Assembly (NCBI GenBank): GCA_951406725.2
Contig: OX597835.1
Span: 32,178,001-32,242,000, forward strand
Origin: Octopus vulgaris
Taxonomy: Eukaryota
DNA length: 64,000 bases
Direction: 5' to 3'
Under the pieces are notes generated by a model. It worked only from the letters and a program-made list of their open reading frames with translations, was not told the origin of the DNA and did no database searches. How positions within the stretch are numbered: the stretch's first letter is position 1; the number at the start of each line of letters is the position of its first letter. Positions 1-64,000 of this stretch are shown here, piece after piece. The translations under genes and the position numbers were made by a program.

Positions 1-350
1 CAAGCAGAATCGCTTGCCCGCCGGATGATATATTTAACGGTATTTCACCCGTCTCTACGTCCTGGGGTTCAAATTCCGCCGAGGTCGACTGCCTTTCCTC
101 CTTTTGGAGTCGATAAAATAAATATTAGTTGAGAACTGGAGTTGAAGTAATTGACTCTTCCCCTCCTCCAAAATTCCAGGCCTTGTGCTTTCAGCAGAAG
201 AGATTATTAGAGTTCAAATTTCCGCCGAGATCGACTTTACTTTACATCCTTCCGGTATCGTTAAAATAAGTGCCAGTTGAGCATGGAGTCGATGTACCAC
301 GCCCAACCCTGCCAAAATTTTTGTCTTGTGCCAAATTTGAAATAATTATT
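1..350 (+). mobile_element. SINE family A, degenerate dimeric copy
   Basis: Two copies of the core gttcaaattccgccgaggtcgact...tcct...gtcgataaaataa, each followed by a ...ccttgtgc-type tail. Confidence 0.8.
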
Positions 351-962
351 ATTGTTGCTGTTGTTGTTTTTATAATGTTTTTTGCTTTGTGAGGTGAACT
401 TTTTGTGATTTATTTGTATTTTTACGGAAAATGGCGTGCGGAGGGGAAGTCATTTATTTAGTTTAGGTCAAATTGACACCATGTTGAATATGGAAGAAGA
501 TGGTCTTAATGGCTCTGCAGAAAGTTAGAAGGAAACTCAAGCAACGGAAGCGAAAGATAAAATTGAAAGATATGATATGTTCAATTTGACATTTCCAAAT
601 TCCATGAAGATAAATTGAAGAAATTTCCATGAAAGATTAATTCGCAGAGACGATGGTATCGAGACTCGTTCTACCCACACACAAGAATACATAGGCAGAC
701 CGATATATGGCGTGTACGTACGTGTACACACGCACACACACATCACACACACACACATCACACACACACACACACGCACGCACGCACGCACACATACACA
801 AACACTCAACACATACAAAACATACAAGCAACAAACATGTACACTTTTGTTATTTATTCTTCTCGATGTTAATAAAAGTTTCAATCCCTCTTTCTCTCTG
901 TATATCTCTACTTCTCTCTTACTCATTTACTCTCTCTCTCTCTCTCGCTCCTTTACTTTCTC

Positions 963-1038
<76 letters not shown>

Positions 1039-1202
1039 TCCTTTAATATCTCTACTTCTCCCTCTCTCGCAATCTATATCTATACATCTCTTTCTCTCAT
1101 TTCCTTTCATTTTTGTGTGCAAACATTTTATATACGTGTGTGTATGTGCCTTTGAGTGTAAAGTATATACGTGTGTGTATGTGTGTATAAGTAAATAGCG
1201 TG

Positions 1203-1233
<31 letters not shown>

Positions 1234-1236
1234 ACA

Positions 1237-1648
1237 TGGCTGTGTGTAAGTAGCTTGCTAACCAACCACATGGTTCCGGGTTCAGTCCCACTGCGTGGCA
1301 CCTTGGGCGAGTGTCTTCTACTATAGCCTCGGGCCGACCAATGCCTTGTGAGTGGATTTGGTAGACGGAAACTGAAAGAAGCCTGTCGTAAATATGAATA
1401 TAAATATATATATGTATGTGTGTGTGTGTTTGTGTGTCTGTATTTGTCTCCCTAGCATTGCTTGACAACCGATGCTGGCGTGTTTACGTCCCCGTCACTT
1501 AGCGGTTCGGCAAAAGAGACCGATAGAATAAGTACTAGGCTTACAAGGAATAAGTCCCGGGGTCGATTTGCTCGACTAAAGGCGGTGCTCCAGCATGGCC
1601 GCAGTCAAATGACTGAAACAAGTAAAAGAGTAAAAGAGTAAAAGAGTA
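1237..1648 (+). mobile_element. SINE family B (tRNA-like head, CORE-like ccttgggcaagt block, internal TA/TG microsatellite, (gtaaaaga)n tail)
   Basis: Near-identical to copies at 24637, 31618, 46155, 48893 and 51105. A/B-box-like tggctgtgtg(g)taag...ggttcagtccc. Confidence 0.9.
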
Positions 1649-2669
1649 TATATACACACACACACATATATACATATATATATATACACACACATATATA
1701 CATATATATATACACACACACACATATATATATACATATATATATATACATACACATATATATATATATACATATATATACACACACACATACACACAGA
1801 AAAATAAAAATAGAACCGCTAATGTGACTATCGGTATTGTTGTTGATTTCCTTCTCTTTCTAATATTTCGGTTCGTGACGTCATAGCAGCTATATAACTT
1901 ATCTCTTTAAATTTCGATATTTGACTAACGTGTTGACACTGATTATTGCCTAAACAACTTTCATTAACCCAGTATATATATATATTTGTTTATACCATCG
2001 ACGCCTTCCCGACAACAATGTTGTCCACTTTTTCAATGATATCTATCCTATTTTGTTTGAATTGAAGCATTGATAGGTTAAGATTGCTAACACTGTGATT
2101 ATGGTTATTTCTGTATCTTTGATTCTTTTCTATTCTTTTCTTTTCTTTTCTTTCCTTCATTTTCCCGCACACTCCTGTAAAATTATGCAGAAACCTTCGC
2201 TATTCTGAGCGATTTTTCCTTAACTTATTTTCTCTGTATAATGAGTAGCTGGAACTCAATTGATTAAAGCTAGGATTCTTTTCCACAATAACACTTTTTT
2301 TTTTCTTTTGTCTTTTGCCAGTAAGTGTCATTTCCTATTTTTTCTATCTTGATATCAAAGAAAATTACCACCATTCCCTTCAAACTTTGCTTCTGTGACC
2401 TATATATCATGTTTGAAACTGACCTGTTTTCCATTACAGTTCAGACAGCTTCAGCGTTGAGTTGCTGAAGCAGAAATATCGTTATAGCAAATATCATGTC
2501 CAATACCACAGATTTACTTGACCTTAACCAACTGAGCATAGCCCTTAGTGGACAACACTATGTGCATCTTTGATCATGCGCAGGAGTAGCGGAGGAGCAT
2601 CATAGTCATGGGATGAGCAGGAGTGTTTGGGGCTTGAATAAATGTAACAAAAACAAAGTTTGAAGGTCA

Positions 2670-2770
2670 TTACTCTTTTACTCTTTTACTTGTTTCAGTC
2701 ATTTGACTGCGGCCATGCTGGATCACCGCCTTTAGTCGAGCAGATCGACCCCATGACTTATTCTTTATAC

Positions 2771-2852
<82 letters not shown>

Positions 2853-2983
2853 GACGGGCTTCTATCAGTTTCCGTCTACCAAATCCACTCACAAGACAAT
2901 TGGCCAAGGTGCCACGCAGTGGGACTGATCCCGGAACCATGTGGTTGGTAAGCAAGCTGCTTCCCACACAGCCACTCCTGCGC
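2670..2983 (-). mobile_element. SINE family B, internally deleted copy
   Basis: Reverse complement of the family B head and tail around a (TA)n tract. Confidence 0.85.
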
Positions 2984-4196
2984 CATTTTTCATTCTTTCT
3001 AAAGGTAAGAAAATCGGGAGCAACAGGTGCTATCCAAGGAAAAATATCGTACTACACTGCGTAATTATGAAACATGAAGGAAATATATGAAAAAGTACTT
3101 CTTGAAATTTATTAACCATATCATTCCTTTGATGTACTAAACTATTTAAAGTAGTACTTATTTTTGAGAACAACTAAAATGTCGGCAACTGAAGTTCAGA
3201 ATTGATTTAATAGTGTCATATGACACATGATAGCACCTGCTATCTGCTGGAATATAGGCTTAGTTTACAAGTACCAGTTTCTGTAAGTGATGTTGCCAAG
3301 TTTAATGACGTCTTTAGATTAGATATGCATTCTAACTGTTCTATAATTTACAAATTTATTCTGCCGTCCAACCCTCTTCAATGACTGGTTAGGTTCCACC
3401 CACTTTGCATTTCTTCAATGTTGGTAATTGTGTTTCGAAATTTCACTTGATGTTGAAATGTCGATTCGTCCGCGTGTCATTGTTCGCTTATATATTTGGT
3501 AAGCCTGATGACGCACATCGATTCTCTGTCGAGTTTCTGGTAGATCATAAGTTCTTTTATTTCAATAGCTTCTTTCCTTGAACAAGAGCGGGCGCGAACT
3601 CATTAAAATTAAAATGGAAGAAATACAAACCTATTTCGGATTGATCGGTGAATCTAGGATAACACCACCAAACGAAATTTAAAAAAGTAAGTTAAAGAAA
3701 AGACTATTGTCTATAAAGTATACAATGTAGAGAAAAAAAAAAGATTTGAACACCTGGAGGAAAGCACCATCGAAAAGTGTCTTGGTGCAACTATGAAAGA
3801 TATCAAGTATCTAACCAGAGGCGGTAAATTCGCCACAATAGAAGCAAGGTTCAAGTCAACGGAGCGTGCAAGGGCGTACTCGACTCGAACCTTGCAAAGT
3901 GGAAATATTTTATTTTTACCTTCATATCTGGGACGTAGGACGTCCCGGATAAAAATTTAAAATGTCCCCCCAGAAGTGGAGGTAGGCTGGATTGTAGCCA
4001 CACTTCTATACAAGAGGGAGGACACGATACAATTGATCGAATTTGCAAGAGACGGGTCTACAATACCAGTCTGTTATATATTTTGAGTATTGTTATCACT
4101 AGCGATATCAAGATATAACTTTGTATTTTGTATTTTATGTGTATATGTATATATATATAGATGTACATGTAATATGTACACATATATATACATGCG

Positions 4197-4235
4197 CTAG
4201 CACTATGACCCGGCAACGACGGGTCATAGTGCTAG
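4197..4235. repeat. Perfect 16-bp-stem hairpin built from a Helitron-type 3' end
   Basis: ctagcactatgacccg-gcaacga-cgggtcatagtgctag. The left part matches the element end at 43767-43793. Confidence 0.85.
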
Positions 4236-4270
<35 letters not shown>

Positions 4271-4282
4271 ACACACACATAA

Positions 4283-4370
<88 letters not shown>

Positions 4371-4379
4371 GTATAGACA

Positions 4380-4670
4380 GATAGATGTAGAAGGGCAGAA
4401 AGAGCAGGAGATGCAATAAATCATGTTGCTAGAAGTGCATGTAAAGAAGTCAGTGATATGATAGGGACGATGGCGGGTGCTGTGGGGATGGTGATGCTGG
4501 AGGGGTAGGGGTAAGTGCGGCAGCGAGGGCGGAGGTAGGGAAACGAGCCAGGTTTGGAGGTGGGATACATATCTTAATATGCCTTCTGTCAGAATCGTCT
4601 CTTCCGTGTGAAGGATGTGTGTCATCTATTCCAGTGTCACCTCCTCCCCTCTGATCAGAGAAGGTGAGTA
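4380..4670 (-). mobile_element. Penelope-like element fragment (linker and start of GIY-YIG endonuclease), degenerate
   Basis: Minus frame reads PYHITDFFTCTSSNMIYCISCSFCPS, matching the FTC.S.N.IYCI.C..C motif. It is truncated by a (GATA)n tract. Confidence 0.75.
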
Positions 4671-4715
4671 TGGGGGGATCTTCATTAAGGGTCTGACAAG
4701 AATATGACGCCAGAT

Positions 4716-4945
4716 GGTGGCGAACTGGCAGAAAAGGTAGAACGCCGGGAAAAATGCTTAGCGGTATTTCGTCTGCCGTTACGTTCTGAGTTCAAATTCC
4801 GCCGAGGTCGACTTTGCCTTTCATCCTTTCGGGGTCGATTAAATAAGTACCAGTTATGTACTGGGGTCGATACACTCGACTTAACCCGTTTGTCTGCCCT
4901 TGTTTGTCCCCTCTGTGTGTAGCTTGTTGTGGGCAATAAAGAAAT
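4716..4945 (+). mobile_element. SINE family A monomer with 18-bp target-site duplication
   Basis: Full head-core-tail. Flanks are aagaatatgacgccagat (4698-4715) and aagaatgtgatgccagat (4946-4963). Confidence 0.9.
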
Positions 4946-5701
4946 AAGAATGTGATGCCAGATAATGAAGATGATGACGACGACGGTGATGATGATAATG
5001 ATGATGATGATGATGATGATGATGGACAGCTATGAGGATGACGCCTGACAAAGTTGGAGTTTGCAACGATGGAGATGACGACGACGACGATGACGACGAC
5101 AACGATGACAACGACGACGTTGATGATGGCGATGACGATCACAACAACGACTATGATGATGATGGCGATGATGATCATCAAAATTATCACATCTTGCTTT
5201 ACATGTATAAAAGCCCCGTATGCAGTAGACACATCCATACATGTAAACGTGTGCAGGGCTTACGTAACGAAACAAGGATGTTATGTTTAATTAGCTGTCT
5301 TGTAATTACAACAAGCTGCTCCTTAGTTTATGAGTCACTAATTGTTCATCTTTGACTCACTGGATAAACGTTAAACTCATTATCTAGTTAGTTATTTAAT
5401 TTCACTAATGAGCAAACAATTAACTAATCACACTCATTACCACATTAAATAATATTCAGCTGATTGACCGGTTTCTACTTCTTTGAACTTAATTATACGT
5501 ATATTATTTAAGTAAAATTTGAATTCAATTTACTAACCGACAGCTGATTCAATGATTAGCAGTGCTTAATTAACTAATTATGAGAACCTTTTATTAATTC
5601 ATGTACTGAGGCCAAATACCTGTCCCTGTGTGTCTCTTTCTCTCTCTATTTCTATGTCTCTCCCTCTCTCTCTCTTCCTCACTCTCTTCCCCTGCCACTC
5701 T

Positions 5702-5778
<77 letters not shown>

Positions 5779-5782
5779 TATA

Positions 5783-5975
5783 TGGCGCAGGAGTAGCTTC
5801 CTTACCAACCAAGTGATTCCGGGTTCAGTCTCACGGGCAAGGGTCTTCTTCTATAGCCTCAGACCGACCAAATCCTAGTGAGAGGACTTGGTTGACGGAA
5901 ACTGAAAGAAACCCGTCGTGTGTGTGTGTCTGTGTTTGTTCCCCCAACATCGCTTGACAATGACAACCGATGTGT
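5783..5975 (+). mobile_element. SINE family B, 5' half
   Basis: Sequence similarity to the other family B copies. Confidence 0.8.
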
Positions 5976-7169
5976 TGTTGCTGAAGGACTCTTGGAAAAC
6001 TTCTTTGAATGTATGCATGTACTATTAAAGTGGTTGTTATTTTAAAGGGATTAGCATTTGATTCCTTTCTATTGTTGATTTGTTCTTTATGGTAGGTTCC
6101 ACATTTATTGGCCCCAGCTGTCCTTTAGGCATCGGCTTATTACTTACATATACGTACTAACGCTCGGGGAAATACCGTTGTACAATGTGCGTATGTAGCT
6201 TATAAAGATGGAACCGAAAGCGTCTGATCTCAGAACAAGCAGCAACTTGTGAAGTCAAACCTATGGAAAATTTGGATGGATTGAAATTGAGCCCACATTT
6301 GTTTGTTGAACGGTCACTACACGAAATAGTTTAGCAACAAACGTTCGGTCAATCAATGATGTTCTCTCTCTTTCTCTCTCTCACATTCTGTCTTTTAGCT
6401 CTGTAACAATTACTACTGGTGTTGAAGAATTTAAAGCACATCCACTCGAACTGAATCACCCGAGGACTAGTAGAGATGGTTCTAACGTAAACTGATATAT
6501 AACCTGTTACTTATATACGTGGAAAATGTCGCTGAAATGTCACACACTACAGAACGTTGACTAATTAACGCCAACTCCTGTTTAAATTTGAGCATAAAGG
6601 TATCTATCTAAAGTAAGATCTAATGCAGAAAGATAGCAAAAGCACCAAGTCCACTTGATATGACAAATATAGTCTGAACTACTCATACTTACAGAACATT
6701 TTAAATTTCTATCAAATTACCCCCATTTAGACACGTAATACACACAAGGATATGACCGAGGTATGCATCTCACGAGATTTACAATAATGGGTTTGGTATA
6801 CTTGTTATACGAGGAATACAATGGGTTCACTACTACTGCTTTTCGATTGTTCGCACACGTGATTATATCTATCTCTCTCTCTCTCTCTCTCTCACTCGAT
6901 ATATATATGTGTGTGTGCATGTATGTATATATACGTATGTGTAGATACATATCTTAACGCATTCTCATTATCGATATTTACTTATGTCTGTATGTGTGTG
7001 CGTGCGTGTGTGTGTGTGTGCGTGTGTGTGCGTGAGTGTGTGTATGTGTGTCCACAAACTCACACACACGTGTGTGTATATAGTAAAAAACATTTAATAG
7101 CCATTCATCCAATCGTAGTAACACTATAACGTCCGGTTACAGACCAGTCTATCGATCAATAATATAATT

Positions 7170-8730
<1,561 letters not shown>

Positions 8731-8960
8731 ACGTTTTTTCTTTTCGTTGCTTATATTTTTTACTCGCGTCGTTTCAGACACTTGACTGCAGGGCGTTGCA
8801 CTGAAGGGTTTTAAATCAAACAGATTGACCTCGGTACATATTTATTTTCTGAAGCTCGTTACTATCGGTCTCTATTGCTGAAATCGTTAAATCGCGGGGA
8901 TGTAAACAAACCAACACCAGCTGTCAGGTATTGCTGCAGACAAATCGGCGCCACTCACAC

Positions 8961-9015
<55 letters not shown>

Positions 9016-9299
9016 CTTAAACTATTAAAGTCACTCGAAAAACATCTATTTTATTGGGGGTGCTATTTTAAAAGACATTTGTTGTAGGTCTGGTGCAGTG
9101 GGACCCATTATAACCTGGGGTGAAATTGGATACGTGAGAGAAGAAAGTTTGCTTTCGTGCTACTCGAAACCACATCTCCTGTAGAAATGACAGGCTTTCA
9201 ACCATTGGACCAAGGAATCCCCTCATTTTTCTTTATCCGTTTAACAGACTTTATTCTTACTAGAGTGTTTGTATAGATATAATAGATAGATAGATTTCA

Positions 9300-9672
<373 letters not shown>

Positions 9673-9861
9673 TGTTTAGCTAGTCTCACATATATATTTC
9701 ATGATTATGTTTTTTGGCCCAGTTAGAGGAACGTGATGCCGACCCTAGAATTTAAACCCCAGAGCTCTCGCCTGTCTTATTCAGAAGATTATACATACAT
9801 ACACACCTACATAAAAAGGTGAATGATAAAAAAATGGAATTAACGCCATTCTTTATTTAAA

Positions 9862-9966
9862 AATCACTACAATTGTTTCGACACATTTTGCATCTTCAGT
9901 ACTTTAGTGCGATGTTGATTATCATTATCTTACGTTCAAGTGTTAAATACGCCTCCTCGGGTGATT
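9862..9966 (-). ncRNA. Hammerhead-ribozyme-like motif (type I, variant core, long stem II region)
   Basis: aatcac-CCGAGGA...GAAAC-aatt-GTA-gtgatt, giving a 6-bp stem I and a palindromic stem III. Confidence 0.5.
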
Positions 9967-10247
9967 GTTTGAATAATTGCTTTGTTAGATTATTTCGTCA
10001 GTTCACGCAGATTGATAGCCAATAACTATGGACGAGTTTTGCAAAGGGCTTTATCCGTCCGTATCTTATTTAGCTAATGCACACACATTCACATACGCAC
10101 ACACACAGATCAATAGATAGCAAACTAGATAGATAATACAGTTCTATATTTCTATATTACCTGAATAATAACAATAATAATAATGATTATAATAATATCA
10201 TCGAAAAATACCTTAGGAATGAGAACTCAGGTTCGAAGTTTCCCCAA

Positions 10248-10293
10248 AACACCTGAAGAAGGCTGGAGGATATATCAACCGAAACGTTGTGTT
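10248..10293 (+). ncRNA. Minimal type I hammerhead ribozyme motif (Penelope-type)
   Basis: aacac-CTGAAGA-aggctg...caacc-GAAAC-GTT-gtgtt. Stem I is aacac/gtgtt. Confidence 0.7.
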
Positions 10294-10354
10294 AACAACA
10301 AACAAGATGAGGAGAAATATCCGTCTAATGTAAATAATGTAGATAGATAATAGA

Positions 10355-10408
<54 letters not shown>

Positions 10409-10419
10409 GTTATGTCCAG

Positions 10420-10557
10420 TTCACAGGGTTGCCCAGAATTTCGCATCCATAATCGCTTAGCTTTCCATACGTCTGGGGCCACCGGCCATTAGGGTCTCAC
10501 GAGACGTGTGTGAAGCAAAGTACTTTATGAACGCGAAACACTGGACAACCCTATGAA
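10420..10557. mobile_element. Possible ~140-bp MITE with 17-bp terminal inverted repeats
   Basis: ttcacagggttgcccag ... ctggacaaccctatgaa (15/17 match). No clear TSD. Confidence 0.45.
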
Positions 10558-10582
10558 GCAGCCATTACTAGCTTTATCTAAT

Positions 10583-10948
10583 GAACGTTTGATTTAAAGG
10601 CAGGAAACGAAAGGAAAGGTCACGGTTTCGCTTCGCATTGCAGCGAAACTAGAGGTTGTTTTAAGATTAATTGTAGCGTGTTTGTATAGTTAACTGTAAA
10701 GTTTAATCATAAACTGTTTTTGTAAAGTGATAGTGTAAAGTTTAATAGTACAAACAAGTACTTAAAATGTTATGGTTGGAAAAAAAAAAGGAATTGTAAA
10801 GACTTTCACAGTTCGTCTCGCATCGGGGGCGAGACGGGCGTCTCATTTACATCATAATTATATTCATTCCATTATCATTTTTCATTCGTTTTTAAGTCCC
10901 CGCATGTTTTCTTTATGTCCCCGCAGGCCTTGTGCCTATAATAAAGAA
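10583..10948 (+). mobile_element. Retroposed insertion with perfect 19-bp TSD
   Basis: attactagctttatctaat at 10564-10582 and 10949-10967. It ends in the SINE-like tail aggccttgtgcctataataaagaa. Confidence 0.7.
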
Positions 10949-11029
10949 ATTACTAGCTTTATCTAATTACTCTACTGCTCTAAAACTTAGCGTGTGCTTC
11001 TATGACTTAGTAACCGCGCATACACACAA

Positions 11030-11080
<51 letters not shown>

Positions 11081-11399
11081 CACTTATGTACCCGCCCACA
11101 CTCCGCAATATGTTGCTGCTACGTGAATAGACGAGCGCAACAAACTAATAATATTGTCTAATTTTCTTTCCAAATTAAAACACAGCTGTTGTTTGAAGCG
11201 GTGTTTAATTATTATACATCGGCACCAATTTACATCTAAGTAAGTCGTGCCATTTGAGAGTTAAATTTCTTGACGTTTCCAATCACTGAATTCTCAGATT
11301 ATTTGCTGTCTTTGATAGCATAGCCTGTATGTGAAGTATGCAAATTAACTATCGCAACGAAAAATCGTAAATAAATGCTGTATTAACTACGCGTATATG

Positions 11400-11990
11400 A
11401 ATATATTGATTTCGAAGTTTGGTACCCGGCCAACAATTTCGAGGAGGGGAAGGGAAGTCGATTATACTGACCCCAGTTCCCAACTATTTTATCGACCCTG
11501 AAGGGATGAAATGCAAGTCGCCTTCTGCGGAATTTGAACTCAGAACACGAAGATGGATAAAATGCCGCTAAGAATTTCGCCCGGTGTGCCTCTATTGTAT
11601 AAGCATTTATTACTATAGCAACAATCCACAATAGTGTAGATACTTTCGTAACTTTAGTATTTACTTACCAAAGTCTTTCTTTGTTTATATATATATTCTC
11701 GGACGCTAGGATTCATGACACCAGTTTCCGTTTGTCCGTGAAGTATAAGGGCCAGAGATCGCAACATTCCCTCTTGGACGGGGCGCTGTCTCCGTCGCAG
11801 GGTTCAAAGCCGACAATTGAAAAGCGGAGAGAGAACAAGTCGATCACATTGACTCCAGTACTAGACTTATACTTTATTTTATCGACCCCACGAATGAATG
11901 TAAGACAAAGTCGATATCAGAAAGATTTCAACAAAGAACGTAAAGACCCGGGAGAAATGCGCTAAGCATTTTGTCTGACATCTAAGCGAT
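11400..11990 (-). mobile_element. Two degenerate SINE A copies plus other SINE fragments
   Basis: atcgacccc...ggaatttgaactcagaac-like cores at ~11490 and ~11880. Confidence 0.65.
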
Positions 11991-13344
11991 GCCGAACAAC
12001 TGATGTCGGATGCAGAAAGAGTACGGCTCTCGACTAAGTCCATGATAAAGATTGTACAACCTTTCTCTTTCACCAAAGAAAAGAAGGCAGTATCTCTCTG
12101 TGTAGTAACCATACTGAAAGATACTGTATGGAAGACGCGAATGAAAGGGACTGCGACAGGCCAGTTCATCTCCGGAGGCGGGCTGGTGAATTACTTAGCC
12201 GCCCATCTTTACAGCAAGATACGCCTGGAGAGGAGGAGCCTGCTACAAAGATTATTTGGGAAAAGATGGACGGAAGTAGTAAGAAAGATGAGAATGCAAG
12301 GAGCCGTGGTTGCGCGGTCGGTCCAGGCATAAAGGGACGGAAATGATTACCAAAAAAGGAAATCAACCGGCGGGTTAGTTCACTAACCTGAAAAATAGTG
12401 ATAAATTAACATCTATATTTTAAACTTCACATCATCCGTCATACATATCTATAAATGCATTCGTTTTTAATCTTTTGTAAAGAGTGTGTCTGACCCTTAG
12501 TTGTCTGTCCTTGTTTGTCCCCTCTATGTATCCTTCTTATAGGAAATAAAGAAAATCTGCCAGCTCGCTGCCAAGATACCATAGCAGCTGTATATAATCA
12601 TAACACTACTGTATTTCGAACAGAAACAGATGACACGAACCAATGAAGTAGTTTCAACAGGGCTATCTTTTACCTTTCACTTCCTTCAGTCGTTAGATGG
12701 ATGCCATGCTGGAGCACATCCTTCGAAATAAACAAAATGATAACGTCTATTATATTTATTATTTTAGTCATTTTATATACATCTAATCCCTATAATTTGA
12801 ATCCAATGCCCGAAACTCCTGCATTTCGACAAAAAAAATTGTACACGTGCTTGCATTTGTTAGAAATAAGTAGCGTGGTGGGCTTCTTGGATTTAAAAAG
12901 GAATGTGAAATCATTCTCTGGCACTTAACTTGCATCTATTTGATCCATTTATATCGAGTGGATTTCTCCAAGATGCTCCATTTGATTGCATGTGGCGCGC
13001 AAATGGTTTATAGGCCTCATATATGACAAGCCTGTTTTGTGGCTTCATTCTTGTCGGTGAAAGTACCAGCTATTTTTGTGTATTCGAGCCTGTAAGACTG
13101 CTTGGAGACACAAGAAATTATATATAAATCTGCCGAATTATTATGTTTCTGCAGCATGAAACCATTAGTAGCTAATATTTGAATATTGCATGAATTAAAA
13201 TATATTTATTCCTGGGTGGATGGAGTATACTTTTTTGTTGTCCTGCTAATGTATGTATGTACGTAAGTACGTACGTACGTATGTATGTATGTATGTATGC
13301 ATGTATGTATGTATGTATGTATGTATGTATGTATGTATGTATGT

Positions 13345-13625
13345 GCATGGCTTAGTGGATAGGGCGCTGCATGCACAGTCGTGAGATTGTAATTTAAGTT
13401 TCTAGACCGGATGGTGCGTTGCGTTCTTCAGTAAAACACTTCATCTTACGTTGCTATGCGACCACTTCGACACCTGACTCGTGGTACACCGGGCACCTGT
13501 TCAGAGGACGTCGATTTGAAGGAGAGAATTAGCAAATGTACGGCACGAATATTTGATTTCTATAAACAAATAATTTGTGCAGGTCGTTCGGCAAAAGCTG
13601 AACGCTTATATGTCGTCTACGACGG
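13345..13625 (+). mobile_element. Older tRNA-derived SINE (related degenerate elements at 18340-18580 and 19078-19385)
   Basis: tggcttagtggatagggc head followed by aaaacacttcat(c/t)ttacgttgct, which is shared with the other copies. Confidence 0.6.
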
Positions 13626-13681
13626 GATAGTACACCATGTATATAAATATAGATAGACAGACAGACAGACAGGTAGGTAGG

Positions 13682-13753
<72 letters not shown>

Positions 13754-13794
13754 CAGGGAGACAGGGAAGCAGATAGTTGATAGATAGTTTTTTT

Positions 13795-14070
13795 TATTGG
13801 CCACGCAGAGCTGAACACCGAAGGGACAAAATACAATGTAGAGCTTTTCTTTTTGGGAAGAAGAGAAGGAAAAAAAAAATTGGGTCGAATCCCGATCAAA
13901 AGGGATCGTGAAAAAAATTAAAGTGGGGGCGATAAATAGGGATCGTGTATCACAGAAACGTCAATGTAAAAAGAGAAAACAGATTAGGTTTGTCCGTGGA
14001 TAGAAAAGCCTACGGAAAAGACCACGGGAAAATAGTGTCATACAAAAAGAAATTACATTACAGTAAGTGG
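13795..14070 (-). mobile_element. 3' end of a LINE-like element, copy 2
   Basis: Similar to 9300-9570 and likewise next to (GATA)n. Confidence 0.7.
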
Positions 14071-14226
14071 CTCTCTTTCTTCCTTTCATTTTTTTTTGGT
14101 GGGGGGTGGTTCATAAAGATAGATAGATTGATTGATTGATTGATAGATAGACAGACAGACAGGTTGGCAGGTAGATAGATATAGATATAATTATGCACAC
14201 ACAGAGTAATGTATTTAGTATATATC

Positions 14227-14807
14227 TATTTCTTTACTACCCACAAGGGGCTAAACACAGAGGGGACAAACAAGGACAGACAAACGGATTAAGTGCGTAA
14301 CTGGTACTTATTTAATCGACCCCGGAAGGGTGAAAGGCAAAGTCGACCTCGGCGGAATTTGAACTCAAAACGTAACGGCAGACGAAATACCTATTTCTTT
14401 ACTACCCACAAGGGGCTAAACACAGAGGGGACAAACAAGGACAGACAACCGTATTAAGTCGATTACATCGACCCCAGTGCGTAACTGGTACTTATTTAAT
14501 CGACCCCGGAAGGGTGAAAGGCAAAGTCGACCTCGGCGGAATTTGAACTCAAAACGTAACGGCAGACGAAATACCTATTTCTTTACTACCCACAAGGGGT
14601 TAAACACAGAGGGGACAAACAAGGACAGACAAACGGATTAAGTCGATTACATCGACCCCAGTGCGTAACTGGTACTTATTTAATCGACCCCGAAAAGATG
14701 AAAGGCAAAGTCGACCTCGGCGGAATTTGAACTCAGAACGTAACGGCAGACGAAATACGGCTACGCATTTCGCCCGGCGTGCTAACGATTCTGCCAGCTC
14801 GCCGCTT
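14227..14807 (-). mobile_element. SINE family A trimer (one head, three core-tail units) inside a single TSD
   Basis: Units of up to ~180 bp. Flanks are tgtatttagtatatatc (14210-14226) and tgtattttgtatatatc (14808-14824). Confidence 0.9.
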
Positions 14808-15493
14808 TGTATTTTGTATATATCATTGCATATCGTCGCATATGGCATAACTACTTGATATTGGTTTCACATTTTGGCACAATGCCAGCAATTTTGTGGG
14901 AGAGGCCAAGTCGATTATATCGACTCCAGTGCTCAAATGGTATTTATTCTATTTATTCTGTCGACCACGAAAGAGATGAAAGGTAAAGTCGACCTTGGCA
15001 GAAATTGAACTCAGAGCGTTAAGGCGGACGAAATGCTACTAAGCATTTTGTCCGGCGTACTAACGATTCTGCCTTTTCGTCACCTTATGACTAACAAATA
15101 TTATGAGATACTGGAAAGCAAAAGACAACGAGAAGCAAAATTCTTTACCGGAACCTATGGACATTGGAAGAAATCTAAGTATGGAGAAATAAGACACAAG
15201 CAGTTTTATAATAATATCAATTGTACAGTGGTAATCCAAGAGGGAAGTTCCGAGAATATCTCCGGTGTAACATTAACCCACATTTCCATGTTATGTTGTT
15301 ATGCTACAGTTTTTATTGAGATACTAAATAAAATCATGCAATATGATATATAAGGGAAATTTTGTGCTTGCTTCAGATTTTGTTCCATTCTGGAAAGGAA
15401 CAAGATCTCTATATTCATCCACAGACACAAACACACACGCATGACTTTTTTATGTGTGTGAGAGAGAGAACACATATTTATAAAATTATATCC

Positions 15494-15566
<73 letters not shown>

Positions 15567-15571
<5 letters not shown>

Positions 15572-15700
15572 TAATCCAAACAAGAAAACACAAAAAAAAC
15601 ACAACAACGCGAGGATGTGGAACAAATAAAGTATTATTGGACGCTCAGGAAAGAAGGGAAGAAGGAGGGTTTAACGTTTCGAGCGGAGTCTTTCGTCGGA

Positions 15701-15705
<5 letters not shown>
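15567..15705 (-). mobile_element. TA-embedded Penelope-type terminal repeat with mutated hammerhead (15669-15703)
   Basis: Same family as 28880-29110 and 61464-61655. Motif gttt-CCGACGA...GAAAC-GTT-aaac. Confidence 0.7.
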
Positions 15706-15780
<75 letters not shown>

Positions 15781-15966
15781 TGTATGTAAGTATGGATATA
15801 TGTACATATACAAAATACACACACTGCATATATATTTGTATATGTCTACATGTATGTATGTATTTCTCCCCACCTCTCCTCCCGGTCTCTCTCTCTTTTT
15901 CTCTCTTTGTATGTATACAAAACTGATCATTCTGTCGCAGAATCCTGGAATATGTGTGTGTATGTT

Positions 15967-16040
<74 letters not shown>

Positions 16041-16155
16041 CGTGCGCGCGCGCGTACACAAGTGAGCACATAAGTGCAAAACAAGTGGGAGAAATAGTAC
16101 TCTACCAAAATTTGAGGAATTGTACTTTTTATAAAAGTGCAAAATTATATTTATG

Positions 16156-16189
<34 letters not shown>

Positions 16190-16214
16190 AGTATATATAT
16201 ATATATTTTTTTTT

Positions 16215-16414
16215 TTTCTTCTTTGTTTCAGTCATTTTACTGCGGCCATGCAGGAGCACCGCCTTTTAGCCGAGCAAATCGATCCCAGGACATATTCCTT
16301 GTAAGCCTAGTATTTATTCTATAGGTCCATTTCCCCGAATCGCTTAGTTACATGGACGTAAACACACCAACATTGGCGTCAAGCGACGCTGGGGCGACAG
16401 ACACAGACTTACAA

Positions 16415-16474
<60 letters not shown>

Positions 16475-16645
16475 GCACATATACATAGGACGGGTTTCTT
16501 TAAGTTTCCGTTTACCGAATCCGCTAACAAATCTTTGGTCGGCCCCAGGTGGTAGTAGAAGACATTTGCCGAAGGTTACGCGCATGGGACTGTTCCAGGA
16601 ACTATATGGTTGGGAAGCAAGCTTCTTATCATACATCCACTCCTA
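16215..16645 (-). mobile_element. SINE family B
   Basis: Full-length diverged copy with an internal (CA)n tract. Confidence 0.85.
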
Positions 16646-16849
16646 TATATATTGCATTTAGAATTCATGAAAAGTTACAGAGGAATTTGACATTACTAGA
16701 CCGAATACTCCCAGAAGAATATGGTTGTCGATGAATATTGAATGTCAACGCGCAGTTTCACAAGTCAATTTATCATGCTTTAATCTCGAATCTAAAGTAT
16801 CTTTTACTTGTTTTTATCACTAGACTTTGACCATGCTGGGGCAACGCCT

Positions 16850-17416
16850 TGAAGACGTTGGCACGCCGGGCGAAATGCTTAGCGGTATTTCGTCTACCGT
16901 TACGTTCTGAGTTCAAATTCCGTCGAGGTCGACTTTGCCTTTCATCCTTTCGGGGTCGATTAAATAAGTACCAGTTACGCACAGGATTTGATGTAATCGA
17001 CTTAATCCGTTTGTCTCTCCTTGTTTATTCTCTCTGTGTTTAGCCCCTTGTGGGTTGTAAAGCAATAGGTATTTTGTCTGCCGTTACGTTGTGAGTTCAA
17101 ATTCCGCCGAGGTCGACTTTGCCTTTCATCCTTTCGGGGTCGAAAAATTAAGTATGAGTTACGCACTGGGGTCGATGTAATCGACTTAATCCGTTTGTCT
17201 CTCCTTGTTTATTCTCTCTGTGTTTAACCACTTGTGAGTTGTAAAGCAATAGTTATTTTGCCTGCCGCTACGTTCTGAGTTCAAATTCCGCCGAGGTCGA
17301 CTTCGCCTTTCATCTTTTCTTGTTCGATAAATTAAGTACCACTTGTGTACTGGGGTCGATCTAATCAACTGGCCCCTTGCCCCAAAATTTCAGCTTTGTG
17401 CCTAGAATAGAAAAGT
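16850..17416 (+). mobile_element. SINE family A trimer (two type-1 tails, last unit with type-2 tail)
   Basis: Three cores. The junctions read aaagcaata-g(g/t)tattttg(t/c)ctgccg. Confidence 0.88.
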
Positions 17417-17445
17417 ATATTTGTTGACCATAAGTAACTTTACAG

Positions 17446-17477
<32 letters not shown>

Positions 17478-17860
17478 ATGAGTCCCTGAGTGTGTATGTG
17501 TGTGGGGGTATGTTAATGTGTGTACGCATGTTTGCGTATTTTTTCGTGCAAGTCCGGGTGACTGTACACGTTTGTGTATGTGTTTATGTGCTGGTGTGTG
17601 TACGCGTATACCTCACTGCGATTGTGTTCTTTGATTTTGAGCGTGTGCATATGTGTCTATGTGTGTGCATATATGTTAATATGCTTGTGTGTACTTTTGT
17701 GTGTGGGGGTTGCGTGACTGTGTAATAGTGTGTGTAAGAGTATGCGTATGTGTATCTCTGTGTGATATGTGTGTGCGTGTGCATGTGTAGGCGTGTGTGT
17801 GAATTTATGCATTGTGTACGTGGTGTGTGATCTTTATGTATGTGTGTTTATATGTGTGTG

Positions 17861-17938
<78 letters not shown>

Positions 17939-19953
17939 TGTTGCTAGAGTCGGTGAACGCGAGAAAGTAATGCATAGCATTACTTTTCTGTTAAAGAATA
18001 ATGAATCAAACCGAATTATCGGACCTTAAACATTGCTAGTCCATCATGGATTACCTCCCTTAAAAATTCTTCATAATTCTTTTATTAAATCTGTTCTTAC
18101 TGTTGGGTTGGCAACTAAATTACCGTCGTTTTTTTAAATTTTGGAATTTATTGCGTTTTTAAATTCTGAAATCTATTTTCTTTCGAGAATTCTATTTTTG
18201 AACCAGTTTGGAATCTATTTGGTATTTTTTCTAGTTAATTGCTGAAGGAATCGGGTATGTATGACTCAGAAATGAGAGAGAGTGAAATTTTGAATTTAGT
18301 TCATAGACCCCCAGTACTAACTTTGCGGACCCCAGGTTCGTCGTTAGGGTGTTGGATGCCTGATCGTACGATTGTGGTTTCGATTCCTCCACCGGTTGAC
18401 GCGTTGTGTTCTTGAGCAAAACACTTCATTTCACGTTCTCCAGTCCTCTCAGATGGCAAAAATGAGCAATCCTGCGACGGACCGGTGTCCTGTCCAGGTG
18501 GGTAATATATACGCCATGGAAACCGAGAAACTGCCCCTTCTAAGTCCACATGACTCGAGAAGATAAGGTAACCTTGACCTTTATTTGCTTCTTTCAGTCA
18601 TTAAACTATGGCCCATGGTGGAGCACTGCATTAGTGGAACATGTAGACCAGAGTGTGTATTTTATTAAACACTGGTACCTTTTCTATTGGTCAGTCTCGC
18701 CAACGAGCAAAGTTACAGGGCCATGAACAAGGAGGGAGACAAATACAAATCGTGACACACACACGAGTCTGTGTGTGTGTGGGGGGGGGGGATGGGCTTC
18801 TGCACAGTTTCTGTCTACCAATTCACTCAGAAGGCATAGGACCTATGCGGAAGATACTTACCCATTGTGCACTGGGATTGAACCCGAAACTACACGGTTG
18901 CAAATGGAGATTCTTAACCACAGAGCTATAACCGCGACCAGAATACAGACATGCCTTGCCTTCGCCTATTTAGTTAGACTTCAAGTCTAAAATATAGAAC
19001 AATTCCTTAGAGCCCTACAGCCCTTTTCCTTGATTCTGACAACCTCATTTGATTAAATTTATCCTTAATTTACGTAAAGGTGTGTGGTTTAGCGTTTAGG
19101 GTATATGAATCAGGAACGCAAGATCGCCAGTTCGATACCCGGCGGCGCTTTGTGCTCGTCTTCAGCATGACGCTTTATTTCACATTGCTCCAGTTCACTC
19201 AGCTGGCAAAAATGAGTTGTACCTGTATTGCAAAGGGCCAACCGTATCACATTTTCTATCACGGTGAATCTCCCTGAGAACTTCGTTAAGTTTACGCGTG
19301 GCTGTGGAGAGATCAGTCAATCGCACGTTAATTTCAAATGGTATCAACTGGAATCCTTGTCGTTGTAACCGACGGAGTCCCACTCGGGTATTCCTTAAAT
19401 AAAATTTCTTTCTTGAAACACAACTTTATCGTGAAATCGAACTTACTATGTGTAACGTGGTTGAACAATCCACAGACACCTGTACCCTCAACGTAGCTGC
19501 CAAGGAGACTATTAAGGCCGGTTACACGATTTCTATGATATGAATACGTGATCGAGATTACAACATTCCCCCTTGATAGGACGCTAGTTCATCGCATGGT
19601 TACTCATTTACAGCTGACTGGAGTGGAGCAAACTGGAATGAAATGTTTTGTTCAGGACCACATCGAACCGACCCGTCCAGGAATTGAAACCAAGATCTTA
19701 CGATCGTGAGAGCGACACACATTTATGGCCGTTTGATGAAACATTCTTTTATTTTCAGCACCATTGTACAATTATGTTAAGCTTTAACTCCGGACGTGAT
19801 TACTTTCTCATGTCTTAGACAGCAGAAGATCTCAACAATAAAGATATAAGAAGCTTGTGAATTTGTCCGTGGTGGTGGTGGTGGTGGTGGTAGGGTTGGT
19901 GGCAGTGATTGTGGCCGTCGTCGTCGTCGTCGTGGTAGTGGTCGTTGTTGTTG

Positions 19954-19985
<32 letters not shown>

Positions 19986-20439
19986 GGTGGTGGTGGTGGT
20001 GGTGGTGGTGATTAACCTGACAAGTTCTTGATCACAAGTAGCTTTATGATGACCACCGCAAATTCTTGCTGGGTCGAATCTTCTGACCCCTATCGTATGC
20101 TGAACCGGACAAAACAACTGATACCCTTTTAAGTTATAGCAGGGAGATAACTCTTTAAAGTTGATCAAAGGGAAATAATTAGAAAAATGTGTAAGGGGAG
20201 AGAACTCTCATTTCGGAACCCATATTTTCCGTAAAATTAGATTTGATCGATGTAATGTCGTAATATATATCAAAACTGGTGTATTACTGGTATATGTTGC
20301 ACTACAAGATCTTGTTATTTTGTTTGAGTTTCACAGAGCATTTTTGTCTTTTGTTTTCGACATATTACATCTTAATGTTGTTTACGTAGCCACTGGCAAC
20401 TGTGAGTGTTTAACAAAATCACTTTCAGCCGACGAAATC

Positions 20440-20523
<84 letters not shown>

Positions 20524-20687
20524 CACACACAAAGATAAATTGATAGATACAACTGAGTGGGCAAACAAAAATATGAGACACTGCTCGCTGCTTTTTTTAT
20601 TTCGATAAGCCTGGTACTTATTCTATCAGTTTTTTTGTGGTGATACCAGTACGCTATATACATCTATATATATATATATCTATATGT

Positions 20688-20784
<97 letters not shown>

Positions 20785-20812
20785 GATCTATGTATATATA
20801 GGTGTATATAGC

Positions 20813-20847
<35 letters not shown>

Positions 20848-21604
20848 CAAGGAAAAATTGTAAAAATGCAGAATGCTCGATTGAAAGAAAATTTTAATGA
20901 AATGAGAAAATGAAAAAATATATAAATATATATTTATTCAAACCGGCTTTCGCCACAGCTCGACCCACCAAGAATAGTTAGGTGAAAAGGTTTTCCAAAA
21001 ATGAGAAAGGGGGAAAAAAGCTGCATTGCTCCCCGCAAAAGAACAACAATAAATATGTATAAAAATCAAAAAATAAGCACTCCGACACATTGTGAGTTCG
21101 CCGTGCATCCTGAGTCCAATGACTGTTCACGAAAAAACCACCCCGAGGCACTAGGATCCAATGGGACCAAGGCCATGTGCTGCCTGGCCCAATCCAGGAT
21201 GCCGGCAAAACAGGAAGCAGCAGTAATTGTGGCCCCTCAGTTCCTGTGTTGTGAACAACGGGAGACAACTCTTTTGAGTTCCCCAACAAAGGCTGCCGAT
21301 AAATCCCAAACCATAAAATTGTCATTCCAGCCCCACTCGCACCATCTTTTTTATACAATTGTTTGTCAATTCAACTTTCAGATTTTAACACTTTATTTAT
21401 ATTATTTTCTAATTATATAGATTTGCACAGACAACCGCATCCCAGATTGTTATATCATAAATAATGAAGATGATGGTAATAACCACAATAGTAAAAATGA
21501 TATTTAAAGAATATAAGTTTTTGCTTGAAGTGATGAATCTATGGTATCCTTATATATTTGTGTGAGTCCATCCATGAAGAATGAGGTAGAAAAGGGAAGT
21601 TTGA

Positions 21605-21892
21605 TCAACGAGGAGTTTGTATATTAAGTTGTGTTTGGAATTTTTCAATAAAGAGATTCTCCTTGTTAATTCTCTCCTGTGTGGTGATGCCGTCTTTACA
21701 TTGGTAGAAGGGGAATATATAGAATTTGGGGTTTAAGTCTTTAGCGCATGAGTCTATGTGGTCACTCAGTGGAATTTGTCGGTATTCCGGGATATTTATT
21801 TGTTCTTTACGCACCGCTACTCGTTTACGTAACGGGAGACTCGTTTGTCCAACATAATTATGTTGGCAACCAGCGCATGTGAGAACGTAGAT
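21605..21892 (-). mobile_element. Penelope-like retroelement GIY-YIG endonuclease C-terminal fragment
   Basis: Open 96-codon frame IYVLTCAGCQHNYVGQTSLPLRKRVAVRKEQINIPEYRQIPLSDHIDSCAK...ERINKENLFIEKFQTQLN, with the IY..C..C...YVGQT, R, H, E and LN motifs. Confidence 0.88.
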
Positions 21893-21910
21893 AAAATATA
21901 TATATATTTT

Positions 21911-22042
21911 ATTTATTTTATAGAAGGAGCTTCTACAGGACTAGAACTGTTTCATTCAAAAGAAATCATCAGGAAGCTTCCTGATGATTTCTTTTGAATG
22001 AAACAGTTCTAGTCCTGTAGAAGCTCCTTCTATAAAATAAAT
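21911..22042. repeat. Perfect 132-bp spacerless palindrome carrying a type I hammerhead on each strand
   Basis: 66-bp arms centred on aagctt. Plus-strand motif agcttc-CTGATGA-tttcttttgaat-GAAAC-agttctagtcct-GTA-gaagct (21975-22025). Confidence 0.9.
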
Positions 22043-22107
22043 TAATTTACTCTGCTATGTATTGAGTACCTTATTTACTGTGGTTAACCCCGACTCAACC
22101 CGGGACC

Positions 22108-22213
<106 letters not shown>

Positions 22214-22354
22214 TGTACATAGCGTACTGGTTTCACCAGAAAAAAAAACTGATAGGATAAGTACCAGGCTTATCAAAATAAAAAAGCACTAGGTTGTGTC
22301 TCATATTCTTGTTTGCCCACTCAGTTGTATCTATCAATTTATCTTTGTATGTGA

Positions 22355-22401
<47 letters not shown>

Positions 22402-22609
22402 AGATAATGGTGTCATTGAAACCGAAAGGTGTCAGGTAATGCTGAATAAGTGCTATAGACAGACCATAGTTAAGTTCCAGACTCGGTAATATTGCGAATA
22501 AAGGGTTCAACGTTGGTACTATGTCAGCGTGTGTATATATGAATTGTTTGCGTAATGAGATAAAAAAAAACCAATGCTGTATTGTTATTAGAGCATTTAC
22601 AGATAGAAT

Positions 22610-22661
22610 GTCTTACAGCTGTTTCTAGGATATTAATTAACAATATCCCTTCATCGGAGAC
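22610..22661 (-). ncRNA. Hammerhead-ribozyme-like motif (CCGATGA core variant)
   Basis: gtct-CCGATGA-agggatatt...aatatccta-GAAAC-agct-GTA-agac. Stems I, II and III all pair. Confidence 0.62.
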
Positions 22662-23491
22662 GGTGTGAGAGGAAAAATTAAGTCATAGTTAGTTTCTCAT
22701 TACGCAAAATATTCATATGGTGAATGAGATTACCTTAGGTTTCGCGTCCATAAAGGTCCTGGCTTTATGGCGTATCGTCATATCCCCAAACCTGCTGGCG
22801 AAAGGCCTCTCTAGTGAGGGACTTTCTAGATTATGGAGGATGAAATGAGCTCGTTACTCAATGTCAACAAAGGGGATTGTCGCCACTTCGCTATCAATTG
22901 CCGATGTCAAGAAGTAGCGTCGCCAAAACAGGCTGAATGTCCATTTAGCCGCGCCAAATCATCAGCAGCCACACAGCAACGCCTTATCGTTTCATTCTGA
23001 GGTGCAATGTGTCTCGAAAATAGACGGGATGGTTACGCTTGGAGTGACTCTGATCTTAGGTCTTCCTGATCTGAGCTATCTTGCGACTAAACAACAACAG
23101 CAACAACAACTACAATACCGTATTTTAACTCAAAAACACCAACAATGGCCACCACCACTAGACAACAGCAAGAATATTAATCAAAAGCCAACCATTGAAC
23201 CATCACCAAACCTTCAACACCGTCTTCGTCACCAACACAAACTGTATATTTAATGAACCCACCACCAACACCAGCAGCCGTTCAAGAATTTGGACCTGGA
23301 TATCTCCATTTCCAGCGACTTCGAGGGCCACCTTCCAGCGGTGTCGGGCGTCAATGAAGAGCCCTCGACTACAAGACGACCAAAGTTTTTTTTTCCAAAG
23401 TCTGGGGTCTCTCGCCCCTAAGCCCTAGACCATTACCTAATCACCCTTACTCGTCTTGTTGCTAAACAATAACAACCAACACCAGCAACAA

Positions 23492-24031
23492 GTGGGGGCG
23501 CAATGGCCCAGTGGTTAGGGCAGCGGACTCGCAGTCGTAAGAACGCGGTTTCGATTCCCAGACCGGGCATTGTGAGTGTTTATTGAGCAAAAACACCTAA
23601 GCCCCACGAGGCTCCGACGGGGGTAGTGGTGAACCCCTGTATTCTTTCACAACAACTTTCTCTCACTCTTTCTTCCTACTTCTGCCACAAAGCAGAGGAA
23701 CCATGGTGTAACCCACTATGGTGTGATAAACTTTCAGACCCTAGTCTAGATTGCGAATCCTCTGTACCCCAGGATGGTTCAGCTCTCCACCCATTAAAAG
23801 CCACCGTTTACGGAATGAGGATAACAACGTAGCTTTCGCGCCCATGCAACCGCCAGTCTATCGCGTGTGGTGGGTGGATCAAGTTGCTGCACGCATTATT
23901 AGAAGCTTAGAGTAGGCACGAATTAGAGATTATTCTTTGTGACTAATGGCGTGAGTCCTGATTGGAAGAAGAAGAAGAAGAAGAAGAAGAAGAAGAAGAA
24001 GAAGAAGAAGAAGAAGAAGAAGAAGAAGAAG
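23492..24031 (+). mobile_element. SINE family C (tRNA-like head, ~470-bp body, (GAA)n tail)
   Basis: ggcgcaatggcccagtggttagggcagcggactcgc...ggtttcgattcc. A close second copy is at 36106-36629. Confidence 0.88.
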
Positions 24032-24636
24032 ATACTATCAATACCACCACTATCACCACTACTACTATCACCATCACCACTTTCACCGCCACCATTACCA
24101 TTATCTCTACAACTAGAACCGCCGTCGTCGCCGCTGCCGCCACCACCATTGTCAACAAAATTTGAGGCTTCACCCTTTATTACATCAGAAATATTCTGAT
24201 CTCGAACGCTTATTGCTGCTGCTGGTGCTGCTGCTGCTGTTATAGTTGTTGCTGCTGTTGTTGTATTGTTGTTGACGATGATGATGATGATGAGAGTTGA
24301 TAGTTGTGATGGCGGTATTGGTGGTGGTGGTGGTGGTGGTGGTAGCGACGGTTGTGGAGTGTACTTTAGCGCTGTTTTTACTTATATCGTTGTTATTACT
24401 GCTGCTGCTGCTATTGCTGCAGTTGCTGCCATTGGTAGTGGTGGGTAACGTAGGTAATGGTGGTGGTGATGGTAGTAGTGTCGTTATCGTTTATGGTAGT
24501 GCTTGTGGTGGTGGCGGTGGCGGCGGTGAAATAGTCCTGTTGCTGTTGTTGTTGTTGTCCTTGTCACAATATGGTAGTGTAACGGCGTTGTTATTATTTT
24601 ACTTATTGGTGATAACGTTATTGTTCTTGCTGTAAG

Positions 24637-24802
24637 AGGCGCAGGAGTGGCTGTGTGGTAAGTAGCTTGGTTACCAACCACATGGTTTCGGGTTCAATCC
24701 CACTGCGTGGCACCTTGAGCAAGTGTCTTCTACTATAGCCTCGGGCCGACCAAAGTCTTGAGAGTGGATTTGATAGACGGAAACTGAAAGAAGGCCGTCG
24801 TA

Positions 24803-24845
<43 letters not shown>

Positions 24846-25064
24846 GCGTATATGTTGTGTATCTGTGTTTGTCCCCCCCCCAACATCGCTTGACAACCGA
24901 TGTTGGTGTGTTTAGGTCCCCGTAACTTAGCGGTTCGGCTGAAGAGACCGATAGAATAAGTACTAAGCTTACAAAGAATAAGTTCTGGGGTCGATTTGAT
25001 TCGACTAAAGGCGGTGCTCCAGCATGGTCGCACTCAAATGACTGAAACAAGTAAAAGGGAGTAA
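24637..25064 (+). mobile_element. SINE family B, full length
   Basis: Head aggcgcaggagtggctgtgtggtaag through to tail gactgaaacaagtaaaag. Confidence 0.9.
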
Positions 25065-25299
25065 ACTTAATTTTCTAGGTAAATCGATCAATCATTTATT
25101 TTTTTAGTCTTTTATCATTTCCTTTCTTCAATCATTGAACTACGGCCATTTCTGGGCCCTACCCTAACGGGTTTCCTCGATCACATTTCCCTCAGTACTC
25201 ATCTTATTTCAGTTTTGTTTTGAAATCTCGTATTTATTCTAAAGGTTTCTTTACAGCAAATGATTTTTTCCATCACTCAAATAATTTTGCTAATCCCCT

Positions 25300-26195
25300 C
25301 AATAAATGGTTTCAGTTTTTGGCACAAATGAAGCAATTTTCAAAGGATGAGATAGACGATAACATCGAATCCAGTGCTCAAATCGTACCTCATTTTACCA
25401 ACCCCGAAGTTTGAACGGCAAAGTTGACCTCGGTGGAATTTGAACGCAGGACGTAATGAGTCAGAAGAAATACTGCAGTAGATTTTGTTCGACAGTCTAA
25501 CGATTAATCCAGATCGCCGTCTTCATCACTCATCACTCTTTCAATAATTATTTCTCTTAAGGCTGCGAGCTGGCAAAAACGTCAGCACGCCTGGCGAAAT
25601 TTTGTCTGTCTTTACGTCCTGAGTTCAAATTCCGTCGAAGTCGACTTTGCCTTTCGAAGTCGATAAATTAAGTACCAGTTGCGTACTTGGGTTGAACTAA
25701 TCAACTCGCCCCCTCCCCCTAAATTTCGGGCCTTGTGCCTAGAGTAGAAAAGAACAATTATTTCTATTATAAGCAGAACGCCTGAAGGAGGAGACTAAAC
25801 GATTACATTACTCAACTCGTATTTATTTTATTGACCTCGAAAGGAAGAATAGCAAAGTCTACCTCGATGGAACTTGAACTCAAAATGTACTGATAATGAA
25901 TCAGAAGAAATAGGGCAATAAATTTTGTTCAACACTTTCACAATTCAGCCTGTTCGCCGGCTTCATCACTCTTTTAATAATCTTTTCTGCTATAGGCACA
26001 AGGCCTGAAATTTTGCTGGAGGGGACAAGAGGATAACACCCACTCCAGTGCTCAATTGGTACTTATTTTATCGACCCAGAAAGGATGAATGGCAAAGTCA
26101 ACCTCAGAGGAATTTGAACTCAGAATGCAAAAACGGAAGAAGTGCCGCAAAGCATTTTTGTCCGGCGCTGTAACGAATCTAACAGCTCACCGCTT
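25300..26195. mobile_element. Cluster of four diverged SINE A copies (minus, plus, minus, minus)
   Basis: Cores at ~25420, 25630, 25860 and 26100. Confidence 0.75.
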
Positions 26196-27656
26196 TTATC
26201 ACTGCTTTAATAAAAGTTTGTAATTAATAAGCAAGTTCATTAATTTTCATAGGAGTGGTTGCTCGATTGAAACGACCTTACTAAATGACTATTACTTATT
26301 TTATCGATCACATCTGTAAGATAAAAGGCAAATTTATTTTCAACGAACACATCAGGGTCACTAAGATATTTAACAGTAATGTACTGGGGTCTATCTATTC
26401 ATATGTACTGTTCCCGTTTATGATTAACCTTCTGTGAGAAATCAATATTGCAAGATATGTCCACAGCACACTGGACAAGTGTCTTCTGTGAAGGATCAGG
26501 GTTGACAAATGCTATGCGAGTAGATTTGCTAGACAGAAATTTTGTAGAAGCCTGTCTACCAAATAAACCTTGTGACACATCGTCAGACCAACAAATACTT
26601 CTATGTACCAATATGTTTTTGTGAGCCTCTATAAATAACCCCATGACCTGAAGCTGACACATATAAATAGACACAGTTGGTTACAATAAATTCTGAACAA
26701 TAACACAACTCTATATTTAATCAAAAATGTTCTATAAAACTTCTCCATTTCAGTATGCTCCACAACCTTATTCCTGCCATCTCGTGACAACTGGTGTTGA
26801 ATTTTTTAGATTCCTATGACTTAATGGTTTGGCATAAGAGACAGATAGCGGATCAGACTTTTAAAAAAAGGAATAGTGATCGATTGCTCCGACTAAAATC
26901 TTCAAAGCGTTGCCCCAGCATGGCCCTGCTCTCGAAGGATTGAAACAAGTAATAATAAAACATAAGGAAAAAATTGATAAAAGATACATCTCCCCTCCTT
27001 TTAAAGAAGGTAATGGTGTTATGATTTGAGGGACATATGTTTGTTATTTCTAGCAGGTCGATTTGCCACGTACTGACACCGGTGTTGCTGCTGCTGCTAT
27101 TGTTTGTACGTTATTTATTATTCCGAGAACAAACTATATATCATTCCGTGGTGTTCTTATCAGTAACTTTCCAACAGTGATGAATTAGCTAACAATGCAA
27201 ATATATATCTGGATTATCTCAGGACATCGTTAGTGTTGTTGTGGACGGTATTGTAGTTCAGAGCACTTTGATGTTGTTGTTGTAATTGATTGAACTTCGA
27301 TGACAAAAAGTAGGGATTAGAAAGTATTTGGAAGTGCACTTGCCTTTCCTGTCTTTTTTTCCTTTTAGAAATCATCGGGATGTGAGTTGAGCGGAGGATT
27401 TGTCTGCCAATGTTTGCTTAAGATAAATAAGTAAACGTATCAGAACAGCCACATAAACACACATACAGAAAGAGGGAGAGAGTAAGCGTACCCAATATAC
27501 CTCGCTTCAGATAGAAATAAATGTAAGGAATACCTCTAATATAGGTGGGGCTAGTATATACATCTTAGAGTGTATGATAATAATACTTCCCAGAAATGTT
27601 TACCCATGTTTAAATGTCTTCCTGAAGTATATCGGTCCAGCTAACATTATCTACAT

Positions 27657-27955
27657 ATTTCTTTATTACCCACAAGGGGCTAAACATAGAGGGGACAAAC
27701 AAGCACAGACATAGGTATTAAGTCGATTACATCGATTCCAGTGCGTAACTTATCGACCGCGAAAGGATAAAATGCAAGTCGACCTCGGCGGAATTTGAAC
27801 TCAAAACGTAACGGCAGGCGAAATACCTATTTCTTTACCCACAAGGGGCTAAACACAGAGGGGACAAACAAGGACAGACAAACGGATTAAGTCGATTACA
27901 TCGATCCCAGTGCATAACTGGTACTTAATTTATCGCTTCTGCCAGCTCGACGCCT
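27657..27955 (-). mobile_element. SINE family A dimer, internally deleted
   Basis: Two tails joined by the gaaatacctatttcttta junction. The flanking acattatctacat is duplicated. Confidence 0.8.
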
Positions 27956-27999
27956 TATCTACATTATCTACATTTTACATAAAGATTTGCATCTAAGTC

Positions 28000-28164
28000 T
28001 TAGAGAGTAATGTTTCAGCTCGCTTCTAGTCAAATGTGTCAGATCTGAAGAAAGCTCTTCTGTTCTCATGGGTCAAATTGTATGAAGAGATGCTACGGTG
28101 CTCATGCCACTCACTGACTACTCGTTTGTAGGCTATTATCAAGGCGAAAGATGGTCATTTTGAA
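28000..28164 (+). pseudogene. Tc1/mariner-superfamily transposase C-terminal relic
   Basis: [53 protein letters not shown] matches the L..a....W..i......c.s...Rl.a.i.a.GghfE terminus. Two in-frame stops. Confidence 0.75.
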
Positions 28165-28339
28165 GCGCAATTACTTCAATTGATCGACAATTTTCATAAA
28201 AACATGTATGCCAAATATATATATATATATATGTATCTGTATGTATGTATGTATGTATGTATGTATGCATGTATGTATGTATGTATGTATGTATGTATGT
28301 ATGTATGTATGTATGTATGTATGTATGTATGTATGCATA

Positions 28340-28416
<77 letters not shown>

Positions 28417-28463
28417 GTATATATAGGGGCACTCAGTCAATTTATTCGGTGTTACATATATGA

Positions 28464-28617
28464 ATCAAATCAGTTTAATTCAAATTCGTTTGTACTCTTG
28501 AGTTTCAAGTGTGATACTAGTCATCAGCCATATTTAATTTGAATTTAAAATGGCTGACGACTAGCATCGCGCTTGAAATTAAAGAGTACCAACGAATTTG
28601 AATCAAACTGATTTGAT
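28464..28617. repeat. Imperfect fold-back (~72-bp arms) with a hammerhead-like motif in each arm
   Basis: Plus arm tgg-CTGACGA...GAAAttaaaga-GTA-cca. Minus arm tgg-CTGATGA...GAAAC-tcaaga-GTA. Confidence 0.75.
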
Positions 28618-28879
28618 CTATATATATATATATATATTCAGCGGTGGTGCCCCAGCATGGCCGCAGCCTTCGGGCTGAAACATTTTTAAGGATTTAAGGA
28701 TTTATATATATATATATATATATGTATACGGTGGGCGTCTCTCAGTTTCCGTCAACCAAATGCTTTGTTCGGCCCGCAGCTATAGTTGAAGACACTTGCC
28801 CAAACTGCCAGGCAGTGGGACTGAACCCATGCATTTCATATTGTTGGGAAGCAAACTTATTACCACAGAGCCGTGCCAG

Positions 28880-29110
28880 TACCTGCATATATATATGTGA
28901 CCGCGTGTGTACCGTTGGCGATTTTTTTTGCCTCCGTCTTCCCTTCTTCGGATCTTTCCTTTTCCTATGTTTCTGACGAAGAGCTCCGCTCGAAACGTTG
29001 AACCCTCCTTCTTTCCTTTTTCCCTGAGCCTCCAATAATACTATACTTGTTCCACGTCTTCGCATTGTTGTGTTTTCTCTTTGTGTTTTCATGTTTGGAT
29101 TAACTTTATA
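28880..29110 (+). mobile_element. TA-embedded Penelope-type terminal repeat with minimal hammerhead (28969-29003)
   Basis: gttt-CTGACGA-agagctccgctc-GAAAC-GTT-gaac. The family recurs at 15567, 44860 (fragment) and 61464. Confidence 0.78.
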
Positions 29111-29941
29111 TATATACATATATATATAGAAAGACGTATAGATGTATGCTGGCAGATATATAGAAAGACATAGAAAGCTGGAGATAGAGTGAAAAACTAA
29201 GAAGTAGTAGTTCAGATGGAATATGTGTCAGGTAATGTGGGTGAAAGGCCGGAAGAAGAAAAGGAACAATCAATTCCTCTTAATTAGCAGCTATAAAGAT
29301 GTAAGGAATACACTCTGGTTTGGCAAATGAAAGAATACATATCTAAGAACAAAGGAATTGCGCCAGGCTAGTCTGGTACCAACGCTTCTGTGTAAACTAG
29401 ATTTTGGTTTGCTTTAGGCAACGGACATACTAACATACGCACATGCAAATGTATATACAGATGCAGACAAACACACACACACGCGCGCGCGCGCGCGCGC
29501 ACACACACACATATGCAAACACATGCACACATTTGCAAACACACATTCACATGCAAACACAGATATTTAAACACACTCACACACACACACATACATACAC
29601 ACACAGACATGAAAACGCAAACACACAAACATATACACATACAAATATACAACACAACCATGCAAACATACACATACATACACACAGGCATACATACATA
29701 CATGCAAACAAACACATGTACACACACATGCATGCAAGCACACGCATGCACGCTAACAAAGACACATGTAAAACACACACACTGACACATGCATACACAC
29801 ATACACACACATACAAATAGACGAAGAGCATACACATACGGGAAACTTAAGGTAGTAAAGAAAACAGATATTCTCACACATCCAGACATGCATACATCCA
29901 TTAATCCACAAATGCATATATATATATATACGTAAAGACGA

Positions 29942-29975
<34 letters not shown>

Positions 29976-30052
29976 ATACAAACAAAGAAACAAACATGCA
30001 GAAGAAACTCTTATATGAAAAACTTCAGAACAAAGAAAATTATATATATGTG

Positions 30053-30136
<84 letters not shown>

Positions 30137-30185
30137 ATTGTCTCCACGTAAGCAATGTGAACGCTATCTTACAGAATAATCTATA

Positions 30186-30587
30186 TTATTCTTTTCTACT
30201 CTAGGCACAAGGCCCGAAATTTTGGGGGAGGGGACCATTCGATTAGACCGACCCCAGTGCATAACTGGTACTTAATTTATCGACCCCGAAAGGATGAAAG
30301 GCCAAGTCGACCTCAGCGGAATTTGAACTCAGAACGTTAAGACAAATGAAATACCTATTTCTTTACTACCCACAAGGGGCTAAACATAGAGAAGACAAAC
30401 AAGGACAGACAAACAGATTAAGTCGATTATATCGATCCCAGTGCGTAACTGGTACTTAATTTATCGACCCCGAAAGAATGACAGAAAAAGTCGACCTCGG
30501 CGGAATTTGAACTCAGAATGTAAAGACAAACGAAATACGGCTAAGCATTTCGTTCGGCGTGCTAACGTTTCTGCCAGCTCGCCGCCT
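30186..30587 (-). mobile_element. SINE family A dimer (type-1 tail then type-2 tail)
   Basis: One head, two cores, fixed junction at ~30350. Approximate TSD taatctatattatt / tactctaaattatt. Confidence 0.9.
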
Positions 30588-30755
30588 TAGTACTCTAAAT
30601 TATTATCAATACTTGGATATTCTCTCCTGATATACTATCCAGCAAACAGTTTCGCCATATCATGTCTCTTCTGTTAAAGTAGGCTAAAGATTGCCATTCC
30701 ATCTCCATATATTGGTTTTAAACACCCAGTTACAACTTTTCACATGTGCTTGTGT

Positions 30756-30831
<76 letters not shown>

Positions 30832-30834
30832 AAG

Positions 30835-30889
<55 letters not shown>

Positions 30890-31113
30890 CAGATATAGTT
30901 ATATATATATATGCATGCACATATATGTGTGTGTTACTGCGTGCACACACACACACACACACATACGCACAAACATGTATAATTTCATACGTATATACAA
31001 ATACTTATGCATCCACCTATACAATTAAACACGGTGAAATTCAACTAGGGACCAAGTAAGACAACTTTGTAGATCTATTACACTCTAAGATATATGTCTC
31101 CTTTCATTTCCCT

Positions 31114-31359
31114 ACTTCATATGGCTAATAAATCCTGCTGGGGACCTACAAGACATTTCATACTGACCACAAGGCAGCCTTCCAAGCAAGAGCTTCACCA
31201 CCTGGATGTTGGGACTTACAATGCTGAGTGAGTCAACTTCATATGGCTAATAAATCCTGCAGGGGACCTACAAGACATTCCATACTGACCACTAATCAGC
31301 CTTCCAGCAAGAGCTTCACCACCTGGATGTCGGGACTTACAATGTTGAGTGAGTCAACT
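31114..31359 (+). repeat. 122-bp tandem duplication within a possible degenerate integrase-like fragment
   Basis: Copies start at 31114 and 31236. A frameshifted reading gives TFHTDHKAAF/SKSFTTWM.GL...STGKYTHSITQGA*EN. Confidence 0.7.
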
Positions 31360-31617
31360 GGTAAATACACACACTCTATTACACAAGGTGCATGAGAGAA
31401 CATGTTGGAGATCACAATGATGAACGTGAATCCTTCCGTGACAGTGGTTGTGGCCGATTGGGTCAAACGCTGCGAACCAGGCATGACCACACTGGGCACG
31501 AAAAGAGACTCTTCCTTCCCCTTCTTAGGGAAAGGGTTCACATCGTCCTTATATTTATCAGCGCATTTCAACACAGCGTATGCAACACTGTTGTTCTCGA
31601 ATTCTTTAGCACTAGCA

Positions 31618-32031
31618 AGAGTGGCTGTGCGGTAAGTAGCTTGTTTACCAACCACATGGTTCCGGGTTCAGTCCCACTGCGTGTCACCTTGGACAAGTGT
31701 CTTCTACTATAGCCTCGGGTCGACCAAAGCCTTGTGAGTGGATTTTGTAGACGGAAACTGAAAGAAGCCCGTCGTATATATGTATATATATATATATATG
31801 CGTGTGTGTGTTTGTGTGTCTGTGTTTGTTCCCCTAGCATTGCTTGACAACCGATGTTGGTGTGTTTATGGCCCCGTTACTTAGCGGTTCGGCAAAAGAG
31901 ACCGACAGAATATGTACTGGGCTTACAAAGGAATAAGTCCCGGCGTCGAGTTGCTCGATTAAAGGCGGTGCTCCAGCATGACCGCAGTCAAATGAGTGAA
32001 ACAAGTAAAAGAGAAAGAAAGAGAAAGAGAG
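31618..32031 (+). mobile_element. SINE family B, full length
   Basis: Close match to the other family B copies. Confidence 0.9.
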
Positions 32032-32097
32032 TACCAATCAGATTCCCTCACAGCTCCCTATCTGATTCCAGGACGATATTGCTCTTTTACGTGTATG

Positions 32098-32550
32098 TTT
32101 AAGATTGTCTTTGAAAGTCTTGTGCGGCCCGCACTGGGAACGTCTTCCTTTCTCCAGCTTACCTGACCACACCTGCTTTGTCATACGGATATCTTATAAG
32201 CAGACAAGATGATCAAACCATTTAAATTGGCGTTTCATAATCATGGACTCAATACTCGTCATTTTTGCTAATTTCAGTTCTGTCGTATCAGGCAAAAGAG
32301 ATCGTCACGAGCTCTTTGGGATATTACGCAAGCATCACTGGTAGAATCCCACGGGATGTTGGATAAGCCTGCAGTAACGTGTACAGCCTTCTCATCCATA
32401 CAATAGTGCAGCAAAGACACATGCTTGACAAACTTCAACTTCCGTCGCTGCTTTGATATCTGATTGCGACAAGAACCTAGATTCAACATTCCAAACGCAT
32501 CACACGGCTTAGAAAATCTATAACTGCCCTCCTTGTCGAGTGTATTGATT
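32098..32550 (-). mobile_element. RTE-clade LINE ORF C-terminal fragment (degenerate)
   Basis: Reads TLDKEGSYRFSKPCDAFG..., then after frameshifts MTSIESMIMKRQFKWFDHLVCL*DIRMTKQVWSGKLEKGRRSQCGPHKTFKDNLK, a typical RTE tail (W.GH..R...G.R..G...K.fKD). Confidence 0.8.
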
Positions 32551-32650
32551 TTATATACATACATAAAAATTACACGCATTTCAAATATTATTCATTCGAG
32601 ATATCTGGATTAACATTTGCCCCAAATCACAAACGCATATAGAAGACATA

Positions 32651-32950
32651 CATCATCATCATCATCATCATTGTTTGACCGTGGTCGAGACAATGGAATT
32701 TACTATGTTACGCCAGACTTCACGGTCCATCATAGCATTAGGGAGGTCCTGTTGCTGGATGCCTGTATCCCTGGAGATTACATCAGGGTAGGAGATTGTG
32801 CGCCCTCTGGTATCGCGAGCAGATGGCTTCCAGAGGAGAAGAATAGAAATTACCTCGTTTTCAGCTCTACAACAATGTCCAGCAAACTGGACTCTTCTAC
32901 CTTTCACAAGAGATGATACAGGTGGTAATTTCCCATATATTTGTACTTTT
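32651..32950 (-). mobile_element. 5'-truncated RTE-like LINE 3' end with (TGA)n tail
   Basis: Open frame YGKLPPVSSLVKGRRVQFAGHCCRAENEVISILLLWKP...MMDREVWRNIV ending directly in (tga)n. Confidence 0.82.
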
Positions 32951-33878
32951 GGTTGTATACATACATATACACATGTATATATATACAAACTGTAATGAGC
33001 TATACAAACTTGTGTTTTATCATGGCTCGTTCACCCACGAGGTATGTTTATCCACGCGCACACAGAAACTCAGAACAAGTTCGTATATATGCATACATCA
33101 ACCAGTTCAGTTAACCACAAGAACTGTCGTGATATAAATTTTTTAAAAAAGCCTTGCAAATATTCTTCGTAATCGGCTTGAAGTCTGCAAAGGAAAAAAC
33201 ACTTCGAAATTAACATACACGCATACATACATACACGCATACATACATACACGCATACATACATACAAACATAGTTATGTACATACATATATAATTACAT
33301 ACAGGACTACATACATACATACATATATACATACATACATACATGCATACATACATATATTCATACATACATACATGCATACATACATGCATACATACAT
33401 ACATACATACATACATACATACATACATACATACATACATACATACATACATACATACATACACACACAAACACATGGCGTTTTTGTAATTGGAGATTCT
33501 ACACAAATTGTATTCAGAATAACGATTCAAAAGTTTATTATCGGAATGGTTGAATGATCGAATGAAGGAAAGAATGAATATTCGAATAAAAGATTGTCAG
33601 AATTGTAAATATATATGGTTTTATCAATAGATGTTTTATCCAGTTATTTACATTGCATTACATAAACGTTAGCGTCTCTCAATAGATGCTAATTGTTTCT
33701 TTAACCCTGCCTACAGAAAAATCAAGCAACAATAACAGTTACAACGTCACCATTAGCCACGAGAAGTGTAAGTAGTCGCTCGATCATCTAGAAATAGCAG
33801 GCAAACTTTCCTTAAATATACTTTGAAAAGGGAGATGGATATATTCGACAGCGGATTCTAACTAGTTGAAATCTCCAA

Positions 33879-34345
33879 GCGGTTTAAATGCACAAGTCTC
33901 AGATATCCAAGTGGCTTTAAGTGTGTCACGAAAGATCTAGCTGGAGTCCCAAACTTCTGTGTTCTTTTGCAGGGCTTAGAAAAACTGAAGGACCGCTGCA
34001 ATAAGTGTGTGAATCTGAGAGGGGAAAATTTAATTCTTTATTGCCCACAAGGGGCTAAACATAGAGGGGACAAACAAAAATAGACAAAGGGACTAAGTCA
34101 ATTACATCGACCTCAGTGCGTAACTGGTACTTATTTAATCGACCCCGAAAGGATGAAAAGCAAAGTCGAGCTCGTCGGAATTTGAACTCAGAACGTAACG
34201 GCAGACGAAATACGGATACACATTTCGCCCGGCGTGCTAACGTTTCTGCCAGCGCGCCGCCTTGTGAGAGGGGAATATATTACATAAAATCATATTTAAC
34301 TGATCCTTCTGTATTTTCTCAGCCAAAGCCAGGAACTTTTCACCT
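33879..34345 (+). mobile_element. Mariner-derived relic interrupted by a SINE A copy (34032-34262, minus)
   Basis: LLQGLEKLKDRCNKCVNLRGEY matches the mariner C-terminal G...L..RW.KC....GEY motif. tgagaggggaa is duplicated on each side of the SINE. Confidence 0.75.
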
Positions 34346-34541
34346 TTCCCACCAGTTGTAGCTGATGAAGCAAAATACCATTTCTTGGTTTAAGCCGCTT
34401 GTGAATCAGTTCCTTGTTTTCACACTGAATAATTGCACTCTTGATTAATAACTACATTGAATGAGTCACTGTGATAGCGTTGATGCTTCAGCGCTACCAT
34501 GATAACCAATGTTATTTCATCTTTGAACAGATGTTTTAAAA

Positions 34542-34875
34542 GGCGGCGAGCTGGCAGAATCGTTAGCACGCCGGGCGAAATGCTTATCGACATTTCGTCT
34601 GCTGCTACGTTCTAAATTCAAATTACGCCGAGGTCGACTTTGCCTTTCATCCTTTCGGGGTCGATAAATTAAGTACCAGTTACGCACTGGGGTCGATATA
34701 ATCGACTTAATCCGTTTGTCTGTCCTTGTTTGTCCTCTCTGTGTTTAGCCCTTTGTGGGTAGTAAAGAAATAGGTATTTCATCTGTTTTACGATCAAAGT
34801 TCAAATTCCGTCGAGGTCGACTTTGCCTTCTTTCCCCAACATTTCAGACGTTGTTCCTAGAGTAGAAAAGAGTAT
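34542..34875 (+). mobile_element. SINE family A dimer
   Basis: Full head and unit, junction aaagaaataggtatttc, then a shortened second unit with the type-2 tail. Confidence 0.88.
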
Positions 34876-34928
34876 AGGTTTGGAAGCTGAGTCAATGGAA
34901 AGGAGTCACAACTTGATGAAATTTCTGA

Positions 34929-35130
34929 ACGGTTTAAATGCACAAGTCTCAGATACCAAAGTAGCATTAAGGGTATCGTGAAAGACCTGGTTGGGAGCCC
35001 AACCTTCTGAGTTATTTTACAGGGCTTAGAAAAATCGAAGGACTACTGCAATAAGTGTGTGAATTTTAAAAGGGAATATGTCTGAATAAAATTATAAATA
35101 ACTGATCCTCCTGGATTTTCATTTATCCCC
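34929..35130 (+). mobile_element. Second copy of the mariner-derived relic
   Basis: Similar to 33879-34345, from cggtttaaatgcacaagtctcagata to actgatcct. Confidence 0.72.
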
Positions 35131-35280
35131 AAATGGCTGAAAAGAGCCAGCAGAATGTCACCCAAGAAAAAAGTGTAAAAAGTTCAGGGCCAAAACATTT
35201 GCATGAGGTGAGACTTCTTCTCTGAAGACACTCTGCTGTTTATTCGAAATAAACATACAGTCGTACGAGTGGCTATGTGG

Positions 35281-35460
35281 AGGCGTAGGAGTGGCTGAGT
35301 GGTAAGTAGCTTACGACCCACATGGTTCCGGGTTCAGTCCCACTGCGTGGAACCTTGGGCAAGTGTCTTTTACTATAGCCTCGCACCGACCAAAGCATCG
35401 GTTGTCAAGCGATGTTGGGGATACAAACACAGACACACAAACATATACACACACATAAAT

Positions 35461-35549
<89 letters not shown>

Positions 35550-35781
35550 TTATGTGTGTGTATATGTTTGTGTGTCTGTGTTTGTACCCCCAACATCGCT
35601 TGACAACCGATGCTGGTGTGGTTACATCCCCGTAACTTAGCGCTTCTGCAAAAAAGACCAATAGAATAAGTACTCGTCTTACAAAGAATAAGTCCTGGGG
35701 TCGATTTGCTCGACTAAAGGCGGTGCTCCAGCATGCCCACAGTCAAGTGACTGAAATAAGTAATAGAGTAAAGAGTAAGAG
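35281..35781 (+). mobile_element. SINE family B with internal inverted duplication
   Basis: Arms ~35395-35463 and ~35545-35613 flank a (CA)/(TA) spacer. Confidence 0.88.
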
Positions 35782-36105
35782 TATACACGCTTACATACAT
35801 AGTTATATACATCGTACGTTTGAACATACATGCGAACACACACGGACACACGTACACCGACACGCGCGCATATACATACATACTCCCGAGAGTTTCTTAA
35901 CATCATACTATTACAAAACATGCGATGACCGTGGTTTAGAAGTTTCGCCCTACCAGATTTCGTTGACTTTGATAAAGTTTGGTTATTGTTGGTGCAGGAG
36001 AGAATGGTCCCAAGAGCACGTATTTCTTGAGCAAGTTTCAAACTTTACAGCATTGGCTGTGTCTGTGTAATCAAATGATTGCAATTACTGAAACACCAAC
36101 ATCTG

Positions 36106-36629
36106 TGGAGGCGCAATGGCCCAGTGGTTAGGGCAGCGATCTCGCGGTCGTAAGAACACGGTTTCCATTCCCAGACCGGGCATTGTGAGTGTTTATTGAG
36201 CAAAAACACCTAAGCCCCACGAAGCTCCGGCGGGAGGGGTGGCGAACTCCGCTGTACTCTTTCACCACAACTTTCTCTCACTCTTTCTTCCTACTTCTGC
36301 CACAAAGCAGAGGAACCATGGTGTTACCCACTATGGTGCGGTAAACTTTCAGAACCTAGTCTAGATTGCGAATCATCTGTACCCCAGGATGGTTCAGCTC
36401 TCCACCCGTTAAAAGCCACCGTTTACGGAATGAGGATAGCAACGTAGCTTTCGCGCCCGTGCAACCGCCAGTCTATCGCGTGTGGTGGGTGGATTTTCAA
36501 GTTGCCATATACATTCTTAGTAGCTTAGAGTAGGCTCGAATTAGAGATTATTCTTTGGTGGCTAATGGCGTGAGTCCTGATTGGAAGAAGAAGAAGAAGA
36601 AGAAGAAGAAGAAGAAGAAGAAGAAGAAA
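36106..36629 (+). mobile_element. SINE family C, second full copy
   Basis: Collinear with 23492-24031, with a (GAA)n tail. Confidence 0.88.
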
Positions 36630-36750
36630 CAAAAAGATATACAGCGCTAACACAGTATTATCAATATTCACCCAATCACCACCTTATCGATTTTCCCAAT
36701 AACATAAAGACGTCGTCGTCGTCACCATCATCACCACCACCACCACAACC

Positions 36751-36847
<97 letters not shown>

Positions 36848-37372
36848 CCACCACCACCATCATCATCACCATCATCATCAGCATCATCATCATCATCATC
36901 ATCAAAAACACCACCATCATCATCATCATCATCATCATTATCGTCATCATCATCATCTTCACCGACGATAACATTAACAACAAAGACAAGATCAACGTCG
37001 GCATGGGCGTCAGTAATTATGTCTAATAACAGGTAGTGTTTAATCTTCAACATTAATAACATGAACGAGACATTGAGAGCGACAGAGACAATGGCGGGTT
37101 TTAATGACGAAAACTCTAGTGACAAGAGAAAAAAAGAGTCAAATATTCAAACGGAAAGAGTGCGTGCGCGCGCATAGAGAGAGAGTGGGGAGGGAGGCAC
37201 ATTATACACATACACAAATTCAAACACTCGCAAACATCACACACATATACATAGACATACATGTACAGGATCTTTCAATTTATCTAATTATCTAATCATC
37301 TATCTATATATCTATCTATTTATCTCTCTCTTTCTCGCTATCTCTCTCTCTGTGTCTGTCTGTGTCTCTCTC

Positions 37373-37414
<42 letters not shown>

Positions 37415-38341
37415 CTCGTGTGTGTATGCACGTAGGTAGGTTGATATGTAGCGAGGTAGGCCTGTGTGAGTATATATACACACATATATATATATGTGTG
37501 GGTGGGTGTGCGCGCGTACGTGTGAGTGTATGTTTTATGTATATATATATGTGTGTATGTGTGTGTATGTGTGTGGTGAAACAGAGATAGATACATAGAT
37601 AGATTGAGAGAATGAGAGAGAGAGAGAAAGAAACAGGCAGACATACGGACAGATTGACAAGCAGACAGGAAAGCAGGTAGGGGCAGAGGGCCTATGGAAA
37701 TTAATTATCGAATAAATTTCAGAATTCCCAAAAACTACATATCAAAACAATAGAATTTTTATATGATTGTATGCATTACAAAATAAAAATTAAAATCACA
37801 AGAACAAAAAATGAAAAGACAAATAATGAAAATTTTTACTAATTTCAGATATTCACAAGTAATCGATTTCTTTTTAGCCAAAGATTGGAGAAAAAAAGAA
37901 ATAAAAATTCGTTTCACATAAAGGATTCATTATTTTAATGTTGAGTTGTAAAATATTTGTAAGTGGCAGTCATCTCATAGCTTAAAAGTTTGTTCGTTTT
38001 ATCCCCAAATGATGTTAGTTTGACAGGTGTGTACATATATATATATATATAAGCATATATGAATGTTTCTAATTATATATTGATGTACATGCCTTCATAT
38101 ATATAAGAATGTATGTATTTATACATACGTACACATGTATATATATATGTGTATATATATACATAAAAATACATATATATATATACAAATACATATATAA
38201 ATGTATATAAATAAGGATAAGTTCGTTATTTAAATATCGAACTTATCAAGTGGCCAGCATGGGAATAAAAACCTTCAAAGGTAATAATCATTATATAATA
38301 CCTATCTATCTATCTATCTATGTATCTATCTATCTATACAT

Positions 38342-38403
<62 letters not shown>

Positions 38404-38724
38404 ATATGTATATGTATGTATATATATATATATGAACGCGTAAACATATATTTATATACTTATAGGTACCTATATATATATATGAAGGCGCATGTGCGCT
38501 GTGTGTGTTGTGTGTGTTTGTGTGTGTGTGTGTGTGTATGTGTGTGTGTGTGCATGTGTACATGTGTATATGACTGCCTAAATAAGGAAAAACACACTCA
38601 AAGCATATAGTAAAGTTTAAATATGCAAGTATATGTTGTGTCATCTTGACTCGTAAATTTAAGTTTTGCTTTATTGATTATTGAAATAATTATCGGCGCG
38701 AATATGTTCCAGAAACGTCCCCTC

Positions 38725-39685
<961 letters not shown>

Positions 39686-40309
39686 TAGCACGTGAAAAAC
39701 TGCTGAAAACTTGTCGGTACCTAAGGTTACCCGCTATAGTGGTAAGCTGTTATCCACATAATTCCTACCAAACCGGGCCTGAGACAAACTAAAATAATAA
39801 TAATAATTATGATGATGATGATGATGATCGTTATTTGCCACAAAGTCGAAGGACGAGATGGACAATACAGAGACAGACATAAAGTGTGTGGGTTCACATA
39901 TAATAATAAAATGATGTAAAAATAAACTATACACTGTGATGATGATGATGATGATGATAATAATAATAGTAACAATGATATTAATAATAGTAGCATTTTG
40001 CAATGTAAAACAGCATAACTCATGCAACATGTACTATATTATACTAGGGACTAATAAAATAACACATCTCACATACAACAGAATGCACAGTAATATAACA
40101 AGACCCGAGAATTCAAACACTACAACAAAACAAACTGGATCAGTACGCCAGCATGAGGCGCTTTCCCTCCACCAACCTCAATATGTCCATAATATCGGAC
40201 ATACTTCAGAGACATGGAGATGCAAAAATTGGTGCTTCAGATTCTCGCATGAATTGATCAAAGAAAAAAAGTTTCATAATAATAATAATAATAATAATGA
40301 TAATAATAA

Positions 40310-40890
40310 TGATTTTAAACTTTGCTCAAGGCCAACAATTTCGGGGGAAGGGGAAAAGTCGATTACAGCGGCACCAGTGTTCAACTGGTTCTTATTTTGT
40401 CGATCCTGAAAGGATGAAAGGCAAAGTCGACCTCGGTGGCATTTGAACTCAGAACGTAAGGATGGATGAAATGCCAATTTCTTTACTAACCACAAGGGGC
40501 TAAACACAGAGAGGACGAACAAGGACAGACAAACGGATTAAGTCGATTATATCGACCCCAGTGCGTAACTGGTACTTATTTAATCGAACCCGAAAGGATG
40601 AAAGGCAAAGTCGACCTTGGTGGAATTTGAACTCAGAACGTAGCGGCAGACGAAATACCTATTTCCTTACTGCCCATAAGGAGCTAACCACAGAGGGGAC
40701 AAACAAGGACAGACAAACAGATTAAGTCGATTATGTCGACCTCAGTGCGTAACTGGTACTTATTTAATCGACCCCGAAAGGATGAAAGGCAAAGTCGACC
40801 TCGGCGGAATTTGAACTCAGAACATAGCGGCAGACGAAATACTGCTAAGCATTTCGCCCGGCGTGTTAACGATTCTGCCAGTTCAACGCT
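40310..40890 (-). mobile_element. SINE family A trimer, followed by further degenerate copies to ~41400
   Basis: Three cores, with junctions at ~40470 and ~40655. Confidence 0.88.
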
Positions 40891-41915
40891 TGAATAACAA
40901 TAATCATAATAATCTTTTCTACTAGAGGCACAAAGCCTTGAAATTTTGCGGGAGGGGACTAATCGATTACATTCACACAAGCGTTTCCCTGGTCTTTAAT
41001 TTATCAACACCGAAAGACCTTCGCAGAATTTGAGCTCAGAACACAAAGACAGACAAACTGTCTCTAAGCATTTTGCCCGACTCGTCAGCTCCTGACATTC
41101 ACTTCATTTAGCAATAATCCTTTCTTCTAAAAGCACAAGGCCTGAAATTTGCAGGGAACAAACTAGTCGATTACGTGTTTCTTTCACTGGTACTTAATTT
41201 ATCGCCCCCGAAAGAATGAAAGAGAAAATCAACCTCGGCGGAATTTGAACTCAGATCGTAGCGACGGGCGGAATAGCGCAAAGCAGTATTTCACTTATTA
41301 TTTACTTCAAGAGAAAAGGAATTTAAAATATTCAAAGTCGACCTCGGCAGGTTTTAAACAACACAAAACGAAAAGAGGGTCATAACTAAATATAGCAAAC
41401 GGCGGTGCCCCAGCATGGCCGCAGCTTTGAGCTGAAACTGATAAAATAACAATCATTTTGTCTGACACACTCTATAATTCAACACATTTGCCAGTCATTG
41501 AGCGCAGATTAAATGCTTTTATTTTACACTATTTTATTTTCTTTAAGATATTTTATTTCCTGTATAATTCACGCATTTGAATATGTTATCTATCTTAAAA
41601 TTTCACTCATGTTCATTTCCTAAATATGCACACCACCATCTTCTTTCGTTAAATCGACTATCATTCTTATTGTTTTTATAATTATCATTATTACTATTGA
41701 TGCTTTCGTAGACGCTCAAATTTCATTTTATATTGAACAATCTATTTATTCTACTGTATGTTGTTCTTTTGTATTCTATTTTATTTTTCGAAACCCGAAT
41801 TTTGTTCTTCATTTATTTTTATGTTGTTCATCTTTCGTAATCATATAACTTCGCTCTTTTTAATTATTCTCTGTACTCACTTTTCTCTCTCGACACACGA
41901 GTATAATATATGTAT

Positions 41916-41948
<33 letters not shown>

Positions 41949-41949
41949 C

Positions 41950-42011
<62 letters not shown>

Positions 42012-42642
42012 ATATAATTTGTTTAATTTACATTTGACAAGTTTTGTGACAAGTCGGTGTTTACTGAAGAAGCGTATGATTAATGGTGAGTAGTTGTGTG
42101 AAATCAATACAATAATCACTAGAGGAACCTGAAGATAATGAATTCTGGACAGTTTTTTAAAGTATTAATTACATGTAGTAAACACTGACACGCCGACAAA
42201 CAAACAAGCAATTTGGACAACGTTCCAGGTGATCGAATATTTAAATGTCAAAGGTAACGTAAAGAAGGAAAGAAAAAATATCGAAAACAGAAAACACTCG
42301 AAAAACAACACCCTGAACGTATAAACATATATGTATGCGTCTGTATGCATATATGTGAGTGTGTATGTGTTTGTGTGTGTGTGTGTGTGTGTGTGCGTGT
42401 GTTTGTCTACATGTATTTTTATGCATGTATATGTATATAAATATATGTATATAGTATATACCAAAGTGTGTTTAGATGTACGTACCCATATATGTATGTA
42501 GGTGTAAATAAATAAAATTCATATAACTTTATGCGAAAATAAATTGTCACACTTCCCTCTGTGTATATATATATATATATATATAATTGATTTGAAAGCG
42601 CGCGTGTGTATGTGAACGCGCGTGTATAATGTTTATATGAGA

Positions 42643-42677
<35 letters not shown>

Positions 42678-43766
42678 GCAAACGCATACACACAAATACA
42701 TACCCACAGGATTTCTTATATATATATATATATATATATAAAGACTCAGACCTGTAATTTCTTTAAATGTGATTCAAGAAATGGTAATTGCTAAACAAAG
42801 AAAAAAATACATTAACAAAGATTTTATTATGCCTATATCTTTACTCAATTAAATATGTAACGTATTTAGTTATGTATACATTCGCCGAAATGCTCTCCAC
42901 CTCTGTCTCTCTCTCTCTTTCTGTCTGTCTGTCTGTCTGTATTAATGTATGTTCTCTTTTTTTAATTTGCTATAAATTTTGACCGGCCACCTCCTTGGAA
43001 GCAAGGATGCGAAGGAAAGCATCTTGTTTTAAGCACCATCCTTTAAATCTTAAGCTGGCGGGGTCCTGTAGATTCTTATAGCCCCTGATACCGTGATCAT
43101 ATCTATGGCTACATAACATGCATGTATGTCATTGTTCAGTTTCATTTACAAGATTTCTTGCCAATAGAGAAAGAGCCGGTTTCTAACCTAGATCCAAGGC
43201 TTATTTATTGCACATATGCATACCCTAACCAATTTTGTGAGCCACATAACCCTACACCTGTCTGCACTCAAACGAAGAGCCTTGCCAATTGATTGGTTTT
43301 CCGTTTGAGTTCTGTAAAGATAATTTTAAAATTTTAAAGAAAAACACGGATACATACGTACATACAAACATACATGCAAGCATACATACATACATACATA
43401 GATGCATGCATGCATGCATACATACATTCATACACGCGCGCACACAAACACATAGACTATATACATATATATATACACGGACACGCACATACACTTCTGC
43501 TTATCAACTTAACTTTTACTAATATTTAATAAAATATTTTAAAGGATTCAAATTGTTATGCAATGATCGTGGCTGTCCCCGCTGCCTGCCATCCCAACAA
43601 TCAATATATGTACCAATCAACAGGTGTTTTAATCGATACCTCTATTAACTTCAATGTATCGATTCCAGTTGCAATTTCTTTGAACCGATAATGTTTACCT
43701 GTTTTATGACGATTATAATTATTCCGATATATTCGCATACTGCTTCCCTTTCTTCTTTATAGTTTA

Positions 43767-44160
43767 CTAGCACTATGACCCGGCAACGCTGGGTATATGC
43801 ATGCTAGTGCATGCATTTACGGCTGCGTGCGTGCGCACATACACGCGAGTACTGTCCAAATATCCACCAACCACATACAGCTAGCTGGCATTCAATTGGC
43901 GTATCAAGTTTCGGGCATTTTGATTGGGATTTGGATAGAAAATTCACAAAAACGTCACTTCTATTGATTTGTTATCACTTTGCTGGGTGACTGGGGAAAT
44001 GTACAGATGTGCACGACCACCCTTGGACAGTTCTGAATAACCATAGAAAATGAGAGCTCTCTAACTGAAAAATTGTGGATTTGTATAAAGGATACACACA
44101 CACACACACACACACGCACACACACACACACACACAGACATTTTGCGGTTTATATAGAGA
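43767..44160 (-). mobile_element. Non-autonomous Helitron-like element
   Basis: The minus strand starts TCTCTATATAAA followed by a (TG)n tract. It ends with the hairpin cccagcgttgccggg, 8 nt, then CTAG|T, which are canonical Helitron termini. Confidence 0.72.
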
Positions 44161-45042
44161 GAAATTTAGAGAGAGAGAGATAGAAAACACGACACGGTAT
44201 TTATTACAGTGATGCTCAGTCAAATAAGAGCGGTGCCAGTTTAAAACTGGGTCATAGACAAAGGCTACCAACCAGGAACATAACCCACTCACGGGATACA
44301 TTTCTCTACAGATAACGGCAGCCAAGTTTCACATGCAGGAGTTGTTGATATTGTTTATCCCTACTTTAAGTCTAAACTATCCAAAGCATTATCCTCATTT
44401 TTTCTTAAGTTTATCCAAAGTCTCTGTATTTGTTTTCAAACTTTTAGTTAGCCATTTTTTTAAAACGCTCTGACGAATACAAAGTTTCTTTTTCATAAGT
44501 TCCTGTTTAGTCTAATGGTTGAAAAACATTTGCGAACGTGCATTGTAAATGATGCATGGACGCCAGGGGGATATGTCCTGTGTTTCACATGTGATACAGA
44601 GGGCGAAAAAAAAAGGATAAAGACCAAACTCATTCACAAATCTCGTTGTATATACGTCAGGATGCTGCTTCGCTTCGTTCCAGCACATTATACTCAAAAA
44701 CAGAAAGTTTACTGTACAAGAAAGACACTTTCCGACGATGACATGTAGTGCGATCGAACGTGGAAACATGCAATTGCAAAGTGAAATAATTTACCACGAA
44801 GCTATAATTGTTTTTATATTAAGTCTAGTGAATCAAACCAAAATTCAATTATATATATATAGCACGTCCTTGCGTTGTTGTGTTTTCTCTTGGTGTTTTC
44901 ATCTTTGGATTAACTCTATATATAAATATATATACATTGGCCTGCTCGCTTAGCCAGCGGGGTGGCGTCATTTCAAGGCTAAAACAATGCGAAGCGCATT
45001 GTGACCAGCAATGTGTAGCAATGTGTCGGTCACGGTGAACGG

Positions 45043-45101
<59 letters not shown>

Positions 45102-45951
45102 CATACACACATACATTCACACACACACATATATATATGTGTGTATTTATTATTATGATTATTATTATTATTATTGTTGTTGTTGTTGTTGTTATTATTC
45201 TTCTTCTTATTATTATTATTACATATACACGGTGGAATTTGAGGAATGATTGGCTGGTATTCAAGTAGATCCAGCTATCACGTAGAGTTCCATTGATAGG
45301 CAAGAAACAAGTTGCTCATACCAGCGAATCTTATGCATGTCTGCGAGCTGACGATTAGCAGGGGTCACTTTTCAAATAGTAAACAAAAAGAGGCAGTTTA
45401 ACAAAAAGAAAAGTAAATAAATAAATTACGGAAATGTACTTGTATAGCAAGTGACCTGATCTAAGATCGTGTGCTGGAACGAAAACAATTGCAGCGTGGA
45501 AGGTATTTATAGGCCATTTAAGAAACACAGAAAACCCGTTAGATTCACTTTAACATTTAAATTTAATTTGCCAAAGTATTTTTGTCGCTTTGAGACTGCG
45601 ACCTGTTCACTCACAAAAAAAAAAGGAAATGAAAAGATAGTTTCGTACAAATAAAGAGTTTGACTTTTACCAACAATTACTATATAAATAACCATTTATA
45701 TTTTAGGATAAATCTGATTATTTTGCTTTTTAATTGAAGAAGTTGGTGGCTTATTGCATGATATGCATATTAATAACCTGGTTTTATTTCAAATCCATGC
45801 ATGTTCGGTTATCATATCAGTTATAGGAGGAACTGATCGGTGCGAAAATATATATGGTGAATTATGTGATATTATGTTAATCCTATACACACAGACACAT
45901 ATATGAGTGTGTGTGTGTGTTTATCTATATATATATGAATAGATATATATC

Positions 45952-45983
<32 letters not shown>

Positions 45984-46058
45984 CATATATACATATATAT
46001 ATATTTATATATACGGACATATACATATATAAAATATATATCTATATACATATACCTG

Positions 46059-46099
<41 letters not shown>

Positions 46100-46154
46100 T
46101 TTTCTTTTATATATATATAAATATATTTATGTATATATACATATACCTATATAT

Positions 46155-46430
46155 AGGCGCGGGAGTGGCTGTGTGGTAAGTAGTTTGCTAACCAACCACA
46201 TGGTTCCGGGTTCAGTCCCACTGCGTGGCATCTTGGGCAAGTGTCTTCTGCTATAGCCCCGGGCCGACCAATGCCTTGTGAGTTGATTTGGTAGACGGAA
46301 ACTGAAAGAAGCCCGTCGTATATATGTATGTATATATATGTGTGTGTGTGTATGTGTTTGTGTGTCTGTGTCTGTCCCCCTAGCATTGCTTGACAACGGA
46401 TGGTGATGTGTTTACGTCCCCGTTACTTAG
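46155..46430 (+). mobile_element. SINE family B, 3'-truncated
   Basis: Head and middle section intact. Confidence 0.88.
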
Positions 46431-46689
46431 GGCACGCGCGCGCGCGCGCGTGTGTGTCTGTGTGTATGTGTGAGTGTTTTCAAAAAATACACTCCATTTT
46501 TGAAGCTCCGATGAAGCTATATGGTGATACACATGCACTCAGCTACGACTGCATTGCTTCTTATAGAAGAAACATTTGTAAGCCAATGGAGTTCATGAAA
46601 TAACTTCTTACTTCCTTCTCATTTCTTATTTTTATCTATTTCCATCTCTTCACCCCACCTCTCTCTCTCTCTTTCTCTCTCGCTCTCTT

Positions 46690-46738
<49 letters not shown>

Positions 46739-46743
46739 TATTC

Positions 46744-46786
<43 letters not shown>

Positions 46787-47094
46787 GTATGTATGTATGT
46801 ATGTATGTTTGTATATATATATATTTAATTCTATTTGTTAGGGAATAAAAATACCGGCATAACAGGGGTTCAAACTATTCTCAATGAAGACATATATATT
46901 TTCATTTAGAGATAATAGGCCAAGTTATAAAGTTATAAAGTTATAAAGTTGTAAGTATTTAAATTAAATTTCTTTTATATGTTGAGATGAATGGGCCTAC
47001 TATCTATAAATGAATATATATATATATATACAGATAGATAGATAGATAGATATACATATGTATACATATATATATACACACATGTATACATATA

Positions 47095-47188
<94 letters not shown>

Positions 47189-47204
47189 TAAATAATACAT
47201 ATAC

Positions 47205-47235
<31 letters not shown>

Positions 47236-47845
47236 TGCCACAGACACGTGCACCGACATCTGAAAGCTAGATGAATCCCGGCAGGTAACTCAGTCATCAC
47301 TTCTTATCTCCTTCGTTATACCCTACCAAATATCCTACAGTTTTATTCCTATAAATCAGAGACGAACCATGGGAATGCTTGGAATTGTGAATATCGCGAG
47401 AATAAGTTTTTACCAAGTTAAGACAATAATTTATCGTTCTAGTTGTTTCTGCTGCATCCTGGTGGTGTTTATTTTTTTTTTCTAAAGTAAATTCCTCTGC
47501 GTTTCCGAGACGTGTCTTGAATGTTCCATCACCAATAAATTTCTTTCTGGGATACAATCAACACTACTGACATACTTCCACCATATATATATAAGGGAAT
47601 AAATTAAATTCTGCATTTTTTAAATCTCCTTTTAATCTTTCTTCTTTCTTTGTTTTATTGATGGGACGGCAGCAATACTTGAGTAGCATTTTGAAAGGGC
47701 TTTAGTCAATCAAATCGAGCCCTTCCTCTACTTACAGGGACGCAAACGAATCAACATCGGTTCCCAAGTCAAGAGGCGAGAGAAATACAGACATAAATAC
47801 GCACGCGCGCACACGTATATACATATCAGAGATGATGTATACACA

Positions 47846-47904
<59 letters not shown>

Positions 47905-48892
47905 ATATATGTATATATGTATGTATGTCTGTATGTATGTTCCACAAAAGTTTTGCCAATTAAATTCACTCACAAGGTTTTGGTCGACCTGAGGCTATAG
48001 TAGAAGACACTTGCCCAAGATGTCATGGAGTGAGTCTGAACTCGAAACCACGTGGACTGCAATGCGAGGTCCCTAACCACGCAGCCATGCCAGTCCCTAT
48101 AAAACTTTTCTAAGTTGATCGCAGTAAACTAAACCGTTGCTGAATTTGTTTGTGTCCATGAAGAAAATGCATCAGGGCATTTATTAGTATTATTATTTTT
48201 ATTGAGTGAGAAAGCAGTGCATGCCACCAAAGTGACATATCAAGATAAACATCGCAGGGATGTAAACAAACCGACAACAGTTGTCAAGTGGGACAGGTGT
48301 GGAGTGTACAAAGACAAAGGCAAAGACACTGGTGCACATGTATACGATGGGCTTCAACACAGTTTCCTTCTAACAAATCTCTCTCAAGGCAATGGTCGGC
48401 CAAGGTACCGCACAGTGCGACTGAAATTGAAATATACTCAACATTCACGAATGAACATAATATATGAATGCATAAACATAATATATGAATGCATTAACAT
48501 AATATAGGAATGCATAAACACAGTGCGTCTCTGTGCGTGCATAGAAAGAGAGTGATAGACGCACAAACGATTCTATAAATGTAAAGATGGATGCATTCAT
48601 TTAGACGTCAGACGAAACATACTGCACGACAGATGCGTAGCGACATAAATATGGAGGTTTGTGTATAGGAATATATTAACTCGTTTGGCAAGTATGGAAG
48701 ACAGTAAATTTCGTTTTATTACTTCATGTGTACGCTCTGTACATACATATAGCAAGCAGGTGATGACGGATGTAGTGATGACATACATACATAACATAGG
48801 TACACATGCACCGAGATGCAGACATACATGTACACATACATACATACCTACATACATACACACCTTTGGAGATTCTTTAAATGAATATACAT

Positions 48893-49225
48893 AGGCGCAG
48901 GAGTGGCTGTGTGGTAAGTAGCTTGCTTACCAACTACATGGGACCGGGTTCAATCCCGCTGCATGGCACCTTGGGCAAGTGTCTTCTACTATAGCCTTGG
49001 GCCGACCAAAACCTTGTGAGTGGATTTGGTAGACGTAAACTGAAAGAAGCCCGTCGTATATATGTATATATGCATGTGTGTATATGCTTGTGTGTCTGTG
49101 TTTGTCCCCCCAACATCGCTTGACAACGGATGCTGGTGTGTTTAAGTCCTGGGGTCGATTTGCTCGACTAAAGGCGGTTCTCCAGCATGGCCGCAGTCAA
49201 AATGACTGAAACAAGTAAAAGAGAG
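48893..49225 (+). mobile_element. SINE family B with internal deletion
   Basis: Head and tail intact. Confidence 0.88.
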
Positions 49226-49312
49226 ATATGCAAACATTTTGTTGTGTGCATTGACACAAATCTAACAACTAATGATACACAACATCACACACACACAAAC
49301 ACACACACACAT

Positions 49313-49343
<31 letters not shown>

Positions 49344-49920
49344 CACAATCACACACATTGACATACACATGCACAAACACCTAAGTATTACAAAAATCAT
49401 ATTCCCACAGAACGGGAGTGCTGGTACACTCATCTACATACACGCATACACCAACTCATCCATATCATTAAAAGCTGCAAGGAACGGTCTTAATTCAAAA
49501 AGTCTTGTCACTTTAGTAAACACCTTGTATTCCGTAACAAAAATCTTAAACTTCAGAGAAATGCATACACATACAGATACATACATGCATACCTACATAC
49601 GTACGTACATACATACATACATACATACATGCATACATACATACATACATACATGCATACATACATACATACATACATACATACATACATACATACATGC
49701 ATACATACATATATACATACATACATACATACATGCATGCATACATACATACATACATACATACATACATACATACATACATACATACATACATACATAC
49801 ATACATACATACATACATACATACATACATACATACATACATACATACATACATACATACATACATACATACATACATACATACATACATACATACATAC
49901 ATGCATACATACATACATAC

Positions 49921-50233
49921 TGTGTACAGTTATGGAAATTCCAATGCCGAACTATTGAGAATCTGCAGTTACTTTATCCTGATTACAAATTCAGGTTTCT
50001 ACTTCTAATTATTGGGACCCTGGGTTATATAACATACTGTTTAAATACCAATCTTGAGCAATTAGGCTTCTTAAAACAAGAAAGAAAAAAGCTAATTCGA
50101 AGAGTACAGATTTAATCCATCACTGGAACTGTAAAAATCTGTAAAACTTTCCAGAAGTTTATCGTTTAACTATATGTTAGCATGTCTAGATATGCATACA
50201 TACGCAAAACATACATACAAATCTGCACATACA

Positions 50234-50267
<34 letters not shown>

Positions 50268-50390
50268 AAAAATACCCTGTTTGTGATGCTGAAACTCTAG
50301 CGAAGGAGCCTTGGATCTAGGTTAAAAACCAGGTCTTTCTCCACTGGCAAGAAATTTGTAATAAACGGAATAATGACATGTATACATACA
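49921..50390 (+). mobile_element. R4/Dong-like non-LTR element 3' end (restriction-like endonuclease C-terminus) within (CATA)n
   Basis: AELLR/NLQLLYPDYKFRFLLLIIGTLGYITYCLNTNLEQLGF...SITGTVKICKTFQKF matches the RLE tail (Y..L...L.......p.iiG.lG). Its 3' UTR recurs inverted at ~43120-43205. Confidence 0.72.
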
Positions 50391-51104
50391 AACATACATA
50401 ATGCATACATACATAATACATACACACATACATACATACATACATACATACATACATACATACATACATACATACATACATGCATACATACATACATACA
50501 TACACACATACATACATACATACATACATACATACATACATACATACATACATACATACATGCATGTATGTAAGCTGTAAGGTGTTACTCAGGCATTCAA
50601 CTGTGAGTCCACCACATCTTACAGTGGAAACAGCTGTAAGCTGATGAAGTTTATAAGCTAATCGTTCATTGCTTTGTCAACTCTTTCTTATTACCCCCTC
50701 TGTACCCAACTAACGCTTCGTTCCCAAAGACACGTATATTGAGTTCTCTACGAGGTAAGTAGTATTACAATTCATAAACGAAATATTAAAATGCATACAT
50801 ACATACAGACATGTAGACAGACAGACAGATAAGCAGACATGCACGCATACATACAAAAACACAGGCATGCAAAACACACAAGCACCTACATACTAAAGAG
50901 ACGGTCACCCAGATCGTAAGTACAGGAACATATGTGTACATATATGCATAGCCCAACTCAACCGCATTTTTACAAACCCCAGGAACTGCCTTAAATCAAA
51001 GGGTCTTGTCACTTCGTTAGCAGTCGAATTGAATTCTATGAAAGAAAACTTTGACCTCAATGAGAAACATACACATATACATGCATCGATGCTACATCTA
51101 TTTC

Positions 51105-51301
51105 TGTCTCTTTTACTTGTTTCAGTCATTTGATTGCGGCTATGTTGGAGCACCACCTTTAGTCGAGCAAATCGACCCTAGGACAAGCCTAGTACTTATT
51201 CTATCGGTCTATTTTGCCGAATCGCTAAGTTACGTGGACGTAAACACACCACCATCCGTTGTCAAGCGATGTTGGGAGGACAAACACAGACACAAACATA
51301 T

Positions 51302-51334
<33 letters not shown>

Positions 51335-51501
51335 CATATATACGACGGGTTTCTTTCAGTTTCCATCTACCAAATCCACTCACAAGGCTTTGGTCGGCCC
51401 GAGGCTATAATAGAAGACATTTACCCAAGGTGCCACGCAGTGGGACTGAACCCGGAACCATGTGGTTGGTAAACAAGCTACTTACCACACAGCCACTCCT
51501 G
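51105..51501 (-). mobile_element. SINE family B
   Basis: Near full-length reverse copy. Confidence 0.88.
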
Positions 51502-52532
51502 AATTATTTGCTAAAGTTAGCATTCCAATGCTAGCCATGGTATACATTCAAAGCAGGATTGAAACAAAATAGGAGTTGAGATACTTGTTTTAGTATCGTT
51601 TATTTTCTTTACTATCCACACTTATTTCTGTGAGATAAGCAGGATTACAATCTCATACCTCGATACCGTTCGGACGACCAAGCGTAAAAAAGAACAGTTT
51701 TGGAACTAGTAAACTAGTAACACTTCTCTTGAGTCGGGTAAGTAGTGTAAATTGTTGATTTATTGTCTGTCACATATCAGGATGAGGAGTCTTTTCTTGA
51801 TACTCAAAGAAAAATGTAGGTATGCGTTGGCATGTGATGGAGATAAAGGCAGTTGTTTCGGAGTTCGAGAGACGGAGTTCGAGAGACGGAGTTCTCATGG
51901 AGATGTTCTCTGCTGCAATGTCTGTTCTTTCTCCAATACTGTCCCTGAAACACTGGCGATCTCTCCTTTGTCTATTGAATACTAAATCTGTTTTGAAAGA
52001 GTTCTGGTGTTTCCTTGGTAAGGATAACGAAATTAACTGCTATGTATATTATAAAGGAAGGAGTCCTCTGTAAGCCGTATCGAATTTTCATGTGGCTACT
52101 GGATGCCGGAGCATGGTATATAGTGGATTTATCTAAGTATTTCCTCTTCCTATAACAAGGTTTCCTACTTACGCCTTCACAGGTCGCTTCCCATCTCACT
52201 ATAACGGGCTTCTTTCAGTTTCCGTCAACGAAGTTTTTAGTTTCCATCTACCAAATCTACTCACAAGGCTTTCGTCGACTAGGAGCCTTGTATTAGGACT
52301 GAACATGGAGCCATGAGGTTAATACACCTGTCTTCGACGTTTGTTTTTCTATAATTTTCAGTTATGTATGTATGTAGGAAATCTGCTGTGAATGGTCTGT
52401 CTATCTTGTTTCTGCCCTGTTTGCCGTTTGTTATGTTACCGTTTACGTTATTGTCTATTTTTCCGCATGTTGTGTTTTGTTCGATTCCGCTTGTTATGTT
52501 CTCTTTCTCCTACTTTTGATTTACAGATTTAC

Positions 52533-52567
<35 letters not shown>

Positions 52568-52956
52568 TATTCATTTACGAAGGTGTCATTAATTCTATTA
52601 TTATCCAATGGTGAATTATTTTTCTCGTAAATTATATCGAGATTATTTTACACTGATGGCTGCTGTGATTTCGGCGCGAAACGAATCAGTTCAAAGCGAA
52701 CGAATCTGTTCAAAGCGATGGGTTGGGAATCTCTAATCATGGTAACGCGTGGTGAAGAAGCTAAGGCTTATTTTGCCAGTGCAGAATCCGGTCCACGTGA
52801 GCCCAGATACTTAAATGTATGTTAGTAGATTGTCTTAACCTAATTTTGACTTCGTTTGATTTCTGTAGTTTTCATCAGTGTATTTTTGGCGATTTAATAA
52901 GAGTTTTGACTGTTATTTCAAGCAGGTAGACATACTTAGTATGTCCTTTGATTAAT

Positions 52957-52990
<34 letters not shown>

Positions 52991-53629
52991 TACGCGCACA
53001 CAAAACAGGTGATCAATGTATGGGATAAGGAAGGAATATACGTAATAGTGGGGGAAAATACATTTTCAGATTCTTATATATAAATCGTTGCAAACAGTAA
53101 ATATAAAAGTTTTAACAAATTTTCTATAGTTTCTTCTCGTTACTTTCTGGACTATATAAACTGACTTAAAAGTGTTGGCTTCATGTAGATTTTAACGAAG
53201 GTAACATGAAATCATGTTCGACGTACTTATTACTGGGTAATTTCAGGACTGTGAGATGGATGGAAGTCAGCGTTGCAAGCTAATGAAACACTCGTTCAAG
53301 ATACAGTGCTCTCGTTGCTTACAGCAATAAACTGCACCCACACACTGGGCCCTAATTACAGCTAGGGTAACGACATACGGGGTAACGCCGAGATAAACTC
53401 ATCAGAAATTGAACTGCCATACATAAATAGATTTGCCTTCAATTTCATTGTATTGTGTTAGAAAGCGATTGACATAACAGAAGTACCATTTAGAGATATC
53501 TGAAGATATAGTACAAGATTGGTTCCTTAGTTAGCATTCTTTGAATGGAGATTCTACTCGGTCAGAGCTGATTTCGCTCTATACATTAACATCTTCAAAA
53601 AAGCACTATATATATATATATATATATAT

Positions 53630-53830
53630 AGGGCGAGTTTACGAAAAAAAAAAAAAAGACGAAGACAGGTGATGTACAAAACAAACAGATGTATTAGTAT
53701 AACGCTCAGAAATAGAGAAAAGTCTTTCACGTTTCGAGCCTACGCTCTTCTACAGAAAGGGACACAGAAAAAACAAGGAGAGAAAGGAGAGAAAAAATGT
53801 GTGTGTAGTGGCTATCGATCTATCATGGGG
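53630..53830 (-). mobile_element. Penelope-type terminal repeat with degenerate hammerhead (53724-53759)
   Basis: cttt-CTGTAGA-agagcgtaggctc-GAAAC-GTG-aaag. Both the core and the cleavage triplet are non-canonical. Confidence 0.55.
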
Positions 53831-53922
<92 letters not shown>

Positions 53923-54241
53923 GTATGTATGTATGTATCTATGTATGTATGTGTGAATGCATGTATGTATGTATGTATGTATGTATGTATGTATGTATGT
54001 ATGTATGTATGTATGTATATATGCATGTATGTATACGTAAATGTTGAACAAGGAGAATGAGCACTCAACACCGCATTTGTGGATAAAGTTTCTTTATGTG
54101 TGTATGTCTATTAGGGTTACCATTGGTTTCATGTGAAAGAAGATATCTTAATATCTTAATAATTTCTCAAGCTCATCACATAGAGGAATGAGGTTTGTCT
54201 CCATAAATACATACACACACACAAATATTTGTATATATATA

Positions 54242-54279
<38 letters not shown>

Positions 54280-54348
54280 TATACATATATATTATATATA
54301 TATATGTATGTGTATATATATATGAATTTATATATATATATATGTGTG

Positions 54349-54380
<32 letters not shown>

Positions 54381-55329
54381 TATAAATATATATATGTATA
54401 TATATATATATGTATATATGTATGTATATATATATGTATATATATACTGCATAAATAGAAGTTTTAATCCATATACTATCTCTTTTAATCTCTATATCAG
54501 TGTTTCTTAAGTTCTTTTGTTTTGTTTTTTATTTTTACCATACCAAAACCTCACACTTCATGTGTTAGGAGATAACAGATATGTATTCAAAATACGTTAA
54601 TACAGATTATCAATGTTAAGGTTATATACATATATATATATATATATATATAATATTGATATAGTATCAATGTTATATTAATTTAATATCAAAATTCTTA
54701 AAATCATAAATTAAGTCGAAAATAAATCTAGGAAAACGCAATATGAAAATGATGGAGGATATATTTTCTTCCTCAAATATTTCTCTACCAGAATCTTCAA
54801 ATTTCCCACCCACTTCAATCCTAGAATTTCCTCCAAATTAAGAATTACAGGTCATGAGCAAGTACATGAAAGTTGTTCAGAGTCAAGAGCAAAAAAGGAC
54901 ATAAATTTTACGAAATTATATATAGGCAATTAACATTAAATTAGTGTTACTTTATTGTCTCGGGAGGGTCATAAAGCCAATACTAAACACACGTACTGAT
55001 TCTATATCACCTCTTTATGATGTAATTTATTGATCAATTATGAAAGAAGTAAAATAGAATCAGTGCGTATTTAAAATTAGCATAATGACGCTCCAGGGAT
55101 ACAACAAAATTTATCTCAACACACAAGGTCACATCAAAAATCCTGAAAAATAAATGCATTAACAAAAGGAAATTTTGTCCTTAAGGGCTTAAAGCTACAT
55201 ATATTTTAGATTTTATTTTTCACGTGGTCTTTAAGCAAGTTCGTCAAGGAGCGGATCCAAATTTAAACGGGGATAAAGTGTTTCTTGCACATAGTGGGAC
55301 AAAAGAAAAATAACGAGATTAAAATGATG

Positions 55330-55512
55330 CGGCTAGTCGATTACATCGACCCCAGTGCTCAACTGGCACTTGTTTTATCGACTCCCAAAGGACGAAAAGC
55401 AAAGTTGACCACGAGGAGATTTGAGCTAAGAACGTAACAAGACAGAAGAAATGCTGCTAAGCATTTTTTCCGGCATGCCAAAGATTCTGCAGCTTGCCAA
55501 CCTGAGGTTAAG

Positions 55513-55582
<70 letters not shown>

Positions 55583-55787
55583 TGATTTTAATTTTTGGCA
55601 CAAGACCAACGGGGGAGGGGTTAAGTCGATTACATCGACCCCAGTACGCAACTGGTACTTCTTTTTTCGACCCCGAACGGATGAAAGGCAAAGTAAACCG
55701 CGGCGGAATTTGAACTGAGAAGGTGAAGACAGGAAATGTCGCTAAGCATTTTGCCCGGTGTTCTAACGATTCTACCAGCTCACCGCC

Positions 55788-55869
<82 letters not shown>

Positions 55870-56238
55870 TAATAATAATAATAATAATAATAATATTGTT
55901 TTTTTTTTATTTATGTGCCCTTCTCAAGCCTAGCCAGGCTCATGGGCCCAGTTTCCCGGTTTCTAAGGCGGTTCCCCCCAGCTAGACGGGACGCCAGTTC
56001 ATCGCAGCGTTACACAAGAAACAGTGAGAGAAAGTTGGGGCGAAAGAGTACAACAGAGGTCGCCCCCCACCCCCCTGCCGGAGCCACGTGGAGCTTTTAG
56101 GTGTTTTCGCTCAATAAACACACACAACGACCGGTCTGGGAATCGAAACCGCGATCCTCCGACCGCGAGTCCGCTGCTCTAACCACTGGGCCATTGCGCC
56201 TCCACAAAATAATAATAACAATAACAATAATAATAATG

Positions 56239-56286
<48 letters not shown>

Positions 56287-56485
56287 TATATATATATATA
56301 TATTTATATTTCTTTACTACCCACAAGGGGATAAACACAGAGGGGACAAACAAGGCCAGACAAACGGATTAAGTCGAGTATATCGACCCCAGTGCGTAAC
56401 TGGTACTTAATTTATCGACCCCCGAAAGGATGAAAGGCAAAGTTGACCTCGGCGGAATTTGAACTCACAATGTAACGGCAGATAA
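55330..56485 (-). mobile_element. SINE cluster at the start of cephalotocin intron 1: SINE A (55330-55505, 55590-55790, 56305-56485) and a SINE with the family C head (55912-56205), separated by (TAA)n
   Basis: Matches to the families above. The nearest copy begins ~25 nt from the donor. Confidence 0.85.
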
Positions 56486-56503
56486 TACTAATAATAATAC
56501 TGC

Positions 56504-56509
56504 ACTTAC
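56504..56509 (-). other. 5' splice donor of cephalotocin intron 1 (phase 0)
   Basis: Consensus AAG|GTAAGT. Read-through runs into a TAA-repeat/SINE segment and stops. The position (just before the first neurophysin Cys) matches the conserved intron 1 of OT/VP genes. Confidence 0.9.
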
Positions 56510-56665
56510 CTTTTGATTTGATCCCTGCTCTGACATGGGTGTCGCTCGTTTGCCACCAATGGGACAGTTTCGGAAATAGCAACCATCTGTAGTGGCAATG
56601 AAGAGACTGCATACTGTGAACAACACGAACAAAAGTTGGACGATGGCGAAACAATTTTGAGACAT
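56510..56665 (-). CDS. CT: Cephalotocin (oxytocin/vasopressin-family) preprohormone, first coding exon: signal peptide + nonapeptide + GKR + linker
   Basis: Translates MSQNCFAIVQLLFVLFTVCSLFIATTDG-CYFRNCPIG-GKR-ATPMSEQGSNQK (52 codons). It has a hydrophobic signal peptide, a Cys1-Cys6 nonapeptide matching octopus cephalotocin, and a Gly-Lys-Arg amidation/cleavage site. ATG at 56665 is in gaaaATG context. The exon ends AAG|GTAAGT. Confidence 0.96.
56555..56581 (-). other. Mature cephalotocin nonapeptide coding segment (CYFRNCPIG-amide)
   Basis: TGC TAT TTC CGA AAC TGT CCC ATT GGT followed by GGC AAA CGA (G-K-R). Confidence 0.96.
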
Positions 56666-57189
56666 TTTCACAGTTGTTCTGTATAATTTTTTTCAGATAT
56701 AGATATATAATAAATAAAGGTATTTTAAAGATATATGCTGTATACTATGCAAATATATAAATAGGTCTCTTGTTTAATTCTTGTGGTGTGGTTGTACTTA
56801 TAGTTATCTCTTGTAGTATTATCTAGATATTTTTTTTCTTTGCTGGTTTTCTCTTTACCACTTCTTCCGCCTGACTACGGCAGAATATAAAGGCTAACTA
56901 GTCTTGTATGACACTGTTACTGCAGTTTCATTACATGCGCTTGTTTGTCTTTTACTAAACACTTGCTTGTTTGTATATTTTTTTTTAACAGCTGATATTA
57001 TTTATTTGCATGTGTGTAATGTGTATGTGTATGTGTGTGCGTGTGATTTATTACTATTATTTTTTTTTATGCAAAGGGGCCGTAACTGACTAAATAAATG
57101 CTTCGTTAATTAAAGATTTCAGTCTGTGGGCTGGGCAGTTTACACGTAGGTTATAAGTCTGACAAGATAATGTAGTGATCTTGGCAGCA

Positions 57190-58683
57190 GAGGTGGTGGT
57201 GGTGGTGGTGATAGTGGTGGTGGTGAAGGTGCCGGTGCTGGTGGGTGTGGTTTCGCTTACAGTACTGACTCTAATGGTGGTGGGTGGTTCTGAAAATAGT
57301 GATGGGGAAGAGCAATTGTGAAGGCGATGGTTGGCTGCGGTGGTTGTGGTTAGCGATAGTTATAGTGATGGTGGTGGCGGTGGTGGTGGTTGTGGTGGTG
57401 GTGGTGGTGGTGGTAGTTATGATGGTTAATGTTGTTGTTGTTGCGGTAGTGATGGTAGTGGTTGTAGTGGTAGTAGTTAATGTGGGTATGTCACTCTAGA
57501 TGATGGATAGAGGTTGTAATGGTGGTGGTGGTGGTGCTGGTGCTGGTTATGTTGGTTGTTGTGGTGATGGTGATGGGGATGTTGGTGGTGGTATGGTGAT
57601 GAAAGTTATTGTTCTGATGACGATGGCGGTGGTGCTGTTGTTGATGGTAGCGGTTGTTGTCGTTGTTGTTGCTAATGTGGTGGAGGCGGTGGTGGTGGTG
57701 GTGGTGGTGCCGGTGTCGGTGGTTATGGTGGTGGTTATGGTGGTGGTTATGATGGTTGTAATGGTGGTGGTGGTGGCGGTGTGGTGATGGTGATGAAAGT
57801 TATTGTTCTGATGACGATGGTGGTGGTGCTATTTTTGATGGTAGCGGGTGTTGTTGCTCTTGCTGATGTGGTGGTAGTGCTGCTGCTGCTGCTGCTGCTG
57901 GTGATGGTAGTGGTGGTGATGGTGCTAGTGATGGTGATGGTACTGGTGGTGGTGGTGATGGTGATGGTGATGGTGCTGGTGATGGTGATGGTGGTGGTGC
58001 TGGTAGTGGTGGTGGTTGCGGTAGTGGTGGTGGTGATGGTGCTGGTGGTGGTGATGGTGCTGCTGGTGGTGATGGTGCTGGTGATGGTGATGGTGATGGT
58101 GCCGGTGATGGTGATGGTGATGGTGATGGTGGTGGTGCTGGTAGTGGTGGTGATTGCGGTAGTGGTGGAGGTGATGGTGCTGGTGGTGCACCAGCACCAC
58201 CAGAGGTGGAGGCGTTGGTTCTCGTGGGTGTGGTTCGAACACACGCTAGTAATTGGTGCTACAGCATGGGAGGGTCTAGGAATCACTAGAAGTGATGATG
58301 GAGATGATATGAAACATATACATCTTTATATGGCAGTGGTGGTGGTATGGTGGTGGTGGTGGTGGTGGTGGTGGTGGTGGTGGTGGTGGTGGTGGTGGTG
58401 GTGGTGGTGGTGGTGGTTTGTTGTTGTGGTGGTGATTGACGCTACGGTGGTCGAGTGTTATGATGGATATCTAGATATGGGTGTGGTGGTGACGGCATTA
58501 GGGGTTAGGTTTGTGAAGGTGGTGATAGTGGCGGCGGCGACGGCGGTGGTGGTGGTGGCGATGATGGTGATGGGGTTAATGAAATTCATGGCAATGCTAG
58601 TGATGGTGTTGGTGGCAATGCTAGATGGTGATGGTGTGGGGGTGCAGATGATCGTGGTGTGGCGGTAGTGGTGGCGTTGTTGT

Positions 58684-58715
<32 letters not shown>

Positions 58716-59310
58716 AACTTGAAAGCAGTCCTAGTGATGGCGTTGGTGGCGGTGGTGGTGGTAGTGATGACTGTTGTGGTGGTGATAGTGTTGTGTAGTA
58801 GTGGCGGTAGTGGTGGAGTTTGGTGTAGGTGGTAGTGCTGGTGGATATGGTTGCTTGTGGTGATTGTTATGGTGCTGTGGTGGAAGCTGTAGTGGTGGTG
58901 GTGGTGGTGATGATGGTGGTGGTGGTGTTGGCGGCGGCGGCGCGGTGGCGGTGGTGGTGGTGGTGGAAGTTATAGTAGTGGTGGTAGTGGTGGTAGTGGT
59001 GGTGGTGGTAGTGGTGGTAGTAGTGGTGGTGGTGGTGATAGTGCTGTGTAGTGGTAGTGGTAGAGGTGAGGTTCAGTGTAGGTGGTAGAGGTGAGGTTCG
59101 GTGTAGGTGGTTGAGATGGTAGATATGGTTGCTTATGCTTGCGGTGATTGTTATGGTGGTGTGGTGGAAGTTGTAATAGTGGTGGTAGTGGTAATGATAG
59201 TGTTGATGGTGGTGGTGGCGGCGGCGGTGGCAGTGGTGGTGTTTCTTCCGATTTTACTGGTGTCAGGGGGGGTGACATTTGCTAACTCGATGATGATGGT
59301 TTGATGGTAG
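57190..59310. repeat. ~2.1-kb (GGT/GAT/GTA)n low-complexity trinucleotide field upstream of cephalotocin
   Basis: Seen directly. It contains internal segmental duplications (~57590/57788 and ~58780/59030). Confidence 0.95.
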
Positions 59311-59443
59311 GGGGTCGTTGTGGCTTTAACAAAAAAAAAACATAGATAAACAAAAACGAGGAAAACGAAATAAGATGAAGTGGTGAAATGAGTTGTGATG
59401 TGGAGTAAAACGATAATGCGAGGAATTAACTGTGATGTGACAG

Positions 59444-59507
59444 GGACGTGGTTGTGACATGGTTATGACGTAGCTGTGACGTAGCTATGACGTGGCAGTG
59501 ACACACC
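59444..59507. repeat. 11-bp-period tandem array containing three TGACGT motifs
   Basis: ggacgtggttg tgacatggtta tgacgtagctg tgacgtagcta tgacgtggcag tgacacacc. Confidence 0.85.
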
Positions 59508-59809
59508 TGAGACGAGGGTGATGGTGGTCTGAGAGGGAAGAGGCAAAATGAAAGGGAACGAGGTCGATATATTCTGTATGTGGCTGAGTGCACGCGACTG
59601 GATGTATGCATTTCAATTTTAGCGTGCCAGCGCGTGTATCAATAGCTGTGCGTGTGCATTTTGTATGCGAATGTGTGTGTGTGTGTGTGATTTAGTGCAT
59701 GTTATTTTCATAGGTATGAGCTAGCATGGATGGGTCCACTTAAGCACATATAAGATAATAAAGATAAATATCAACATACATCCACATATATATATATATG
59801 TATATTATA

Positions 59810-59832
59810 CATGTATGTACGTATGTATGTAC

Positions 59833-59863
<31 letters not shown>

Positions 59864-60275
59864 TGTACGTACGTACGTATGTATGTATGTATGTATGTAT
59901 GTACGTATGCATGCATGTATGTATGTATGTATGTATGTATGTATGTATGTATGTATGTATGTATGAATGTATGTATGTATGTACGTACGTATGTATGTAT
60001 GTATGTATGTATGCGTGTGTATGTATGTGTGTATGTATGTATGTATGTATGTATGTATGTATGTATGCATGTATGCATGTATGTATGCATGCATGTATGT
60101 ATGTATGTATGTATGTATGTATGTATGTATGTATGCATGTATGCATGTATGCATGCATGTATGTATGTATGTATGTATGTATGTATGCATGTATGTATGT
60201 ATGTATGTATGTATGCATGCATGCATGCATGTATGTATGTATGTATGTATGTATGTATGTATGTATGTATGTATG
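59810..60275. repeat. (TATG)n tetranucleotide array
   Basis: Seen directly. Confidence 0.95.
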
Positions 60276-60755
60276 AGAGGAAGCAGTGCATGCCATCAAA
60301 GTATACCCATCATGACTAATCGTCTGAGAAGGGTACACCAGGCACATGCATCACAAATATATGTGGGAGACATGGTGTTCTCATATCAGGATTAACAGCG
60401 AATGACCTTTCAGGTGGGGCCCAGTTAGAATTTTCTTCAGATCGAGTAGCACATTCCGTTCAAAAGGGATGTTTCAGAATATTGAACGAAACAGCCATGC
60501 TTCTAGGGGTGTTGTGGATATATGCTGTGTGGTTATTCAGATCATTTAGATTTAGGGTAAAATTTGAAGGTATAAAAAGTAGCGGTGGTTGCAAGTAATT
60601 AGGGCCTCGTTATATATATTTAGTAGTGTTGAGGGGTTGTGTTTCAATATATGAAATGCTTCTTTTATGCATAACTTACATGATAAGCGTTGACCTTAGT
60701 ATGGAAGACCTGAATCTATTATGGACCATCACAAAATGTAGGGAATATTTTATTG

Positions 60756-60811
<56 letters not shown>

Positions 60812-60816
60812 TATTA

Positions 60817-60893
<77 letters not shown>

Positions 60894-60964
60894 GTTGTTG
60901 TTATTATTATTATCATTATTATTATTATTTTTATTATTATTATTATGATTATTATTATTATTAT

Positions 60965-61445
<481 letters not shown>

Positions 61446-61463
61446 ATATACATATATATATAT

Positions 61464-61655
61464 AGTTAATCCAAACATGAAATTACAACAACGCGAGGAT
61501 GTGGAACAAGTATAGTATTATTGGACGGTCAGGAAAGAAGGAAAGGAGGAGGGTTTAACGTTTCGAGCGGACCTCTTCGTCAGAAACATAGGAAAAGGAA
61601 AGATCCAAAGAAGGGAAGACGGAGGTAAAAAATCGCCAACGGTACACACATGGAC
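61464..61655 (-). mobile_element. TA-embedded Penelope-type terminal repeat with intact minimal hammerhead (61553-61587)
   Basis: gttt-CTGACGA-agaggtccgctc-GAAAC-GTT-aaac. Confidence 0.78.
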
Positions 61656-61657
61656 AC

Positions 61658-61720
<63 letters not shown>

Positions 61721-61780
61721 TATATACATCTTTTTACATATTTGTCTATTTACATGTCTATTCTTAACCCTCTCTTTATA

Positions 61781-61837
<57 letters not shown>

Positions 61838-62171
61838 GTGTATATACAGACATGCACTTGAGAGGATACATATATACACACGTACATTCATGTATATACT
61901 TCAAATTTTTCTATCCTTTCACTCCCTCTCTCTGCATTTCTTTCTCTTTCTATTTAGCTTCCTTTCTCTCTCCATCTCTATCTCACTCGCTCCCTTTCTC
62001 CTCCCTCCTCTCTCTCTCCTTATAAATAGGTGTGTTTGCATTCACTTAAGCGTAAACTGTATGTATATGTGTGTGTGTATAAAATTGAATAAGGGTAGAA
62101 ATTGATATTAATCAATAAAAACCTGTGGCCTAGCATATTAAAGAAATCCGATGATTAAAATATTTTTACAT

Positions 62172-62444
62172 ACAAAATTTAAAGGACCGACCACTAAAAG
62201 TCGACAGTCAATATGCTAGATATAGACGTCAAAATCACTATTTTCCACGAAGAATGTGATCTCAAGAAAAAACTCAGCACAAAACCAAAGTGTAAAAAAT
62301 AAGCAAGACAAATGAATTTTTTACACTTTGGTTTTGTGCTGAGTTTTTTCTTGAGAACACATTCTTCGTGGAAAATAGCGATTTTGACGTCTATATCTAG
62401 CATATTGACAGTCCTCTTTTAGTGGTCGGTCCTTTAAATTTTGT
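62172..62444. repeat. Long inverted repeat: 129-bp arms, 15-bp spacer
   Basis: 62172-62300 is the near-perfect reverse complement of 62316-62444. Confidence 0.92.
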
Positions 62445-62853
62445 GTGTGTATATGTATATGTATGCGAACCTCTGTGAATGCTTTATTTTACTTGTTCCA
62501 GTCATTAGACTGCGGCCATGCTAGGGCATCGCAACGTACGAACATAACACGTAGAAGTACGAGCACGTGCAACTAGTCGCGTGCGTTACAATATGAAAAA
62601 AGAAAAACAACCAAGGAACACACAGAAAAACCACACTCTGACACACAGGTACACATAACAGGTAGACACACGGGAATATATGAAGACACAAGGCATAACA
62701 GTTAAAGGTGGGCGTAACGTCTTATTGGATATTTATCAGTAGGCGGTGTCCTCTTTCTCTAACAAGGAAGAAATATCTTCTCTTACACACACACACACCT
62801 GTATATGTGAGGTTGTGCGCTTGTGGCGTAGATGCTTTGTGTATACATATCAT

Positions 62854-62884
<31 letters not shown>

Positions 62885-62928
62885 CATTTGTGCTTTCTTG
62901 TTTGGATTAACTATATATATATATATAT

Positions 62929-62984
<56 letters not shown>

Positions 62985-63016
62985 TTATATATATATGTAC
63001 ATATACATATACATAC

Positions 63017-63061
<45 letters not shown>

Positions 63062-63082
63062 TATGTACATATATATATATAC

Positions 63083-63137
<55 letters not shown>

Positions 63138-63392
63138 CATACATACATATAGGCACACTCACGCTCGTTCATGCTCGGATATACATATATGATTACGTTA
63201 TTTTAGCTGATCCATGTTATGCTTCAGCGTATACGTTTTTCTCTAGGTCATTAACTCCAACGCGCACACACACAGACACATAGACACACACACACACACA
63301 CACACACGCCCACACACTCACACACACTGACCACCTACGCGAACATACACTCAGCCTTATACAAACATACATACATACATACATACATATAT

Positions 63393-63424
<32 letters not shown>

Positions 63425-64000
63425 TAGTTGAGGACCACAAAAGTCGTATTGTTTCGCTCCTACGAGTTTTTTTATGTCACTTTTTATATTATATTTATAC
63501 TATATTTATATATACCTCACCTTCAAGGTACTACACACTCGTTAATCGGCGTGCAAATGTTTCTTATTCTGATACATAGCAAGCTAATCGATATCTTTCC
63601 TTGTCTCTTTCTTTGTCACTCTTTCTTTCTCTCTCCCCTTCGCTCTGTCTGTATTTCTCTCTCTCTTTCTTCCTCCTCCTCTATCTTTATTTCTCTCTCT
63701 CTTTCTCCCTCCTCCTCTCTCTGTCTTTATTTCTCTATATATCTGTGCAATATATCTGTATCTGTCTGTAAATTTTTTTTCACTTTATCATTAGTAATTT
63801 TACTAAGGCGGTGAGCTTGGCAGATTTTGTGATATTTCTTATGCTTTTAAATAAAGCATATTACTCTACCTCTGATATTGAGTACTCTTTTTTCAAACTT
63901 GTTTCACATTTATGTGCTTACTGCGGTATATATATATACCCATTTTCCCGGGGTACTAACGATTCTACAAACTCGCTGCCTTTGTATACATATATTAATA

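What the first reader, a model, noticed from the sequence alone, without database searches (positions are those of the whole stretch)
56504..56665. Isolated cephalotocin peptide exon: candidate alternative-first-exon system sharing one neurophysin between two nonapeptide hormones
Seen: the signal peptide, CYFRNCPIG-GKR and a 12-aa linker end at a perfect phase-0 GTAAGT donor. I found no intact Cys-rich neurophysin exon in the 56.5 kb downstream. Established: OT/VP genes are normally compact three-exon genes, each with its own neurophysin. Recalled, to be verified: the octopus cephalotocin and octopressin (CFWTSCPIG) precursors have identical or near-identical neurophysin starting CMSCGP, and they diverge at the point where this donor lies. 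Inference: the two hormones may come from one locus, with separately promoted peptide exons spliced to common neurophysin exons. That would be a different route to two nonapeptides than the vertebrate tandem genes.
Basis: partly seen in the sequence, partly recalled or inferred. Interest (0 to 1): 0.88.

Follow-up and report, generated by a model that had tools for sequence, protein, structure and literature searches.

The report
One gene, two octopus oxytocin-like hormones
The octopus's two oxytocin/vasopressin-like hormones, cephalotocin and octopressin, come from one 199-kb gene whose two alternative first exons, likely each with its own promoter, splice onto one shared carrier-protein exon, whereas the papers I could read describe two genes made by duplication, one review calling them intron-free.

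Summary
Observation confirmed; interpretation supported and extended. The window exon (56510-56665, minus) is cephalotocin exon 1. On the same strand of G000:C22, with no N in 264 kb, follow the octopressin exon 1 (104 kb on), one neurophysin exon (162 kb on) and two alternative last exons, 3a and 3b. Each exon was found once in the genome. The deposited cephalotocin and octopressin proteins equal exon 1 + exon 2 + exon 3b with no mismatch; a deposited 'cephalotocin-del' is an exon-2 skip. RNA-type contigs of 3 of 3 runs show both first exons entering one acceptor; a DNA-type contig crosses exon 2 unbranched. Cuttlefish precursors are identical from the same boundary. A 2020 review describes two single-exon genes from duplication; RefSeq already lists four 'isoforms' in O. 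bimaculoides. Ten paper searches found no description of the splicing, but the key original papers were not held. Separate promoters are inferred.

The parts
56666..56917 (-). 5' untranslated part of cephalotocin exon 1 (minimum extent; true start not shown)
   Evidence: RNA-type contig of run X10 lies contiguously on 56510-56917; X3 to 56836, X11 to 56827
56582..56665 (-). Signal peptide of the cephalotocin precursor (28 codons)
   Evidence: identical to P0003; signal-peptide status read from the sequence and family architecture
56555..56581 (-). Cephalotocin nonapeptide CYFRNCPIG
   Evidence: sequence as tabulated in PMC7181382
56510..56554 (-). GKR amidation/cleavage signal and 12-residue linker
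56504..56509 (-). Phase-0 splice donor GTAAGT, used in RNA
1..56503 (-). First 56.5 kb of the 161,608-base intron from cephalotocin exon 1 to the shared exon 2. The other four exons lie beyond window coordinate 1, all on the minus strand of G000:C22 (window = 32178001-32242000): octopressin coding exon 1 at 32130810-32130944 (signal peptide, CFWTSCPIG, GKR, 10-residue linker, phase-0 GTAAGT); shared neurophysin exon 2 at 32072700-32072901 (202 bases, 12 Cys, phase 0 in, phase 1 out); last exon 3a at 32059375-32059478; last exon 3b at 32035836-32035936

Best explanation
Cephalotocin and octopressin are two products of one 198.8-kb gene: either of two first exons (signal peptide + nonapeptide + GKR + linker), likely each driven by its own promoter, is spliced in phase 0 to a single neurophysin exon, which is spliced in phase 1 to either of two last exons. 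Shown: exon order 1(CT)-1(OP)-2-3a-3b, single copies, both first-exon junctions, exon 2 to 3a in RNA-type contigs, exon 2 to 3b in deposited proteins. Inferred: the cell chooses the hormone by choosing the promoter; a transcript from the cephalotocin promoter runs through the octopressin exon and skips it; choice of last exon (with its own poly(A) signal) sets the last two neurophysin cysteines and the copeptin-like tail, giving up to four precursors of 153, 152, 146 and 145 residues. Inferred origin: tandem duplication of exon 1 with its promoter before octopuses and cuttlefish split, and a separate duplication of exon 3, with exon 2 never duplicated. The order 1-1-2-3-3 is not what a whole-gene tandem duplication (1-2-3-1-2-3) leaves.
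For: Genome: two nonapeptide exons only (backwards controls 0), one exon 2 by Pfam profile, protein and DNA search, one 3a and one 3b, no N and no exon-2 remnant in 264 kb; all junctions GT-AG with matching phases. Deposited proteins: CT+2+3b equals BAC82436.1 (0 of 152 mismatches), OP+2+3b equals BAC82435.1 (0 of 145), OP+2+3a equals CAI9739012.1 (0 of 146), CT+2+3a differs from O. bimaculoides isoform X1 at 2 of 153. 'Cephalotocin-del' BAC82437.1 equals CT exon 1 joined straight to 3b in the shifted frame (84 of 86; the three other joins score 56, 7, 8). RNA-type contigs: in 3 of 3 runs (3 studies) two contigs enter the exon-2 acceptor, and their mixed consensus is explained 30 of 30 by the ends of the CT and OP exons (17 and 19 alone, 8 for the intron); in X3 a contig of 385 letters, depth 70.4, lies on the window exon with letters 31-357 and on exon 2 with letters 356-385. 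DNA-type run X2: one 813-letter contig crosses exon 2 and both introns with no loose end. Cuttlefish sepiatocin and pro-sepiatocin are identical over 102 of 102 residues from the same boundary yet match octopus exon 2 at only 46 of 67. The two hormones are reported to differ in expression site (PMC7181382 passages), which fits two promoters.
Against: Published claim of two genes, each with one protein-coding exon (Kanda et al. 2003 as summarised in PMC7181382; the paper itself not held). Promoters are not shown: only contigs were available, and the first 30 letters of the X3 contig do not lie on the genome upstream of 56836, so a shared non-coding exon is not excluded. Exon 3b was not seen in the 3 RNA-type runs laid on exon 2; its use rests on deposited proteins. 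CT+2+3a is inferred from the contig graph and a model in another species, not from one read. X2 is flagged as a possible source of the assembly, so it is not independent; contig depth is not a copy number; 'RNA' is the tool's guess. The cuttlefish locus was not examined as DNA. Genome searches score only the best candidates.
Confidence: 0.88

Rival explanations
1. Same single gene, but one promoter: a shared upstream non-coding exon is spliced to either the cephalotocin or the octopressin coding exon as mutually exclusive internal exons, so splicing factors rather than promoters choose the hormone.
For: No transcript start was mapped. The first 30 letters of the X3 contig are unplaced and an AG lies just upstream of 56836.
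Against: X10's contig follows the genome without a joint to 56917, through that place; the AG sits in an A-rich run with no pyrimidine tract, where an A-run length difference would also stop an alignment; the lengths of the first-exon contigs (346-436 and 789-823 letters) imply long untranslated leaders typical of first exons.
Confidence: 0.07
2. Two separate genes, each with its own neurophysin exons kept identical by gene conversion, collapsed into one copy in this assembly.
For: Second exons of paired vertebrate genes can be nearly identical, by conversion or selection (PMC2656470 passages). Papers describe two genes.
Against: DNA-type contig crosses exon 2 with both flanks unbranched, at depth 12.5 against 16.4 at the cephalotocin exon, not double (weak, as depth is no copy number and X2 may be the assembly's source); no N in 264 kb; both first exons are recorded with both last exons; RefSeq names the four O. 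bimaculoides proteins isoforms X1-X4, all on a 37.7-Mb record; conversion would have to erase every difference over exons 2 and 3 in octopus and cuttlefish alike.
Confidence: 0.03
3. The hormones are made from two intron-free genes, as published; the spliced locus is a relic or the intron-free copies are retrocopies missing from this assembly.
For: Kanda et al. 2003, title and summary as seen in PMC7181382.
Against: No intron-free copy in the assembly; no exon-exon join at exon 2 in DNA-type run X2; the same series of accession numbers holds a variant lacking exactly exon 2; the introns have the family's conserved phases 0 and 1 (PMC10532012 passages); O. sinensis models begin at the methionine inside exon 2, which an intact intron-free gene would not give.
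Confidence: 0.02

Closest known systems
Bilaterian oxytocin/vasopressin-type precursor genes (e.g. Aplysia vasotocin gene, PMC10067623; echinoderm and chordate genes, PMC10532012)
   Same: Signal peptide, nonapeptide, GKR, 14-Cys neurophysin; each octopus isoform has three coding exons with a phase-0 then a phase-1 intron; Aplysia also has one intron of about 40 kb and a middle exon of about 206 bases (passages).
   Different: Those genes have one first exon and one nonapeptide each. Here exon 1 and exon 3 are each present twice and exon 2 once, so one gene yields two nonapeptides.
Vertebrate oxytocin and vasopressin gene pair (PMC2656470)
   Same: Two nonapeptides with different expression, acting on a small receptor family (octopus: OPR, CTR1, CTR2).
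   Different: Vertebrates have two whole genes, each with its own neurophysin; octopus shares one neurophysin exon. The parallel is in outcome, not in mechanism.
Cephalotocin and octopressin 'single-exon genes' of Kanda et al. 2003 (seen only as summarised in PMC7181382)
   Same: The same two hormones; the deposited precursors match this locus residue for residue.
   Different: This genome encodes them in five exons over 198.8 kb of one locus, with no intron-free copy found.
RefSeq models of O. bimaculoides, XP_014771381.1, ...389.1, ...397.1, ...402.1 (isoforms X1-X4)
   Same: The same 2 x 2 set of proteins; the names imply one gene model.
   Different: An automatic database annotation labelled conopressin/terepressin, not naming the two hormones; I did not see the gene record itself.
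Lymnaea FMRFamide gene (PMC4208409 passages); vertebrate calcitonin/CGRP gene (recalled)
   Same: One neuropeptide gene gives different peptides in different neurons through alternative exons.
   Different: They share the 5' exon and swap downstream peptide exons; here the peptide exon is the first exon and the downstream carrier is shared, as in variable-first-exon loci such as protocadherins or UGT1A (recalled).
Two conopressin precursor isoforms of the snail Theba pisana (Stewart et al. 2016; title seen in reference lists; not held)
   Same: Isoforms of a molluscan conopressin precursor; my recollection, unverified, is that they differ in the C-terminal tail, like 3a/3b.
   Different: As I recall they carry one and the same nonapeptide.

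Membership tests
Oxytocin/vasopressin-type precursor genes | Signal peptide directly followed by a Cys1-Cys6 nonapeptide and GKR | tested here: met
   signal peptide read from the sequence, no predictor run
Oxytocin/vasopressin-type precursor genes | Neurophysin domain with 14 cysteines | tested here: met
   PF00184 at 70.7-72 bits (cut-off 27.2) in 3 of 3 full precursors scanned, none in cephalotocin-del; 14 Cys
Oxytocin/vasopressin-type precursor genes | Three coding exons, phase-0 then phase-1 intron | tested here: met
   per isoform; feature from PMC10532012
Duplicated OT/VP gene pair (vertebrate type; the published octopus model) | Each nonapeptide has its own neurophysin exons | tested here: not met
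   one exon 2
Single-exon genes (published octopus model) | No intron in the coding region | tested here: not met
Alternative-first-exon (variable-constant) genes | Two or more first coding exons each spliced to a common downstream exon | tested here: met
Alternative-first-exon (variable-constant) genes | Each first exon has its own promoter and capped start | tested here: inconclusive
Alternative-last-exon genes | Two terminal exons, each with acceptor, stop and poly(A) signal, both used | tested here: met
   3a in RNA-type contigs, 3b in deposited proteins; cleavage sites themselves not mapped
Coleoid-wide shared-neurophysin locus | Same exon order in cuttlefish and squid genomes | not testable with these tools
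   only proteins compared; G000 has no relatives held

The most novel reading that the evidence does not exclude
All coleoid cephalopods make their two oxytocin/vasopressin-type hormones from one gene by promoter choice, octopods add a second switch at the tail (2 x 2 precursors), and this has not been described in print: the cited 'parallel gene duplication' and 'intron-free genes' of octopus would both be wrong, and this would be the first OT/VP-family gene that doubles its hormone without doubling its carrier. Bolder still (about 0.15): the tail choice, with or without the NTS glycosylation sequon, is tied to cell type and changes sorting or release.
Probability: 0.55. Interest if true: 0.8.

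Novelty: new variant of a known kind. Interest (0 to 1): 0.68.

Why it matters
Octopus is the standard invertebrate example of two OT/VP peptides evolving 'as in vertebrates' by gene duplication (PMC7181382, PMC10172372 passages). The sequence shows another route: duplicate only the promoter and peptide exon and keep one neurophysin that must carry both peptides. It removes an odd exception (intron-free OT/VP genes). It has practical effects: gene-level counts in bulk or single-cell data, probes in the neurophysin part and knock-outs of exon 2 all merge the two hormones. One case is in print: both 'cephalotocin' qPCR primers of PMC5736919 lie in exon 2 (143 bases here, 142 in the paper), so they would also amplify octopressin; that paper says it cannot reconcile its cephalotocin signal in the gastric ganglion with an earlier study that found only octopressin there. 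The locus also makes hormone-specific knock-outs and reporters designable from the two first exons.

Tried and rejected
Assembly break: no N in C22:31978001-32242000. Missed neurophysin in the window: none; the only in-window tblastn trace for exon 2 (E about 0.9, C22:32234050-091) is too weak and short to be an exon. Third nonapeptide exon: relaxed pattern C-[FY]-x3-C-P-x-G-G-K-R still gives 2 matches; peptides outside that pattern were not sought. The weak hit on C10 (E 0.47) was not pursued. One search used the wrong locus and hit a repeat; repeated correctly. The loose-end table was crowded by a repeat, so the 28 extra letters of X10 and X11 were not printed; only X3's are identified. I laid 6 of the 24 listed runs. 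Long open frames in the introns looked like repeats or low-complexity sequence; I did not scan them against families. Papers not held. No structure or complex prediction was run; it would not bear on the claim. Earlier scan notes: none on this gene.

Full report
Observation. On the minus strand, 56665-56510 encodes a 28-residue hydrophobic leader, CYFRNCPIG, GKR and a 12-residue linker, followed by GTAAGT in phase 0. The window has no N and no neurophysin-like frame. The window is G000:C22:32178001-32242000 of a 2.8-Gb genome. Named protein records that match this locus exactly and sit on a record of the same length as C22 are labelled Octopus vulgaris.

Locus. A degenerate pattern for C-x4-C-P-I-G-G-K-R has 2 matches in the genome, the window exon and an octopressin exon 103.6 kb downstream on the same strand; the backwards control has 0, and a relaxed pattern gives the same 2. 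The Pfam neurophysin profile, a protein search and a DNA search each give 1 match, a 202-base exon at C22:32072700-32072901. I fetched the 200 kb beside the window: the 264 kb hold no N and no second or decayed exon 2. Two last exons follow, 3a at 32059375-478 and 3b at 32035836-936, each found once. Introns: CT to exon 2 161,608; OP to exon 2 57,908; exon 2 to 3a 13,221; to 3b 36,763; span 198,830. Both first exons end on GTAAGT in phase 0; exon 2 starts in phase 0 and ends in phase 1; both last exons have AG acceptors in phase 1, a stop and AATAAA within about 100 bases. These searches score only the best candidates, so single copy is shown at their sensitivity.

Deposited proteins. All 4 exon combinations are open and match records: CT-2-3b equals cephalotocin BAC82436.1 (0 of 152 differences), OP-2-3b equals octopressin BAC82435.1 (0 of 145), OP-2-3a equals CAI9739012.1 (0 of 146), and CT-2-3a differs at 2 of 153 from O. 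bimaculoides isoform X1. RefSeq lists four O. bimaculoides proteins as isoforms X1-X4, which are the same 2 x 2 set, and two O. sinensis proteins that begin at the methionine inside exon 2. An 86-residue 'cephalotocin-del' (BAC82437.1) equals the window exon joined directly to 3b in the shifted frame at 84 of 86 positions; the other three joins score 56, 7 and 8. A deletion with exactly the borders of exon 2 is what exon skipping gives, and it ties the window's donor to the far end of the locus.

Sequencing runs. Of 24 runs listed I laid 6; all are assembled contigs and 'RNA' or 'DNA' is the tool's guess. On exon 2, 3 of 3 RNA-type runs from 3 studies cover the exon and nothing of its introns. 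At the acceptor each has two contigs branching off; their mixed 30-letter consensus is explained at 30 of 30 positions by the ends of the CT and OP exons (17 and 19 alone, 8 for the intron), and only 1 stretch in the 264 kb completes the CT string. At the donor each continues into 3a; 3b was not seen. On the window exon, 3 of 3 RNA-type runs stop at 56510 with 28 letters left over. In X3 a contig of 385 letters and depth 70.4 lies on 56510-56836 with its letters 31-357 and, on exon 2 with letters 356-385; I take these as the same record from length, depth and abutting positions. The extra letters of X10 and X11 were not printed. DNA-type run X2 crosses exon 2 and both introns in one 813-letter contig with no loose end (depth 12.5) and crosses the window donor unspliced (depth 16.4). 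X2 may be the assembly's source and depth is no copy number, so this is weak support against a collapsed duplicate and against an intron-free copy.

Other cephalopods. Cuttlefish sepiatocin and pro-sepiatocin differ in their first 45 and 56 residues and are identical over the remaining 102, from the same cysteine; their exon-2 part matches octopus at 46 of 67. First exons group by hormone across species (alignment scores CT with pro-sepiatocin 110, OP with sepiatocin 119, cross pairs 37-60). The cuttlefish tail scores higher with 3a (46) than with 3b (21.5), the Argonauta tail with 3b (80 against 10). This fits an exon-1 duplication older than the octopus-cuttlefish split and a separate exon-3 duplication, but no second genome was examined as DNA. 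3a carries an NTS sequon and a leucine-rich stretch that aligns with the leucine-rich part of a vertebrate copeptin; 3b, cuttlefish and chiton tails have no sequon, so any function of it is speculative.

Mechanism. Shown: one gene, two first exons, one middle exon, two last exons, and splicing of the window exon past the octopressin exon. Inferred: two promoters pick the hormone, in line with the reported narrow (cephalotocin) and wide (octopressin) expression (PMC7181382 passages). Against: no start was mapped, and 30 letters at the 5' end of the X3 contig are unplaced, though X10 runs through that place to 56917. Whether first-exon and last-exon choices are linked cannot be read from contigs.

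What is in print. PMC7181382 (passages) states that both genes have a single coding exon and arose by duplication, citing Kanda et al. 2003; 'splicing' does not occur in its text. PMC10172372 (passages) repeats duplication; PMC10067623 (passages) says two precursors. Ten searches and passages of 13 papers gave no description of a shared locus; the other listed papers were seen as listings only and no supplement was read. Kanda 2003, Kanda 2005, Takuwa-Kuroda 2003, Henry 2013 and Stewart 2016 were not held; the depositors of 'cephalotocin-del' and the cuttlefish authors may have discussed splicing. The database models show that the structure is already implicit in automatic annotation. Both 'cephalotocin' qPCR primers of PMC5736919 map inside exon 2, which would explain the discrepancy that paper says it cannot reconcile; this consequence would hold for two genes with identical neurophysins too.

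Verdict. Real feature, reading supported. Member of the OT/VP precursor family by every structural test; not a duplicated gene pair and not intron-free. Alternative first exons are a common device, so this is a new variant of a known kind, but it contradicts a cited account of how octopus got two hormones and changes how their expression must be measured. Interest 0.68.

Noticed in passing
L003:1562-1704 (G000:C22:32072759-32072901): Both 'cephalotocin' qPCR primers of PMC5736919 lie in the shared exon 2 (143 bases here, 142 in the paper), so they cannot tell the two hormones apart.
   Followed up: yes
window 56836 and upstream: The first 30 letters of the X3 cephalotocin contig do not lie on the genome; an A-run length difference or an upstream non-coding exon.
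   Followed up: partly
window about 56330-56480: A very high-copy repeat begins about 30 bases inside the intron after the donor (summed contig depth in the millions); SINE-like (label recalled).
   Followed up: no
window 55500-56290 and 57200-58000: Long ATT arrays in the intron and a long ACC/CAC array upstream of the cephalotocin leader.
   Followed up: no
G000:C22 about 32016700-32020100, minus (L021, L022): Two open frames of 564 and 580 codons that look like the endonuclease and reverse-transcriptase parts of a LINE element (labels recalled), about 16 kb past exon 3b.
   Followed up: no
window about 31300-31450, minus (C22:32209392): A stop-interrupted Cys/His motif resembling the C-terminal finger of a LINE protein (label recalled).
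   Followed up: no
protein records CAI9739011.1, CAI9739012.1 and XP_029649633.1, XP_029649634.1: The records tied to a contig of C22's length cover only the octopressin isoforms, and the O. sinensis models lack both first exons: automatic annotation seems to lose the distant cephalotocin exon.
   Followed up: partly
PMC10172372 (squid Todarodes): Two reported squid peptides, CFFRNCPPG and CYFRNCPAG, are both cephalotocin-like; with an octopressin-like exon this could mean three first exons in squid. Precursor sequences not seen.
   Followed up: no
C22:32234666 and 32130945 upstream: The two first exons keep a similar stretch around the start codon (57 bases, 74% alike, E 0.001 in a small comparison; AT-rich), a possible trace of their common origin.
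   Followed up: partly
P0005, P0033, P0041: Unnamed records: a CFWTACPIG precursor with a 3a-like tail, and two decapod-like predictions that appear to read into introns at the same exon-2 borders as in octopus.
   Followed up: partly
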